A model generated the notes under the pieces. That model did no database searches and was not told where the DNA came from. It was given only the letters and a program-made list of their open reading frames with translations. 64,000 nucleotides of DNA. It comes from Bdellovibrionales bacterium (GTDB taxonomy: Bacteria; Bdellovibrionota; Bdellovibrionia; Bdellovibrionales; UBA1609). The stretch spans positions 35,420-99,419 of the forward strand of contig JBFWVI010000006.1 of the NCBI GenBank assembly GCA_050246815.1, in the 5' to 3' direction. The position numbers and the translations under genes are program-made. Below are positions 1 to 64,000 of the stretch, piece by piece. Positions within the stretch are counted from its first letter, which is position 1. Each line of letters opens with the position of its first letter.

Positions 1-593
1 ACTTCAATCCCGCTTTGGGTCAGCATCAGGGCAAATCCATTTTTCTGGGTGTAAGAGATTTCGGCCACACGTTCGCGCGCCAGAGGACCACTTTCGGGCA
101 AAGCCCCAAGAAGCGCAATCGCCTGTTCACGTAGGCTTAAATCATTCTTAAAGACCTTGCCACGCAACAAGGGCATGTCGCGCACTTCATTCAAAGGCAG
201 GGCGGGCAAAAGACTGGCATCTGTCGCCACCGGAAATAGCCGGCCAACTTCATCCGCCCAGGCCATCACCGGCTGCTGAGGCTCGATAACCACGCGCAGG
301 CGATTGGGAAAAACCCGGTCCACACGAGCCGAACGCACGCGGCGATCGGCCTGCACCTTTTGCAGAACCTCGGACAGCCGAGCCTGCCACAGCCATTTGC
401 CCTGATAGTTTTTCAACTCTTTTTGCAAAGATGTTTGAATGCGGGCAAAAAGTTGCGGCTGGTCCGAACCGTCAGCCATCGACATTTCCACCGGAGCCAA
501 CCTACCCCATCCAGCTTCGGCACCCAAATAAAGTGCGCCGGACAAGCAGGCGGTCAAACTAAGAATGATGGCAAGCCTAACGTACGCCTTCAT
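1..593 (-). CDS. ftsQ: Cell division protein FtsQ, N-terminal part (gene continues past the left edge)
   Basis: Not in the ORF track because there is no stop in the window. My translation from ATG 593-591 gives MKAYVRLAIILSLTACLSGALYLG (single TM), then POTRA-like VRSARVDRVFPNRLRVVIEPQQPV. It overlaps the ddl stop by 17 nt and sits in the canonical position after ddl. Confidence 0.75.
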   Translation of the reverse strand, partial: MKAYVRLAIILSLTACLSGALYLGAEAGWGRLAPVEMSMADGSDQPQLFARIQTSLQKELKNYQGKWLWQARLSEVLQKVQADRRVRSARVDRVFPNRLRVVIEPQQPVMAWADEVGRLFPVATDASLLPALPLNEVRDMPLLRGKVFKNDLSLREQAIALLGALPESGPLARERVAEISYTQKNGFALMLTQSGIE

Positions 594-1536
594 AATCCAA
601 ACTGGCCTTTTCGACCAAGGTGCGAATCAGTTGAGTGAACGAGATCCCGTCGTAAGCCGCCGCCTTGGGTAACAGCGACGTCGGTGTGCAACCGGGCAGC
701 GTGTTGAGCTCTAAAATGTACGGCGAGCCATCTTTGGCTAAACGAAAATCAACGCGACTGTAGACCCGGCACTGCAAGGCTTGGTGTGCGCGCAAGGCCA
801 AGTCTTGGCATTTTTTAATGATGGCGGCATCCACTCGCGGCGGCAAAATGTAATCGGTGTTGCCGGCGGTGTACTTGTTTTTGTAATCATAGAAGCCCTG
901 TTTGGGGCTGATTTCGATTGGCGTCAACGCCCGGCCATCAAAAACCGCCACGGTCATTTCGGCACCGGGGATAAATTCTTCGATCAGGACTTCTTGATCA
1001 TACTGCAAAGCCAGCTTCAAAGCCGCCGGCAGTTCAGCAGACGTTTTGACAATGGAAATTCCCACCGTCGATCCTTCACGGGAGGGCTTGACCACAATTG
1101 GCCAACCCAAGTTCGGCGAAAATTTTTCGACTGCAACTGACGACTTGCCATCACGCGAATCCGCAGCTGAATCGGCAAAAAACATTTCAAAGCGCGGCGT
1201 AGGCAAATCATGAAAGCGCAGAATCTGTTTGGAGTAATATTTGTTCATGCAAAGTGCGGACGCCATGACGCCACTGCCACTGTACGGAATTTTCAAGTAT
1301 TCGCAAAGCCCTTGAACGGTGCCGTCCTCTCCGTATTTACCATGCAATGCAAGTAACGCCACATCCGGCTTCATGGCTAGTAACCGAGCGGGCAAATCAG
1401 GGCCAGCTTCGATCACTTCGTGGCTCATTTTCAATTCATCTAGGGCCTTGGCAAAAGCTTTGCCAGTCACCAGACTAACGTCTCGCTCAGCACCCATTCC
1501 ACCCATGATTAAGGCGATTTTTTTAGCCATCTGCAC
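577..1536 (-). CDS. ddl: D-alanine--D-alanine ligase
   Basis: 319 aa ATP-grasp protein. Motifs HGKYGEDGTVQGLCEYLKIPYSGSG and ILELNTLPG. dcw context. Confidence 0.95.
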   Translation of the reverse strand: MQMAKKIALIMGGMGAERDVSLVTGKAFAKALDELKMSHEVIEAGPDLPARLLAMKPDVALLALHGKYGEDGTVQGLCEYLKIPYSGSGVMASALCMNKYYSKQILRFHDLPTPRFEMFFADSAADSRDGKSSVAVEKFSPNLGWPIVVKPSREGSTVGISIVKTSAELPAALKLALQYDQEVLIEEFIPGAEMTVAVFDGRALTPIEISPKQGFYDYKNKYTAGNTDYILPPRVDAAIIKKCQDLALRAHQALQCRVYSRVDFRLAKDGSPYILELNTLPGCTPTSLLPKAAAYDGISFTQLIRTLVEKASLDYEGVR

Positions 1537-1862
1537 GCACTCCCGCTCTGAAATTCAAGTGTAGCGCGCTGGTGATAGAGTGGCCAATGGAATCTGTTCC
1601 CGTTAGCAGAGCCTTCTCAGCCAGACCTGAAACTCGAAAAGCTTTCGCTGACGGGCCGTGGCACCGTGTTCTTGCTCAAGCAAGTTCGCCCGAAAATATT
1701 GCCGCAACTGCAAAACCTCAAAAGAAGTGCGCTAAATTCGCGTGAACGCCGCCAATCCGACGTACACGAACACCACTTGTCCCTCTCGCCATCAAAAACA
1801 CTTTTGCGCTTCACGCTGACTGCATTTCACTTGGGGCCACCGCCCAAACCAAAGCCCGGTGA

Positions 1863-2771
1863 TTACCAGCGCCCTAAAAACTTAACTTCTGGAATCAATT
1901 CGACGCCGTGCTTTTCTTTGACCGTTTGTTGAACGTGGCGAAGAACCGCCATCACGTCTGTTGCGGAGGCTCCGCCGCGGTTGATGATAAAATTAGCATG
2001 TTTTTGAGAAACTTCGGCCGCGCCGATTATAAAACCTTTCAATCCAGCCTGTTCGATCAGCGCGCCGGCTTTGCCACTGGGCGGGTTACGAAAAGTCGAC
2101 CCACCGCTGGGCCAATCCAAGGGTTGGCTTTGCAAACGCTTGCGGGTCGCCAGTCGCACTTGATTCATCACATCGGGATTGGGGTGGTGGGGCCAACTCA
2201 TGCCCACCCGCACGATCACTCCCGGCTGCCAGCCTGCGCTGTGGCGATATTGCCACTCTAGATCGCTCTTTTTAAAACGCAAAACTTCCACTTCGGCGGG
2301 AGTAGTTTGGGTCTTGATCCGCGCGACCTCCACCCAGTCCACAATGTCGACAAATTCGCGTGGAACAATGGCCTCACCCACACCGGCGTTCATCACCACC
2401 CCACCTGCAACATCGCCTGGAAGTCCGCATAAAAAAAGGGCCGGCGCCAATTTGTGCTGCAGAAAAATTTTTGTCAGCTCCGCTTTGTTGGTCCCCGCCA
2501 GGGCGGCCAGATGCAAGCGGTCGTCGCTCATTGTGACTTCGACCCCACTCATCTCACGAGTCAAAATCACAAGTCCCTGAACGCCCTGGTCGCTGATCAA
2601 AACATTTGAAGCACCACCCAAAACCGTGACCGGTACGTTGTTGTCTGCCGCCCACAGCAAAGCTTCCTTCAAATCCTCTACGGATTTTGGCCGCGCAAGA
2701 TATTCGGCGGGGCCACCGACTTTCCACCAAGCCAGTGGGGCAAGTGCGACATTTTGCTCAATCTGAATCAT
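1863..2771 (-). CDS. murB: UDP-N-acetylenolpyruvoylglucosamine reductase
   Basis: 302 aa. FAD-binding region WWKVGGPAEY and LGGASNVLISD; C-terminal GSTFRNP. dcw context. Confidence 0.95.
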   Translation of the reverse strand: MIQIEQNVALAPLAWWKVGGPAEYLARPKSVEDLKEALLWAADNNVPVTVLGGASNVLISDQGVQGLVILTREMSGVEVTMSDDRLHLAALAGTNKAELTKIFLQHKLAPALFLCGLPGDVAGGVVMNAGVGEAIVPREFVDIVDWVEVARIKTQTTPAEVEVLRFKKSDLEWQYRHSAGWQPGVIVRVGMSWPHHPNPDVMNQVRLATRKRLQSQPLDWPSGGSTFRNPPSGKAGALIEQAGLKGFIIGAAEVSQKHANFIINRGGASATDVMAVLRHVQQTVKEKHGVELIPEVKFLGRW

Positions 2772-2794
2772 AAGTCCCCAATTTACGACAGGCT

Positions 2795-4174
2795 CTAAGA
2801 CTTGGCCAATTTGTCCATTAACCGCTCGCCCAACTTCACCACATCACCGGCGCCCAAGGTCACGACCACATCGCCCTCTTGCAGAAAAGTCGCCACCTGG
2901 TTCAACTCAGGGTCTTCTTGACGCGAAATGTATTGGCAATGAGTGTGGTCCATTTCACTGGCCAGGCGGACACTCGTGATGTCTTGGATTGGTTTTTCAC
3001 CTGCGGGGTAGATGTCTAATAAAAAAAGCTGATCCGCACGCTTAAAGCACGTGCGAAACTGCTCCCAGCAGATTTGGGTGCGACTATAGCGGTGGGGCTG
3101 AAAGATCACCACCACTCGCTGCTCGGGAAAACGTTCTTTAAAGCCTGAAAGCACGGCCTCAACTTCGGTGGGGTGGTGACCATAATCATCGTAAAATTCA
3201 ATGCCACGAATCTTGGCTTTATGCTGAAACCGTCGATCAACACCCTTGAATTGCGCGACTCCGGCGCAGGCCACAGACATTTCAAGGCCTGCGGCTCGTG
3301 ACGCCAGAATAGCCGCGCACGCATTCAAGGCATTATGCCTTCCCGGCAGGGGCAATTCAAATTGGCCGATGACCGCCCCAATTTCCCACATCTGATAACG
3401 ACCAGGACCTGCGGGGTCCACCTTCAAAACCACGTCATTGTCGGACTTTTCACCATAAAAAATGATTTTCTTCGGAAAATCCCGAAACAGTGTTTTGGTT
3501 TTGGCGTCGTCACCGCAGACAATCGCAGCACCATAGAATGGAATTTGTTGGGCAAAATCGACAAAGGCCTCTTGCAGGCGCTTAAAATCGCCGTAGTGAT
3601 CTAAATGATCGTTGTCTATGTTGGTGATAATCACCACTTCCGGCGCCAAACGCAAAAAACTACCATCGCTTTCATCGGCCTCGGCGATCAACCAATCGCC
3701 CTGCCCCAATTGGGCTGTGGATTTGATGACATCAAGACGCCCGCCCACCACAATGGTCGGATCTTGTTGCGCAGCCAAAAAAATCGAAGCGGTCAAACTG
3801 GTGGTGGTGGTTTTACCATGAGTGCCAGCCACTGCGATTCCACGCTTCAAGCGCATGATCTCAGCCAAAGCTTCAGCACGACGAATCAGGGGCACCTGCC
3901 GCTTTCTGGCTTCCACGTACTCAGCATTGTCAGGCTTCACCGCACTTGAATACACTACCACTTCGGCCAAAGCCAGATTGTCGGCATGATGCCCTTTGTA
4001 GACCGGGATTCCCAAACTTTCCAAACGCTGAGTTTGCAGATTTTCACCCACATCGCTGCCGGTGACCGAGGCCCCCATATTGTGCAGCAGTTCCGCCAAA
4101 CCGCACATGCCAATGCCGCCGATACCGATAAAGTGGACTTTGGCTTGAGCTAAACGAAAATTCGCTTGTGTCAT
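2795..4174 (-). CDS. murC: UDP-N-acetylmuramate--L-alanine ligase
   Basis: 459 aa. GIGGIGMCGLAELL and Mur ligase P-loop AGTHGKTTTTS. 4-nt overlap with murG. Confidence 0.95.
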   Translation of the reverse strand: MTQANFRLAQAKVHFIGIGGIGMCGLAELLHNMGASVTGSDVGENLQTQRLESLGIPVYKGHHADNLALAEVVVYSSAVKPDNAEYVEARKRQVPLIRRAEALAEIMRLKRGIAVAGTHGKTTTTSLTASIFLAAQQDPTIVVGGRLDVIKSTAQLGQGDWLIAEADESDGSFLRLAPEVVIITNIDNDHLDHYGDFKRLQEAFVDFAQQIPFYGAAIVCGDDAKTKTLFRDFPKKIIFYGEKSDNDVVLKVDPAGPGRYQMWEIGAVIGQFELPLPGRHNALNACAAILASRAAGLEMSVACAGVAQFKGVDRRFQHKAKIRGIEFYDDYGHHPTEVEAVLSGFKERFPEQRVVVIFQPHRYSRTQICWEQFRTCFKRADQLFLLDIYPAGEKPIQDITSVRLASEMDHTHCQYISRQEDPELNQVATFLQEGDVVVTLGAGDVVKLGERLMDKLAKS

Positions 4175-5271
4175 GAACGAACCGCCTCCAACAGGTGCTG
4201 CGCGATCTCTTGATCGGCATGCGGCCGATGGAATTGTCGAATATTTACCGACAGCCGGTCAATGATTTGTCGGTCTGTTTTAAAGCGGACAATCAGTTGC
4301 TCAAAACGATCTGGAGTGAAATCCCGCTGCAACACCATCAGCGCGGCCTCTTTGTGCAACAGAGCTTCCGCATTGCGCTGCTGGTGATTGTCCGCCGCCG
4401 TCGGCAAAGGGATCAACACGGCGGCCTTGCCGCAGGCCGCAAGCTCGGACACAGTTCCCGTGCCCGAGCGCGCAATGATCACGTCAGCCCACGCGTAACG
4501 ACGATCCATGTCGTGCAAATACTCTTTCACTTCCACTTTGGCTTGGCTTTCTCGGTACAAAGCGGCAACTCGCTCATAATCTGCGGGTCCGGTTTGATGG
4601 ACAAACTCCACGTTCTCAAGCCAAGCGCCTCCATGGGCAATGGTGGTGGCCACCACTTGGTTGATGGCCCGCGCGCCCTGGCTTCCACCAAAAATTAAAA
4701 CCCGCAAAGCGGCTGGAGCGGCCGAAGTCGGTGTGGGACTTTGCCCGACGGCCTCAATGGCAGCGCGAACCGGCATGCCGACCTTAAAGATTCGTTTCGA
4801 GTTCAAGCCCTTGGCCGCTTCGTCGAAAACCACCAAACATTCGGCTACAAAAGGCGCCAGCCAACGATTGGCCATACCAGGATGGGCATTGGGCTCCCAC
4901 AAAAATGATTGACGACGCAAAAGTGCTGCCGCCAAGACCACCGGGCCAGTTACATATCCACCCACACCCAAAACCAAAACAGGCTTCATGCGAAACACCA
5001 GCCAGGCTGCGCGTAAAAGTCCCCACGGCAAAAGCAAAAGGGTTTTGAAACGCTCACCAAATCGGGTGTTGCGATTGAGTTTGCCCACGGGCACATGATG
5101 CAAAATAAAACCGTCTCGTGGGACCAATTGATTTTCTAAACCCGTGCGTGTTCCCACAAACTCGACGCGCAGGCCTGGGCGCTGGGCAATCAGCGCGTGG
5201 GCGATGGCCAGGGCCGGATAAATGTGTCCCCCAGTTCCGCCCGCGGCAATCAAGACGACCTGTGATCTCAC
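4171..5271 (-). CDS. murG: Undecaprenyldiphospho-muramoylpentapeptide beta-N-acetylglucosaminyltransferase
   Basis: 366 aa. AAGGTGGHIYPALAIA and FGGSQGA. GTG start overlapping the ftsW stop. Confidence 0.95.
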   Translation of the reverse strand: MRSQVVLIAAGGTGGHIYPALAIAHALIAQRPGLRVEFVGTRTGLENQLVPRDGFILHHVPVGKLNRNTRFGERFKTLLLLPWGLLRAAWLVFRMKPVLVLGVGGYVTGPVVLAAALLRRQSFLWEPNAHPGMANRWLAPFVAECLVVFDEAAKGLNSKRIFKVGMPVRAAIEAVGQSPTPTSAAPAALRVLIFGGSQGARAINQVVATTIAHGGAWLENVEFVHQTGPADYERVAALYRESQAKVEVKEYLHDMDRRYAWADVIIARSGTGTVSELAACGKAAVLIPLPTAADNHQQRNAEALLHKEAALMVLQRDFTPDRFEQLIVRFKTDRQIIDRLSVNIRQFHRPHADQEIAQHLLEAVRS

Positions 5272-6485
5272 CAGCGCTTTGCCTCTCGAGTTTTTACTTC
5301 GGCCCGCGCATCACGACGGCCACGCAAGCTGGCGCGCTGCAGATGCCGCTCTAAACTCAAAAGCCAGCCGCAGGCCAAACCCGTACAAAGCAGTGAGCTG
5401 CCGCCGTAACTTAAAAAGGGCAAGGTCAAACCTTTGGTGGGCAGCATTCCCGTCACTACACCCACGTTGACAAAAACTGAAAGTGCCAAGGTCATGGTGA
5501 TGCCGGTGGCAATCAATCGATCACGATCGTTTTCGGCCCGCATGGCAATTTGCAGGCCGCGAAACACCAAAAATCCATAGATCAACAGCACCAACACGAA
5601 GCCTCCGTAACCGGCCTCCTCACCCAACACAGCCAAGGTGAAATCCGTATGGGCCTCAGGCAAGAAAAAGAGTTTGCCTTGGCCATGGCCAAGTCCCACC
5701 CCAGAAAGCCCCCCTGAATAAAAGCTCAGCATGCTTTGGATCACTTGAAAGCCCTTTTCTGTCGGGTCAGCCCACGGGTCTATAAAGGCCTGAATTCGGG
5801 CCATTCGATAAGGAACATTGATAATCAAAAAATAGGCGCTGACGGCCAGACTTCCCACACCTAACGCCACATAACGCCAGCGCAGTCCATTGATAAAAAC
5901 CAACATCATCGCCACCGAAGCACAAATCGCAAAGCTGCCGAAGTCCGGCTGCTGCAACATCAACAGCATGGGCGTGCCAAGCAACAAGGTTCTTAGCGGC
6001 CACTCCCAAATGCCAAAACGCCGCTTGTGATTGGTCAAGGCCCAGGCCATTAAAAATGGATACGTGACTCGCAACAGTTCGGCGGGTTCAAAGCGCTGCC
6101 CGAAGGGCAACTGAATCCAGCGATGCGCACCGCCTGCGCGAATGGCAACGCTTGGAACAAAGGTGGCCGCCACACCAAGCAAGGCCAACACCCAAAAAAT
6201 CATCGCCATACGCTGAGCCCAAACCCAAGGAAGACGCATCGTCCAAAACAACACGCCCATGGTGGCAACGGCAAAAAACAATTGTTTGCGAAAGAAGAAC
6301 AACCCGTCGTCATAGGTCTCAATGGCGTACATGTAACTTGAACTATAGACCTGCACCAGGCCAAGGCCGATCAAAAATAAAACTGCCACCAAAAGGCTTT
6401 TATCGAAGTTGCGATCCATAAGAAGTAAAAACATATTAACATAGGCGGATGGCGGCCCGAAGCGGGATTGTGTGGCTTTCTGCAC
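5268..6485 (-). CDS. ftsW: SEDS-family peptidoglycan glycosyltransferase FtsW
   Basis: 405 aa polytopic membrane protein. LPEAHTDFTLAVLGEEAGYGG and PTKGLTLPFLSYGGSS. GTG start 16 nt after the stop of the upstream giant lipoprotein gene. Confidence 0.9.
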   Translation of the reverse strand: MQKATQSRFGPPSAYVNMFLLLMDRNFDKSLLVAVLFLIGLGLVQVYSSSYMYAIETYDDGLFFFRKQLFFAVATMGVLFWTMRLPWVWAQRMAMIFWVLALLGVAATFVPSVAIRAGGAHRWIQLPFGQRFEPAELLRVTYPFLMAWALTNHKRRFGIWEWPLRTLLLGTPMLLMLQQPDFGSFAICASVAMMLVFINGLRWRYVALGVGSLAVSAYFLIINVPYRMARIQAFIDPWADPTEKGFQVIQSMLSFYSGGLSGVGLGHGQGKLFFLPEAHTDFTLAVLGEEAGYGGFVLVLLIYGFLVFRGLQIAMRAENDRDRLIATGITMTLALSVFVNVGVVTGMLPTKGLTLPFLSYGGSSLLCTGLACGWLLSLERHLQRASLRGRRDARAEVKTREAKRW

Positions 6486-6501
6486 CCCGACTTTGGGCGG
6501 G

Positions 6502-9500
6502 CTAGCGAGCCAAACGGAATTCGTCGCAGCCTTGATTGGTGAAACAATAATCGGTCGAACGGTGGAAGATGTTCACCTGTCGATTCAGATCCGTCAATAA
6601 AGAGGGCGTGATCAAGGTCCTTACACGCTCTTCTATGCTGATATCCATAAAGGGACGCTGTCCTTCAGGCAAACGCTCCACGCGACTTAAGTGATCCGAA
6701 AGTTTTCTTTCAAAATTACCCATTCGGCCAATCTCGTCTTGGATAAAACCAGTGACGGCTTTGTCCATAGTCTGGTCCAAAATGGGCGAAATCGGGATCA
6801 AAAACAAACGCCGTGCCTCTTGTCCCCGAATTTGCTTGTACAGTTGGCCCAAACGCAAATAGCTAAAGTGCTTATACCCCTCCATGCGCGCAAAAGCCGC
6901 CATGAAAGTGTCTTTTCCGGACATCCCGGCTAGCTCTTGCAAAACTGAATCCGCCCCCAAAAGCGGTTTGCTTGCGTAGCGAATAGGCAAATCGTAAAGG
7001 CCCCAAACACTTATTAGCTGCTCATTGATAATGTCGTAATCCACCATTTTGCGTGACAACATGATGTTATCGATTTTGTGGGGCAGCCCCGCCATCTTCA
7101 TCAAACGCCGTTCTTCGCCGTCAATTCGCATGCCCACCAACATCTGCTCATGTATGTGAATAATTTCTTGCGCCGACACCAACTCTTTCTCAGAAGCACA
7201 ATTCATCGGCGGGCGACAAACATCCTCGATCACTTTTTGATCGCCCAAACGATACAAAATGGTGGCCGCATGCAGCCGACTTTCAGCATTGGTTAAACGC
7301 GAAGAACCCATGGTGTGCCAGGCCAAAATGTTGCCGTAGTTGATCAAGTTGATCATACCTTGCGCGACAAACTCGTCTTCATTTTCCAAGAAGGGCAAAA
7401 ACGGCCGCTCTGTTTTATCCAGACTGCCGACCAATTCGTTCTCGATATTCAATTGCCCACCGTAATTGACAATCATGCGCGGCGCGATCGGCGGCAAAGT
7501 TTTGCCGGCTAAAGTCGTGCCTTTTGTCAGGTTTTGGGCGATGCGCAAAAGCACATCGACCTGATTGTAGCGATAACCGCCCTTTGAAAATTCATCCAAG
7601 CCCGTAAAGCCGCTGGGAAGCCCTTTAAAACCGTACTCTTGCTTTAGCTGTGCTTGAGTCACTTCGCCCGCGCGCAAACGCTTAAGCTCTTTGTGGACCT
7701 GCCTCAGATAGGCCTCTTCTCTTAACAGCAGTTCCACGCGAACCTTTTCATCCGCGTGATAAAGATTCATGTAACAGTGCCCAACAGTCCGGAAAGTGCC
7801 TAGTCCCAAACGGAAAAAGTTGACTCGCAGATTATGAAGCTTGTCTAAAACGGCTTTCGAACGTTTAAGTCTTTGGTCAATTCCTGTTGCTCCCGAACGT
7901 TCAAGATATTGCTGATATGACGAAACCAACCCATCCAGCCAGCGCTGCACATTGCCTAAATCCAAACGGACTTCTTCGGCAATTGTGTTAAAACCATTGT
8001 CATCAAACAACATCAGACTTTGAATATGCTTTTCAACATCGCCTTCCTTTTTCGATTTGGTGCTATCCTGACTTTTTGAAGAGACCGCCTCAAAAATTGA
8101 GCCCTGCAGCCCTCCGTACAAGGGACTCAGCCGTAGATCACGCAGATTGACCGTTGTGCTGATCGAGCCGCCATCCACCTGTGAACAAAGGCGCTTGAAC
8201 TGGTAAAAGTGCGGCCCCGCCGTCCTTTGCACCAGCAGCAGACGATACTTATTCACCTCATAAGTGCTACGCGACAAAAGCTTTTCCGCGATTTCGGCGA
8301 CAAATTCATCGGGATTGACCTTAAATTTCTCAAAAACACCTGTGCGCAGAGCAAAATCAAAAGAATAGAGAAGCTCAACAAAACTAAGTGCGGAACGATC
8401 CAACGAGTAATTGAACCAAGCTTTATACTGCCCCAAAAAAAGCTTTTCGATCAGGTTCGAAGAATCGATTTCGAGGGTGTACCAACCACGATCGATGGTG
8501 GCCTTGCCATTGCGCTTTGCCAGGTAATAGGTCAAGGCCATCATTTGCGGAAAGACAGCCATAAACTTGATGTTTTTATGTACCCCACCAAAGTATTGAC
8601 GAGTCTGATCCGCCAGTGCTTCAGACCCGCGCTGCTGTCGAATCAATTTGACGGTCAAATTCAGCAAAGAGGTCAGCCGCGAAGTGAAGCCATCCCAGAT
8701 CGGCTGAGCTTCATTGGCCGCCCATATCGCGTGAAAGAAAAAATTTGGACCTGCCACATCTTGCTTAAAGAATTGCTTTTGTGCCAAATCGTTCGAAGCC
8801 GCCAAAGCTTCCAAGAAACGCAATAAATAAATTTGTCTGGCCTTTTGGGCGACGACTTGTGGGCTGATATCGTTTGCCGCAATCAATTGCAAAGCTTGAT
8901 TGTTAGTCAACTGCCCCAAAAACGCCTGATCAAGCAACTGCAGGGTCAAATCCCACTCACGGATGGGCTGTACTCCAAGCTGGTCCAACATGGAATGATG
9001 TTCTTTTTGCAGACGATTTTGCACCTCACGTAAACTATTCCCGCTGGCAAAATACTGGGCAACACGTTCTTGGCTTTGCTCTGTCGTTCCGACTTTAGAA
9101 AGTCCACCGACTTTCGCCAAGACACCAATCAAAGCATCTGAACTGTAGCCCAAATCATCCATCCGTTTACGGCTGGTTTCATTGAGCAAATCCAAGTGCT
9201 GCACGACAGCCTGCAATTCTGCTTTATTACCACGACGAATCAACTGCTGGGTCAAGGTGGTCAGCATATGCGAAAAATCCCGCGCCTTTTGTTCATCTTG
9301 CATAAGCAAAATTTCAAGATACTTTTGCGCCGGTTTGAGCATTAAAGTGGCCAGCTCAGAATCATAAAGGCTGCCCTTTAGGGTGTAGGCCAATTGCAAC
9401 AAACGATAATAGCGGGGCAGATCATCTTGGTGACGCAAGGCCAGCTGCTGTGCCACAAATGCAGAATTTTTGGCCAAATTAAAAAAAGTCAGATGCTGGC

Positions 9501-9870
9501 AGCGGCTCATTGTTTCACCGCAGCCATAGGTCAGCATGATTTCATAATGTTCCAAAATTTTAACTGTCGCGGGGTCAACCGTTTTTGAACGCGCCGCCTT
9601 CAGAATTTCTTCATTTAAGCGCCACAATTTTTGCTGCGTTTGCGGTTGACCCAACACTTTGGGTGACTGAATCACTTCCGCGCGCAACAGCTCTTGGGTT
9701 AGACTTTGTAAGCTGAGCGCTTCAATGTCAGTCGTGACCTCTGCGGCACGGCTTTCCGCAGGAACCAACGCCGTCGCCGCGGCAGGTTCATGCCTGCGCA
9801 CAGGCTTGCCGCGCTCGACACAGCCGATTAAAAGGCCAAATAAAATGATGAAGCTCAACGTGCGACGCAT
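6502..9870 (-). CDS. Giant (1122 aa) predicted lipoprotein, unknown family; paralogue of 10717-14292
   Basis: Long uninterrupted ORF. Lipobox signal MRRTLSFIILFGLLIGC. Leu/Glu/Lys/Arg-rich, so probably largely helical (composition-based guess). Several blocks align to the 1191-aa neighbour. Confidence 0.8.
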   Translation of the reverse strand: MRRTLSFIILFGLLIGCVERGKPVRRHEPAAATALVPAESRAAEVTTDIEALSLQSLTQELLRAEVIQSPKVLGQPQTQQKLWRLNEEILKAARSKTVDPATVKILEHYEIMLTYGCGETMSRCQHLTFFNLAKNSAFVAQQLALRHQDDLPRYYRLLQLAYTLKGSLYDSELATLMLKPAQKYLEILLMQDEQKARDFSHMLTTLTQQLIRRGNKAELQAVVQHLDLLNETSRKRMDDLGYSSDALIGVLAKVGGLSKVGTTEQSQERVAQYFASGNSLREVQNRLQKEHHSMLDQLGVQPIREWDLTLQLLDQAFLGQLTNNQALQLIAANDISPQVVAQKARQIYLLRFLEALAASNDLAQKQFFKQDVAGPNFFFHAIWAANEAQPIWDGFTSRLTSLLNLTVKLIRQQRGSEALADQTRQYFGGVHKNIKFMAVFPQMMALTYYLAKRNGKATIDRGWYTLEIDSSNLIEKLFLGQYKAWFNYSLDRSALSFVELLYSFDFALRTGVFEKFKVNPDEFVAEIAEKLLSRSTYEVNKYRLLLVQRTAGPHFYQFKRLCSQVDGGSISTTVNLRDLRLSPLYGGLQGSIFEAVSSKSQDSTKSKKEGDVEKHIQSLMLFDDNGFNTIAEEVRLDLGNVQRWLDGLVSSYQQYLERSGATGIDQRLKRSKAVLDKLHNLRVNFFRLGLGTFRTVGHCYMNLYHADEKVRVELLLREEAYLRQVHKELKRLRAGEVTQAQLKQEYGFKGLPSGFTGLDEFSKGGYRYNQVDVLLRIAQNLTKGTTLAGKTLPPIAPRMIVNYGGQLNIENELVGSLDKTERPFLPFLENEDEFVAQGMINLINYGNILAWHTMGSSRLTNAESRLHAATILYRLGDQKVIEDVCRPPMNCASEKELVSAQEIIHIHEQMLVGMRIDGEERRLMKMAGLPHKIDNIMLSRKMVDYDIINEQLISVWGLYDLPIRYASKPLLGADSVLQELAGMSGKDTFMAAFARMEGYKHFSYLRLGQLYKQIRGQEARRLFLIPISPILDQTMDKAVTGFIQDEIGRMGNFERKLSDHLSRVERLPEGQRPFMDISIEERVRTLITPSLLTDLNRQVNIFHRSTDYCFTNQGCDEFRLAR

Positions 9871-9879
9871 GCTCTTCCT

Positions 9880-10713
9880 TTAAAACTGGTAAGCCGCCGA
9901 AAATGAAACGATTCGGCGGTACTGATCGATGTACCACAGCGAAACCCGTCCATCTTCGGTGTAGCCACCATTGCCGGTGGATAAACTCATGCTCCATGCT
10001 TCGCCCAAAACACTTAGGCTGGCGGTGTTGGAGTACGAGTAATCCCAAAAACCATCCAAATAGCGGGTTTGTTTTAAACCAAAACCCGCGCTCAAACTAA
10101 AATGCGAACCCAACTTCAAAGTATTGCCCCAGCTGTAGGTAACTGAGGTTCCCGGATTTGCGGCGCCACCGCTCGAATAATCATAGCTGTTCAACAACTC
10201 CGACAACGCCAGCGAGTGAGTCATCGAAAAACGATCGTCGAAAAAATTCCAAGTGCCGCCGCCGCTCATCGACAACAATCCAAGATAACCTCCGCGGCGA
10301 CTGGCGGTGTCCATCAATGCCGTGCCGCCAGCGTTGATAAACCAAGGGCTAAAATCACCGGGATTGTAACTCAAGTTCAAACTCGGGTTGACACCGGTCG
10401 ACTCCAAAGCGGAGTCTTCTTGCTTTTTGTCAATCTGCCCATCGACGGTTGTGAAGTTCGCCGATAAACCCATGGACAAGTTCCATCTGGGGTTGATCAC
10501 ATAACCAATATCCACGCTTAAGCCCTGATAATAAAGGCGAGGCATCGATCGGTCCGCCAAATCCGTCGAAACACCATAGCTTGTGCCAAACGACCAAGAA
10601 CTGACCTTGGGTGCGTCCACCTTGACCACAGACTTGGGTGTTTTAGCAGATGCGGCCAACGCGTTGGCCTGCAAGCCGCCGATCAGAATAAGAATTAGCA
10701 CACGGGCATTCAT
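9880..10713 (-). CDS. Small outer-membrane beta-barrel protein (predicted)
   Basis: 277 aa. Signal peptide MNARVLILILIGGLQANALA. Alternating hydrophobic/polar strands rich in G/S/Y/N. C-terminal ...SFSAAYQF with terminal Phe. 3-nt and 9-nt gaps to its neighbours. Confidence 0.7.
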   Translation of the reverse strand: MNARVLILILIGGLQANALAASAKTPKSVVKVDAPKVSSWSFGTSYGVSTDLADRSMPRLYYQGLSVDIGYVINPRWNLSMGLSANFTTVDGQIDKKQEDSALESTGVNPSLNLSYNPGDFSPWFINAGGTALMDTASRRGGYLGLLSMSGGGTWNFFDDRFSMTHSLALSELLNSYDYSSGGAANPGTSVTYSWGNTLKLGSHFSLSAGFGLKQTRYLDGFWDYSYSNTASLSVLGEAWSMSLSTGNGGYTEDGRVSLWYIDQYRRIVSFSAAYQF

Positions 10714-10716
10714 GGT

Positions 10717-13700
10717 TTAGAAAGCCTCCGCCGCGTTCTTTGTTTTAATCAAAGCCTGCCCACGACGTGACAAATAATCGGTGTTGAACTTGTTGCCCGT
10801 CTTGTGCGTGAAGTTGTTGTGACTGGCCGCCAAATTGCCCAGCATCAAATTGTCCACAACACCCAAAGGCTCTAATCCTTTTGAGCTTTCAATATCCACA
10901 ACGCGAGCATTTTCATCCAAACGCACTCGGGTTTTGAACAAATCCCGAAAGGATGGATCCCTTTCAAATTCAGGAGCCTTGGCAAAAAACTCAAACAGGC
11001 GGGCTAAAATACGATTGATCGGCTTGCCATAAACGGAATATAGAGTGCTCTGAAATTCCGGTCCAGGATCAAAAATAATCACACCTTCATTGTTCAAAGT
11101 GTTAAACAAGGTGTGCCCGCCCGATAAAAGGCCCCTTAATCCACCACTTAAACCGGCGCGCTCGTACAATCGCATCATCAGGCTGCGCAGCAGGGGTTGG
11201 GCCCGCATCGTGACGGGCTCAAGTAGAAATCCTTCTAAACTTTCCACTTTCATCCGTCCATCTAGACCCATGATGGTGGCGTTTTCGACATCAAAGTCAT
11301 TCAGGTTCACCAGCTGCACGATGTCTTTGAAAATATTGGCCAGCTCGCCCGCACTGATACTTTGCGGCTTGTCGCCCTCGACGGAAATCTGCCCCATCAA
11401 GTACAGATCCACCGATGTATCCAGATAATCTTTAAAGGCACTCAATTGTGCGCCTTGCCCCTGCCACTCGGCATAGGACGCGCCGGATTGCCCGCTGAAA
11501 TGCTTCAAGCCCTGCCGGATGAAGTCTTCCTTATTTGGCATGTACTGAATCACCTCGGCTGGACTTTTCACCGACAGGTCCATGCGCTCTAACCCGTTGG
11601 GCACCAGCACCCGCACAGAGCGAGGGCGAACCAATCGAACCAACTCGGGGCCGTACACTTGGCGTTCTCGGTCCGTAACTTGGGTGAAAATATCCCCTTC
11701 GACGCGCTTTTTCACTCGCATAAAAAAGTCGTACTGGGACATGCTGTAGCCTTCTAATCGCAGATGATCAAATTTGACGGCCCTGTCAGAGAAGTGCTCT
11801 TTGTTGAGCTGCTGCAAGCGGGCGCTCTGCCCCGCCACACCTTTAACGTCATGCACGCTTTTCAACATGTCATGAATGCGGCCCAGATGGGCGCGTTCTT
11901 CTTGCACCAGGCGATACGAACGCATCATCTCCACCTTGTAGAGTTGTTTGGTGCATTCGAACATGCTTTTTCTATACTTCATGTATGTGGTAAAAAAGCG
12001 CCGTTCACGCGACTCCACTTCACGAACGATATTGCGAATATTTTCCAGATCGGGATGAGCCTCATCACGGCTCTTGATCTCACCAGTTGCCAGCATGTGG
12101 TTTTCGAGCAGGGCGATGATCGCCCGCACAAAGGTCAACTTCGGCTCAACATCATCAAAGATCGTGGCAACCGTTTGCTGTGATTCTTTGCTGTAGACTT
12201 TTTTGAGCAAATCAAAATACTTGTTGTCACCCATGCCCACGTAGGTGAACTTGCCCAAATCCAAGAGTTCAACCTCTGTCGTGGGGGCTGCGGGAACCGA
12301 GCCAAGAGGCGCCAGCTCATAGCGACAGATATTCACCAATGCGTTGAAGGACGCATGCCCCAAGACATTGCGCTCGTACTCCATGTACTTGTCTTCCAAG
12401 AAGCGCCGTTGACCCTGTAGATATTTGCCCAAGGTCAGTTCAAAAAATTTGGCACGGTCGGATTGTCCAGAGATCTTCTCGTCGACGGTGAAGGTCTCAA
12501 GCGCTTGAGTCTTCAACGCGTAATGAAAGGCGTAAAAAAGACGCTCTCGCTCTAAACGCACGATGTCCGAAGTGAAGCGGAACCAAAGGTCTTGAGTGTT
12601 GTACAGCCCATCAAAAAGATCGCTCACCACGGTTTCAGCCTGAATAGTGAACTCGGCTCCCCACCATGACTTTTCTTTGACAGTGCCTTTGTTTTTGGCC
12701 AAAAAGTACGTCATGCCGATCATGTTGGGGTAAACAGAAATGTAATGGACGTTTCGGCTGAAGCTTTTCATCAGCGCACTGGTGTCAGTGAACTCTTGGG
12801 GGATCACCGCGCGACGTTTAAAATAGGAGCTCACAAATTTATCCAGCAAGTCCAACTTGCTTTGAGTTTTCATCCAACGCGTCGACAAATCGCGACTTAC
12901 CATAATAGCTTCAGAAAAGATCGCACCGCTGGGGATCGACTTCGACTGGTAAATTCCCATCATAAAATCGATTGTTTCGATGGTGAGATGGGCCAATTGC
13001 ACGCGCATGTAGGTCCGCAGTGTCGAAAGCAATTCGGTTTGGGCGCGGCTAGCATCCGTTCGCTCCAAGATGCTCATCGCCTCACCTGAGCTTAAATGTT
13101 CATTGAACAGTCGATCCAAAATAAAAAAGTACTCATTGTAAAAACTCGACTCAACGTTTTTGAGTCGGTTGAGATCTCCGGCCATCCCCAAGTTTGAAAG
13201 AATATCGGCCCCGTTCATATGAGAGCGCCCATGCAGCTTGTTGACGATCTCGTTAAAAGAAGGAAAATCCTTGTCGCTTTCGTTTTGTGACTCTTTGATC
13301 GCGAGAAGCATGGAATCCGAAAGCTTGAACTGCGTCGCATCCTTGTATAAGCAGCACTGGGTTGCCAGATTCAACATGGCCTTTGAGCCATGTCGAAAGG
13401 TGTCGCTACGGCGGCTTGAAAAAGTCCACGGTACAAAGTTTTCGATGAACTCACGGATCTCTTTGCTATTCACGTCTTTGGGCTTAAAGCGACTGATGAG
13501 CAATTCAAACATTGAGGTGTAAGTTTCACTCATATAACCGATGTCACCACCCTGAAGCACCAAATAATCCAGCAAGCGGATGTACTTCATGAAAGCAAAA
13601 GACATCTCGGAATCGTTGAGTAGCGTGTTTTTAACCGTGTAGGCCATGGCCAAACGGCGATAGCGCAAATCGACTAGCTTGCGGCAGGCCGCACTGGCTT

Positions 13701-14292
13701 CGATGCAGGTTTTGGGCGATTTATGTGTCCTCATCTCGGCTTCAAGCTTGACGTCATCTTGAGTGGCCAATCGCACCAGAATGCGCGCACTTAATGCGTC
13801 TGTTGCAAAAAGCTTCGAATTGATACAACCACGTTTCAAGTCGACAGAGCAGCCAGCCATCATTGCGTTTTCATAGCGGCGAAACCACTCTTGTTGGGCA
13901 TTGGCGGTCAGCCCAGCCGGCTGCGTGGTCAAAGCCTTCCAAAATGCACTGTTAAAAATTCGGATGGCTTTCTCTAAACGCACCGAAATATTGGCCGGAG
14001 TGCTGATGTACTGCACATCCAGCACATAACGAGCAAGGGGCACTAAAATCGCCTGCTCCATTTCAGTTGCAGGACGCTTCAGATCTTCTTCAAACTTGTC
14101 CAGATTCAATTGCGCAAAGCTATTGCCCATCGCGCTGATCTGCTGGGGGGTGTGAAGTGTGGTCACGCCCCAGTCCTTTGCGCCCTCGTGCTCTTGGCGT
14201 TTGCGCTGTTTGGGCGAGCACGCCGCTAGAGCCACGACAAGACTTAAGAGGCTGATTTTCAAGACGATATTTTTTTGCGTCGATGTCTTCAT
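10717..14292 (-). CDS. Giant (1191 aa) predicted lipoprotein, unknown family; paralogue of 6502-9870
   Basis: The ORF track starts at 14337. I prefer ATG 14292 (MKTSTQKNIVLKISLLSLVVALAAC lipobox), preceded by AAGGAGG-N5, which removes the overlap with the upstream gene. Confidence 0.8.
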   Translation of the reverse strand: MKTSTQKNIVLKISLLSLVVALAACSPKQRKRQEHEGAKDWGVTTLHTPQQISAMGNSFAQLNLDKFEEDLKRPATEMEQAILVPLARYVLDVQYISTPANISVRLEKAIRIFNSAFWKALTTQPAGLTANAQQEWFRRYENAMMAGCSVDLKRGCINSKLFATDALSARILVRLATQDDVKLEAEMRTHKSPKTCIEASAACRKLVDLRYRRLAMAYTVKNTLLNDSEMSFAFMKYIRLLDYLVLQGGDIGYMSETYTSMFELLISRFKPKDVNSKEIREFIENFVPWTFSSRRSDTFRHGSKAMLNLATQCCLYKDATQFKLSDSMLLAIKESQNESDKDFPSFNEIVNKLHGRSHMNGADILSNLGMAGDLNRLKNVESSFYNEYFFILDRLFNEHLSSGEAMSILERTDASRAQTELLSTLRTYMRVQLAHLTIETIDFMMGIYQSKSIPSGAIFSEAIMVSRDLSTRWMKTQSKLDLLDKFVSSYFKRRAVIPQEFTDTSALMKSFSRNVHYISVYPNMIGMTYFLAKNKGTVKEKSWWGAEFTIQAETVVSDLFDGLYNTQDLWFRFTSDIVRLERERLFYAFHYALKTQALETFTVDEKISGQSDRAKFFELTLGKYLQGQRRFLEDKYMEYERNVLGHASFNALVNICRYELAPLGSVPAAPTTEVELLDLGKFTYVGMGDNKYFDLLKKVYSKESQQTVATIFDDVEPKLTFVRAIIALLENHMLATGEIKSRDEAHPDLENIRNIVREVESRERRFFTTYMKYRKSMFECTKQLYKVEMMRSYRLVQEERAHLGRIHDMLKSVHDVKGVAGQSARLQQLNKEHFSDRAVKFDHLRLEGYSMSQYDFFMRVKKRVEGDIFTQVTDRERQVYGPELVRLVRPRSVRVLVPNGLERMDLSVKSPAEVIQYMPNKEDFIRQGLKHFSGQSGASYAEWQGQGAQLSAFKDYLDTSVDLYLMGQISVEGDKPQSISAGELANIFKDIVQLVNLNDFDVENATIMGLDGRMKVESLEGFLLEPVTMRAQPLLRSLMMRLYERAGLSGGLRGLLSGGHTLFNTLNNEGVIIFDPGPEFQSTLYSVYGKPINRILARLFEFFAKAPEFERDPSFRDLFKTRVRLDENARVVDIESSKGLEPLGVVDNLMLGNLAASHNNFTHKTGNKFNTDYLSRRGQALIKTKNAAEAF

Positions 14293-14303
14293 CTTGGCCT
14301 CCT

Positions 14304-17300
14304 TTATTTGATGTACAGGTTGGTGATAGGTAGCCAAAAACCGTTCAGCATGGCGGCGGCGGCCGAGATCTGCCCCACGCCGCGCATAGACTGGTCACAA
14401 ACCACACGCATCGGCGTGTCCTTGCGGAAACCGGTCATTCGACTCGCGACAGCTTTTTCATATTTGCTAAATTCTTTTTCGATCGAGTTATAAAATTCGA
14501 TTGTTTTCTCTGTTCCCACTTCTTCCGCGATGCCGGCGGGAATATAGAAGCCCTCAAAGCCTGCTTCGACGTTGTTTTGGCCGGTCTCAGTGGTGCTAAA
14601 AAATTCGCTCAAACCCGTGCCGTTGGGGGCGCTCACACAAGTCGAAGTCACTTGTTCGTGCTTTTCTGTCAACATGGCCTTCACGGATTGTTCGGTTAAT
14701 TTGTCACCCGCCGGTGAATCGTAATCGATTTTGATCGCAATGATGTAGGCGCTGGTGTCATCCAAAAAGCGCATTTGAGTCAGCGGCACCAAGAACATGT
14801 CATTCACCCGCACCATGGCCGTGCCTTCTGGCAATAAATAAACATCACGCGCCGTGCGCGAACGCTGCAGCATCAAATCAAACATGGTTCCGGTGAAGCG
14901 CTTATAGTGATTGGCTTTGGTGCGGATATCTTGCTGCGAAGAATTGGCCGTGATCAAAACCGCGGCCAAAGTAAACTGAAATTCGGTCTGGTTTTGCATC
15001 ACGCGATTGAAGTCTGACGGCAATAGGCCGGGGTCAGAGCTCCACCAATTTTGCCGCGGCAACATCCAGCTAGAAGATAAAATGATATGACCTAGGCTAT
15101 TGCGTTCAGTTTTTTCGAGGCCTTCAAAGCGCATATTGCTTTCGACCATGTCTGAAATCGTGCGGGTGTATTCACCCGGATAAAGCGTGCGGTAAAGCGG
15201 CGATCGGCCCTCTGTGGTGTAGAACGGATTCGCCCAGCCCGGCCACATGAAAGCATAGGGTGAAGTTAAAGCGTAAAGGCTTGCGATTTTCATCGGCAAG
15301 TTGCTGAGCTGATACCACTTTCCGATCATTTGGCGATAGTCCGTGCTGACATCACCAACCAAGTAGCCGCTCATGATGTAGCGTTCGCGCGTGTCGATTT
15401 TGCTATAATCAGATTCGGGTAAGGTTAATAAAAACTTCATTTCGTTCAATGCCAACTTCGAAGCACGGCACAAATCGCGAATTCCTTCTGATTTGCGGCC
15501 ATGGCGGAACATCAACTCTTTCAGTGCTTCGTGGGCCACACCCGACTCATCCTTGGCCATGCACGATGCCGAAAATTCATACAAAGCCGCTTTGTCACGC
15601 CGAATGCGATCCCAAATCGGAACCAGTTCCCGATCCGTGCTCAAACGTAAACGCATCTCATCGTAGAATAAACGGACGCGGCCCATGATCGAAAAAGTTC
15701 GGGCCCAAAGACGCCATTCGCTGTTGTCCGCGTCAGAGCGATGACCGCCGACAAATGAATACAAATCGCTGACCAAATCATCCGTCAGCCATTCAAAATA
15801 AAAACGCACCAGTTCTTCCGCCGTGTTGCCACGATCCCAGCGATTGCAAAACGGGTCCGCACTGTAAGAAGCTTCCACGTCATTGCACTGTGGGAAGTAA
15901 CCCGTGGGTAATTTGCCTTGCTTTGTGACGGTCATGTCCGGTACGCGACCATTTTCAGGCATTTTAAAGTAGTCGAATTTGTCTGCATCCTTATTGTAGG
16001 TCGTGTATTCTTGTTTGTATAGGTAGCGCAGAACCAAACGGTCCTGGGGACCCGGCATCAAGGTTTGACTGTCCAAAGCCATCCAGGTGCGGCCGCTCAA
16101 GTAGCCCATGATGGAGCTTAGGTTGGTGAACTCATGTTCAGGATTGGCCAGTGCTGCCAATGATTTTTGAATAGCGCTTGGGACCGTGCCTTCCTCGGGC
16201 ACGATATTTTCTTTGAACTGGTGACCCAGCCCGTACATATGTCCCAATTCATGCAAAAGCAGTTTCATCATCATGCCGTCAAAGTGCTCGCGGAAGGGGC
16301 GGCGAGCGGCATTTTTACCTTCGCGTGCCATGGCTGAGCGCAATTGGGCGGCGGTCAAATCCTTATCGGGAAATGCAGAAGAGGCCTGCATGCGGTAGCC
16401 ACGCAGCCTCTTGACGCGCTCACCGCCATCTTTGGTGTCTCGCACGATGGCGCTAATCGCTGTGCGATCTTCCGCGCTCATCGAAAGCGTGCTTTCCGTA
16501 TTGCTTTTACCTTGAGTCATTCCCAGATGCTCTAAAAAGCTGCGACCGGCAAAACGTTTTTCCGTCTCGCGCTTCATTTTTTGCGCTTCCGCCATCAAAT
16601 CAGCCGCGACCTTGTTGCCAAACTTAGGATTCGACATGGCCGTCATTTGTTTGCGCAATGACTGAATCTGTTCTTCGATTTTTTTCATGTCGGGAGATCC
16701 GGTTTTGCCGCCCCCGTGCTCACTGGCTAAACGGACCATTTCACTGTTCAAGAATTCGCGACCGTGCTCATTTAATTGCTGCTGCAACACGCTTCGGTTG
16801 TTACCATTGAAGTTTTCAAATCCTTCTGGCAACCCCAATGCCGAAGGTATTCCCATCGCTTTTGCGTCGCCTGGGAAAATGCGCATTCCCGCAAGGCTGC
16901 CACTGCCGCCATGACCGGGATCATTTTCAGAATACATTTGAACCAGGCTTTCCATCAGGCCGCCAAAAACCAAAACATGGCCCCACAGGATCTTGCCGTT
17001 CTGCAAATCGGCGTGGGCATACCCCACACCAAGAGCGTTGTTTTCAGAAATGCGGCGATCGGCCACATAGGTGATGCCTGGGTAGCGCAAGTCAAAATCA
17101 TGCTTGCGAGATTGCACGATGGGCTCAAAGGCTTTTTGCCCTTTGGGCACAACACCCTCTTCTTGATAAACTTGATTCCATTTCTCAATGCCAGCGATCA
17201 ATAAATCTTGAATGGCCTTGTCTTCGGCGCCGTTGATATAAAGCTTCACGGGCTTAGACACATCCCAGTGTGCGGCGTACAGCTCTTCGGCCTGATCATG

Positions 17301-18098
17301 GCGTTTACCCATGACATGCAAGATGTTCATCAAACGCGAGTTTTCTTGGTGATAGGGTGTTTTCTGAAAATGTGGGTCATGCTCAAAACGCAAAAAATTG
17401 ACGCGCACATGGGCCTGCGCATTGGCGGCGCTAATGCGCGACCCGGTTGACAGACTCATATTCAAGGTGAAACCCAAAAAACCGCGCTGCTTGTCCCACT
17501 CAATATCGGTGGCCGTCGAGTGTGATAGGCCATCGTTCATCGACTTCGACCAGAATAAGCCGGGATCCACCAGCTGAATACCCGCCAAATTAAGCTTGAT
17601 CATGGGACGTGCTGAAAAATCACTCCGGGTGGAATTTTCAACCCACTCGTTGGTCTCGCGGCCATGTTGGTCTTTGGCGCGCTCGTAATAAAAATGACTC
17701 ACGATTGGAATGCGAACATACTCTTTCCAGTGCTGGATTTCGCTGTCTGCACCCTTTCCTTTTTTGGGTTTTTGCATGAAGGTGGGGTTGACCAAACGGC
17801 CGACCAACCAGTTTTGGTCTTTGATTTCAAACACCAAATTGCAATGGGGGGAGGCATGATCCAAATGACCGAAAAGCCATTCACCGTATTCACCCGCTTC
17901 AACTTCGGGGGCCCAGCCGCACATGAAATATTTAGGTTTTCCATCGGTTGAAAGAAAGAAGGATTTTTCGACGTTCAAAACATCCGGCACCGGGGTCTCG
18001 GTGGCGCGCTCTTTAAAGGCCTTGAAGTTGAAGATGCTTCCTTTACCTTGGCAGGCCGTCAGGGCCAAAAATGCCGTGAAGCTGACCACGAATCGCAT
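14304..18098 (-). CDS. Large zinc metalloprotease lipoprotein (met-zincin, DUF4953-like signature)
   Basis: HELGHMYGLGHQF (HExxHxxGxxH) followed by SSIMGY, a Met-turn-like element. The ORF track starts at 18218. I prefer ATG 18098, which gives MRFVVSFTAFLALTAC (lipobox). 1264 aa. Confidence 0.8.
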   Translation of the reverse strand: MRFVVSFTAFLALTACQGKGSIFNFKAFKERATETPVPDVLNVEKSFFLSTDGKPKYFMCGWAPEVEAGEYGEWLFGHLDHASPHCNLVFEIKDQNWLVGRLVNPTFMQKPKKGKGADSEIQHWKEYVRIPIVSHFYYERAKDQHGRETNEWVENSTRSDFSARPMIKLNLAGIQLVDPGLFWSKSMNDGLSHSTATDIEWDKQRGFLGFTLNMSLSTGSRISAANAQAHVRVNFLRFEHDPHFQKTPYHQENSRLMNILHVMGKRHDQAEELYAAHWDVSKPVKLYINGAEDKAIQDLLIAGIEKWNQVYQEEGVVPKGQKAFEPIVQSRKHDFDLRYPGITYVADRRISENNALGVGYAHADLQNGKILWGHVLVFGGLMESLVQMYSENDPGHGGSGSLAGMRIFPGDAKAMGIPSALGLPEGFENFNGNNRSVLQQQLNEHGREFLNSEMVRLASEHGGGKTGSPDMKKIEEQIQSLRKQMTAMSNPKFGNKVAADLMAEAQKMKRETEKRFAGRSFLEHLGMTQGKSNTESTLSMSAEDRTAISAIVRDTKDGGERVKRLRGYRMQASSAFPDKDLTAAQLRSAMAREGKNAARRPFREHFDGMMMKLLLHELGHMYGLGHQFKENIVPEEGTVPSAIQKSLAALANPEHEFTNLSSIMGYLSGRTWMALDSQTLMPGPQDRLVLRYLYKQEYTTYNKDADKFDYFKMPENGRVPDMTVTKQGKLPTGYFPQCNDVEASYSADPFCNRWDRGNTAEELVRFYFEWLTDDLVSDLYSFVGGHRSDADNSEWRLWARTFSIMGRVRLFYDEMRLRLSTDRELVPIWDRIRRDKAALYEFSASCMAKDESGVAHEALKELMFRHGRKSEGIRDLCRASKLALNEMKFLLTLPESDYSKIDTRERYIMSGYLVGDVSTDYRQMIGKWYQLSNLPMKIASLYALTSPYAFMWPGWANPFYTTEGRSPLYRTLYPGEYTRTISDMVESNMRFEGLEKTERNSLGHIILSSSWMLPRQNWWSSDPGLLPSDFNRVMQNQTEFQFTLAAVLITANSSQQDIRTKANHYKRFTGTMFDLMLQRSRTARDVYLLPEGTAMVRVNDMFLVPLTQMRFLDDTSAYIIAIKIDYDSPAGDKLTEQSVKAMLTEKHEQVTSTCVSAPNGTGLSEFFSTTETGQNNVEAGFEGFYIPAGIAEEVGTEKTIEFYNSIEKEFSKYEKAVASRMTGFRKDTPMRVVCDQSMRGVGQISAAAAMLNGFWLPITNLYIK

Positions 18099-18391
18099 AC
18101 TTACGCTTAAGCTGTTAAAACCATTTGGCTTTTTGTACACAAAGACCCTCTCTGCAAACATTGTCGATTTTACATGGTACAAATTACAGGCCATTGTCCA
18201 ACCCTGTTTTATATGCATAACTATTTGAATTTATTAATTAAAATTTGCACTCAAAGCGTCCTCATCTCACCCCCCTGTCAGCTTGGCCCCAAAAGTGACG
18301 CAAAAGGGCGCCTTTGAAGGGCAGGTTTTTTGGGGTACTTTGGCTGCTCTTTTGACCCCGCAAAACCGCTTTAGAAAGGCCTTTCAAAGTC
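18099..18391. promoter_or_regulatory. Divergent intergenic region (promoters for the protease operon and the AI-2E permease gene expected here)
   Basis: 293-nt non-coding gap between divergently oriented genes. Contains an AT-rich stretch, ataactatttgaatttattaattaaaatttgca. No individual -35/-10 assigned. Confidence 0.35.
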
Positions 18392-19444
18392 ATGAACAAA
18401 TACAGCAAATGGGCCTTGATCGGCCTGGCAACGGCGGCCTTCGTTTTGATTTTTATTCCCTTTTACTCACAGATTTTGTTGGCCGGGGTTTTTGCCTTTG
18501 CATTGGACCCGCTCTCGCGCGTGCTGGTGTCACGTCGATTTATTCAAAACTCCAAAATCAACTTTCGCCGCAAGCAGTGGGTGGCAATTATTTTGGTGGC
18601 GCTCTTTATGCTGATCACAACACCGATTTCGATCGCCTTTTATGATGTGTACGGAACCGTGAGTGAGGCCGCCACCAACGGTCTGCAAAACTCTGAATTC
18701 TATGCGGACTTAATGCGCCTGAAGGCTGCGGTGGTCCCCTATGTGGAGGACACGATTCAATCCTTCAATCTGAAGAGACAAGTCAACCTGACCACTTTGG
18801 CCGAGAATACCTTAAATGATTTGGGCAAGCGAGCCATGGCCTTTGTCGGCGCGGCACTTGGGCAACTGCCGGACTTTGTACTTTTCATTGTTGTGTTCGT
18901 CTGCGCTCTTTACTTTTTCTTGGCTGAGAATCGCCACCTGCGTGCGGCCCTGGTGCAAAGTAAAGCCATTACCCCACAAGAGCTGGATCGTATCATCTTG
19001 ATCTTTCAAAAGGCCTGTTCTTCCACAATTCTGGCTTCGGTGATCACAGGTCTGGTGCAAGCTTCGATCGTGGCGATTGGAAGCGCGATTTTAAAGACCG
19101 GCGATTTCTTTTTGATCTTTGTGGTCACCTTCTTTTTGTCATTTGTTCCGGTCATTGGCGCGGCCCCCGTGGCGCTGCTGTTGTGTCTGTTGGCTTTGGT
19201 GAAGGCCTCTTACGGCACTGCCGTGGGTTTTGCCATTTTGGCTGTTATCACGGGCAGTATCGACAATGTGCTACGCCCCTATTTGGTGAGTGGCGATGAT
19301 GACGTTCATCCCATCCTGGTCTTGCTGGGGCTGCTGGGCGCCATCACAATTTTTGGACTGCCGGGGCTGTTTTTAGGACCCGTGATCACCTCGGTTACCG
19401 TGCAGCTTTACAAGGAGTACGCACTGGGAACACCTGACGTTTAA
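18392..19444 (+). CDS. AI-2E family (PerM/YhhT-like) membrane transporter
   Basis: 350 aa polytopic membrane protein. C-terminal GSIDNVLRPYLVSG motif is typical of the family. Confidence 0.8.
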   Translation: MNKYSKWALIGLATAAFVLIFIPFYSQILLAGVFAFALDPLSRVLVSRRFIQNSKINFRRKQWVAIILVALFMLITTPISIAFYDVYGTVSEAATNGLQNSEFYADLMRLKAAVVPYVEDTIQSFNLKRQVNLTTLAENTLNDLGKRAMAFVGAALGQLPDFVLFIVVFVCALYFFLAENRHLRAALVQSKAITPQELDRIILIFQKACSSTILASVITGLVQASIVAIGSAILKTGDFFLIFVVTFFLSFVPVIGAAPVALLLCLLALVKASYGTAVGFAILAVITGSIDNVLRPYLVSGDDDVHPILVLLGLLGAITIFGLPGLFLGPVITSVTVQLYKEYALGTPDV

Positions 19445-19505
19445 GCCACAAGACTTAGATCCGGTTGGCCTGGCCAAAACACCGCGAATCAGGTTTAATT
19501 TTCTT

Positions 19506-19973
19506 ATGACCAAAACCATTCGAGCCTCGTTGTTGTTCGCGATTTCTTTGTCGGCCCTTCAAGCTTTGGCGTTCAACCCCGATAAGTGCGGCGAACTCTT
19601 TCCGAAATCCGGTGAAACGCATCGACCCTATTTGGCACCCATCTATTCTTCGACCATCGCACCGTCGGTGACCTCGTATTTTTCGTCTTTCGGCAAGTGC
19701 GCCATGTACAATTCAAAAATTTCCATTCAGCGCAAGAAATTCATCAAAGCCAGCTATGATCACCTCAGCACCGAAGCGGCTCAAGGCCAAGGTGAGTACG
19801 TGGCCGCGCTCGCAAGTTTGAGCGGCTGCCCATCGGAATCCCATGCGGCGTTCTCGCACGGACTTCAGCGCCAATACAGTCAAGTTTTTGCTCGTGGCGC
19901 AGACGGCTTGGACCAACAAGTCGACGCCATGATTCAAGACGATTCTTGGCTGGCTTTAAGCTGCCGCCAGTAG
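19506..19973 (+). CDS. Small secreted protein, DUF3015-like
   Basis: 155 aa. Signal peptide MTKTIRASLLFAISLSALQALA. The C-terminal LSTEAAQGQGEYVAALASLSGC...F...Q..YSQVF pattern matches my recollection of DUF3015. Confidence 0.6.
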   Translation: MTKTIRASLLFAISLSALQALAFNPDKCGELFPKSGETHRPYLAPIYSSTIAPSVTSYFSSFGKCAMYNSKISIQRKKFIKASYDHLSTEAAQGQGEYVAALASLSGCPSESHAAFSHGLQRQYSQVFARGADGLDQQVDAMIQDDSWLALSCRQ

Positions 19974-20030
19974 CTTAGCTTCGGCCCACCTCTTGCTTTG
20001 TTCACACCACGTGACCTTCAGGGGCGTTAA

Positions 20031-20939
20031 ATGGCATTGCACCACCTAAAAGTTGCCTTGTTTTGTCTGCAGCTTCTGCTTTGTGGCACAGCTCGCGCCG
20101 CGGGTCCGATTTGCAATGGCGAACTGAAACCCGGCGAATCGCGCGATTACTGCGGTCACAAAGCCAGCACAACCGGTGTTTGGCCCTGCTACAGGCTGAC
20201 GCGAAATGCTCAAAATCCAAAACAATACACCGCCTTACTTACACTGCGCTTCAATTACCTGGAATCTCACTGCCGCGGTAACCAGGAGTGCGAGTATGGA
20301 GATGCCAACCACTTGATGCAAAAAATGACGGACCCAAAAAAAATTGTCCAGATGGATCGTGATTATCGAGCCTTTGTGCAAGGCTGCTATGACGACGCCA
20401 ACCCCTTTTTGAATGGACCCAACTATGAAAATCTAAAGCTGACACTTGGTGCTCCGATGGCAGCTCACGCCGGCGCCCCACCTGTGCGCGAAGTCAACGT
20501 TTACGATTACGCCGTGGACCGTGAGTCCGACGACACTTGGAGCCCACTTGGTGAGATGTCTTGCGCCACCGTGATGCACGAAACCATGCACATCCTGGGA
20601 CTGGTGGACGAGTATGAGGAAGCAGAAGGCCACTACCTAAATAAGAAAGGCCAGCGCACCCATCGCGAGACGGACACATGGCGTTCCATTTACAGCTGCC
20701 GCAGTCTTGGCCCTGAAAGCTCGATCATGTCGAATCCCTTCGCGGGTGATGACATCGAGGAGGACCCCTCCGGAACGACGGCAATTTTCGCCGCGCAGTT
20801 TCGTGAAATTGTTTACCATGATTGCCCCGAACTCAATCGCGTCTACCGTTCGTGCGCCCGCAATGCCTACCGTGGCGCCGGCCACTGCCTAAAGGTCGAC
20901 CCCATTTGCAAAGCACCGGATTTCAAATGGCTGGAGTGA
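20031..20939 (+). CDS. Secreted Cys-rich zinc metalloprotease, HExxHxxGxxD type (snapalysin-like motif)
   Basis: 302 aa. Signal peptide ...LLLCGTARA. VMHETMHILGLVDEYE, with ESSIMSNPF as a possible Met-turn. Many Cys residues. Confidence 0.7.
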   Translation: MALHHLKVALFCLQLLLCGTARAAGPICNGELKPGESRDYCGHKASTTGVWPCYRLTRNAQNPKQYTALLTLRFNYLESHCRGNQECEYGDANHLMQKMTDPKKIVQMDRDYRAFVQGCYDDANPFLNGPNYENLKLTLGAPMAAHAGAPPVREVNVYDYAVDRESDDTWSPLGEMSCATVMHETMHILGLVDEYEEAEGHYLNKKGQRTHRETDTWRSIYSCRSLGPESSIMSNPFAGDDIEEDPSGTTAIFAAQFREIVYHDCPELNRVYRSCARNAYRGAGHCLKVDPICKAPDFKWLE

Positions 20940-21529
20940 AACACTTCTCTCTTCAATTTATTTTGACTATCTTGGGCACATTGACAGTGGCCGATGCACA
21001 ACCGCGCAAAGCTAGTGTGACTGCCGCACTTGACTCACAAATTATGCGTATTTATAGCCAACACTTTCACACCTATGACACCGTCAACAACATGCCCTGG
21101 GACTGCGGCGGCAATGCACTTGATCTGTTTCTTGAGCTGGAGCGTGAAGACCTCATTAAAGAGCGAAAAGCTTTTATCGTTCATACCTTCTACGAATATG
21201 ATTTCAAATTGGACGCGAAAAACCGTCCGCTCTCAAGAGTTTTAATCCCCTTAAAGGCTCGTCGGGGTCATCCTTGGTGGGCCTTTCACGCTTTCTTAGT
21301 TTTGGACGAGGTGGTCTTAGATCAGTACTACACCGACCAACCCCAAGCCCTTGATCTAGACCGGTATCTTTCACTCATGTGGGGTGACGAAAACCTTCAC
21401 GATCTGCATTTTCAAATCATTCCCGCGCAACAGTATCGACGAACTCAAGAGTGGGGCCATTCCCCAAGCATGAAGCTTCATCCCCAACTTAACCACGAGC
21501 AATTAAAAGCTCAGCTGCAAAAAATGTAA
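20927..21529 (+). CDS. Secreted hypothetical protein translationally coupled to the protease gene
   Basis: The ORF track starts at 20822. ATG 20927 gives MAGVKHFSLQFILTILGTLTVADA (signal peptide) and a 13-nt overlap with the protease gene. 200 aa. Confidence 0.65.
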   Translation: MAGVKHFSLQFILTILGTLTVADAQPRKASVTAALDSQIMRIYSQHFHTYDTVNNMPWDCGGNALDLFLELEREDLIKERKAFIVHTFYEYDFKLDAKNRPLSRVLIPLKARRGHPWWAFHAFLVLDEVVLDQYYTDQPQALDLDRYLSLMWGDENLHDLHFQIIPAQQYRRTQEWGHSPSMKLHPQLNHEQLKAQLQKM

Positions 21530-21534
21530 ATTTT

Positions 21535-21569
21535 ATCTGTTCCAATTTTTTGGAACAGATATGTTCCAA
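21535..21569. promoter_or_regulatory. Perfect 11-bp stem palindrome plus a third half-site (TGTTCCAA x3); candidate operator or hairpin
   Basis: ATCTGTTCCAA-TTTT-TTGGAACAGAT at 21535-21560. TGTTCCAA appears again at 21562-21569. The element lies about 40 nt upstream of the TIGR02147-like gene start (21610). Confidence 0.5.
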
Positions 21570-21609
21570 AATCTTTGACCTCGTCGTTTGGTCTCAGTAT
21601 CTGGGCTTC

Positions 21610-22416
21610 ATGGAAAACACGACCAGCGAAATTAACTTCAAGTCCTTTCTGCAGAATGAGTTCATCGACCGCTGCCGCAAAAACGGCAGCTACTCGCTGC
21701 GCTCGTTTGCCCGAACGCTCAAGGTTTCACCGGCGGCGCTGTCTGAAATGATCAATGGCAAGCGCCCCATCACCCCTAAAACCAAAGCCAAGATCGCCCT
21801 GCTTTTAAGGCTTAGCCCCGAGCAATTGAACCAGATTGACGGCGCCCCGCTGCGAACAAAGCCTGCGCTTCAATATGACCAGATGACCGTAGACAGCTTT
21901 GCCCTGATCGCAGACTGGTACCACTTTGCGATTATGGAATTGTTGGCCTTAAAGAATTTCAAAGAGGACATCCGCTGGATTTCCCACACCTTGTCGATCA
22001 CGCCCACCGAGGCCACGATCGCCCTTGAACGTTTGCTGCGTCTGGGACTGCTGAAGCGGGATTCAAAAGGAAAACTTAAAGACGGCACCAGCGGCTTCAC
22101 CACCAGCTTGAACAAAGGTCAGACCAGTGAAGCGGCACAAAGGTTTCAAAAGCAGGCTTTGCAAAAAGCCATCGATGCCATTGGCCAAGTCCCGCTGGAG
22201 TATCGCGACAACACCAGCATGACCTTTGCCATAAACACTGAAGATTTAGACAAAGCCAGACAAAAGATCGAGGCCTTCCGCCGCGAAATGAATGCGTTTT
22301 TTCAGCTGGCCGCAAGCTTCGACGAAGTTTATCAGTTGTCCGTTGCACTTTTTCCCCTCTCAAGGGCCGCTTCTGAAAATAAAAAAATAAAAAAATCAAA
22401 AGGGAGTCAAAAATGA
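21610..22416 (+). CDS. TIGR02147-family (DUF4423-like) HTH protein
   Basis: MENTTSEINFKSFLQNEFIDRCRKNGSYSLRSFARTLKVSPAALSEMINGKRPIT matches my recollection of the TIGR02147 N-terminus with an HTH. The ORF track start 21550 (TTG) lies inside the palindrome, so ATG 21610 is preferred. Confidence 0.65.
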   Translation: MENTTSEINFKSFLQNEFIDRCRKNGSYSLRSFARTLKVSPAALSEMINGKRPITPKTKAKIALLLRLSPEQLNQIDGAPLRTKPALQYDQMTVDSFALIADWYHFAIMELLALKNFKEDIRWISHTLSITPTEATIALERLLRLGLLKRDSKGKLKDGTSGFTTSLNKGQTSEAAQRFQKQALQKAIDAIGQVPLEYRDNTSMTFAINTEDLDKARQKIEAFRREMNAFFQLAASFDEVYQLSVALFPLSRAASENKKIKKSKGSQK

Positions 22417-23900
22417 AACAGGTTCTAAAACTGGGTGGTTTGTTCACCGCCATGATAATTTTAGCCGCCTTTACTCGCGGCGCCGATGCAGTCAAGGGTC
22501 GAGAGGCCGGTGGCGGCACTTATGTCGTGATCGACGGCAATGTGGTGCTTGCAGACCCCTTTTACAAAGCGGTGGGCCGCGAACATCGCTTTGACGCCTT
22601 TGCGCCAGAAATCCAAGACTACATCACCAGCGCCGAAAAACTCTTAGAGCGGCTTGCGATCACCAATCCATCATTTTGGAACGACACGGTTCGGGGCTCG
22701 AAAGCAATCTACATCCGCGTGCCGGCTGGCGAAGAAAACCGTGTGGTTTGCGTCAAGTACCTACCGGAGCTGACCCGCGACGTGGAAGGTCACTTTCAGT
22801 ATGGTTGCAAAGGAAAAGGCAATATCACCTATTTATTTGCAAGCTTCGAACAGTCCCGCAGTTTGCGTGAGCAAGGCAAGGCAATCATTCATGAGCGTCT
22901 TTGGGTCGCCAATCCCGACGTAGATCAACGCTTCATTGCCAAGTTCGTCACAGTTTTAGGCAAATTGATGAAACGTCGTGAAGACCAAATCTTCCGCAAC
23001 AACCGTGCATCTTTGACGGATGCCGAAATCGCTGAATACGATCAATTGCAAATGGCGGCCGAACAACTTGGCTTTGAAACCAGAAAGCCGCTTTTGCCGA
23101 TCGGAATGTCTTGGAAAAATGTTTTGGCGTACCCTTTGAGCAAAAGCGTCGTACGTAACGGTGGCGGATTGGCGACATTTTATTATTCTGTTGCCACGGG
23201 AAAGTACCTCCCCGTCACTAAAGTGGATGCAACCTCATTCGTTGGAGTGGGCAGTGTTTTAGGCGACCAAGCTGAGCTTCAAAACTCTGTCGTTCTAAGT
23301 TCAGTACTGTTTGCAAAAACCCGCCTACAAAATAGCGTGGCAGTCAGCTCTTTAATTTCGGCCGCTCAAATTAATCAATCTGAGATCCGAGATTCAGAAT
23401 TGCAGCAAGCAACCGCATATCCATCGGTCACCACCATTAACTATGCGATGGTCACAAAGTCCTCTATCGACACGATGTCCTTATTGGGATCTGCGGATGC
23501 GCCGGTTGAAATCAACTCTTCTACCGCTTATGGTAACTATACGATTTCGAGTGTCGCAGCCGGAGCCAAACTAAACAATTCTGTACTGAGGGCTCGCTAC
23601 AATAGAGACTCACTTCGTAGTGACACTGGGTTCAACATTCAAATCCAGACCGGCGCAATCTTAGACAACGTGAGAATCGCCACTGAATTTGACACCGACA
23701 TGATCGTGACCGCCGGCACCCAAGTTCAAAACTTGAATATGGTCAACAGGCGGACTCGCGGCGGCGGCATTTTCAACTCGAAACTGGAGTTCAATTCCCC
23801 TTCGGGCCCCATGAATTTCGGTGGGTTAAATTGCACACTGAACGAAAGAGTACTGCGCCTTAACTCGACCGCCGACTTGAACGGCCGTTGTGAGAAGTAA
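22413..23900 (+). CDS. Secreted protein with repeat-rich (beta-helix-like) C-terminal half
   Basis: 495 aa. Signal peptide MKQVLKLGGLFTAMIILAAFTRGADA. ATGA overlap with the upstream gene. The C-terminal half has degenerate repeats with spacing that looks like roughly 20 aa (LQNSVVLSSVLF / LQNSVAVSSLIS / KLNNSVLRARYN). Confidence 0.7.
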   Translation: MKQVLKLGGLFTAMIILAAFTRGADAVKGREAGGGTYVVIDGNVVLADPFYKAVGREHRFDAFAPEIQDYITSAEKLLERLAITNPSFWNDTVRGSKAIYIRVPAGEENRVVCVKYLPELTRDVEGHFQYGCKGKGNITYLFASFEQSRSLREQGKAIIHERLWVANPDVDQRFIAKFVTVLGKLMKRREDQIFRNNRASLTDAEIAEYDQLQMAAEQLGFETRKPLLPIGMSWKNVLAYPLSKSVVRNGGGLATFYYSVATGKYLPVTKVDATSFVGVGSVLGDQAELQNSVVLSSVLFAKTRLQNSVAVSSLISAAQINQSEIRDSELQQATAYPSVTTINYAMVTKSSIDTMSLLGSADAPVEINSSTAYGNYTISSVAAGAKLNNSVLRARYNRDSLRSDTGFNIQIQTGAILDNVRIATEFDTDMIVTAGTQVQNLNMVNRRTRGGGIFNSKLEFNSPSGPMNFGGLNCTLNERVLRLNSTADLNGRCEK

Positions 23901-23906
23901 AAACCC

Positions 23907-24470
23907 TTAAGCTCCCTCTGGCCTGCCGGCGTTCGCCCGGTGGGCCATCCCTCCCAAGATGATCAACACCAGCGTTGTCAAAAGCATCGACCACTTCAAC
24001 CGAGCACTGGCCGCGCCGACGTAAAAATAAATCGAATCAATCGGCACTCGTTCAAGGGCCAATAAAAGCTGACAAACATTTTCAATCTCATCAAACAAGC
24101 CCGCAAGCAGGGGCACGATCAATACGAGCTTGAGTAATTTGTCATTGCGCGAAGGAGGCCAACGCACCAACATGGCTGCCAGAAATACTCCATAGAAAAT
24201 GGGGTAAAAAAAATCGATTAAATAATGCCGTATCCACGCGGCTAACCCCTCAACCCCTTGACTGTGCAGCAAGAGCTGAAATTCACCCGGATCTAACGTG
24301 GTCTGCAGCTTGATGATGTTCCAAGGGTCACCAAACTTGTCCAAAATGATCATCAGGGTGACTTGGGAATAAAGAAAAAAGCGCCCCGACAAAGCCAAAA
24401 CTCTTGGGTTACGCAAAAACCTGAATGTGGCTGCTTCTTTTTGCAGAAGCATCGCATTGGCTTGGCTCAT
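23907..24470 (-). CDS. Small integral membrane protein, unknown function (last gene of the rsmH..murD half-cluster)
   Basis: ORF track gives 23907-24491 (TTG start). ATG 24470 or ATG 24452 are alternatives. Several hydrophobic segments (IDFFYPIFYGVFLAAMLV, LVLIVPLLAGLF, MLLTTLVLIILGG). Confidence 0.55.
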   Translation of the reverse strand: MSQANAMLLQKEAATFRFLRNPRVLALSGRFFLYSQVTLMIILDKFGDPWNIIKLQTTLDPGEFQLLLHSQGVEGLAAWIRHYLIDFFYPIFYGVFLAAMLVRWPPSRNDKLLKLVLIVPLLAGLFDEIENVCQLLLALERVPIDSIYFYVGAASARLKWSMLLTTLVLIILGGMAHRANAGRPEGA

Positions 24471-24506
24471 ATTTATGCACTGCTTCTGCAAAAAGAAGCA
24501 GCCACA
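24426..24506. repeat. 26-nt perfect inverted repeat with a 29-nt spacer immediately downstream of murD
   Basis: 24426-24451 TGTGGCTGCTTCTTTTTGCAGAAGCA. 24481-24506 is its exact reverse complement (checked base by base). Each arm contains a nested 7-bp hairpin, TGCTTCT-N6-AGAAGCA. Confidence 0.9.
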
Positions 24507-24507
24507 C

Positions 24508-25893
24508 TTAGTTGAACTTGTTTACGATCTCTTTGAAGTAGTTGCCACGCTCGACGTACGAATCGAACATGTCAAAGCTGGAGCAGCCCGGTGACAGCAA
24601 GACGATGTCGCCAATACGCGATTTTTGATAGGCGATCAAGACCGCCTCTTCAAAGGTGCCGATCAAAAACGTTTCAGCGAAATCACCAATGTCACGGTTA
24701 ATACGCTCTTTGGCTTCCCCCACAAGAATCAAAGTTTTTACTTTGCGCTGAATGCGTTCTTTTAGGGGTTGGTAGTTCAGGTTCGTGTCCTTACCACCCA
24801 TGATCAGAATCACGTTTTCATCAAAAGAATCCAGGGCCCGCACGACCGCGTGCACGTTGGTGGCTTTTGAATCGTTGTAGAACTCGACTCCACCGACGCG
24901 ACGGACGTACTCCAACCGGTGCGCAATACCGCGAAAATTGTCGATGACTCGCTGAATGGCGTCGTGTTTGGCGCCATGTTCACGGGCCGCCAAAATCGAC
25001 GCCATGATATTTTCGTACATGTGCTTGCCCTTCACCTTGGTGTTGGCCAGCGAGTAGTATTCGATCTCAGGTCCGGTGCGCACGCGGATCTGGTCTTTCA
25101 CATTTACCGCTCCGCCGATGTTCATGATCTGGGGCTCAAGCGAAGGTTTGCGCGAGAAGTAAAAAATGCGTCCCCGCTGAACAGCCGGGTCACGCGCCAA
25201 CTCGACCACCGCATTGTCATCCGCGTTCAAAATGCTGGTTGTGCTTTGGTTGGTGTTCAAGAAAATGCGGCGCTTGGCGTTCACATATTCTTCCATCGAA
25301 CGATAACGATCCAAATGGTTTTCGGCCAAGTTGGTGAATAAAATATTTTGAGGAGTGAAGGCTTCCACATGCTCCAGCATGAAGCTCGACAATTCGCAGA
25401 TCAGCACTTGGGCCTTTTCTTTTTGTTGCAAGTATTCCGACAAAGGGGTGCCAATATTGCCGCCCAGCCAAGTCTTCACGCCCGATTCACGCAAAAACAC
25501 ATCAATCAAGGTGGCGGTTGAGGTTTTGCCGTTGGTGCCGGTGATGGCCACGATAGGCTCTTTGATAAAGCGGCTACAGAACTCAAACTCGCCGGTGACT
25601 TTCACCCCTTGGCTGCGGGCGTAATCAAAGATCTTCAGATGCGGAGGCACACCCGGACTTAAAATGATCAGGTCCTGATTCAAGAAAGTTTTCGGGGTGT
25701 GGCCGCCCAACTCGAGCTGAATATCGCTGCCTTCCATTTGCTCCAAAAAACCTGTCAGTTCGGCTTTTGACTTGTGATCGCTGATGGTGACAGCCGCGCC
25801 TTGTTCTTTTAGAAAGCGCGCCAAAGTCACGCCAGTTTTGGCCAGACCCACGATCAAAATGCGTTTACCGTTCAGTTCAGAAAGCTCTTGCAT
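24508..25893 (-). CDS. murD: UDP-N-acetylmuramoylalanine--D-glutamate ligase
   Basis: 461 aa. VGLAKTGV N-terminus and Mur ligase P-loop GTNGKTSTAT. Follows mraY. Confidence 0.95.
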   Translation of the reverse strand: MQELSELNGKRILIVGLAKTGVTLARFLKEQGAAVTISDHKSKAELTGFLEQMEGSDIQLELGGHTPKTFLNQDLIILSPGVPPHLKIFDYARSQGVKVTGEFEFCSRFIKEPIVAITGTNGKTSTATLIDVFLRESGVKTWLGGNIGTPLSEYLQQKEKAQVLICELSSFMLEHVEAFTPQNILFTNLAENHLDRYRSMEEYVNAKRRIFLNTNQSTTSILNADDNAVVELARDPAVQRGRIFYFSRKPSLEPQIMNIGGAVNVKDQIRVRTGPEIEYYSLANTKVKGKHMYENIMASILAAREHGAKHDAIQRVIDNFRGIAHRLEYVRRVGGVEFYNDSKATNVHAVVRALDSFDENVILIMGGKDTNLNYQPLKERIQRKVKTLILVGEAKERINRDIGDFAETFLIGTFEEAVLIAYQKSRIGDIVLLSPGCSSFDMFDSYVERGNYFKEIVNKFN

Positions 25894-25895
25894 AC

Positions 25896-26972
25896 TTACC
25901 TCAGTTTCAATGTGGCCAGACTCAGCACCGCCAAAAGCAGTGCAATAATCCAGAAACGGACAATGATTTTAGTTTCGGTTAAACCTTTAAGTTCAAAGTG
26001 ATGGTGGATGGGTGCCATCTTAAAAACGCGCTTACCCGTTAGCTTAAACGAGATGACCTGGGTGATGACCGACAGAGCCTCAACGACAAAAACCCCACCC
26101 AGTAAGATCAGCAGCAATTCGTTTTGCGTGATCACCGAGACAATTCCCAAAAACCCACCCAAAGAGAGCGAACCCACATCCCCCATGAACACTTGGGCCG
26201 GATAGGCGTTAAACCACAAAAAGCCCAGACCTGCAGCCGCCACCGCCGCAGCCAACGGCACGATTTCGCCCGCGCCCGAGATATAGGGGATTGCCAAATA
26301 TTCGGCAATTTTCACATGGCCCGCCACGTAGGCAAAAATTCCCAAGGTTAACGCGGCGATGATCACCGGCACGATCGCCAAACCATCCAAACCGTCCGTC
26401 AAATTGACAGCGTTGGCACAGCCGACAACCACCAAAGCCGCGAAGGCGGGATAAAACCATCCCACCTCAAGAGCGAAATCCTTGAAGAAGGGAAAATAAA
26501 TCGCCGTCGGAATTTGGTGATTGTAAATCAAATAACTGATGACGCCGACCGCGATCAAAAACTCCGCCAGCAGACGAACTTTGCCCGGCACACCACGATG
26601 ATTTTTTTTCTTCACCTTCATTGAATCGTCCAAATAACCGATCAAGCCAAACCCCAAAGTGACGATCAAAACGGCCCACACCTTGGGATTCATCAAGTCG
26701 GCCCAAAGCAGTGCCGGCACCAGCACACCCAATAAAATCAGCCCGCCACCCATGGTGGGTGTGCCCTGCTTTTTTTTGTGCGACTCCGGGCCATCATCAC
26801 GAATCGACTGCCCCACCTGGCGCCGCACCAAAGTGCGGATGAACAGCGGGCCATACCACCAGCACAGCAAAAACGCGGTGAAGAATGAAATAAAACTGCG
26901 AAACGAAATATAGCGAAAAACATTGAATAAAGAAATCGAATCGGAAAAATCGTACAACCACTTGTATAGCAT
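25896..26972 (-). CDS. mraY: Phospho-N-acetylmuramoyl-pentapeptide transferase
   Basis: 358 aa polytopic membrane protein. [30 protein letters not shown]. Confidence 0.95.
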
Positions 26973-27007
26973 GAAACTGATGCCGCTCTTGTTTTGAAGT
27001 TTTTAAC

Positions 27008-28453
27008 TTACAGCCGGTTCGAGGATGAACCGTAAACGGTGAAATTGATCGGCTGCCATTGCTGCAGCACCTGCTCCATTTTCATCGCGCGTGACCCCTT
27101 GACGACGGCTATATCTGAGGGGTTTAGCATAGAGCCGACTTTGCGCGCAAGAGATTCTTCGTAACCATCTGAAACAAAAAAGGTTTTTGAAAATCCCTCG
27201 GCTTCCATTCCGGCCTGAAAATCGGCTTTGTGTGGACCCATGAACCACACCACATCAAAGCCAGAACGTGCCACCAGTTCGCCGATCTCACGATGCGCCT
27301 TGGCTGACTCATGTCCAAGCTCCATCATTTCACCCAGCACCACAACTTTTTGGCCACTGACTTCGATCTCAAACAAATTCTTTAGCAGTGCGGTCATACT
27401 TTCAGGATTTGCGTTGTACCCATCAAACAAAACCTTGGCGCCGGACTTAAGATCCACAACTTGGTTGCGGCCCCATGCCCCACGACAGCGCGGCATTTCG
27501 CGCCAGATTTCTTCAGCTTTCATACCCAGCGCGTAGGCAATGCTGGCTGCGGCCATCAAGTTGACCACATTGTGTCGTCCCACCACAGAAACCGTGGCCC
27601 GCCCCTCTCGACCCCCGATCTTGCCGCTGATTTCTAGCGCAAAATCCGCCAATCGCTCCACTCGCATTTGCACATCGGCCTCACGAAACGACGAAAAGGT
27701 CATAATTCGTTTGGCTTGGCGGCGCTGCCGAGCCCGCTGAAGCATGGGAATCGTCCAATGATTGTCCAAATTGAAAATCTGAATTGCCTGGGGCGCGGTC
27801 AGGTAAAGCTCCTCCTTGGCGTCAGCCACGGCCTCTTGCGAGCCGACTTCGCCAATGTGCGAGCGACCAACCATGGTGACCACGCTGATATCGGGCTGGG
27901 CGATCCTGGTCAGCTCGGTGAGTTCGCCCGAGTGATTCATGCCCATCTCTTGAACGACAACCTCATCCTCGGGCGAAGCCGCGAGCAAGCTAATCGGTAC
28001 ACCCCAGTGGTTGTTGAAGCTGCCTTGACTGGCGTGGACTTTAAAATGGTTTTCTAAAATCGTGCGGGTGAACTCTTTGGTGGAGGTCTTGCCGTTTGAA
28101 CCCGTAATACCCACCACTTTAAAGCCACAGCGTCGCCGCCAGGCGTGCGCCAAGGACTGCAACGCGTGTAACGTGTCGGAGACGCGAATCACCACCACCG
28201 CGGCTGGCACCTTTAAATGTTTGATGTCTTGATGAACCAACAAACCCGATGCGCCGGCTTCGATCGCGGCCGGCAAAAAATCATGAGCATCAAAGCGGTC
28301 CCCCTTCAATGCGACGAAAAGTTGTCCGGCCAAAGACTTGCGCGTATCGGTGCCAATACCTGAAAAATGCACAGCCGAGACGGAGCCGCCAAAATCCGTT
28401 TGTCCCCCAGTGCCTGAAAGCGCGTCGGCTAGACTCAGTTGCCATTTTTTCAT
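27008..28453 (-). CDS. murF: UDP-N-acetylmuramoyl-tripeptide--D-alanyl-D-alanine ligase
   Basis: GITGSNGKTSTKE P-loop. The ORF track starts at GTG 28474. ATG 28453 forms an ATGA overlap with the murE stop and is preferred. Confidence 0.9.
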   Translation of the reverse strand: MKKWQLSLADALSGTGGQTDFGGSVSAVHFSGIGTDTRKSLAGQLFVALKGDRFDAHDFLPAAIEAGASGLLVHQDIKHLKVPAAVVVIRVSDTLHALQSLAHAWRRRCGFKVVGITGSNGKTSTKEFTRTILENHFKVHASQGSFNNHWGVPISLLAASPEDEVVVQEMGMNHSGELTELTRIAQPDISVVTMVGRSHIGEVGSQEAVADAKEELYLTAPQAIQIFNLDNHWTIPMLQRARQRRQAKRIMTFSSFREADVQMRVERLADFALEISGKIGGREGRATVSVVGRHNVVNLMAAASIAYALGMKAEEIWREMPRCRGAWGRNQVVDLKSGAKVLFDGYNANPESMTALLKNLFEIEVSGQKVVVLGEMMELGHESAKAHREIGELVARSGFDVVWFMGPHKADFQAGMEAEGFSKTFFVSDGYEESLARKVGSMLNPSDIAVVKGSRAMKMEQVLQQWQPINFTVYGSSSNRL

Positions 28454-29949
28454 TTTCGGTTTGCTTTCAGCCACTCGCGTACGACCTCGCCATCACTAAA
28501 CGGGCGTTTTTCAGTGCCTACAATTTGATAGTCTTCGTGTCCCTTACCGGCAATCAAAATCACATCACCAGTTTGTGCACTTTGCAAGGCTCGCCCAATA
28601 GCCGCGCCCCGATCCACCTCGGTGAAAACCGTATTCGAGATCAGAGCAGGCGCCAAACCCGCGACGCAGTCAGCAATAATCGCTTCTGGTTTTTCAGTGC
28701 GTGGATTATCTGAAGTGACAAACACCAAATCCGAGCCTGCCACCGCCGCTTGCGCCATCAGTGGGCGTTTGCCCTTGTCACGGTCACCACCGCAACCAAA
28801 CACCGTAATGATGCGATTTTGTAAACCGGCTAAGCGCCGCACTTCATTCAAGGCATTCAAGACCACCTTCAAAGCATCATCGGTGTGCGCATAATCGACA
28901 AAGATGTTCAAACCTCCGGGATCCGGCACGCGTTCTAGCCGCCCTGGCACGCCGTTGAACTCCGCTATGGCCTGAGCACAAGTCTCAAGAGACGCGCCCG
29001 CAGCCAAGCCCACTGCAATTGCCGCAGTGGCATTGTAGACGTTGTGCAACCCTGGCAGAGGTAAATGAATGGTTTGCTCTCCTCGAGGGGTTTTCAAATT
29101 GAATTCACTACCCGTAAAATCTTGTCGCCCCAACGTAAAACGAAAATCAGCCGCTTTTTGTCCGTAAGTCCACAGTTTCGCCTGATCGGCGATTTTCAAT
29201 CTTGCCGACCAGGGATCATCGGCGTTAACCACGGCCCACGTGCGCGGCTTGCTTGATGTGGCCAACACCTCATGAAACAATCGCTCCTTAGCCGCGAAAT
29301 ACTCTTCCATGGTGTGATGGTAATCCAAATGGTCGCGAGTCAAGTTGGTGAATACGGCCACGTCAAACGGCAACTGATCGACCCGGTTTTGCGTTAAAGC
29401 ATGCGAAGAGACCTCAAAGGCCACGGCGCCCGCACCCAAAGCGCGAAACTCGGCCAATCTTTTTTGTAAAACCAAGGGGTCGGGTGTGGTCAGCTGCGCA
29501 TCCCAGACATGCTCACCGAAGTGATGATTGATGGTACCCAGCACGCCTGTGGGCCAACCAAAACGGTTCAAGATGGCCTCAACCATATAGGTGGTGGAGG
29601 TTTTGCCGTTGGTGCCCGTCACTCCCACGCAAAAAAGCTTTTCCGCCGGCTGGCCAAAGTAGCGCGCCGCCAGTTGATCAAGAGCCGCACGAGTCGACTC
29701 AACCACCACGACCGCCCCTTGATAATCTTTGGGAATCAACCTGTCGTCCTCGACAATCAGAGCTGCGGCACCACTGGCGCAAACTTGCGGAATGAATTTG
29801 TGGCCATCGAACTGATTGCCCCGGATCGCCACGTAAACCCAGCCCTCTTGCACCTGCCTAGAATCGTTGGTGAGGCCTTTGATTTCGCGCTCGGGCCCTT
29901 GACCCAATCGAAGCTGCGGATAAAACGACAACAGTTGCATCAGGCGCAT
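28450..29949 (-). CDS. murE: UDP-N-acetylmuramoyl-L-alanyl-D-glutamate--2,6-diaminopimelate ligase
   Basis: 499 aa. GVTGTNGKTSTTYM and SDNPRTE. Confidence 0.95.
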   Translation of the reverse strand: MRLMQLLSFYPQLRLGQGPEREIKGLTNDSRQVQEGWVYVAIRGNQFDGHKFIPQVCASGAAALIVEDDRLIPKDYQGAVVVVESTRAALDQLAARYFGQPAEKLFCVGVTGTNGKTSTTYMVEAILNRFGWPTGVLGTINHHFGEHVWDAQLTTPDPLVLQKRLAEFRALGAGAVAFEVSSHALTQNRVDQLPFDVAVFTNLTRDHLDYHHTMEEYFAAKERLFHEVLATSSKPRTWAVVNADDPWSARLKIADQAKLWTYGQKAADFRFTLGRQDFTGSEFNLKTPRGEQTIHLPLPGLHNVYNATAAIAVGLAAGASLETCAQAIAEFNGVPGRLERVPDPGGLNIFVDYAHTDDALKVVLNALNEVRRLAGLQNRIITVFGCGGDRDKGKRPLMAQAAVAGSDLVFVTSDNPRTEKPEAIIADCVAGLAPALISNTVFTEVDRGAAIGRALQSAQTGDVILIAGKGHEDYQIVGTEKRPFSDGEVVREWLKANRK

Positions 29950-29958
29950 GACGAAAAA

Positions 29959-31890
29959 TTACTCGACCGGCTCAAGGAAGACACGGACTTTTTTATCGCT
30001 CGGAAACTCGGCACCCGCGCCCGGATAAGTGTTGGCCACAAGCCCACTGCCGCGCACCTCGACCGTCAGCCCACTGGCCCGTGCGCGCTGATAGACTTCA
30101 CGCAAAGTCAAACCGACCAAGTTTGGAATCAACTCGCCCCGACCGGCTTGAATTTCGTCTTCCAATTTGGCCAGGGCCTGGGCCTGAGCCATTTCGCGGG
30201 TCGGCGTGCCCTGATCACGCTTGAGCAAATTTTGCTCTGACAGCAACACCGGCGCCAATCCTTGCTGGCGCACCACATACTGTGCAATACGTGCAAACAC
30301 AGGTGCCGCCACATGCGAGGCATAGTATCCTTTGCGCGGATTGTCCACCGCCACAAAAATCACGAACTTCGGGGCGTGGGCGGGCACGAAGCCTGCAAAA
30401 CTCGAGATGTAAGCGTTCTTTTTGTAGCCACCTTTTTCGAGGTCGACTTTCTGCGCGGTACCGGTTTTGCCGGCCACGGGAAAGCCTGGAATCCGTGCGT
30501 TGACACCCGTGGCATGCTCCATCGTTGCGGCCCTGAGCATCAAGCGCAGAGTGGCGGCCTGGTCTTCACTCAAAACGCGACGAATTGTTTTGGGTTCGAA
30601 CACCGTTTCTTCTTCGCCTTGCACGATGCGCTTGACCACTTGCGGCCGTTTCAACAGCCCGCCGTTGGCAATCGCCGAATAGGCACTGGCCAATTGAAGC
30701 GGCGTCACCGCCAAACCATGACCGAACGAAATATTACTCAGCAGATGTGAGCGCCAAGGCAAAGGATGTAAAATGCCGCGAGCTTCTCCGGGCAAATCCA
30801 CCTGCAAACGATCCCCAAAACCAAAATCAAGTAAAGCTTGGCGCAAATGATCAGCACCCAAATCAAAAGCGATCTTGGCCGTACCGATGTTCGAGGAAAA
30901 CGCCAAAATCTCGGACACTGTAAGCCAACCGAACTCATGTTCCGCGTCGGCCTCACGAATCCAACGATCGCCGACCTTCATACGGCCACCTTCACAGTTG
31001 TAACGGCTGCTGGGCTTGACAACCGCCTCACGCAAAGCCGCCGCGATCACAAAGGTCTTCATCACGCTGCCAGCTTCAAAGGCATCGGTGATCACGCGGT
31101 TTCGACGATCGGCTGAAGGCTCGGACGCCAAACCTAAAATTTCGCCAGTATTGGGATCCATCACCAGACCGACTGCACCGTCGGCTTGATGCAAACTGAC
31201 CGCATCGGCCAATTCTTTTTCGAGGATAAATTGCACCTGTGAGTCGATCGTCAGTTCGACGCGCGCACCATCATTGACGTTCGTCAACAGCCCGCCCTCG
31301 GGTAAAAGCGGCCGGCCGCGGGCATCGCGGGGCAAAATCACTTTGCGGGTTTCGCCACTCAACTCACGGTTAAATTTGCGCTCAAGTCCTTCCAGCCCAT
31401 CGCCCTCTGTGCCAACAAAACCTAAAGTCTGCGCCAGCAGCTGATTGTTGGGATAGACCCGACGAGATTCATCAACAAAGCCGAGCCCACGGATTTCCCA
31501 CTTTCGAATGGCGGCGGCCGCCTCTTCGGGCATATGGCGTTTGATCCAAACAAAACGCTTATCCCGCTGACGTAGTTTTTTTTGCAGCTCTGCACGAGAC
31601 ATCTTCAATAGCTTGGCCAAACGTTTCGCCACAGAGCGGGGCTGCTCTAAAATCGCGGGGTCCGCAAAAAGGCTTTGTGAGCCCACACTGGCCGCAAGTT
31701 CGCGCCCATTGCGATCAACAATCGCGCCGCGACGCCCACTCACCTCAATTTTAGTTGCGAATTGACGACGTTGCAGACCCGCCAGGCGCTCATTGGGGAT
31801 AATCTGCAAATAGGCACCGCGCAGAATCATGGCGGTCCAAAGCAGCAGGAACCCCATGAATACCAAAAGTAAACGCGACTTCATCTTCAT
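29959..31890 (-). CDS. ftsI: Division-specific class B penicillin-binding protein (PBP3)
   Basis: 643 aa. N-terminal TM. Transpeptidase motifs SVMKTF (SxxK), SSN, KTGTA. Confidence 0.9.
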   Translation of the reverse strand: MKMKSRLLLVFMGFLLLWTAMILRGAYLQIIPNERLAGLQRRQFATKIEVSGRRGAIVDRNGRELAASVGSQSLFADPAILEQPRSVAKRLAKLLKMSRAELQKKLRQRDKRFVWIKRHMPEEAAAAIRKWEIRGLGFVDESRRVYPNNQLLAQTLGFVGTEGDGLEGLERKFNRELSGETRKVILPRDARGRPLLPEGGLLTNVNDGARVELTIDSQVQFILEKELADAVSLHQADGAVGLVMDPNTGEILGLASEPSADRRNRVITDAFEAGSVMKTFVIAAALREAVVKPSSRYNCEGGRMKVGDRWIREADAEHEFGWLTVSEILAFSSNIGTAKIAFDLGADHLRQALLDFGFGDRLQVDLPGEARGILHPLPWRSHLLSNISFGHGLAVTPLQLASAYSAIANGGLLKRPQVVKRIVQGEEETVFEPKTIRRVLSEDQAATLRLMLRAATMEHATGVNARIPGFPVAGKTGTAQKVDLEKGGYKKNAYISSFAGFVPAHAPKFVIFVAVDNPRKGYYASHVAAPVFARIAQYVVRQQGLAPVLLSEQNLLKRDQGTPTREMAQAQALAKLEDEIQAGRGELIPNLVGLTLREVYQRARASGLTVEVRGSGLVANTYPGAGAEFPSDKKVRVFLEPVE

Positions 31891-31894
31891 CGGT

Positions 31895-32194
31895 CTATTG
31901 GGGTACAGCGATACGCTGTCCCACCAGTTGTATGATCTGACCGTTGCGCGCCTCGCTCAATGTCAACCGCGACATCGCATAGCGCCGAATGTGATCCGGG
32001 CGAGTCACCCGCGCGAACTCCATCGCCCTCAAGCGCTGCTGGTCTTTTAGTACTTTGTGTTGTTTGGTCTCTTTCAAAACCGTGTACCCCAAACGCCGCA
32101 CTTCCATTTTCAAAAAGGCGACCATAAATAAAGCGCCAACCAAAATAATCAGGCTTAAAAACGGCTTGAATTCATCCATCGCTTCGCGGCTCAT
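31895..32194 (-). CDS. ftsL: Cell division protein FtsL
   Basis: 99 aa. Single TM (LSLIILVGALFMVAFL) followed by a charged helix. Sits between rsmH and ftsI, with a 4-nt overlap with rsmH. Confidence 0.8.
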   Translation of the reverse strand: MSREAMDEFKPFLSLIILVGALFMVAFLKMEVRRLGYTVLKETKQHKVLKDQQRLRAMEFARVTRPDHIRRYAMSRLTLSEARNGQIIQLVGQRIAVPQ

Positions 32195-33084
32195 GTTGCA
32201 TTCCCTCGTTCAAAGACTCTGAGTTTGGCACTTCGCGCGCGAGGATTAGAAACCTCTTCCGCGCGCGAGGGCATCACCACTTTTTTGTTCACCGGGCGGC
32301 CCAGGGTGCTCTCTTTAAAAGCATACTTGATGATGCGGTCTTCTAGAGAGTGGAAAGTGATCACCAGTAGGCGCCCACCGGGGCGCAGACTGGGCATTAA
32401 TGCTTCGACGGCTGGGCGAAGGGCTGAAAGCTCTTGATTGACCTCTAGACGAAGGGCCAGAAAATACTGAGTGGCCGGGTGATGGCCACGTCTTTGCCAG
32501 CCTTCTGATCGTTCAATCAATTGCGAGAGTTGTTGTGTGGTTGTAAATGGTTGTTCTCGGCGTTGTTCGATCATGCGAGCCACCACTCGGTTCGGCCGGC
32601 GAATCTCACCCAGGTCATGAAACAAATTCGAAAGCTCTTCCGCTGACCACTCATTGACGATTTGCGCGGCGGTCAGCAGTTGGCTTTGGTCCATGCGCAT
32701 ATCCAGTGGGCCATCTTGATAAAAACTAAAGCCGCGCGTGGCCTCATCCAATTGTGGCGAGCTGACTCCCAAATCGGCCAAGATAAAGTCCCAGCCGCCC
32801 TCTTGCGCAGGTATTCCCTCATGAAAATTTTGTTTAGCTAAACTCAAACGACCACTGTCCAGTAAAGACGAAAATTGCAAGCGACCATAGTCGATCGCGG
32901 CCTGGTCGCGATCGAGGCCGGTCATTTTGAGTTCTGAGAAGCGCTCTAAAAACGCGGATGTGTGGCCACCACGGCCAAATGTCACGTCCAATCCGTATGC
33001 ATGCCGCCCGGGCATATCGGCGATGAATTGCAGAATTTCGTCACACAGAACTGGAATATGTAAGGGCTTTGTCATGAGCCTCAC
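32191..33084 (-). CDS. rsmH: 16S rRNA (cytosine1402-N4)-methyltransferase
   Basis: HIPVLCDEIL, DVTFGRGGHT, ADLGVSSPQLD, ITFHSLEDR. GTG 33084 or ATG 33075 as the start. Confidence 0.95.
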   Translation of the reverse strand: MRLMTKPLHIPVLCDEILQFIADMPGRHAYGLDVTFGRGGHTSAFLERFSELKMTGLDRDQAAIDYGRLQFSSLLDSGRLSLAKQNFHEGIPAQEGGWDFILADLGVSSPQLDEATRGFSFYQDGPLDMRMDQSQLLTAAQIVNEWSAEELSNLFHDLGEIRRPNRVVARMIEQRREQPFTTTQQLSQLIERSEGWQRRGHHPATQYFLALRLEVNQELSALRPAVEALMPSLRPGGRLLVITFHSLEDRIIKYAFKESTLGRPVNKKVVMPSRAEEVSNPRARSAKLRVFERGNAT

Positions 33085-33108
33085 ATTTTACCCATCAAAT
33101 CAGCAAGA

Positions 33109-33136
33109 TTGACCTTTTGACAGGCCGTGCTAACCT
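33109..33136 (+). promoter_or_regulatory. Putative sigma70-type promoter for the zinc-ribbon gene
   Basis: TTGACC (33109-33114), 16 nt, TAACCT (33131-33136), 9 nt before ATG 33146. Sequence resemblance only. Confidence 0.25.
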
Positions 33137-33145
33137 GAAAGAGTT

Positions 33146-34171
33146 ATGATGGAATGTCCCCGTTGCGGTTTTGTTCAGCCCGAAGACCGGTTCTGCGCGA
33201 ATTGCGGCCTGAACATCGCCGCTCATGCAAAGAAACCCAAGTCTCTGTCGCAGCAAATATTAGCGCGACCGGCTTTCTATGGCGTTTTGGCCATCATCTC
33301 CGGGATCATCCTGGTGCAAGTGGTAAAAAAAACCGCCACCACCGTCAACGAAAAGAGCGGCCTGAACGCGGTTGAGACCTCACCCGTGGCGAATACAACC
33401 AGCGCCCAGCAGACACCAACTCAAGTCGCGCCCACACCGCCGCCCGCAGCTGCTGGCACACGAGCGGTTCCGCCACCGGTGGAGTCGGAGGTATCTGGCA
33501 GCGAGCTTCAGGCTTCGGGCCTTGCGGCCCCCACCCCGACAGTGGCGCCCGGCGCCATTGCCGCGAAAACTGTGACAGACACGGCGACTGCGGAAGGCAG
33601 TAGTGCCGGCGCGACGGCGAAGCCGCCGCCTGCGCAATTTGAATTGGGGTTTTACGAGATTGGCCGTGAGTCTTGGGTTGTGCTGGTCAATGAAGGTAAG
33701 ACCGCCGGGGAACAAAATGGCTGGCGCGCAATCAGTTTTGCAACCCGTGAACGCGTGCAAGCCGCACTCAGCGCAGCTCGTCGCCTGCCCGGTCAAAGAC
33801 AAATGAACTCCCAGCCGTCCAGCGCCGCGATGTTGCACTTTCCGTTGGCGGCGGCCACGGCCCAACAAGCTCAACCGATTGGTTTGTTCATGGATCTGGC
33901 GGTGGTCAAACTGGACCCGACTCAAGTGGAGATCGATGTGGCCAGCCACTTGGGGCTTCGCTCGACGGATGCGACAACTCCTGAATTGCATCAAAAAGCG
34001 GACTTCACGGCGAGCTTTTCACCTCACGGAGCTTTGGTGATTTTGGGATCTTTGCCACGCAAAGCCCTACCCGAAGGCTCTGCGACGGCCGGCACCCCGC
34101 TGAGCGTCTTGGATTCGCCCGACTTCTTAGAGGGCCAATCCGAAATTATTTTTGTGATCCAAGGGCGCTGA
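33146..34171 (+). CDS. Zinc-ribbon membrane protein with Pro/Ala-rich linker
   Basis: 341 aa. MMECPRCGFVQPEDRFCANCGLNI (CxxC...CxxC), a TM segment (FYGVLAIISGIILVQVV), then a PTPPPAAAG-type low-complexity region and a C-terminal domain. Confidence 0.75.
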   Translation: MMECPRCGFVQPEDRFCANCGLNIAAHAKKPKSLSQQILARPAFYGVLAIISGIILVQVVKKTATTVNEKSGLNAVETSPVANTTSAQQTPTQVAPTPPPAAAGTRAVPPPVESEVSGSELQASGLAAPTPTVAPGAIAAKTVTDTATAEGSSAGATAKPPPAQFELGFYEIGRESWVVLVNEGKTAGEQNGWRAISFATRERVQAALSAARRLPGQRQMNSQPSSAAMLHFPLAAATAQQAQPIGLFMDLAVVKLDPTQVEIDVASHLGLRSTDATTPELHQKADFTASFSPHGALVILGSLPRKALPEGSATAGTPLSVLDSPDFLEGQSEIIFVIQGR

Positions 34172-34180
34172 CCCCGATTA

Positions 34181-34215
34181 AAATAAAAAAGGACCGCCTT
34201 ACGGCGATCCTTCTT
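34181..34215. terminator. Bidirectional rho-independent terminator between convergent genes
   Basis: AAATAAAAAA-GGACCGCC-TTAC-GGCGATCC-TTCTT. 8-bp GC-rich stem with one mismatch. An A-run precedes the hairpin on the plus strand, which gives a T-run after it on the minus strand for bcp. TTCTT follows on the plus strand. Confidence 0.65.
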
Positions 34216-34233
34216 AAATTGTGCCTTTGCCAA

Positions 34234-34953
34234 TTAAACCGATTGCTGATTGCGCAAGAAATCTAAAACCTGCTGGGCATGGCCTTCGACCTTCACGCCG
34301 CGCCATTCTTTCAGCAGGCGGCCGTCTGGGTCGAGCACGAACGTGCTGCGTTCGATGCCTTGCACCTGCTTGCCGTACATGTTCTTCATTTTGATCACAT
34401 CAAACATATTGCAAAGCGTGCTGTCGGTGTCGCTGAGCAAATCCACCGAATAACATTCGGCGCTTTTGAATTTTTCATGGGACTTGATGTCGTCGCGTGA
34501 AACGCCGAACACTTCTGTGCCCAATTCTTTGAATTGATCATGCAACTTGGTAAAGTCATGTCCCTCCAAAGTGCAGCCCGGCGTGGCGTCTTTCGGATAG
34601 AAATACAACACCACATTTTTGCCGCGTAGACCTTGCAAGCTGATGCGACGGCCGCCGGTGGATTCAAGTTCGAAGTTCGGCACAGGTTCACCAATTTTCG
34701 GCGCCTGAGTGTGGGCCGCCATCGGATTCGGCGTCGTCACGGCCTGCGACATCTTGGGGCTGGCCGCTTTCCTTTTTGTGGTTTTGGCCGGCGTCGCTTT
34801 TTTAGCAGCCATTTTCTTAGTGGCGGCTTTTTTGGTTGCCGTCTTTTTTGTGGTCTTCATACTGATGGCTTTTTTCGCCATTTTACCCGTGGTTTTTTTG
34901 GTCGTCTTTTGAGCTGCTTTTTTTGTGGTTTTCTTCGTCGCTTTTTTTGCCAT
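34234..34953 (-). CDS. bcp: Bcp-type peroxiredoxin with a 68-aa Lys/Ala/Thr-rich histone-H1-like N-terminal extension
   Basis: FYPKDATPGCT active site in a Bcp/AhpC-TSA fold. N-terminus MAKKATKKTTKKAAQKTTKK... Strong SD GAGGAGG 8 nt upstream of ATG 34953 supports translation of the tail. Confidence 0.85.
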   Translation of the reverse strand: MAKKATKKTTKKAAQKTTKKTTGKMAKKAISMKTTKKTATKKAATKKMAAKKATPAKTTKRKAASPKMSQAVTTPNPMAAHTQAPKIGEPVPNFELESTGGRRISLQGLRGKNVVLYFYPKDATPGCTLEGHDFTKLHDQFKELGTEVFGVSRDDIKSHEKFKSAECYSVDLLSDTDSTLCNMFDVIKMKNMYGKQVQGIERSTFVLDPDGRLLKEWRGVKVEGHAQQVLDFLRNQQSV

Positions 34954-35140
34954 ACCTACGCCCTCCTCAAAGTGAGCGCCTTGGGCTTACCATGGCTCAC
35001 AGCCCTAAAACAACCGTCCATGCACTGCCGCTTATGAAGATTCACACTCTTGTCAGAGCGAAAAACATTTGCGTAAATCGTATCTCGCGAACTTGGGACC
35101 GATTCGCCTGATCGAACCGGTTAAATTTGGAGAAATCATC

Positions 35141-35761
35141 ATGACTGCAGGAATTGGCCAATACCGTTTTCGACCCGGCTGGATTGAAGTGATCGTGGGC
35201 TGTATGTTTAGCGGCAAAACCGAAGAATTGATCAAACAAGTGCACCGCGCCCAATATGCCCGTCAGGCTTACCAGGTCTTCAAACCCCGTCTTGACGCCC
35301 GCTATTCGGCGGATCATGTGGCCTCGCACAATCAAACCCTACAAAAGGCCACCCCAGTCGAAACCGCCGAAGAGATGCTGGGCCTAGTCGAACGCCAAAC
35401 CCAGGTGGTGGGCATCGATGAAGGGCAGTTTTTTGGTCCTGATTTGGTCGAAGTTGTCACTCTGATGGCCAATGCAGGCAAACGTGTGGTGATTGCAGGT
35501 CTTGACACGGATTGGCGTGGACGCCCATTTGGCCCCATGCCCGCTTTGATGGCCGTGGCCGAGATGGTCCACAAGCAATACGCCATTTGCATGGTCTGCG
35601 GCGAGCCGGCCACCCGAACCCAGCGCCTGATCAACGCCCGTGAAGACATCTTGGTGGGTTCCACGGAAGCCTATGAAGCCCGGTGCCGCCTGCACTTTGA
35701 CCCTGACCTCAGTGCCCGATTGCGCCCGCAAACCTCACCCCAGACCGAGACTCGGGCTTGA
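35141..35761 (+). CDS. tdk: Thymidine kinase
   Basis: P-loop GCMFSGKTEEL, VGIDEGQFF, zinc ribbon CMVCG. ATG 35141 is preceded by GGAG (ORF track start 35069). Confidence 0.9.
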   Translation: MTAGIGQYRFRPGWIEVIVGCMFSGKTEELIKQVHRAQYARQAYQVFKPRLDARYSADHVASHNQTLQKATPVETAEEMLGLVERQTQVVGIDEGQFFGPDLVEVVTLMANAGKRVVIAGLDTDWRGRPFGPMPALMAVAEMVHKQYAICMVCGEPATRTQRLINAREDILVGSTEAYEARCRLHFDPDLSARLRPQTSPQTETRA

Positions 35762-35810
35762 ATTCGTGCCGGTCGAATGGCAAGATCGTCGCACTTTTTG
35801 AGGAGACCAC

Positions 35811-36350
35811 ATGGACCACGACGCGCAAATTAAACTGACCTCATTTTTAAGTGAGAAGCAGATTCAAGCAAAAGTGAAGGCCATCGGCGCGGCTTTGACA
35901 GACCGTTTTCGCGGCAAAGACGTTGTGGCGGTCTGTGTCTTAAAGGGCTCATTCATGTTCTATTCGGATCTGATCCGCGAGATGGACATGGATATCGCCT
36001 GCGAGTTTTGTGGGCTTTCAAGCTATCAAGGCGGGACCTCGTCCACAGGCGAAGTGCGTGTGACTTTAGATTTGAACTCAGCCGTGCAGGGCAAACATGT
36101 CATCTTGATCGAAGATATCGTCGACACTGGCCTGACCATGAATTTCTTAAAGACACACCTGCAGGCACGCAAACCCAAGTCGCTGACCACCGTGGCTTTG
36201 CTTTTGAAGCCCCACGCTTTGAAAGTGAAATGCGACTTGGATCATGTGGGTTTTGAAATCCCCAATGACTTTGTGGTGGGGTACGGCCTGGATTATCAGG
36301 GTTACTACCGCAATCTGCCCTACATTGCGCAGATCCAAAGCATCAACTAA
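35811..36350 (+). CDS. hpt: Hypoxanthine phosphoribosyltransferase
   Basis: 179 aa. VLKGSFMFYSDL and PRPP-binding motif VILIEDIVDTGLT. Confidence 0.9.
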   Translation: MDHDAQIKLTSFLSEKQIQAKVKAIGAALTDRFRGKDVVAVCVLKGSFMFYSDLIREMDMDIACEFCGLSSYQGGTSSTGEVRVTLDLNSAVQGKHVILIEDIVDTGLTMNFLKTHLQARKPKSLTTVALLLKPHALKVKCDLDHVGFEIPNDFVVGYGLDYQGYYRNLPYIAQIQSIN

Positions 36351-36359
36351 GATGCCACC

Positions 36360-36803
36360 GTGAATGCGCTGGAGCTAGATCGACTTTTACGCCAAGAAAT
36401 CCCTTTGTCCCAGCATATGGGCGTACACGATTTTCAGGTTTCGTCGAACGAAGTGTCGCTTGTCTTGCCACTGAAGCCCAATATCAACCACAAAAGCACG
36501 CTGTTTGGCGGCAGTCTTTATTCGGCCAGCGCTTTGGCTTGTTATGGTTTGTTTTTGACGGGGCTGCGTGAAAATGGCATTGGCACCAATAACATCGTGA
36601 TCGCCGAAGGCCACATCAAATACACGAGGCCCGTCAACACCGACGCAAAAGTTGTGGCCTCTTGGAATTCGAGGGACGAAAAAGAACGCTTTTTTCGAGC
36701 TCTTTTAGCCAAGAAAAAAGCGCGCGTGATGATGACAGCTAAATCTTACGTGAACAGCCAGATCTGCACCGATTTCAATAGTTTATTTGCGGCCTGGATC
36801 TAA
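36360..36803 (+). CDS. YiiD C-terminal-type (hotdog-fold) thioesterase domain protein
   Basis: 147 aa, GTG start. NINHKSTLFGGSLYSASALACYGLF resembles the YiiD_C thioesterase family. Confidence 0.6.
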   Translation: MNALELDRLLRQEIPLSQHMGVHDFQVSSNEVSLVLPLKPNINHKSTLFGGSLYSASALACYGLFLTGLRENGIGTNNIVIAEGHIKYTRPVNTDAKVVASWNSRDEKERFFRALLAKKKARVMMTAKSYVNSQICTDFNSLFAAWI

Positions 36804-38320
36804 GGCCCTGACAGGGCCTGCTTGACCGGAATGATTAGTCTTTGTTTGGCGCGAATACGACGAGCGTCGGTGATACCATTCATGTCCATCAGCATTTGAA
36901 CTTTGACCTTGAAGCGTTCGGCGATCTCACTCAGTGTTTCGCCCTCTTGCAACACATACTCGTTATCCTCAAGGGGTGCCTCGGTGATGGTGGCCACTTT
37001 GCCTTGGTTTAAATCCTGTTGCGCCTGTGCCGCCACTTCGTTGGTCACTCGAATAAAATTGCGCCCTTGCACGGTGCCCTTGGGCCAGATATGGCTGCGC
37101 ACATGGGGGTTGTAGGTCTGCGCTTTGCTCAAATCTTCGCCAAACCAAGTGATGATCTGCTTCACCGCCAAAGGACGACTTAATTTGATCTCGGTGCCAC
37201 GCAACTCCGCCATCCGCGGCAGCGGCCCGAAATATTTGTCCGCTGCCTGCTCAACCTGCACCGCCGCCAAAAAACTGGCGTAAAAGTTGGCCGAGGCAAA
37301 ACCAAAGCGACCTTTGCGCACGTCCGTCAATTCAGCCAAATTATTGGTTTGGAACTTTCGCACCAATCGCTGTACTCCCGAAGGACCGTGGTTGTAGCCG
37401 GTCACGGCTAAGGGCCACGACTGCAACATTTCGTAGTTGTTACGAAGTTTGCGGGCTGCCGCCACCGTGGAGCGCAAGGGGTCGTTGCGCTCGTCCACGG
37501 ATCCGTCCATGCGCATGTACGAACGCGCCGTGGAACGCATAAACTGCCAAATACCGCTGGCGCCGACTTTTGAGCGTGCCTTCAGATTAAATGAGCTTTC
37601 AACAAAGGGCAGACGGGTCAGCTCAAGCGGCAAACCCTCGCGCTTGAAGATCTCCTCCATCTCTTTGATATGGCGGCCGGATTGATAAATGCCCTCCATA
37701 AATCGATCGCGCTGGCCCAATTGAAAGCGCAGGCGGCCGCGGCGCGAAGCTTCGTAAAACTTCTTTGGCTCAATGACATTGGCAAACAGGTTCCAATAGC
37801 GCAGATCATCGCCCTCGAGTCCTTCGGGGGAGCTTAGTTTTTGTAAACGAAGCAGACGCTCTTCGATTTGTTTTTTGGCCTGCTTGACCCGGTCACGCCG
37901 GGCTTTTTCCTTTTGGCGCAGGCTTAAGCTTTCGTTCTGGACCAAATCCGAAAAGTCGACGCTCTCGTAGATCAAATTGATGTAGCGGCTGTCGTGCAAA
38001 AGTCCCTGATCCGTGGTGTATTTGGTGTAGATATCGACCCAAAAGGCCACCCGCTCTTCCATGCCCGCAGGGGTTTTAAATGCCTCGACACCATAACCCA
38101 AAGCCTTTTCTTGATTGCTGTAACTCGGCGCCGCCCAGGGTTGATCGACGCCTATCGTGGGTGGGCGCTCAATGGCCTCGGGTAAAACCGGAGTGTCCAC
38201 GTCCGCTTCGCTTGAGGTCGGCTCTATTCCGTCGGTGGGCACAGCAACAATGGCGTCCGCGCGGATGACCATCAGGCCCAAAAGTAAAAGTGGTATGAAA
38301 AAAAAGTGTTTTTGTCTCAT
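36800..38320 (-). CDS. mltD: Membrane-bound lytic murein transglycosylase D-like (SLT domain + LysM)
   Basis: GASGIWQFMRSTARSYM (SLT catalytic region). C-terminal LysM, YVLQEGETLSEIAERFKVKVQMLMDMNGI. ATG 38320 gives the signal peptide MRQKHFFFIPLLLLGLMVIRADA (ORF track start 38377). Confidence 0.85.
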   Translation of the reverse strand: MRQKHFFFIPLLLLGLMVIRADAIVAVPTDGIEPTSSEADVDTPVLPEAIERPPTIGVDQPWAAPSYSNQEKALGYGVEAFKTPAGMEERVAFWVDIYTKYTTDQGLLHDSRYINLIYESVDFSDLVQNESLSLRQKEKARRDRVKQAKKQIEERLLRLQKLSSPEGLEGDDLRYWNLFANVIEPKKFYEASRRGRLRFQLGQRDRFMEGIYQSGRHIKEMEEIFKREGLPLELTRLPFVESSFNLKARSKVGASGIWQFMRSTARSYMRMDGSVDERNDPLRSTVAAARKLRNNYEMLQSWPLAVTGYNHGPSGVQRLVRKFQTNNLAELTDVRKGRFGFASANFYASFLAAVQVEQAADKYFGPLPRMAELRGTEIKLSRPLAVKQIITWFGEDLSKAQTYNPHVRSHIWPKGTVQGRNFIRVTNEVAAQAQQDLNQGKVATITEAPLEDNEYVLQEGETLSEIAERFKVKVQMLMDMNGITDARRIRAKQRLIIPVKQALSGP

Positions 38321-38330
38321 GATGCAGCTT

Positions 38331-39824
38331 CTATTGCACCAGCTGAACCGCCAGTTGGTCAAATAATGCGCGCGCATCTTCGCTACGACTGGTCCTTCCG
38401 TTGAATAAAAATACGAAGGTCAACTGGCTGCCATCCCCACGGCCGGCAAAGCCTGCCAAACCCGCCACGCCATTGAGTAATCCGGTTTTAGCCCGCACCC
38501 GCCCTTCAGCGGCGGTGCCGCGCATTCTGGACTTGAGCGTGCCATCCACTCCCGCCACGGGAAAAGACGCCAACGCTTCAGCAAAAACCCCGAACTCTTC
38601 GCGAAGCCCTAATAAAACTTGGTTCAAATCTGTGGCTGTGATCTTATTTTCCCGGCTAAAGCCAGAGGGGTTCACCAAGGTGAAGCGGTTGGCGGGGACG
38701 CCATTTGAAATTGCATACTGTCGCACCAATTCGACTCCCGCCCCAAGACTGGCGGGAGTTGATTTTTTTTCTGCGGCTAAGTTTTTAACTAGCATTTCGG
38801 CGACAAAATTATTGGAAAATTTCATCATGTCTTTGACCATATCAGCCACGGGTTTGCTTTCGGCGCGCGCAGCCTGTTTTGCAGTGGCTGGCAAAGCCCC
38901 CACCTTGACCTCGCCGCTCACCGTGATGCCTCGCTGCCTTAAAAATTGCAGCAGCACGCGACCACTCCAACGCTCCGGAGAGCTGATGTTTTTGTAGGCG
39001 ATGAATTCTTTGGCATCCACTGGAATTTGACCGTTGATCCAAATCACATCTTCGCCCCTGGCACCGGTTTTTCGCTCGACACGAATATCTGTCTTGCCAC
39101 GGGCACCGACGGTTTTGACATCGCCTCGCAGCTTCACTTCGTCATTTTCAGGATCCAAGACCACCTGCGCCTGCGCCCCGGCCTTCGCGCCCGGTCGCAC
39201 AAAAATGTTCACCGAATTCCAGTTGAAAGACATGGCGCCAACCGGAGCATCAAAGGCGCGATCGACCCGCTCGGACTGGCGACTGGGATCAGTGCGAATT
39301 TGGTCGAAGCGGGCAGAATCGACGATCACATTGCCCTTGATTTTACGAATTCCGGTACGGGTGAATTCATTGACTAAAAACCACATGGTTTCCGACACGA
39401 ACCCCGGGTCACCGCCTCCTTGCAGAATCAAATCACCGTTCAACTCGTCAGCCACCGTCTCACCGGCGGTCCACAACTTGGTTTCAAGTTTGCGGCTTGG
39501 CCCAAGACCCCGCAAAACCGCCCCCGCGGTGATCACTTTGGTCAAAGAAGCTGGGATCATTTGCTGATCTGAACGGATTTCCCACAACGTTTCTTTCGCC
39601 CCACTTTTGGCAAGGACCACTTTGGCCGCGAACTCTTCGCGATGAAGGCGCGAGGCTTTAAGCAAACGGTCCAATTTTTCGGCTAATTTTTCACTCAACT
39701 TTTCGGTGGCCTTTTCCGCCGCACGGTCGGCGGCTGCCGAACCTGAGGCCAATGCTATCGCCACTCCACCCAATGCCAACCATCGCTTTGCCGACTTCAC
39801 TATCACTCCTTCCGCCCCAAACAA
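38331..39824 (-). CDS. dacB: D-alanyl-D-alanine carboxypeptidase/endopeptidase (PBP4, S13 family)
   Basis: 497 aa. Signal peptide. PASLTKVITAGAVL (SxxK) and RAKTGLLNGVAGLAGF (KTG). Confidence 0.85.
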   Translation of the reverse strand: MFGAEGVIVKSAKRWLALGGVAIALASGSAAADRAAEKATEKLSEKLAEKLDRLLKASRLHREEFAAKVVLAKSGAKETLWEIRSDQQMIPASLTKVITAGAVLRGLGPSRKLETKLWTAGETVADELNGDLILQGGGDPGFVSETMWFLVNEFTRTGIRKIKGNVIVDSARFDQIRTDPSRQSERVDRAFDAPVGAMSFNWNSVNIFVRPGAKAGAQAQVVLDPENDEVKLRGDVKTVGARGKTDIRVERKTGARGEDVIWINGQIPVDAKEFIAYKNISSPERWSGRVLLQFLRQRGITVSGEVKVGALPATAKQAARAESKPVADMVKDMMKFSNNFVAEMLVKNLAAEKKSTPASLGAGVELVRQYAISNGVPANRFTLVNPSGFSRENKITATDLNQVLLGLREEFGVFAEALASFPVAGVDGTLKSRMRGTAAEGRVRAKTGLLNGVAGLAGFAGRGDGSQLTFVFLFNGRTSRSEDARALFDQLAVQLVQ

Positions 39825-39928
39825 ACGAAATCATAACATAAGCCGCGACTCGACCAAAGAGCAGCAACCGTGTGACGCAACATTTCGCCCTTCTTCACCT
39901 TCGGTCGCGCTGCTACACTTTAAAAACG

Positions 39929-40897
39929 ATGAAAAAATATGACTGGCTATATGTGATAGGGGCGGTTTTTGCCGTCTGGGGATTGGATTTTTTCACGAAG
40001 GTTTGGGCTCTTGAAACCATCAGTGATCTTCGCTTTTATGGTCCGTTCGGATTGGTATTGGTGCGCAATCCCGGTGCAATTTTAGGTGCCTTTTCGCATC
40101 TTTCGCCTTTGCTGCGGGTGGTTTCGCTGTCGACTGGCGGGGCTTTTTTAATTTTCATCTATGCTTCGATTCAATACTTACTGCCCCAACGTTCACTGAT
40201 GCTGCGGGCGGGAATGTCGATTCTGTTGGGTGGTATCCTGGGCAATGTCACCGACCGCATTATCGCAGGCTCGGTTGTGGATTTTTTAGTCATCAAATTG
40301 CCCATTCTAAACTGGGTATCACCGGCTTTCAATTTAGCAGACGCGTTCCAATGGATTGGCTACTCGATGGTGGTGATCTCTTTGTTGCGCGAAGGAAACC
40401 AAATTTGGCCTTCTGAAAATGAACGCAAAAAAGTTTGGGTTCTGCCTCGCTTTCAGATTCGCTTCACTTTTGTGATCATGGCCATCGGCTTGGCCTTTGT
40501 GATCATCAGCGGAGTGTTTTCATACACCTATTTGAAGGTCACCATCCGCGATCTTGTGATCGGTCCTTCCGGCGAAACAGAAACCCGTTTTCTGGTGCCC
40601 TTTCTTGAAACCTTCGGGATTGTGGTCTTGGGGTTTTTGTTTATGCTGTTTATCATCGGCAAAATGCTGTCACATCGCATGGCTGGGCCCATTTATGCCT
40701 TTGAGCTGTTTTTAGATGACATCCTGCAGGGCCGTGATCGCCCCCTGCGCCTGAGGGCTGGGGATGATTTTCAGCATTTAGAGGCTTTAGGTGAGCGCGT
40801 GCGGCAAAGGCTCAAATCCAACTTTCAAAACGTGGACTCCAACGTGGCGCAAGAAGAATCCACAACGAACGTTTTGACTGCGGCCTCCGAAAAATAA
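39929..40897 (+). CDS. lspA: Lipoprotein signal peptidase II fused to a C-terminal 2TM + HAMP-like module
   Basis: N-terminal ~165 aa carries LspA motifs: VRNPGAILGAF, GGILGNVTDR, SVVDFL, AFNLADAFQW. The C-terminal ~155 aa has two TMs followed by SHRMAGPIYAFELFLDDILQGRDRPLRLRAGDDFQHLEAL. ATG 39929 (ORF track start 39872). Confidence 0.8.
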   Translation: MKKYDWLYVIGAVFAVWGLDFFTKVWALETISDLRFYGPFGLVLVRNPGAILGAFSHLSPLLRVVSLSTGGAFLIFIYASIQYLLPQRSLMLRAGMSILLGGILGNVTDRIIAGSVVDFLVIKLPILNWVSPAFNLADAFQWIGYSMVVISLLREGNQIWPSENERKKVWVLPRFQIRFTFVIMAIGLAFVIISGVFSYTYLKVTIRDLVIGPSGETETRFLVPFLETFGIVVLGFLFMLFIIGKMLSHRMAGPIYAFELFLDDILQGRDRPLRLRAGDDFQHLEALGERVRQRLKSNFQNVDSNVAQEESTTNVLTAASEK

Positions 40898-40909
40898 ATA
40901 ATTTTTGAT

Positions 40910-41560
40910 ATGCATATCAAACAAACTCTGCTTTGGACCTTTACAGCGATCGTATTAGTGGGGATCGGCGCGGGATTCTGGCAAATGAGCCGCCCGAAGC
41001 TGGCCTACATCGGTCACCCCATGAGCATCCGCGAGATTCAAACCAGCGGTATTGACCGTGAGGGCGCCCCCCAAGACGTGATTGTGTTTGGTGACGGCAC
41101 CACCTTGCGTGAAATTGGTTATGATGTGGTCCACGTCGGCACCATTCAACCCGAAAAGGGCCGGGCGATCTTTTTGTTCAAAGGCTTTAGCTGTCGCGCC
41201 TGCGAGCCCACCATCAGTCTTTGGGTTTACAATTCGGGTGACAAAACCGCAGAGCGCTTCGTCTACCCCGGCCAACATTTTACGGTGAGTGGGGTCGACG
41301 GCAAAGAAGTTCTTGAGCACTCCAGCCAAGCTATCTTTGGCCGCTGCGGAGAAAAAGATCAGCTCTTGCTATTGGCCCAAAAGCAGCGCGATGTGGAGTC
41401 TGACCAATGGAACTTCACCACAACACTCATCTCATTCTCGGCGACCGGTGAAGCCGTCGTGCAAAACACCAACGACAACAGCTTCGAAAAAGTCAAAACC
41501 ATGCTCGACAATCAGGGCTGCCTTGAGATCGAACCCGAAGACAGTCACGATTACATGTAA
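40910..41560 (+). CDS. Hypothetical membrane-anchored protein
   Basis: 216 aa. N-terminal TM (LLWTFTAIVLVGIGAGFW). No family recognised. Confidence 0.55.
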   Translation: MHIKQTLLWTFTAIVLVGIGAGFWQMSRPKLAYIGHPMSIREIQTSGIDREGAPQDVIVFGDGTTLREIGYDVVHVGTIQPEKGRAIFLFKGFSCRACEPTISLWVYNSGDKTAERFVYPGQHFTVSGVDGKEVLEHSSQAIFGRCGEKDQLLLLAQKQRDVESDQWNFTTTLISFSATGEAVVQNTNDNSFEKVKTMLDNQGCLEIEPEDSHDYM

Positions 41561-41642
41561 ATTCTGCCCTGCCGACTTTCATCTTCTTGTCATTAAAACG
41601 TGAGCTTGACCCCTTGAGCACCGCGGCCCCATAACCCCTTTC

Positions 41643-42704
41643 ATGTTGCGCCTTTTTCTTGTTCTCAACTTGGCACTTGCTCAGGCCGCCGTGGCTGAGC
41701 CCGAATCGGGAAACTATCGCCGCTTACGCCCGGTTCAGGATGTCGGTCTTGCCCACCATGACCACAGCCATCCTCATGTTTTAGAGCTGAATTTATCCGG
41801 GGCACAACTCGACCCCAACGGCCTTGCGGCCGAACTGGTTGATGATGCCCATGAAATCAGCCACCACCACGGCGAAAAGCGCGAGTTGAAAGCATTTGTG
41901 CGCAATTGGTTGACACAACTCAACCTGGTGCAAAGCGGACGCGACCTTTTGCGCTGGGTGGATTATCGCACCCATACCAACCCTGCCCTGCAAGAACATA
42001 TAGGAAATTTAGGTGTTTTATTTGGCGCCTCGCACGTCCTGGAGACACTTTCAGGTCCCGTGGGCGCCTTGATCGGCAATCAGGTGGGACTGCCCGAAGC
42101 CGTCAACTGGGCTATTTTGGCTGTGGGTGGAGTCATCTCGATCCCGGGGCTGGATCCTCTGTGCATTGCCTTGGCGGCGGCATACAAAATCAGTCCTGGA
42201 TTTCGCACCCAAATCACACGCGTACGCCTGACCCTGCTTCGTGGTGGCACGGCCCTTGGACGCTTCGCACGCGTGCCACAATTGATGGCCAAATTTGGCC
42301 ACTGGCAAACGGGGCGTGAACGAATTTTAGTGCAGCTGAAAAACAGCGAAGACGGCTTGAGTCTGACTTTGCCCGGCGGCTTTTTGCAATTTCAGATGAA
42401 CCAAAAGCACGTGTGGCTTCACCGCGTGCAGATTCAAAACACTGATGATTTTAAGAAGTCTTGGCAGGATTGGCGCAAACACTTTGATGGCAACACTCGT
42501 CATGCCGTGGATCATGCTTTAGCGGTGCCCGACACCAAAGCGGCTCCCTTTTATGTGAGCCAAGCCGGCCCTGCCGCCCAGGTGGATCTATTTGAAAACA
42601 CTGAGTTCGCCCCGCCCCCCAGTCAAAACTGGAAAATTCTAGATGGCGCCATCCAACCTTGGGGTCGCTGGCAGTGGTGCAACAACCTTTTATCAAGGCA
42701 CTAA
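41643..42704 (+). CDS. Hypothetical secreted/membrane protein with His-rich N-terminal region
   Basis: 353 aa. Signal peptide MLRLFLVLNLALAQAAVA. HHDHSHPH and HEISHHHGEK. Central hydrophobic segments. Confidence 0.55.
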   Translation: MLRLFLVLNLALAQAAVAEPESGNYRRLRPVQDVGLAHHDHSHPHVLELNLSGAQLDPNGLAAELVDDAHEISHHHGEKRELKAFVRNWLTQLNLVQSGRDLLRWVDYRTHTNPALQEHIGNLGVLFGASHVLETLSGPVGALIGNQVGLPEAVNWAILAVGGVISIPGLDPLCIALAAAYKISPGFRTQITRVRLTLLRGGTALGRFARVPQLMAKFGHWQTGRERILVQLKNSEDGLSLTLPGGFLQFQMNQKHVWLHRVQIQNTDDFKKSWQDWRKHFDGNTRHAVDHALAVPDTKAAPFYVSQAGPAAQVDLFENTEFAPPPSQNWKILDGAIQPWGRWQWCNNLLSRH

Positions 42705-43528
42705 ATCACTCGCGCGGCTTGGATTTGCGACACGAAAAAACGTTTGGTTTGTGAGTCGGCGGGCTCGCGTGCCACTAAAAAATCACCGTTTGGATTGCGC
42801 ACAACTCCCAGCGGGATCAATTGGCGCGGCTGGCCCGGGCGCGAGCCCCCGGCATAAATCAACTCCACATGACGCTTTTGCCGAATAGCCGAGACCACGT
42901 TAAGCAGGGCTTCCTTTTCACTTAAGGCCGCGATGGAGTAGTCGGTCCATTTCATTTCGACGCCTTGAAACTTATAAAGATCTTCAAGGCGCACATTTTC
43001 ACCGATGCGGCGAAAGCAGCGCAAAGCGACCTGTAAACACCCTTTGGTGTCATCCAGCGCGCGATGCGCCTGCCCTTGCGGCAAGCCCAAATGCTGCAGC
43101 AAGGTTTGCAGGCGATGATTGGGTGAGGCCGGGAGCGCTTTACGCGAAATCACGGCGGTGCAAAGCGCATCCATCGTTGGTAAATTTAAATTTAAATTTT
43201 CGATCTCCCAAGCCAAAAAGCCCATATCAAAGGGAGCGTGATGCGCGACCGGTACCGCTCCACCTAAAAATTTCAAAAATTCGGGTACGACCTTCTGCAC
43301 CGGCGGCGCATTGGCCACCATGTCATTGGTGATGTGGTGAATCGCAATCACCTCATCACTCATGGGCCGCGTTGGGCGAACTAAGGTTTGATATTCATCA
43401 ACGATTTGGCCGGCCTGCCATTTGATCGCGGCCACTTCACAGATCTCGGCCTCCAGCGGGTACTTGCCCGTCGTTTCCAGATCAAATGCGACAAAAGTGG
43501 CCTCAGCCCAAGGGGTGATGCGTGTCAT
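42701..43528 (-). CDS. DEDDh 3'-5' exonuclease (DnaQ/epsilon-like) with WYL-like C-terminal domain
   Basis: ExoI FDLETTG, ExoII AHHAPFDMGFL, ExoIII HRALDDT. C-terminal HVELIYAGGSRPGQPRQLIPLGVV...DFLVAREPADSQTKRFFVSQI resembles a WYL domain. Confidence 0.75.
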   Translation of the reverse strand: MTRITPWAEATFVAFDLETTGKYPLEAEICEVAAIKWQAGQIVDEYQTLVRPTRPMSDEVIAIHHITNDMVANAPPVQKVVPEFLKFLGGAVPVAHHAPFDMGFLAWEIENLNLNLPTMDALCTAVISRKALPASPNHRLQTLLQHLGLPQGQAHRALDDTKGCLQVALRCFRRIGENVRLEDLYKFQGVEMKWTDYSIAALSEKEALLNVVSAIRQKRHVELIYAGGSRPGQPRQLIPLGVVRNPNGDFLVAREPADSQTKRFFVSQIQAARVI

Positions 43529-43585
43529 GAGCCGCGCACACTAGCATTGGACACGGCCTACTTAAAAGCACTATCCTTTTGGGAT

Positions 43586-44575
43586 ATGCCACTTTTACGT
43601 ATTCTGTGGGCCATGTTGAGAGCGTTTTGGCCCCGCCGCCTCTTTATGATGTTTCGGCGCAAACGCCGAAATCCGTTTAAACCGGTGGTTTTGCTGACCG
43701 GCTGTGGTTCAGGCTTGGGTTTTGCCACTGCGGAGGCCTTGGCCAAGATCGAAGATTACCGGGTGGTCGTTACGGCTCGAGCCCGCTCTTTGGACTTTTT
43801 GCATTCGAAATTTCCCGAATCCGACCGCCTGATCGTGCGCGAATTGGACGTGAACAACGTCGAACAAAGAAGGCGCCTGTGTCAAGAGGTGCTCGAAATG
43901 TGGGGTGGGGTCGACATCCTCGTCAATAATGCAGGTGTCTCTTACCGTGCCGTGGTTGAACATATGAGCGACGCGGATGAACTGCACCAGCTCACCACTA
44001 ATTATTTAGGCCCAATGGGCCTGATCCGTTTAGTCATCGCCCATATGCGCAACAAAGGCCGCGGCAAAATCATCAACATTTCTTCGGTCAGCGGCATGCT
44101 GGCCATGCCGACCATGGCTTCGTACAGCGCCTCGAAACACGCCCTTGAAGGTGCCAGTGAAGCACTTTGGTATGAAATGAAGCCGCTCGGGATTGATGTG
44201 TGTTTGCTGCAGCCGGGATTTATCAATTCGAATTCATTTTTTAATGTGTCCTACACCAAAGCTTCTGAGCGCTCCGAGCACAGTGACGGACTTTACAGTG
44301 ATTACTACAAAAATATGACCCCTTTTGTTGAGCGGATGATGCGAAGGTCGCCCGTCACGCCTGAGACCATCGCGAAACTGGTGATCAAAGTGATTCGCAC
44401 GGAAAATCCGCCGCTTTGGATTCCCGCCACGCCGGATGCCTGGGTGTTTTATTATCTGCGCCGTTGGCTGCCGCGCCGTTGGCTGCTGCCGTTTTTATTT
44501 TACTGTTTACCCAATGCCACCGAGTGGGCGAAAGAATACACCCACCGTCGGGCTTCGAAGGACATGTTCAATTAA
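43586..44575 (+). CDS. Short-chain dehydrogenase/reductase (SDR)
   Basis: VLLTGCGSGLGFA (TGxxxGxG), NNAG, YSASKHALEG (YxxxK). ATG 43586 avoids overlap with the divergent exonuclease gene (ORF track start 43388). Confidence 0.8.
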   Translation: MPLLRILWAMLRAFWPRRLFMMFRRKRRNPFKPVVLLTGCGSGLGFATAEALAKIEDYRVVVTARARSLDFLHSKFPESDRLIVRELDVNNVEQRRRLCQEVLEMWGGVDILVNNAGVSYRAVVEHMSDADELHQLTTNYLGPMGLIRLVIAHMRNKGRGKIINISSVSGMLAMPTMASYSASKHALEGASEALWYEMKPLGIDVCLLQPGFINSNSFFNVSYTKASERSEHSDGLYSDYYKNMTPFVERMMRRSPVTPETIAKLVIKVIRTENPPLWIPATPDAWVFYYLRRWLPRRWLLPFLFYCLPNATEWAKEYTHRRASKDMFN

Positions 44576-44595
44576 ATTGAAGCCAAGTTCAGCCT

Positions 44596-44648
44596 CAGGC
44601 TTCTGGCTACAGGCCACTGGCCTCTGGCTGCGGGTTACACGAAGCCTG
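44596..44648. terminator. Candidate structured element or terminator between convergent SDR and motB genes
   Basis: Outer stem CAGGCTTC (44596-44603) / GAAGCCTG (44641-44648) encloses the hairpin AGGCC-ACT-GGCCT. Followed by TTCGAAATTTTT. Weak. Confidence 0.3.
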
Positions 44649-44658
44649 TTCGAAATTT

Positions 44659-45546
44659 TTACTTCTTGATTGGTTGCGGCTTACGATCGCTGATCTGTTT
44701 GACGAAGTTGTTGTAGACGTTGGCGCCATCGTCTTTGCCGCCGAACATTTCGCCTAACTTTCGGGGTTTGCTGCCGTCGGAAAGCGTGTCCTTTTGTTTG
44801 ATGCGAATGCGGATGAAACCTTCTTGCGGTTTGCCGTCTTTGCCACGCGTGGCTTTGACGCCTTCGGATTTGCCAAAAACGTCCACACTTTCATGTTCGA
44901 GGCTGTGTTGCGCCTTGCCCACGACCAAGTCCAAACGCTTTTCAGAAATTTTGCGCGCCAAATCTTGATCTCCGCCCTTGACGGTGTTGGCGTAGACCCT
45001 CGAATCGACGAACACATTGGCGTCTTCAAGACCTGCGGTGATTCCCGCCAGCTTCTCCATGGCGTCGACAAACTTGGCTCCGGGCTCCGCTGTGCCGGGC
45101 ACAAACAAATTACGCTCAGGGATCTCAATCACGATTTCATCCGAGGTGACGTTCATCTCGGAGGCGAAATCGCCCAACTGATCGGCCATTTCGGCCATAA
45201 CAATGTTTTTTGAACCCATTTGCATGAAGTTCGGGGTGTAATCCATCGGTGTCACAAACGACTGCAAAAACTTCAAGGGCTCATTGACCAAATCAAGAAA
45301 CAATTTTTCTAAAGTCAACTCGACCCCATAGTTCGAAAAATTGTATTCGATGATACTGGGCGTGGAGAAATAATCTGACACTGCTTTTTTGGTCTGGTCC
45401 GATTGACCCAGCAGCCACATCAAAAGAAAGAACGCCATCAACGCCGTCATGAAGTCGGCAAAAGCCACCTTCCATGAGCCACCATGACCGCCGCCGGCGA
45501 CCACCGTGATTTTTTTGATGACTATAATTGGTTCTTTCTCTGCCAC
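44659..45546 (-). CDS. motB: Flagellar motor stator protein MotB
   Basis: 295 aa. GGSWKVAFADFMTALMAFFLLMWLL (conserved Asp in the TM plug region). C-terminal OmpA-like region. Follows motA. Confidence 0.85.
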   Translation of the reverse strand: MAEKEPIIVIKKITVVAGGGHGGSWKVAFADFMTALMAFFLLMWLLGQSDQTKKAVSDYFSTPSIIEYNFSNYGVELTLEKLFLDLVNEPLKFLQSFVTPMDYTPNFMQMGSKNIVMAEMADQLGDFASEMNVTSDEIVIEIPERNLFVPGTAEPGAKFVDAMEKLAGITAGLEDANVFVDSRVYANTVKGGDQDLARKISEKRLDLVVGKAQHSLEHESVDVFGKSEGVKATRGKDGKPQEGFIRIRIKQKDTLSDGSKPRKLGEMFGGKDDGANVYNNFVKQISDRKPQPIKK

Positions 45547-45566
45547 AAACGTCCTTCAATTGCCGC

Positions 45567-46427
45567 TTAAGCGGCTTTTTTCGCTTCTTTAGTTGCCGTG
45601 TCCATTTCGTCAAAGCTGGGGCGTTCAGCCGGGTAAACGCTACGACGGGCAAATTCCACACACACCAGTGGGGGGGCACCACGCTGCAGGGCCACCAATG
45701 CGGCTTTGATCACCGACAGATAACGGCCCTCGGCCTCGATGTCGTTTTTCATTTTAGCGGCGATCGGGCCAATGAAGCCGTAACAGAACAACACACCCAA
45801 AAACGTACCGATCAGGGCGGCCGCAACCAACGAACCGATCTTTTGTGGACCTTGATCCAAATAATCCATGGTGTGCACGATACCCAAAACCGCCGCCACG
45901 ATTCCTAGACCAGGCAGGGCGTCCGACATATTCGAGATCGCATGCTGAGCCGCGTGCTCTTCTTCGTGAGCCACTTTGATGTCTTGATCTAATAGATCGT
46001 CGACGTCGTACTGCGATAAATCGGCGGACAAGGTGATTTTCATGGTGTCGCAAAGAAAATCCACCGCATGGTGATTCTTCAAAAATGCCGGGTATGCTTT
46101 GAAAATCTCAGAGCTGTTGGGTTCTTCGATATGCTTTTCGACCGCTTGCGGGCCGTCCTTACGAAAAATTTGAAACAACTGAAATAGCAACTGTAAAAGT
46201 TCGAGATAATCTTTTTTACCGGGTCCTTTGGAGGTCAACGCGTGCAGCGCTTTACCCACGGCCATTTTGACCGTGCCGACGGGGTTGCCGATAATCAATC
46301 CGCCGATAGCGGCGCCGAAAATAATCATGACTTCAAATGGCTGCCAAACGACGTGCAAATGTCCACCGGCCAACAGGTAGCCGCCGAACACGCAGACGAT
46401 CACAACTAAGATGCCGACAAAACCCAT
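45567..46427 (-). CDS. motA: Flagellar motor stator protein MotA
   Basis: 286 aa, four TMs. ALPGLGIVAAVLGIVHTM and GTFLGVLFCYGFIGPIA. MotA/TolQ/ExbB family, paired with motB. Confidence 0.85.
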   Translation of the reverse strand: MGFVGILVVIVCVFGGYLLAGGHLHVVWQPFEVMIIFGAAIGGLIIGNPVGTVKMAVGKALHALTSKGPGKKDYLELLQLLFQLFQIFRKDGPQAVEKHIEEPNSSEIFKAYPAFLKNHHAVDFLCDTMKITLSADLSQYDVDDLLDQDIKVAHEEEHAAQHAISNMSDALPGLGIVAAVLGIVHTMDYLDQGPQKIGSLVAAALIGTFLGVLFCYGFIGPIAAKMKNDIEAEGRYLSVIKAALVALQRGAPPLVCVEFARRSVYPAERPSFDEMDTATKEAKKAA

Positions 46428-46519
46428 AGTTATACCTCTAGTGTCTTTTCGGAATCGTGGGTTTGAGATGAAGTCCAGCCTGGTCCGGCGCCCATTTTCT
46501 TGCTAAAGGTCTAGTCTCT

Positions 46520-47335
46520 ATGAGCAAGGACCCTTCTTTAAAACATGCTGTTTTGTATTTCCGAGGGCTCAACACCCAAGGTGATGAGCAATTGCGCTTT
46601 GGTCGCCTGGCCCTTGGTCCAATGCATGGCCCATGGCTCGAACAGCTGCACAAACGCCATGTCACGGCCCTGCCCGTTCCAGGGCGCGGCGGCGGCCCAC
46701 TGCAAGAGCAAATCGAAAAGGCGGTGGAAAGCATCCGTCGTCTGCCGCTTTGGCAATCACCTGAGACCCGATTTCATTTTCTAGCCCACTCCACCGGCGG
46801 CCTGGTCGCACGGGCGGCCGTCCATCACTTACGCCAACCCAGCCGCATTCTTTCGGTTGTGACTTTGGCAGCGCCCCACCAAGGATCCTGGTTGGCCGAA
46901 TTGATTCCGTCCGTGCCTGAGCGACGCCCCCGCTTGAACCGCCTTTTGCAATTGATCGACTATCGAATTGAAAAAAAGTTGGCGGCGTTCGCAGACCTCA
47001 CCCCGATGCAAGCCAAACAATTCAATTCGCTTTACCCCGATGTCCCCGGCATTCGCTATGGCTCTGCGATCTTTGCGATCCCAGAAAAAAAACTGAGCTG
47101 GCCTGTGCGTTTTGCCAAACGCATCGTCGATACAAGCGAAGCGCCTATGAGCGACGGTATCGTGGCTTTGGACGCCCAAAACTGGGGTGAGGTGTTTTTC
47201 AAAGGGCAACTGGATCATATGAACCAAATTGGCTACAACTTTAGACTGCTGCCACACGAACGCCTGAAAACCAACCAAGAGTTTTTGCGCCTGGTGGACA
47301 AAGTTGTGGATTTTATGCATCAAAGTGAAAGTTGA
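46520..47335 (+). CDS. Alpha/beta hydrolase, lipase/esterase-like
   Basis: 271 aa. Nucleophile elbow FLAHSTGGLVAR (AHSxG, as in small bacterial lipases). LAAPHQGS. Confidence 0.65.
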   Translation: MSKDPSLKHAVLYFRGLNTQGDEQLRFGRLALGPMHGPWLEQLHKRHVTALPVPGRGGGPLQEQIEKAVESIRRLPLWQSPETRFHFLAHSTGGLVARAAVHHLRQPSRILSVVTLAAPHQGSWLAELIPSVPERRPRLNRLLQLIDYRIEKKLAAFADLTPMQAKQFNSLYPDVPGIRYGSAIFAIPEKKLSWPVRFAKRIVDTSEAPMSDGIVALDAQNWGEVFFKGQLDHMNQIGYNFRLLPHERLKTNQEFLRLVDKVVDFMHQSES

Positions 47336-48728
47336 CTTGAACCGCTGTGCCTTGCGGGTCGGACTTTAAGTCCAAATCCCAGCCGTAAAGCCGTACGATT
47401 GAACTGACGATGGCAAGCCCCAACCCCGAACTGGATTGCCGCGACTGATAAGAGTTTATGCCCTTATTGAAGGGCTGGCCCAGGCGCTCCAACACATCCG
47501 CGGCTATCCCTTCACCGTGATCCATCACACGCAGAACTCCCAAATTTAATCCAATGTCGATGGGTTGCCCGGGCGGCGAATACTTCAAGGCATTGGACAC
47601 CAAGTTGCTGATCAGTTGCTCGACGTGCGGTGGAAAGGCAAAGGCGGTGGTGTCGTCAATTACTTGCAGGCGGATACGCCCTGGCGCCAAGCGATCAAAT
47701 TTCTCGCGCACTGAAAAAATCAAATCGCGCAAGCGCACCGCATGGATCTTGGTCTGCACTGTGCTTTGTTCAAGCTCGGCCCAATCCAAAAACTCGGTCA
47801 CAATGGCCGAGGTGGAATCCACCCCCTCTAGTAACCGCCCGGTTTTATCTTTGGTTAGATTCAAGTCCCGCACTAAAATTTCCAGATCTGACCGCAGCAC
47901 AGTCAATGGAGTTTTCATTTCGTGGGCCATACGCATTGCCCACACTTTGATCAGGCGGTAGTTCTGGTTGATTTTTTCAAGCAATCTTTGAATGTTGATC
48001 ACAAGCGCTGAAAACTCGTCGGCCTTGGACCAAAAACCTGAGGCATGCTGAACCATATCCCGCGGTAACCCCTGAACATCGCGCATATTTTTAAGATCAC
48101 GCGTGGCTGCGGCCAAATGGCTATTTAATCGGTTGAAGGGCTGAAGCAAAACCGACGCCAGCAAACCTGAAGTGAACATCGCGATCAAAATCACGACGGC
48201 CACGTAACCGATCACCCGGTCACTGACCGTCGACCATTTGAAAAATTCCGCGTCCACCACCACGCCCACTTGCAGGGTGCGGTCGGGGCGGCTGGGAAGG
48301 TTCAGATTCAAGACGCGAATGAATTGCCCCTTGGTTTCAAGGGTCACCCACTGGGGTTCGCGCGGGATGGGCGTGCTCAGCATTTGCGCAGTTTCACTCG
48401 AAAAAATGATTTGTCCCTGGTTGTTGCGAATAATAAATAGCTTGCCGATCCGGCTGGGCCCCAGCTCTTCGGCGATGATGGCTTCAGCTGAAGTAAAGTT
48501 GATTTTCGCCAAATCAGTTAAGTCCGAGTTGATCAAGACCGAAGCGCTGCCGCGAATCTGATTGTCGATCAAATCCAGGCGCTCTGAACGCAGGTAAGAA
48601 AAATGCACCCATGTGACCAGCGCCGCGGTTAATAAAATCGCGCTCAAAATGATCAAGAAAAATCTAATCTTCAAGCCAGTACCCGACGTTACGCATGTTC
48701 TTGACCTCGATACTGGCCACGGCCTCAC
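47313..48728 (-). CDS. Sensor histidine kinase
   Basis: Two TMs. H-box MAHEMKTPLTVLRSDLEIL. N/G boxes NALKYS, DHGEGI, GLGLAIV. The start is more likely in-frame TTG 48674 (11-nt overlap with the RR stop) than ATG 48728. Confidence 0.85.
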   Translation of the reverse strand: MRPWPVSRSRTCVTSGTGLKIRFFLIILSAILLTAALVTWVHFSYLRSERLDLIDNQIRGSASVLINSDLTDLAKINFTSAEAIIAEELGPSRIGKLFIIRNNQGQIIFSSETAQMLSTPIPREPQWVTLETKGQFIRVLNLNLPSRPDRTLQVGVVVDAEFFKWSTVSDRVIGYVAVVILIAMFTSGLLASVLLQPFNRLNSHLAAATRDLKNMRDVQGLPRDMVQHASGFWSKADEFSALVINIQRLLEKINQNYRLIKVWAMRMAHEMKTPLTVLRSDLEILVRDLNLTKDKTGRLLEGVDSTSAIVTEFLDWAELEQSTVQTKIHAVRLRDLIFSVREKFDRLAPGRIRLQVIDDTTAFAFPPHVEQLISNLVSNALKYSPPGQPIDIGLNLGVLRVMDHGEGIAADVLERLGQPFNKGINSYQSRQSSSGLGLAIVSSIVRLYGWDLDLKSDPQGTAVQVNFHFDA

Positions 48729-49338
48729 GCAGTTTTTTGCGCACTGAATTCACAGTGGCCTCCACCACATTGGATTCAGAATCGGCACTGACCTCCCAAA
48801 CGGATTCCAAAACGGTGGCTTTACTGAACACCCGCCCGGGATGACGCACCAGCAGGCGTAACAACAAAAATTCTTTGTTGGTCAGAACCATTTTTTGACC
48901 GTCCACCAGCAAACAACGATTTTGCTCGTCCAAAGTGACATTGCCCATACGCACATGTGGCGATGTGCGGCGATTGCGGCGATCCAATGAACGGATGCGT
49001 GCCACTAGTTCGGCGAAAGCAAACGGCTTGGCCAGATAATCGTCGGCGCCGCGGTCGATGGCCGAAGCTTTTTCTTGAGGTGAGCCGATCGCCGACAAAA
49101 TCAAAATTCCCATCTCTGGAAACTCGGCTCGAATGTCCTCAATCAAAGGCAAAGAATCCTGTCCAAACAGCAGCCGGTCCAAAACCAATACGCCGGGAAT
49201 CCTGTCCAGCGCGCGCAAACAGGGCAAAACATCCTCGTAACGAGCACAATGATCGAACAAAAAGCCCTCAAGGCGCAGGTGGTCGCCAATGCTTTGCGCG
49301 AGCTTGTTTTCATCTTCGACTAAAAACACAAATGCCAT
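48664..49338 (-). CDS. OmpR/PhoB-family response regulator
   Basis: 224 aa. Receiver domain (VEDE..., LVLDRLL, KPF) plus a winged-helix output domain (LTNKEFLLLRLL, NVGYWLED). Confidence 0.9.
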   Translation of the reverse strand: MAFVFLVEDENKLAQSIGDHLRLEGFLFDHCARYEDVLPCLRALDRIPGVLVLDRLLFGQDSLPLIEDIRAEFPEMGILILSAIGSPQEKASAIDRGADDYLAKPFAFAELVARIRSLDRRNRRTSPHVRMGNVTLDEQNRCLLVDGQKMVLTNKEFLLLRLLVRHPGRVFSKATVLESVWEVSADSESNVVEATVNSVRKKLREAVASIEVKNMRNVGYWLED

Positions 49339-49548
49339 GGCCGGGCATTATTGGTCGAAACCAACGCTTTCGCAACAGCGTGCCATGAGGATAATATTTT
49401 TTTTATTTTCGTCGCCAGCTTCAACACAACCGCCAAGGACCACCGCACCGTCAGAGGTTCAGAAAAACAAATTTGCGTTCACCATGGGTGCTCGTTAACT
49501 TGAGCGTACCTTTCTTGCCGTGAAGTCGATGCCTGACCAGCGGCGGTA

Positions 49549-49576
49549 ACCGACAGCGAAAGCTGTCGGTTTTTTT
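49549..49576 (+). terminator. Rho-independent terminator abutting the annotated dsbD ATG
   Basis: ACCGACAGC-GAAA-GCTGTCGGT (perfect 9-bp stem) followed by TTTTTT. The T-tract ends at 49576. Confidence 0.75.
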
Positions 49577-51202
49577 ATGCCTAACAACCAATCTGCCGAT
49601 AAGAAAAGCATGCGCAACCAGATCCGCCAAATTCTTATTTTCTTATTTGTTTTCAGTGGGTTAGATGCCATGGCAGAGTCCAGCACGCGACCCAAGGTGA
49701 ATCCCAACCCCTGGGTTTTCAACTCGATCAACGCCACCAAACCGGAGTTCAATGGCGATGAGCCGCTGACGTTTAAGCTGATGTGGCAACTGGCCCCCGG
49801 CTATCACGCCTATTTTGAAGAGTTTAAGGTGGCCCCCAAAAATCCGAACGACGCTGTCGTCCGCCTGCAAGACATCCGCAAAGTGGTGGAATTCGACGAC
49901 AAGTTTTCAAAACAACGCCGCCAGGGCGTTGAGGGCGAGGGGGATGCTTATGTGCAAATCGAAGTGCCGCCCATCATGGCAACTGGCGCTTACCAGGGTG
50001 AATTTTTATTCACCTATCAGGCCTGCGCCAGTGATCATTGCTTGCTGCCAAAAACCTTGACCGTGCCCTTCACGGCCCAAGTGCAAGCCATGACCCCCAA
50101 ACTCATGGGACAAAAGTTCAATCCTACAGATTGGCGCATTTGGCTCACTGTTTTTTTGGCCGGCCTGCTGACCAGTTTCACCCCATGCGTGTTCCCGCTG
50201 ATTCCCATTACTTTGGCGATTTTAGGCGCACGCCGCGAGAACGCGAGCCGCTTGAGCGGTTTTGCTCTAAGCTTGTCTTATGTGATCGGCATCGCCTTGA
50301 CCTACGCCATCTTAGGACTAATCGCCGCTTCCACTGGCGCTTTGTTCGGCGGATTTTTAGGTCATCCCTTGGTGGCTATTGCCTTGGCGATCTTATTTAC
50401 CATTTTGGGGTTCAGCTCGCTTGGCTACATCCCTCTTGAAGCCCCGGCCTTTTTGCGTGACCGCTTAAGCCGACAAAAAAGCCAAGGCGGACTTCTGGGT
50501 GCCTTTATCACCGGCATGGCGGCCGGCATTGTGGCAAGCCCCTGCGTTGGCCCCGTCCTGGCCGCCATTTTGACTTATGTGGCCCAAACCCAAAATCTTG
50601 CGCTGGGGTTTGCGCTGCTGTTCGTGTTTGCCTTGGGGCTTGGGCAATTGTTTTTGTGGCTTGGCACTTTTTCGAGCGTGCAAAAACTTTTGCCGCGTTC
50701 GGGCCGCTGGCTGTTGATCAGCAAGTACATTTTTGCGATTAGCTTTTTTGGCTTAGCGCTCTTTTACCTGCAACCTTGGCTGAAAAAAATCCCCGAACTC
50801 TTCCACACCGGGCAAAAACAGACAGTCGAAGCGTCTTACGCCAAATTACCTTGGCAGCCCTACAGCAAAATGATCCGTCAAGTAGCCGCCGAGGCTGGGC
50901 GCCCCGTGGTGATCGATTTTTATGCCGATTGGTGCGTGGCCTGCAAAGAGCTTGAGCACGACACCTTCAGCCAACCCGAAGTACAAGCCTTCAAAGAAGA
51001 TCTGGTTTTTTTAAAGTTCGACGCCACCAAGGAGTCGCCCGAGTTCGCCGAGCTTCGCCGCGAATTTGAAATTGTCGGCTTGCCCCACTTAGTTTTTTTG
51101 GACCACAAAGGGCACTGGCGGCGTGATTTGACTTTGACCGGCTTTGAAAAGTCCCCAGAATTCGCCGCCCGGCTGCAAAAGCTCTTAAGACCAAAGAAGT
51201 GA
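49577..51202 (+). CDS. dsbD: Thiol:disulfide interchange protein DsbD
   Basis: N-terminal domain with YQACASDHC. TM core FTPCVFPLIP and ASPCVGPVL. C-terminal thioredoxin fold DFYADWCVACKE. The real start is probably ATG 49610 (MRNQIRQILIFLFVFSGLDAMA), because 49577 has no room for an RBS after the terminator. Confidence 0.9.
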   Translation: MPNNQSADKKSMRNQIRQILIFLFVFSGLDAMAESSTRPKVNPNPWVFNSINATKPEFNGDEPLTFKLMWQLAPGYHAYFEEFKVAPKNPNDAVVRLQDIRKVVEFDDKFSKQRRQGVEGEGDAYVQIEVPPIMATGAYQGEFLFTYQACASDHCLLPKTLTVPFTAQVQAMTPKLMGQKFNPTDWRIWLTVFLAGLLTSFTPCVFPLIPITLAILGARRENASRLSGFALSLSYVIGIALTYAILGLIAASTGALFGGFLGHPLVAIALAILFTILGFSSLGYIPLEAPAFLRDRLSRQKSQGGLLGAFITGMAAGIVASPCVGPVLAAILTYVAQTQNLALGFALLFVFALGLGQLFLWLGTFSSVQKLLPRSGRWLLISKYIFAISFFGLALFYLQPWLKKIPELFHTGQKQTVEASYAKLPWQPYSKMIRQVAAEAGRPVVIDFYADWCVACKELEHDTFSQPEVQAFKEDLVFLKFDATKESPEFAELRREFEIVGLPHLVFLDHKGHWRRDLTLTGFEKSPEFAARLQKLLRPKK

Positions 51203-51218
51203 CAAAAAACCTTGGTCG

Positions 51219-51773
51219 TTACAAACGCTTCATCCGCGCGATTTCGCGCTGAGCCTCTTTCAGTTCGGTGCGTGAGCCCATCAGCTGCATTTCTTGCTCA
51301 GAGATCAATTTTTGCATCTGTCCCAAGCGAAGCTCGAAACTTTGCACCAACTGGTTATGGCGATCGACCAATTCTTGAATTTTCGCGTCGCCCACTTTTC
51401 GCTCGTTCACCTTGCTGATCAATTGGGACTGTTTGCCATTCAAATCTTGTAAACCGGCCTTCACCATCTCATCCAGGCGCTGCGTGACGCCGTTCAAACG
51501 TTCAAATTTCAACTTCGTGGCATTGGCAAATTCATTTAAGCGAGAGCTGGTCAGCTCCAAACGGGCTTCAAACTCTTTGAATTTACGGCGCATAAAATCC
51601 ACTTGGGTGACCAGTAGTCGCCATTCTTCATCGCGACCTGTCATGGCGGCGGAGCCGCCCAAACGCGGCTCTGGGCCTGCTTGAGTGGTTCTGGGTAAAT
51701 CAGGAAATAATTCAGGATTTAATTCACGGCTCATTTTCCCCTCCCGCATTATTCGCTGGACGCGCGGCTTCAT
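51219..51773 (-). CDS. Coiled-coil protein, unknown function
   Basis: 184 aa. Sequence is heptad-like and rich in E/K/R/L/Q from about residue 50 (FMRRKFKEFEARLELTSSRLNEF...). No family recognised. Confidence 0.6.
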   Translation of the reverse strand: MKPRVQRIMREGKMSRELNPELFPDLPRTTQAGPEPRLGGSAAMTGRDEEWRLLVTQVDFMRRKFKEFEARLELTSSRLNEFANATKLKFERLNGVTQRLDEMVKAGLQDLNGKQSQLISKVNERKVGDAKIQELVDRHNQLVQSFELRLGQMQKLISEQEMQLMGSRTELKEAQREIARMKRL

Positions 51774-51792
51774 CTGAATCTATCGTTTAAAT

Positions 51793-52770
51793 ATGAGTTC
51801 TGTCACTCACTTAACGCAGCATTTGCTAAAACTTGATCCGGGCAAAAACGTCGCTCGGCAAACGCTGTTCAATTATTTAAAAGTTTTTGTCAGCAGTGGC
51901 GCGCAACTGAACGCCGAGATTTTAAATCAATTCTTCGCCTATGTTTTGAATTATCAATACTGGCAAGCCAATACCAAAAATTTGGGCCAAAGCGTTCAGG
52001 CCGATCTAGAAACCTTCGCGCAAAGTTTTCGCTTGGATTTTGAAATGTCTCAAGTTCACTTTCCGCACCTCACCCAGTTGGTGATTTTAGAACAGACGCG
52101 TGACGTTGAACAGTTGATCAACACCCTTGAGCGCTCACGCCGCGAAGATGGCGATCGTGGCAAACTTATGGCGATATCTGATCAGCAAATGCTTGCGGCC
52201 ACCTTGAAATCCAATGGGGCCTTGATTGTGCGGGTTTATGGGCGCGCAGCCCAGATCGTGGGTGGCGCCTTGCAGTTGATTCGCCCTTTGACTGAACTGC
52301 AGTACACTTCACAACTTGAATTGGATAAACAAGTGGTGCAGCTTTTGGAAGGCCCCATGGTCACTGCGGCCCGCTTCAACCTGAACGATGACGGCTGCCA
52401 AGGGGTGATGGTGCGCGGGCATATGCTTCAACGCTACGAAACCCTGTCGGCCGGGGGACTCGCCCAGCATGCCGAACTGTTTTACGGATTAAAGCGCATC
52501 GAGCGATTTTTCATCAACCCGACCTCGGACCCCTATCACCGTGAATTGGTGGGGGGCCTGGAGCGTGCGTACCAGCTGTTGCAAAATGGCCATCCCGACG
52601 GCAAACGCATGGCCAACGGCGCTTTGCAAAGGGGCAAGGCCGCACTGAAACACATCTTTCCCAATGACAAACTGCTCATGGTTCTGGTAACCAATATCGA
52701 ATTCGCGCTTATTTCACCACAACCCTCAGCGCCACAACCAGAACCATGGGAACGCCAATTAAAACCTTAA
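51793..52770 (+). CDS. Hypothetical cytoplasmic protein
   Basis: 325 aa ORF with no signal peptide. 25-nt overlap with rluB. No family recognised. Confidence 0.55.
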   Translation: MSSVTHLTQHLLKLDPGKNVARQTLFNYLKVFVSSGAQLNAEILNQFFAYVLNYQYWQANTKNLGQSVQADLETFAQSFRLDFEMSQVHFPHLTQLVILEQTRDVEQLINTLERSRREDGDRGKLMAISDQQMLAATLKSNGALIVRVYGRAAQIVGGALQLIRPLTELQYTSQLELDKQVVQLLEGPMVTAARFNLNDDGCQGVMVRGHMLQRYETLSAGGLAQHAELFYGLKRIERFFINPTSDPYHRELVGGLERAYQLLQNGHPDGKRMANGALQRGKAALKHIFPNDKLLMVLVTNIEFALISPQPSAPQPEPWERQLKP

Positions 52771-53666
52771 CTCGCCTGAATAAATTCTTAGCCGATAGCG
52801 GTATCACCAGCCGCCGTAAAGCCGACACTTTGATTGAAGAGGGCGCGGTGCAGGTCAATGGCAAAACCGTGTACGAATTGGGCGTCAAGGTCACCCCTGG
52901 CGTGGACCGGGTCACGGTCAATGGCAAACCGATCAAAGTGGTTGAGCAACGGATTTACCTGGCTTTTTATAAGCCCGAAAACGTTTTGACTTCGATGTCC
53001 GACCCCGAAGGCCGCATGACGGTCGCTGATTTTGTACAAAAACTGCCGATGCGGGTGTTTCCGGTGGGGCGTTTGGATTGGGACACCGAAGGGCTTTTGC
53101 TTTTGACCAATGACGGTGATTTTGCCCAGCAGATCTCACACCCAAAAGCGGCAATTCCCAAAACCTATTACGCTAAATTAAACGCCGAGCCCACTCAAGA
53201 AAAGCTCTCAAAGCTTCTGCGCGGAGTGACCATCCCCGGCGGCAAGGCCTCGGCCCTGCACGTCGAAAAAATCAAGCTGGGCACATCTGAAAAGTACGCT
53301 TGGGTGAAGATTGTCATCACCGAAGGCCGCAACCGCCAAGTGCGCAAAATGTTCGAAAAAATCGGCTTTGACGTCAAGAAACTCAAGCGCGTGGCCATCG
53401 GCCGCTTAGAGCTTGGCCCGCTGACTAAAGGACAATTTGTCTTTTTGGGCCCCAAAGGAGTCAAAGAAGCCCTTTCACCCACCTGGCCACAAAAACGCAG
53501 TGAACGCGAAGCCCGTCGTGCCGCCAATGACCAAGCCGCCGCCCCAGGCACCCCAGCTCCGCGCACTCGTCGTCCCTTTGACCGTGAAAATACCGGCGGC
53601 AAACGCGGTCCCCGCCCGCCGTCACGCCCCGCCAAACACATCGGCAAACGGCAGTATTCGCGCTAG
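52746..53666 (+). CDS. rluB: 23S rRNA pseudouridine synthase, RluB/RsuA family
   Basis: S4 domain RLNKFLADSGITSRRKAD. Catalytic VGRLDWDTEGLLLLTNDG. Arg/Pro-rich C-terminal tail. Confidence 0.85.
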   Translation: MGTPIKTLTRLNKFLADSGITSRRKADTLIEEGAVQVNGKTVYELGVKVTPGVDRVTVNGKPIKVVEQRIYLAFYKPENVLTSMSDPEGRMTVADFVQKLPMRVFPVGRLDWDTEGLLLLTNDGDFAQQISHPKAAIPKTYYAKLNAEPTQEKLSKLLRGVTIPGGKASALHVEKIKLGTSEKYAWVKIVITEGRNRQVRKMFEKIGFDVKKLKRVAIGRLELGPLTKGQFVFLGPKGVKEALSPTWPQKRSEREARRAANDQAAAPGTPAPRTRRPFDRENTGGKRGPRPPSRPAKHIGKRQYSR

Positions 53667-53818
53667 TTCTTGATGCCTCGCCCTTTGTGTGACTTTATGT
53701 CGAATAGATCGGCGTCAACATCTTCGACAGTTCGGCTTGTTTCATATTAGGACAGAACCTTACAAATCAGGGCCTATCTTTTGATGCCCATGCTTTTCCC
53801 TAAAAATTAAGGCCTGTT

Positions 53819-53843
53819 CACGAGTAACATATAACTACTCGTG
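53819..53843. promoter_or_regulatory. 8-bp perfect inverted repeat upstream of the secreted-protein gene run (candidate operator)
   Basis: CACGAGTA-N9-TACTCGTG. Ends 21 nt before ATG 53865. Confidence 0.4.
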
Positions 53844-53864
53844 TGATTATTCTGGGGAAATACG

Positions 53865-55061
53865 ATGAGATCGAAATCCTATTTATCGTGGTTTGGCGTT
53901 CTTCAATTTGTGTTGGTCATCACAATTCTGACTCTCAGTCACATGGCGTGGGCGATCACCGTTAAGTCCCAACCAACTCAAATCAAGGTCGCGGCCCCAA
54001 CACCACCAGGCACTGTTCCGACCTGGCGCGAAGGACTTGCCATCGGCCAGTGGAAGGAAATCACCGGCTCGAATATGTCGGCCCTGATCCCCACGGTTTC
54101 GGCGCCCGGCAATGGGCGAAATACAATTATTGAAGCGTGGAACTCTTTGGCCATCGACCCTCGCGACTCGACCATATACTCTGTGGCGAATGGTGGCCAC
54201 TTTGATTGGGCCGGCAATGAAGTCAATGCCATCAAAATGACCGACAATTCACCCAAATGGTTTGAAAAGAAACCCTCAACACCAGTAAATCAAATCGTCG
54301 AGTCCAGGTCCCACTACTTGGATGGTGCACCAACTTCCCGGCATTCATATTACGGCATGGTTTTTAACAAATCCCGGAATCGGGTTATGCTTTTAACCGG
54401 TTATTGGTGGGCATCAGCGACCAGCATGACCCCAGCGATGGACGGGTACAATATCCTCAGCAACACTTATGACCCTAAGGACACTTTCCCCAATGTGCCG
54501 GGCGCAGTCCAAGGTAGCCCCGGAGCTGCAATTATTGAAGATACGGCCACTGACAATATTTACTCTGTCGCAAATTATGGTGTTTACCGCTGGAACAATG
54601 GCACCAACACCTGGTCAACACTCCTGAGCAACACTCCAGTTTATGGGTATTCTGCAACGGGAGCCTTCGATACCCAGCGAAATCGTTTCTTAGTTTGTGG
54701 CGGCGATCGGGCTGCGGGGACGGCCGTTTGCTATCTCTATGATGTTGCGAAAAACACGCTGACTGCCGCTCAAATTATTGGTTTGGCGGACTCAAATTTA
54801 GACGGTCAAGGTGGCCACGGAATGATTTACTCTGCCGAAGCTGACGCTTATTTTTTCAGACGATCCGGAACTTCTGGAAATGCCGTTTTGAAAGTGGCCG
54901 CGGGCACGTTAACCCTTTCGCAGATGAATGTGCAAGGGGGCGCGACTGCGCAAGCACCCATCAACGGGCTTTGGAAACGCTGGTTGTATGCCCCCCAACT
55001 GGGTGGGGCCTTTTATTTACCGACCTACGGCAGCAATATTTGGTTTGTTCGACTTTTTTGA
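53865..55061 (+). CDS. Secreted protein, Kelch/beta-propeller-like repeats
   Basis: 398 aa with an N-terminal signal/TM. Recurrent blade-like motifs: NGGHFDW, SRHSYYGMVF, VYRWNNGTNTWSTL, RFLVCGG, GGHGMIYS. Confidence 0.6.
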   Translation: MRSKSYLSWFGVLQFVLVITILTLSHMAWAITVKSQPTQIKVAAPTPPGTVPTWREGLAIGQWKEITGSNMSALIPTVSAPGNGRNTIIEAWNSLAIDPRDSTIYSVANGGHFDWAGNEVNAIKMTDNSPKWFEKKPSTPVNQIVESRSHYLDGAPTSRHSYYGMVFNKSRNRVMLLTGYWWASATSMTPAMDGYNILSNTYDPKDTFPNVPGAVQGSPGAAIIEDTATDNIYSVANYGVYRWNNGTNTWSTLLSNTPVYGYSATGAFDTQRNRFLVCGGDRAAGTAVCYLYDVAKNTLTAAQIIGLADSNLDGQGGHGMIYSAEADAYFFRRSGTSGNAVLKVAAGTLTLSQMNVQGGATAQAPINGLWKRWLYAPQLGGAFYLPTYGSNIWFVRLF

Positions 55062-55087
55062 GATTCGTATCTCACGGAGAGTTACAG

Positions 55088-57235
55088 ATGCGGATTTATA
55101 AATATGCTTTATTAAGTTTAATTTTTTCTCTACCAGCTACGACCGCCGCGAGGACGATCAAAGCTACGACCAGGATTACCATTGTTGCGGCACAACCACC
55201 GGGCGTGCCCGTAGGCAACTTGGTGACAAGCGTCCAATTGCTATCAAACACGGCCAAATCATCGGCTCCCTTCACCACTGGACATGGCTTCAGGCCAGGC
55301 GACATTCCGACCGGCTACCAAGTCGTCACAAATTCTGCCGGAATTATTCAATTTCAAAGTCTCGTCAAAAACCGCTGGCCTGACGGTAGCGTGAAGTTTG
55401 CCATCCTTTCAGGGTTGGCAAACTTGGCCGCAGGTTCACCTTTAAAAGTTGATCTGTTTGCCGGCACCCCCGGTGTCCAGGCTGCGCCTCTCGCAGAGTC
55501 CAAGTTGCAAGAACTCGCCCCCCAAGCATCTATAGTCTACGAAGGACAAAGTGTTTTGTTGGCGGACCTGATAGGTAAAATCAGCAGCTTCGATACCGCT
55601 AAAAATCATTTCTCTGCGGGGATTTCGCAACAATGGATTTCGGGCCCGGTGATGTCATCTTGGATCTACTCAAGTGGAATCGGCACGGACGCCCACTTGC
55701 GCGCATGGTTCGAAGTGCGACTTTATGCAAACAACCAAATTGAAATACTGCCGTGGGTTGAAAATGGTTACCTGATGAAATCGGGCGCGACAACAAAAGC
55801 CGGCGTCTATCAATTTGCAATGGGTGGCACAAGCCGATTCAGCGCAAATATCACTCTGGCGCATCACACCCGCACGCCACTTGTCAGCGGGAGCACAAAA
55901 TCTCATTGGACGGGAACCGACCCTGGAATCGAATTAAAAATTGATACTGTTTATCTGCAAAATTCATCTTTGGTTCCAACTTACCGCTCAGAGGTTGGCG
56001 TGAGCAATGCGACCTTAGAAGGTTACACCAAGTCTTACACGCCCAATGCTGTGCACGACCATTCGCCGGATATGGGCTCGCCGGGCTTTGATCAATCCAT
56101 TGGCCTTCTTCCCGCATGGGATGCGGCCTATTTGATGTCAAAGGGAGACAAAAGAGCCTTGAACAGCGTTCTCATTAACGCCTTCGCCAATGGCCGCTAT
56201 GGCCTTTATTACCGTGACGAAAAAACCAACCGGCCACTTAAATTTTCAAATTATCCCAATCTTGTTATTCAAGAAACCAACTCAGGAATTAAGTCCGTCG
56301 GGACAAGCTCCATTGGGCAATTTACGCCAAGCACCTCGGGCACAAGTCCGGCTGGCTACGCCAACTCACACCATCACTCAATGGGTTATTTGGCTTATTT
56401 AATCACAGGCCAGTTTTTTTTCATTGAGCAGACTCAATTTCTCGCAACAATCAACTATCTTAAGAACAGCGACACCATACGTGGACTGAGCAAAGGAATC
56501 CTCATCACAAACACGGGTGCCAATTTGCCCAGGGGCGCCGCTTGGTCCATAAGATCTTTAGCCCAAGCGGCATCCATGACCGCCGATGATGACCCTTATC
56601 GCGCAGAGCTGCTCAGTTCGGTCCGTGAAAACGCCATTTACTACCATACAAAGTACGTTGCCCAAGCCAACTGCCCGCAAGGCTTTGCCGAGCCCTACGA
56701 AGACTACGTCAGTGGTGATGGAATTTGGACGTTGCCAATATGGATGGATGATTTTTTCACTGCGGCCTTTGGATACATGATCGACATTCAAGTTGTGCCC
56801 AGCGACTCTAAGGCAAAAGCCCTTGAATTTTTTAATTGGAAAGCCAAGGCAATCATTGGACGCTTGGGCCCCAGTGGTCAGGCCGGCAGTTTTGACTTCC
56901 GCTACGCCGCCCAATACACCCTGCCTGGAGCATTGAAAGACGCCTCCAACGGAACAAGCCCGTGGTCGCAAAATGGTCCTTGGTACGCGGACTGGGGCGC
57001 TCTATTCAGAGCTACGGTTGCCGCACCAACGGCGTTCGATAATCGACTGACTGGCGGCTACTTCCCCGATCCCAATGGCTATTGGGGAAATTTAATGCCC
57101 GCTATTTCTTATGCCGTGACCTTAAAAACTCCAGGCGCAGCTGAGGCTTTTGCTCGATTGACGGGCGCCGCAAACTGGTCCGAGTTCCCAGCGCTGTGCC
57201 CCAATTCGCCAGTGTGGTGCTTGAAACCTCGGTAG
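55088..57235 (+). CDS. Large secreted protein, unknown family
   Basis: ATG 55088 after GGAG gives MRIYKYALLSLIFSLPATTAA (signal peptide). 715 aa. Family not recognised (ORF track start 54971). Confidence 0.65.
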   Translation: MRIYKYALLSLIFSLPATTAARTIKATTRITIVAAQPPGVPVGNLVTSVQLLSNTAKSSAPFTTGHGFRPGDIPTGYQVVTNSAGIIQFQSLVKNRWPDGSVKFAILSGLANLAAGSPLKVDLFAGTPGVQAAPLAESKLQELAPQASIVYEGQSVLLADLIGKISSFDTAKNHFSAGISQQWISGPVMSSWIYSSGIGTDAHLRAWFEVRLYANNQIEILPWVENGYLMKSGATTKAGVYQFAMGGTSRFSANITLAHHTRTPLVSGSTKSHWTGTDPGIELKIDTVYLQNSSLVPTYRSEVGVSNATLEGYTKSYTPNAVHDHSPDMGSPGFDQSIGLLPAWDAAYLMSKGDKRALNSVLINAFANGRYGLYYRDEKTNRPLKFSNYPNLVIQETNSGIKSVGTSSIGQFTPSTSGTSPAGYANSHHHSMGYLAYLITGQFFFIEQTQFLATINYLKNSDTIRGLSKGILITNTGANLPRGAAWSIRSLAQAASMTADDDPYRAELLSSVRENAIYYHTKYVAQANCPQGFAEPYEDYVSGDGIWTLPIWMDDFFTAAFGYMIDIQVVPSDSKAKALEFFNWKAKAIIGRLGPSGQAGSFDFRYAAQYTLPGALKDASNGTSPWSQNGPWYADWGALFRATVAAPTAFDNRLTGGYFPDPNGYWGNLMPAISYAVTLKTPGAAEAFARLTGAANWSEFPALCPNSPVWCLKPR

Positions 57236-57452
57236 AGAAAAATTATCTATCCGCAGCTTTGTCAACGTGCTCGACTCGGCCCTCGTCCTGCGCAGCTCCA
57301 ACTAAAACAACTCTTATACCGGCTCCAACCAACCCTTATGAAATTTCGACTTTTTGGGCAAAAATCCTGTTTTATTTTCAGAAACACCCCTCACTCCTAC
57401 GCAATCGACGGGCGCCTTGACTACGATGCCCCTCATACCAAGCGAGGGTCTT

Positions 57453-57824
57453 ATGAAAACTTTGATGGTGATCGCAATTGGATTAATGGGAACGGCTGCT
57501 TTGGCCGAAAGCGGCCTTTGCAAGGGCTCATCAGAAGACCAAGAGATCGAAATCACCTTCCATGACGCCGAGGTCCCTCAAGGAGCCTTGCCCTTGAGCA
57601 ATTATTCGATTCGTGTCACCGACAAGACCAGCGGTGAATTGATTGGCGGCAGCACTTTTCAAAATTCGCCTTTAGTTTATGGCCGGGGCATCACCGGCGT
57701 CACCCGCACCGAGACATTTGAAACGGCCAAGATCATCTTTGACGGTGCACGTGGCGTTGCCATGTACACCTTGACGATGGATCAACAACCACGCCAGATC
57801 CCGCTGGACTGCCAAGGACAGTAG
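57453..57824 (+). CDS. Small secreted protein
   Basis: ATG 57453 after GAGGG gives MKTLMVIAIGLMGTAALA. 123 aa (ORF track start 57354). Confidence 0.55.
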   Translation: MKTLMVIAIGLMGTAALAESGLCKGSSEDQEIEITFHDAEVPQGALPLSNYSIRVTDKTSGELIGGSTFQNSPLVYGRGITGVTRTETFETAKIIFDGARGVAMYTLTMDQQPRQIPLDCQGQ

Positions 57825-57826
57825 TT

Positions 57827-58735
57827 TTGCAGTTCTTATGGGCCGTGTTGCTGGGCTTTGTGCTTTGTGTTTGCACCGTTTTTGCCGACCAACCCCAAAT
57901 TCCTGTATGCACGGTTCAATACCCGGCGCCTCAGATTCAAGCGGCCATAAAAAACAAGCGCCTGCTTTTCATTGGCGAGTCGCACACCAATTCACCTAAA
58001 CCCATCAGCCAAGCCAAAATCTTCGACCAACTTTGCGGCTTGAATCGCCCCGTCATCCTGCTGACCGAGTTTATTTGGCCCAGCTGGCAGGCCAATTTGA
58101 ATCGATTTTTAAACACTCCCACCGCTAACGACTTTCAGGCCGCACAAGAATTTATCGTGCGAAATGTAGGCACCTCCAGCATGCAAAAGGCGCAACAGCA
58201 ATACGCCGACCGTTTTGCCGAATTTTTAGTCTGGGCCAAACAGACTAGCTTGCCGATGGTGGGAATCGACGCCGACAATTTTGGCGATCAGCGGCCCCAT
58301 GTGGCGCACACTCAAGTGCCTGCGGCCCTCTTGCAGACTGTGATTCAAGAATTTAAAATTAGCGATCACATGCTTGATCCAGTGACTTATCGTGACATGA
58401 ATATGGCCACACAGATCTTGCGCGTCCACCGCCTAATGCCGCCCGAAGCCTTGATCGTGGTTTATGCCGGCTCGTTGCACACCAGCCGGCTCCCCACACT
58501 GCTGGCTGAAGCGGGGGTTGCGCTTCCCCAAATGCTGTCACTTTATATGGGTTATGGGACTGGCCCTATGACCCGGGCGCAACTGGTCTTAAAGGCAACG
58601 TCTTCTGCGCCCGACACTTTATTTTTGGCACCCTTTGATGACATTAAAGGCATGCAAAAGTACGCGTTGGCGCTGCAAAAAATCATCTATCAATCAGGGG
58701 TCTTCGCCAAATACCTGGCACCCGCTTCGCAATAG
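57827..58735 (+). CDS. Secreted ChaN/Tiki-superfamily-like protein
   Basis: 302 aa, TTG start 3 nt after the previous stop. Signal peptide. RLLFIGESHTN and LIVVYAGSLHTSRL resemble the ChaN (haem-binding uptake, Tiki superfamily) pattern. Confidence 0.5.
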   Translation: MQFLWAVLLGFVLCVCTVFADQPQIPVCTVQYPAPQIQAAIKNKRLLFIGESHTNSPKPISQAKIFDQLCGLNRPVILLTEFIWPSWQANLNRFLNTPTANDFQAAQEFIVRNVGTSSMQKAQQQYADRFAEFLVWAKQTSLPMVGIDADNFGDQRPHVAHTQVPAALLQTVIQEFKISDHMLDPVTYRDMNMATQILRVHRLMPPEALIVVYAGSLHTSRLPTLLAEAGVALPQMLSLYMGYGTGPMTRAQLVLKATSSAPDTLFLAPFDDIKGMQKYALALQKIIYQSGVFAKYLAPASQ

Positions 58736-58863
58736 GGTTTCCACGAGTTTTATAATCGTGGGTGGCTGAATGTGAAACGTGCTGCACTGCAAATTTTGTT
58801 GGCACGGCCTATGCTTACATTATTTTTCTGCGGCCCACCTTCTTTATTGTAGGAGCATTGGAA

Positions 58864-59250
58864 ATGGTTTTGTCGAAAATTTTGACGTTTGGGTTCATTT
58901 TTGCCGCTAATGGGGCTTATGCAACACCGTCGTTGCGTGCGGACGCTGTGAAAGAGATGACTTGCCATCAGGCCATTGCCGAGATGCAAAACCGCATCGC
59001 GCTGAACGAGCAGTTGGGCAGTGCCTACCTGGAAACAATGGCGACTCTCGAGCAAGTTTATTCCAGTTGGGGGAATCGGCTCAGCAAAGAGCAGCCTGCT
59101 CAAAAACAAACTGAAATTGGAGCCTTTTTTCTCAAGTCCGCCGAAAGCACTCGCGAAGCCCGCATAAAGTCGGCTCAAACGGTTAGCGCTCTGGCCACAG
59201 AAACTCGACTGCTGATGGATCGCATCGCTCGGGTTTGCGCTGAAAAGTAA
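58864..59250 (+). CDS. Small secreted helical protein
   Basis: ATG 58864 after AGGAG gives MVLSKILTFGFIFAANGAYA. 128 aa (ORF track start 58762). Confidence 0.55.
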   Translation: MVLSKILTFGFIFAANGAYATPSLRADAVKEMTCHQAIAEMQNRIALNEQLGSAYLETMATLEQVYSSWGNRLSKEQPAQKQTEIGAFFLKSAESTREARIKSAQTVSALATETRLLMDRIARVCAEK

Positions 59251-59418
59251 CTTCAGGCGCCTGACGCGATAAAAAAACTTGGATTGGCAGTATTTTATCT
59301 AAAAACCTCAATCCATGTTTTTGACCTTCAAAAAAGAGAAAAATTAAAAACTCGCTGAAAAACCAATTTTTCACATCATCGCTCACATTCGCAGACAAAT
59401 TGGTATATCTAAAAAGAG

Positions 59419-60669
59419 ATGGTCAATTACCTGTACATGGACATGAATTCGTTCTTCGCCTCTTGCGAACAGCAAGAAAACCCCGACCTGCGCGGCAAGC
59501 CCGTGGCGGTGGTCCCCATGATGGCCGACACCACCTTTTGCATCGCCGCCAGCTACCAAGCGAAAAAATTTGGCGTGAAAACCGGCGTCCGCGTGGGGGA
59601 TGCGAAAAGAATGTGTCCGGGTTTGAAACTGGTGGTCGCGGGGCACGCCAATTATGTGCGTTACCATCACCGCGTGAAAGAAGTTTTAGAAAGCTGTGTG
59701 CCTGTCGACAGCGTGCAGTCCATCGACGAGTTTTGTGCCGAACTGACGGGCTCGCAGCAGCAAGTTCCGGTGGCGACCCAGCTTGTCGCCAAAATCAAAA
59801 AGGCGATCAAAGAGCAAATCGGCGAATGCGTGACGGCTTCAATTGGCCTTGGGCCCAACATTCTGCTCGCCAAGATGGCCGCCGATATGCAAAAACCAGA
59901 TGGCCTGACCGTGATTCAAAAAACCGAACTCCCCCAAGCGCTTTATTCATTAAAGCCGCGCGATGTGCCCGGCATTGGCGCGCGCATGGAGGCCCGCCTG
60001 CACGAAAAAGGCATCACCACTATGCAACAGTTGTTGAGCCTGAACGAACATCAAATGCGCGCGGTCTGGGGCGGGGTCGTGGGCGCGCGCTATCATCAAC
60101 TGCTCAAGGGCGAACATATTCCCTATTGGTTTCAAAACGAGGCCACCAAATCGATCAGTCATCAGCACGTGTTGCCGCCCAAAGAGCGCAATCCTAAAGA
60201 CGCTTTACTGGTCTTAAAGCGTCTGCTTTCAAAGGCGGCCCTGCGTTTACGCCGAGGGGGCTTTATGGCCCGCCGTCTTGGGGTTTACGTCAAAACGATC
60301 GAAGGTCAGCGCCACAATCAAGAAATCTCGTTTCACGAAAGCCAAAGCACCAGCGTTTTTTTTAATCATCTGAACAGAATGTATTTTCATCTGCAAGTGC
60401 GGGGACGCCCCATGAAGGTCGCCGTTGTTTTAAGCGACTTTATTCCCGAACAGCAGCATCAATTTTCGCTCTTTGAAAATGACCGCGTGAATGAAGTTTT
60501 CAAAGCTGTCGATAAGATCAATACCAAGTACGGCAAAGACACGGTCTATCTAAGTTCCATGCACCAATCGGTCAAGTCGGCCCCAACTCGCATCGCGTTT
60601 AGCCGCATCCCTGAGCTCGATGAAATCGAATCTGTCGCGCAAAAGCCGCTTGCCAAAAAACTCACTTAA
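59419..60669 (+). CDS. dinB: Y-family DNA polymerase (DinB/ImpB type)
   Basis: 416 aa. YMDMNSFFASCEQ (catalytic Asp), SIDEF, GIGARMEARLHEKGITT (HhH). Confidence 0.85.
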   Translation: MVNYLYMDMNSFFASCEQQENPDLRGKPVAVVPMMADTTFCIAASYQAKKFGVKTGVRVGDAKRMCPGLKLVVAGHANYVRYHHRVKEVLESCVPVDSVQSIDEFCAELTGSQQQVPVATQLVAKIKKAIKEQIGECVTASIGLGPNILLAKMAADMQKPDGLTVIQKTELPQALYSLKPRDVPGIGARMEARLHEKGITTMQQLLSLNEHQMRAVWGGVVGARYHQLLKGEHIPYWFQNEATKSISHQHVLPPKERNPKDALLVLKRLLSKAALRLRRGGFMARRLGVYVKTIEGQRHNQEISFHESQSTSVFFNHLNRMYFHLQVRGRPMKVAVVLSDFIPEQQHQFSLFENDRVNEVFKAVDKINTKYGKDTVYLSSMHQSVKSAPTRIAFSRIPELDEIESVAQKPLAKKLT

Positions 60670-60746
60670 GTGATTTGAACAAATTATCATGAAAAAAACG
60701 ATTTTTCTAATGACGACGTCGGTTGGATCCGCTAGTTGCCTGCGCC

Positions 60747-61628
60747 ATGAATAATTGGGTTAAAAAATTCATTTTAGTTGTTGCGGCTTTGACTTGCATC
60801 AACGCTTTGGCTGGCGGCAAACGGGATTATTACGAAGTTTTGGGAGTAGCCCAAAACGCCCCGGATCAAGATATCAAAGAAGCCTACCGCAAACTGGCCA
60901 TGAAACATCACCCTGACCGCCCAGAAAATCAAAGAAGTTCCAAGTCCGCGGAAGAAAAATTTAAAGAGATCAAAGAAGCCTATGAGACTCTTTCAAACCC
61001 GCAAAAACGATCGGATTATGACCGATACACTTTGGGGCGCGCCACCAATCATGGTGACCCACCCAGGACAGAGCAAAATCCACAAGACGAGTCCAGCTTT
61101 GAATTTCGCGGCTTTGCACATGAACCGAGCTCCGCCGGTGAAGCGCTAGTGCAGCTTTTACTTCGACACCAGGAGCTTAGCTTCGAAGATATGGTGGTGA
61201 TCGCTGTTGCAAAAGTTGCGGAGCTGGTACACTTGACCCCTTACCCGCGAAGATTCGACGTTCAGTCGCAAATGAGCGTCCTAAACGATCTATTGGCGCA
61301 CACTAGCTCTTTAGTCAAAAATCATTTTGATGTCATGGGGGCCATCCACAGAGCTATCTTCTTAGTGATCGCCAAAATCGCGCCGGTCTCGCGCGAAGCT
61401 TATGAGATTTACTTTCAGCATGCCTATGATGCCCTCAATTCGCAACTTCCGGCGACAGATGTACGATTTAGTCACCGTATTCAACAGTCTTTGGATTTTG
61501 CTCAACTCACAAAGGCCTCGATAAGACGACCACATCAAAATTGTGATTCATTTTTAGGTGTGGCCACTTTCACCGACCATACTGGACGAAATTTCACTAT
61601 ACCCACCAGAACTAAAACTGGCCTTTAG
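60747..61628 (+). CDS. J-domain protein with N-terminal signal peptide or TM anchor
   Basis: [24 protein letters not shown], then DYYEVLGV...[14 protein letters not shown] (HPD). About 180-aa C-terminal region of unknown family (ORF track start 60723). Confidence 0.8.
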
Positions 61629-61728
61629 GGCCTGAGCTTGACAACTGGACCAAAGTCGATCGGGCGGTTTTTGACACCAAGGCCCGGGCCGTGGTCTCAT
61701 GGATAATATCGAAAAGGATTTTTAAGCC

Positions 61729-63096
61729 GTGCTGCATTTCGCCCAAACGATTTTAGTCGGATTCACCTCGATGAGCCTGCACACCGACCCAAGCTTCGGA
61801 GCGATCACGCTGACCGGTGTGAGTGGCGCCTCGGCCTCAAACATCGCCACCGGGGTTGCGCCGTCGATTTACGGCGGCGTGGCCGGCACTTGTGCTGCGG
61901 CCACCACCAGCACTTGTGACAGCTGCGCCAACACGGCCACACTGTCTATCTGCAATCGTGCCCGTATCACCTCCAGCACCATTTTAAGTATCTCTTACAA
62001 GTCCAGCACAGCCGCAGGTCGGCCCATCGTCACCAGCGACAATGCCACTGTGATTCAACTCGGGGTGGGCTCGGTGCCCATCAACAGCACAGCCACGATC
62101 AGTTTTCCCTGGAGCAGTGTCTGCCAAGTGATGACCAACAACACCGCCACTTGCGACCAGGCCAGCGTGGAAACCACCTCCCACGCAATCAAAGTGGGTA
62201 TTGATGCCAATAGCAACGGAGCTCTTGAGTCGAACGAAGATCAAACTTCAGTCACGGTTCAGGTACTCAGCCCCGACCCAACGGCCTTAGGCGATAAAGA
62301 CACCATCGACGATTGCACCACCAATAGCGCCGGCGACAATAGCCCGGGTGTGTGCGGCTTCTTGGCGTACCCCGGTGACGAGAAAATTTTCTTTGAAGAC
62401 ACCGAAGCCGGCTCTGGGTTTCCGACCACTTTGACTGGAACCATTAAAAGCATTAACGTTTACGCCTCGACCACGGGTTTTATTACAGGCCCTGCCGGCG
62501 TCACCCCCAAAGTTTTGACCATCGAGCAAACCACGGACGGATTTGAGATCACCAACAAAATCGTCGACGGTCTTGAAAACGGCGTGCCCCATTATTTCCG
62601 CACCAGCGTTTCAGATGCTGCAGGCAACGAGATGTACTTCACCAGCGACGCCTCGATCACCGCCAACTGCAACGGGGTTGTGCCACCGGCGATCCCCAAC
62701 TTCCCATTTGACGGCACTGGCGGCGGCGACCTTTGCCCCTTCGCCGCCGTGCCCGATGAAGTTGTGGGTCTGCTGAACGAAGATCTGAATTGTTTTATCG
62801 CCACGGCCGCCTTTGGTTCGACTTTTCACCCGCTGGTCGCGGACCTGCGCCACTTTCGTGATCAATTTTTAAAGCCCTACGCTTTTGGACGCCAATTTGT
62901 CGAGTGGTACTACAGTTGGAGCCCCAGAGCGGCCTCGTGGTTGCGCGATCACAAGTGGTCATTGCCGATCACGCGTATGGCGCTTGTGCCTTTTTGGTTT
63001 ATCGCCAAAGCCATCACCTGGTGGCCGATCACGGTGGCCTTGGGTCTGGTGATGCTGGGCCTACGCCGGCGCAGACAGGTGAAGCGTGCCCATTAA
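61729..63096 (+). CDS. Cys/Thr/Ser-rich protein with CFIATAAFGS-type C-terminal anchor domain
   Basis: 455 aa (GTG 61729, or ATG 61771). C-terminus NCFIATAAFGS...LRHFRDQFL...FVEWYYSWSPRAASWL, then a TM and RRRRQVKRAH. Confidence 0.7.
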   Translation: MLHFAQTILVGFTSMSLHTDPSFGAITLTGVSGASASNIATGVAPSIYGGVAGTCAAATTSTCDSCANTATLSICNRARITSSTILSISYKSSTAAGRPIVTSDNATVIQLGVGSVPINSTATISFPWSSVCQVMTNNTATCDQASVETTSHAIKVGIDANSNGALESNEDQTSVTVQVLSPDPTALGDKDTIDDCTTNSAGDNSPGVCGFLAYPGDEKIFFEDTEAGSGFPTTLTGTIKSINVYASTTGFITGPAGVTPKVLTIEQTTDGFEITNKIVDGLENGVPHYFRTSVSDAAGNEMYFTSDASITANCNGVVPPAIPNFPFDGTGGGDLCPFAAVPDEVVGLLNEDLNCFIATAAFGSTFHPLVADLRHFRDQFLKPYAFGRQFVEWYYSWSPRAASWLRDHKWSLPITRMALVPFWFIAKAITWWPITVALGLVMLGLRRRRQVKRAH

Positions 63097-64000
63097 ACGC
63101 CTGCTGTTGATCTTGGCCTTGTCGCTGTCGGCCCCGGCCCTGTGGGCGGCGCCGGCCACCAGCACGAAGTTGCCAACCAAGAAGGCGCAAAGACCCGCAC
63201 CGGAATCTGAAGACGTCGAAGACACTGAAGATCAATTCTTCAATGACGAAGAAGAAGAGGGAGAGCCCCTGCCCGAAGAAGAAGCCGAGGCCGAATATCC
63301 CCAAGAGGATCCCGCCGACGACATCGTAGAAAGCAACCAAAACCCCGACGACGAAGGTATCGAATACGCCGAAGAGGCCGAAAAAAACGAACGCGAACGG
63401 CAAAAACGTATCGAAGAGCGCAAAAAAGCTCTGATGAAACCTAAGCCCGCCGTCGATGAACCCATGCCTTTGATCAAACGCCAACGCGAGGCCATGCAGT
63501 ATTCGACCAAACAGGCCAATAAATACATCCGCCACCCATTGGCTAAAAAAGGGCTGACCAAAATCACCCGCGACAAAATTTACGTCTACAAAACCAAACC
63601 CTCGGATCAAAGCAAGGCCTCCAGTGTGCGTTTTGGAATGCTGAACCCCACCGAATTGCAAAACCCCGACACCGGGGTGGTCTTCACTGATTTTTACGAT
63701 GGCAACAACTTCGCGTTGCTTTACGACTATGAATGGCAGCTGTTTAGAAAATTTGGCAAATTTGGACTGAAGTTAGGCACGGGTCTTGGTGTGGCCTCGG
63801 GCAATGGCCAATTTAAAAACGGCGCGACCTTGAACGGCGCCATTGAGCCCAAAGAAAAATTCACCTTTCTGGTGGCGCCCACCACCGCTGGCGCGATTAT
63901 CCGCCTGCAGTTTTGGGACAATCAATTGTTGGTCCCCTACGGCGAGGGCGGCGGCGCGGTCTTTGGTTTCAGCGAACTGCGCGACGACGGCAAAAAACCC
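63086..64000 (+). CDS. Secreted acidic protein with beta-rich C-terminal part (partial; continues past the right edge)
   Basis: Not in the ORF track because there is no stop in the window. GTG 63086 follows an in-frame TGA and overlaps the upstream gene by 11 nt. My translation: VPIKRLLLILALSLSAPALWA (signal), an E/D-rich segment (EDVEDTEDQFFNDEEEEGEPLPEEEAEAEY), then G/F/Y-rich strands. 305 codons stay open to the window end. Confidence 0.7.
   Translation, partial: MPIKRLLLILALSLSAPALWAAPATSTKLPTKKAQRPAPESEDVEDTEDQFFNDEEEEGEPLPEEEAEAEYPQEDPADDIVESNQNPDDEGIEYAEEAEKNERERQKRIEERKKALMKPKPAVDEPMPLIKRQREAMQYSTKQANKYIRHPLAKKGLTKITRDKIYVYKTKPSDQSKASSVRFGMLNPTELQNPDTGVVFTDFYDGNNFALLYDYEWQLFRKFGKFGLKLGTGLGVASGNGQFKNGATLNGAIEPKEKFTFLVAPTTAGAIIRLQFWDNQLLVPYGEGGGAVFGFSELRDDGKKP

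Follow-up and report, generated by a model that had tools for sequence, protein, structure and literature searches.

What do four tightly packed genes for exported proteins, three of them giant lipoproteins, encode immediately upstream of ftsW in a Bdellovibrionales genome, and do they belong to the dcw cluster? The window, the whole stretch of 64,000 nucleotides that was analysed, had been interpreted by the first-pass annotation as carrying a candidate undescribed envelope system in an operon reading directly into ftsW. With a probability of roughly 60% we consider the four genes, termed g1 to g4, a single operon for a predicted Bdellovibrionota-specific, outer-membrane-anchored metalloprotease complex. 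The relation to ftsW turned out to be a different one than proposed.

Layout of the locus

The reported four co-directional open reading frames with gaps of 3-11 nt were found as described. All are located on the minus strand in the order g1-g2-g3-g4, followed by ftsW, with gaps of 11, 3 and 9 nt and approximately 11.6 kb of coding sequence for four exported products (Table 1). At the first junction the TAA of g1 is followed by 11 nt including AGGAGG and by the ATG of g2, and the AAGGAGG of g2 indeed overlaps the g1 stop codon. The TAA of g2 is separated by 3 nt from the ATG of g3, the TAA of g3 by 9 nt containing AGGAAG from the ATG of g4, and the TAG of g4 by 16 nt from the GTG of the longest ftsW reading frame. 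A promoter scan of the divergent region in front of g1 yielded no strong sigma-70 match, and neither an integration site nor a leader RNA emerged from tRNA and Rfam scans. Translation also reproduced the lipoboxes LTAC, LAAC and LIGC of g1, g2 and g4, whose cysteine is invariant in the ortholog alignments and has a lipobox-like surrounding in almost every ortholog, the met-zincin signature of g1 and the AAYQF terminus of g3.

Table 1. Positions of the cassette genes, their motifs and neighbouring elements in the window.
Feature	Position	Strand	Remarks
g1	14304..18098	-	1264-aa lipoprotein met-zincin; lipobox LTAC; divergent relative of PF16313/DUF4953
Zinc-binding motif	16221..16253	-	HELGHMYGLGH (HExxHxxGxxH), from g1 translation
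Met-turn	16101..16115	-	SIMGY, from g1 translation; Met, Gly and Tyr invariant
g1 stop / g2 Shine-Dalgarno junction	14293..14306	-	TAA-AGGAGG-ccaag-ATG
g2	10717..14292	-	1191-aa all-alpha lipoprotein; lipobox LAAC
g3	9880..10713	-	277-aa predicted outer-membrane beta-barrel; signal-peptidase-I type signal peptide
g4	6502..9870	-	1122-aa all-alpha lipoprotein; lipobox LIGC
ftsW	5268..6485	-	neighbour outside the module; start probably ATG 6434/6419, otherwise GTG 6485
Divergent intergenic region	18099..18391	.	between g1 and an AI-2E-family transporter gene; presumed sole obvious promoter site of the cassette

A divergent met-zincin lipoprotein

Translation from the start at 18098 gave the signal peptide and lipobox MRFVVSFTAFLALTAC of g1. 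Both the extended zinc motif and the downstream Met-turn of the metzincin clan (MA(M)) are present. Across 36 g1 homologs C16, H616, E617, H620, G623, H626, M664, G665 and Y666 were invariant, and the met-zincin site was likewise invariant in a set of 53 homologs. The HExxHxxGxxH motif and the Met-turn tyrosine are thus conserved without exception, so g1 is predicted from its sequence to be catalytically competent. In astacins and serralysins the tyrosine of the Met-turn serves as fifth zinc ligand, and g1 shares its placement two residues after the methionine (S-x-M-x-Y, here an invariant S-I/V-M-G-Y). The residue following the third histidine is E in astacins, P in serralysins, S in matrixins and D in adamalysins, whereas g1 and its relatives carry Q or N (GH[QN]F). 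Unlike astacins and serralysins, g1 is also devoid of RTX or pro-domain homology.

The closest described family is PF16313 (DUF4953, "Met-zincin"), in which, as in g1, a Met-turn comes after the HExxHxxGxxH zinc site. The g1 protein of the window itself gave no match to PF16313 at E<=1. Using a cutoff of E<=0.01, 21 of the 36 relatives matched (best E=3.3e-8); Peptidase_M10 was matched by 10 of the 36, and precomputed PF16313 labels were attached to 11 of 59 hits. In contrast to PF16313 proteases, g1 is a lipoprotein of approximately 1250 aa with fixed operon partners. The AF2 model, which starts at residue 65 (pLDDT 84.6, pTM 0.83), suggests an N-terminal beta-rich domain followed by the catalytic alpha/beta subdomain. 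The latter appears to be broken, between its beta-sheet part and the active-site helix, by a helical insertion of approximately 200 aa that PF16313 proteases do not have, and additional helical and beta domains would make up the C-terminal part. As judged from the order of the secondary-structure elements, this layout fits the metzincin clan fold, defined by a five-stranded sheet, a backing helix, an active-site helix and a helix at the C-terminus, with an inserted helical block. Foldseek against the PDB returned met-zincins solely as insignificant matches (E>=0.38; snapalysin, fragilysin, ADAMTS4, BaP1), and a PDB sequence-profile search found only a 23-residue HExxH match to archaemetzincin. 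The disordered tether of g1 contains a conserved ETPxP motif. Literature searches for DUF4953, DUF5117 and PF16313 retrieved nothing relevant, including no paper on the Pfam family, and the same holds for Bdellovibrio combined with metzincin or dcw. Overall, g1 is a divergent met-zincin and represents a new, highly elaborated branch of these proteases.

Two paralogous helical giants and a small barrel

By their sequences g2 and g4 are full-length paralogs, a point that the first-pass annotation had missed. They share 21% identity over 898 aa (E=1e-17), and hhalign aligned them over 1044 columns with a probability of 100% (E=3e-101). No homology between g1 and g2 was detected. The g4 protein diverges faster than its paralog. 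A word-indexed homolog search with g4 matched g4 alone, and a profile of 56 sequences matched at least 6 proteins. An exhaustive representative search yielded 378 cluster representatives of the giant family at 50% identity, lipoproteins of 1100-1400 aa. Conserved tether motifs lie in AF2-disordered stretches just past the lipidated cysteine, in g2 the motif K-x-x-P-R-x-x-H-E approximately 10 aa downstream of it. Conserved cysteines of g2 are Cys148, Cys156, Cys656 and Cys780.

The AF2 model of g2 is confident (pLDDT 88.6, pTM 0.79), and a Foldseek search of the PDB and BFVD found no structural match with a TM above 0.2. The best Foldseek matches were eukaryotic alpha-solenoids (karyopherins and HEAT proteins, E about 4e-4), which resemble g2 in being large and all-alpha. 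TM-scores of 0.1-0.16 and an rmsd above 30 A excluded a real match to this fold, and hhalign detected no internal repeats when the quarters of g2 were compared with each other. A sequence-profile search of the PDB and Pfam provided no relative of g2 either. Hence the earlier statement that the giants cannot be placed in a known family was substantiated, as Pfam, NCBIfam, PADLOC, PHROG and PDB for the giants and Foldseek for the g2 model were all without a real match. We conclude that g2 and g4 have a large predicted non-repeat all-alpha fold and constitute a new protein family.

From its sequence g3 looks like an outer-membrane beta-barrel, as had been suggested. It possesses a signal peptide, a dyad-repeat hydrophobicity with approximately 12-14 stretches and a C-terminal beta-signal (..RRIxxLxxSYxF). 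Among 28 orthologs, signal peptides and C-termini of the type ..SYxF or ..YEI were found. Pfam OMP-barrel models gave weak, sub-threshold matches only, and a PDB sequence-profile search with g3 gave none. Neither the giants nor the barrel are claimed by any Pfam, NCBIfam, PADLOC, PHROG or PDB family.

Conservation and distribution of the cassette

The gene order g1-g2-g3-g4 recurs in approximately 35 independent loci, all from Bdellovibrionota MAGs, and is retained around the most distant giants (P0203 and P0183; loci L075 and L076). Most junctions in these loci measure between -4 and about +25 nt, and the stop codon of one gene often overlaps the start codon of the next. This arrangement is far beyond chance, and fixed order together with co-occurrence across the family defines a four-gene cassette. 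The proposal of an undescribed, conserved envelope gene set was sustained by the fixed order, the invariant g1 site, the barrel-like features of g3, the missing terminator before ftsW in the window and the lack of any family claiming giants or barrel. Cassette identity falls to 27-30%, roughly in step with the divergence of the phylum. The barrel is not obligatory in cis, because g3 is absent between the giants in approximately 7-8 family loci (L039, L041, L049, L053, L058, L063, L068). Pairs of a small barrel and a giant DUF4953 protease were also found free of the helical giants (two in L023; L004/L028, L064, L072). Some MAGs carry at least two copies of the cassette, and the paralogous barrel and protease pairs are expanded. 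Flanks are variable; flank clustering for conserved accessory genes identified only dcw genes, which alone recur widely, and a clade-specific OmpR-type regulator.

Relation to ftsW and the dcw cluster

The gap of 16 nt previously reported between g4 and ftsW is correct for the GTG start but does not apply to the favoured ATG starts, 51-66 nt further in, leaving a gap of 16-82 nt. The downstream ATG is favoured by the N-termini of ftsW orthologs and by two of the three public gene calls, which give 388 and 383 aa. Whichever start is used, no terminator precedes ftsW in the window; the gap showed neither a terminator-like site nor an unusual fold (z = -0.65). Here ftsW and murD are parted by 5.5 kb of opposite-strand genes, so in this genome ftsW probably has to be expressed either by transcription continuing out of the cassette or from a promoter located within g4.

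Across the family the picture was different. The cassette occupies the murD|ftsW gap in approximately 14 of about 39 evaluable genomes, and some 25 further genomes carry it without any dcw neighbour. Wherever ftsW was visible, the cassette was its immediate upstream neighbour (13 of 13 loci), and extra genes accumulate on the murD side only. Co-directionality with ftsW was observed at 3 of these 13 junctions (the window/L001, L006, L051), while at approximately 10 the cassette lies on the other strand, with g1 and ftsW oriented away from each other (L007, L009, L011, L012, L015, L022, L052, L061, L065, L071). Because the adjacency occurs in either orientation, the cassette is not a conserved co-transcription unit with ftsW, and the conserved co-directional placement that would mark a member of the dcw operon was not found. 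An operon reading into ftsW can consequently not be kept as the defining property of the system; of the suggested conserved linkage, a position directly 5' of ftsW in part of the family remained and co-directionality did not. Three branches of the neighbour-joining tree of g1, whose deep branches are weak, contain linked cassettes, and a single insertion in an ancestor, into a dcw cluster that was split, would agree with the adjacency. History alone does not fully explain the recurrent adjacency in both orientations. In an alignment of the divergent ftsW-g1 intergenic regions, a partly conserved block beside ftsW was visible in four loci, with no shared palindrome evident. For the cassette itself, the linkage hints weakly at a role in division, and a septal or prey-wall role may be envisaged.

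Alternative explanations

One rather improbable explanation is a regulatory protease of division and the cell wall, an outer-membrane-anchored adaptor-protease system that would degrade or process components of the divisome or peptidoglycan enzymes and be tied genetically to ftsW. It draws on the strict upstream adjacency in any orientation, the murD-side additions, the three linked tree branches and the missing terminator in the window. It also has a known precedent, since a helical outer-membrane lipoprotein combined with an envelope protease controls cell-wall hydrolases in LbcA-CtpA of P. aeruginosa and NlpI-Prc of E. coli (PMC8764530, PMC11021448), systems that likewise show a link to cell-wall or division genes. 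However, those consist of S41 serine proteases and TPR adaptors, whereas the cassette combines a lipidated met-zincin with helical proteins of 1100-1200 aa lacking sequence repeats, and adds a barrel gene. No S41 or TPR match was obtained in Pfam for g1, g2, g4 and their families, and homology to LytM or any peptidoglycan-binding domain was missing as well. The unlinked genomes argue against this explanation, as do the mostly opposite junctions, from which it follows that co-transcription is not selected; multiple copies and expanded barrel and protease pairs are seen more typically in an arsenal of hydrolases than among housekeeping factors of division. With the deep branches of the tree being weak, a single ancestral insertion could account for all linked cases.

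Surface export is also unlikely. Here g3 would be a Slam/type 11-like translocon that flips the three giants to the cell surface to act on proteins of prey or the environment, with the tether motifs as recognition signals. The constant placement of the barrel gene beside or between the genes of its presumed lipoprotein cargo, the 1:1 pairing with DUF4953 lipoproteins elsewhere, the conserved linear motifs in the disordered tethers and the restriction to a predatory phylum agree with this, and Slam genes similarly adjoin the surface lipoprotein genes that they serve (PMC5449769, PMC8406197). On the other hand, DUF560 (PF04575) was not found in g3 at E<=1 nor in any of the 28 family members at E<=0.1, and g3 lacks a periplasmic TPR domain. 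A barrel of approximately 250 aa is moreover small for the passage of folded proteins of 1100-1250 aa, which exceed known Slam cargo 5-10 times in size, and some cassettes lack the barrel in cis. We also considered cargo of a mobile or defence island, landed in the dcw cluster by chance and without an envelope role. An 18-kb block of non-dcw genes does interrupt murD-ftsW, with a slightly lower G+C content (0.48-0.51 versus 0.53-0.56 in the flanking dcw genes). This very improbable explanation was rejected, given export signals on all four products, a range of one phylum with divergence roughly in step, no integrase, tRNA, flanking repeat or Rfam element and no PADLOC or PHROG match.

Proposed function

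For the outer-membrane-anchored metalloprotease complex that we prefer, all four products would be exported by Sec. The three lipoproteins, having no Asp at position +2, would receive their lipid and reach the outer membrane by way of Lol, and g3 would be inserted by BAM. The barrel may partner the protease in the membrane, either to anchor it or to provide a passage; since pairs of a small barrel and a DUF4953 protease occur without giants, these two could form the core of the system. The paralogous giants may assemble into a hetero-oligomeric scaffold, which would either bind or gate the protein substrates of g1 or hold the protease in a latent state. The tethers carry K..PR..HE in the giants and ETPxP in g1, motifs that could serve as signals for docking or sorting. 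At somewhat less than even odds, the complex would most likely carry out proteolysis outside the cytoplasm, at the outer membrane, in the service of feeding or predation; a part in remodelling the cell's own envelope or its division apparatus is less likely and doubtful. The seat beside ftsW would follow from the fact that part of the family harbours the cassette where the dcw cluster is broken between murD and ftsW. A more ambitious version, doubtful as well, is a new envelope machine in which the barrel threads or docks the three giant tethers to form a gated proteolytic chamber, surface-exposed or periplasm-spanning, and would be kept at ftsW in Pseudobdellovibrionaceae-like lineages because its action is coordinated with septation or predatory wall remodelling.

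Every carrier found is an uncultured MAG, which limits the interest of the system. Nevertheless, four exported proteins from strictly conserved, tightly packed and presumably translationally coupled genes are without annotation, literature or structural relatives, and the giants add a family of approximately 380 clusters at 50% identity, whose all-alpha fold is predicted with confidence and found no match in solved or predicted viral structures. The recurrent seat at ftsW provides a concrete, testable hypothesis. Bdellovibrionota attack the envelopes of other bacteria and rebuild their own, and a phylum-specific outer-membrane protease machine is therefore a good candidate for either process.

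Genomic setting of the cassette

The minus-strand cassette comprises g1, encoding a met-zincin lipoprotein, g2 and g4, encoding giant helical lipoproteins (with their relatives, the giants), and g3, encoding a predicted outer membrane (OM) barrel. The source of the window is a Bdellovibrionales MAG, and identical deposited proteins (MGE33856xx/MGE07627xx) are labelled "hypothetical protein." The junctions within the cassette and toward ftsW, read from the sequence, agreed with the first-pass annotation, and its met-zincin motifs and lipoboxes were confirmed by translation. Its 16-nt gap between g4 and ftsW holds for the GTG that starts the longest ORF, but public gene calls of 388 and 383 aa and ortholog N-termini favor an ATG 51-66 nt further on as the ftsW start, so the gap is given as 16-82 nt. 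Neither a terminator-like site nor an unusually stable fold was found in this gap in the window.

The division and cell wall (dcw) cluster is split between murD and ftsW by ~18 kb (6502-24491) with 11 non-dcw genes, six of them on the opposite strand. After murD follow a membrane protein gene, six plus-strand genes and then the cassette, and genes that are convergent or on the opposite strand take up 5.5 kb between murD and g1. The genes ftsW-murG-murC-murB-ddl would be cut off in this genome from the upstream dcw promoter by the six opposite-strand genes. Because of these 5.5 kb, that promoter would hardly serve ftsW and the genes after it here, and ftsW expression would need read-through from a cassette promoter (intergenic region 18099-18391) or a promoter inside g4. 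No tRNA, Rfam element, integrase, defence or phage families were found in the window. The product of one plus-strand gene (302 aa, secreted, no Pfam match) contains the motifs HETMHILGLVDEY and SIMS and resembles a second protease, small and zincin-like; L019, L029, L046 and L048 have a gene for a different zincin-like protein, a small lipoprotein of 219 aa, upstream of their cassettes (L numbers denote loci with the cassette or parts of it; L001 is the window locus). A DUF4423/HTH regulator gene lies 3.4 kb upstream of g1, and two unrelated loci have homologs likewise upstream, at 2-3 kb from g1; chance might explain this recurrence, should these genomes contain many members of the family.

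Coordinates of the cassette, its neighbors and associated features at other loci
Locus	Feature	Position	Strand	Remark
Window	g1	14304-18098	minus	1264 aa
Window	g1/g2 junction			TAA-AGGAGGCCAAG-ATG
Window	g2	10717-14292	minus	1191 aa
Window	Tether motif, g2 residues ~26-38	~14179-14217	minus	K-x-x-P-R/I-x-x-H-E
Window	g2/g3 junction			TAA-ACC-ATG
Window	g3	9880-10713	minus	277 aa
Window	g3/g4 junction			TAA-AGGAAGAGC-ATG
Window	g4	6502-9870	minus	1122 aa
Window	Tether motif, g4 residues ~18-30	~9781-9819	minus	K-x-x-P-R/I-x-x-H-E
Window	g4/ftsW junction			TAG + 16 nt + GTG
Window	ftsW	5268-6485	minus	next after g4; then murG, murC, murB, ddl
Window	ftsI, murE, murF, mraY, murD	24508-31890		murD 24508-25893
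Window	Membrane protein	directly after murD	as murD	194 aa
Window	Six genes	18392-23900	plus	incl. AI-2E transporter, DUF3015 protein, small zincin-like protein, DUF4423/HTH regulator
Window	Zincin-like protein	20031-20939	plus	302 aa
Window	DUF4423/HTH regulator	21550-22416	plus
L041	DUF4423/HTH homolog	7263-8129
L053	DUF4423/HTH homolog	5313-6215
L023	g3-like + DUF4953 pairs	18-9746		two pairs, no giants
L004/L028	g3-like + DUF4953 pairs	4698-9836; 21791 onward		no giants
L064	g3-like + DUF4953 pair	11-5253		no giants
L048	OmpR-type regulator	8549-9283
L029	OmpR-type regulator	6307-7080
L046	OmpR-type regulator	4647-5498
L019	OmpR-type regulator	2742-3761
L013	OmpR-type regulator	355-1071
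L038	Split g2 and g4	13480-21195
L009, L015, L061, L071	~60-nt block	ftsW-g1 intergenic		..CACCCTAAGT..AAAATCAT..AAAG.CAAAAATTGTCG..CTGTC..

Conservation of the cassette

Look-ups of gene context, together with scanning of 185,579 species-representative genomes, yielded 69 loci, all from Bdellovibrionota MAGs (Pseudobdellovibrionaceae, Bdellovibrionaceae, Bdellovibrio sp., Bdellovibrionia, Oligoflexia and one Halobacteriovoraceae fragment); no named isolate was among them. Using tblastn, ORF chaining and HMM annotation, the order g1-g2-g3-g4 was found in ~35 loci, with junctions mostly between a 4-nt overlap and ~25 nt. About seven or eight loci showed g1-giant-giant without an internal barrel; a g3-like gene lies just upstream on the other strand in L039 and L065 and precedes g1 in L072. 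The giants P0203 and P0183, the most remote of those tested (profile E 1e-41 and 1e-55), still lie in the same arrangement: a protease-like product (1364-1444 aa), then a giant, a small protein (296-365 aa) and another giant. In L038, whose contig is named "tig...", g2 and g4 are each split into three ORFs, by either pseudogenisation or assembly frameshift errors.

Some genomes carry tandem pairs of a small g3-like gene and a gene for a 1150-1370-aa DUF4953 protein, without giants and adjoining a full cassette, a sign that barrel-protease pairs have expanded by paralogy. From these giant-less pairs we take barrel and protease to be the core pair and the giants to be accessory subunits. When 319 flanking ORFs were clustered, only dcw genes and an OmpR-type response regulator of one clade recurred, the remaining flanking genes being variable. 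This regulator is divergent from g1, 26-1781 nt upstream, so that the clade may place its cassette under two-component control.

Protease and predicted barrel

The search for g1 homologs gave 59 full-length proteins of 1180-1315 aa (29-57% identity); those with a source name all came from Bdellovibrionales or Bdellovibrionaceae. An alignment of 36 sequences showed the lipobox Cys, the zinc motif H616-E617-x-x-H620-x-x-G623-x-x-H626 and the Met-turn M664-G665-Y666 to be invariant, from which the family is predicted to keep a working met-zincin site. Astacins and serralysins have a Tyr two residues past the Met of the Met-turn, and g1 is like them in this respect. The window g1 had no significant Pfam or NCBIfam match; PF16313 (DUF4953 "Met-zincin") was matched by 21 and Peptidase_M10 by 10 of 36 relatives. 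The AF2 model of residues 65-1264 was confident (pLDDT 84.6, pTM 0.83). Going by its succession of secondary-structure elements, it starts with a beta-rich N-terminal domain and an alpha/beta segment whose succession fits the met-zincin upper subdomain, continues with a helical block of ~200 residues, which is the sequence-variable region, and ends with the active-site helix, the Met-turn, a C-terminal helix and more helical and beta domains. The helical block thus modeled would be an insertion into the catalytic domain. Foldseek against PDB gave nothing significant for this model, with snapalysin, profragilysin-3, ADAMTS4 and BaP1 among the weak top matches. Within its known protease clan, g1 is a new and highly elaborated form.

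The 28 g3 orthologs all lack a lipobox and start with a signal peptide of the signal-peptidase-I type; their hydrophobicity alternates in ~12-14 stretches, and they end in a beta-signal (..RRIxxLxxSYxF/I/L). Depending on the member, the family gave sub-threshold matches to three different OMP-barrel Pfam families; DUF560 was matched by none of the 28.

The paralogous giants

A relationship absent from the first-pass annotation emerged between g2 and g4. BLASTP aligned them with 21% identity over 898 residues (E=1e-17), and profiles of 30 and 26 orthologs aligned over 1044 columns (probability 100%, E=3e-101); by sequence comparison the two are full-length paralogs. Common to both are the lipobox Cys, four nearly invariant cysteines (C148, C156, C656 and C780 in g2) and motifs such as SVYPNM..YFL and PWF.FG.D. 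In both families a K-x-x-P-R/I-x-x-H-E motif is conserved ~10 residues past the lipidated Cys, in a tether that is disordered in AF2. The g1 tether carries a conserved ETPxP motif of its own.

Searched exhaustively with HMMER, 1.84 billion cluster representatives yielded 378 family members at E<=1e-3, nearly all of 1050-1400 aa. The giants matched no Pfam family and no PDB relative by sequence, and a search for internal repeats found none. The AF2 model of g2 (pLDDT 88.6, pTM 0.79, 788 residues >90) is confident and almost wholly helical. Against PDB, Foldseek returned only karyopherin/HEAT solenoids at TM 0.1-0.16 and rmsd >30 A, a generic helical resemblance for which this fold was rejected, and against BFVD nothing. 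The giants are a new family with a fold unmatched in PDB and BFVD.

Relation of the cassette to ftsW

The cassette occupies the murD-ftsW gap in ~14 of ~39 evaluable genomes. At every locus with a visible ftsW, the cassette lies directly upstream of that gene, and extra genes lie on the murD side. It is co-directional, with g4 16-131 nt before ftsW, in the window, L006 and L051. It lies on the opposite strand, with g1 diverging across ~160-770 nt, in L007, L009, L011, L012, L015, L022, L052, L061 and L071; in L022, g4 also converges on murD. In L065, g1 diverges and it is a g3-like gene that reads into ftsW, and in L026 and L066 the murD side alone is visible. The "operon reading into ftsW" therefore describes only this genome and a few relatives: adjacency to ftsW recurs, co-transcription does not. 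L026 and L065 both belong to MAG JBGSQJ01, in which one contig ends with ftsW(-), g3-like(-), g1'(+) and the other begins within a g1 unlike the first and continues through g2-g3-g4 into murD(-); the murD-ftsW gap of this MAG may hold two different cassettes in tandem, or the bin may be mixed. A partly conserved ~60-nt block beside the ftsW start in four loci with inverted cassette may be an ftsW promoter or leader.

In the g1 NJ tree the ftsW-linked loci fall mainly in one clade, which also holds the unlinked L002, L008 and L010; L051 and L065 lie elsewhere, the deep branches being unreliable. Read most simply, the cassette has long resided in a split dcw cluster, where it was inverted in place before later relocations. 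Only on the murD side, where no promoter is disturbed, would insertions be tolerated. A functional tie of the cassette to division appears improbable.

Proposed function

We propose an OM-anchored, multi-subunit met-zincin complex. Export signals, conserved catalytic site, giant paralogy, conserved gene order and confident folds were observed; complex formation, topology and subunit roles are inferred. The lipoproteins would be exported via Sec and Lol, and the barrel inserted by BAM. Barrel g3 would pair with protease g1, the paralogous giants would act as scaffold, gate or regulator, and translational coupling would set the stoichiometry. In LbcA-CtpA and NlpI-Prc a helical OM lipoprotein is combined with a protease (PMC8764530, PMC11021448), and in Slam/T11SS a barrel adjoins its lipoprotein cargo (PMC5449769, PMC8406197); their working is comparable to that proposed here, yet the cassette belongs to none of them. 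The initial description as a candidate undescribed envelope system holds. The feature is genuine, conserved and so far undescribed, and the four-part system is without described counterpart, although the combination of envelope lipoprotein, protease and barrel is in general a familiar design. Since the family is phylum-restricted, at least two copies occur in several MAGs and related barrel-protease pairs are expanded, we favor extracytoplasmic proteolysis for feeding or predation over remodeling of the cell's own wall or divisome.
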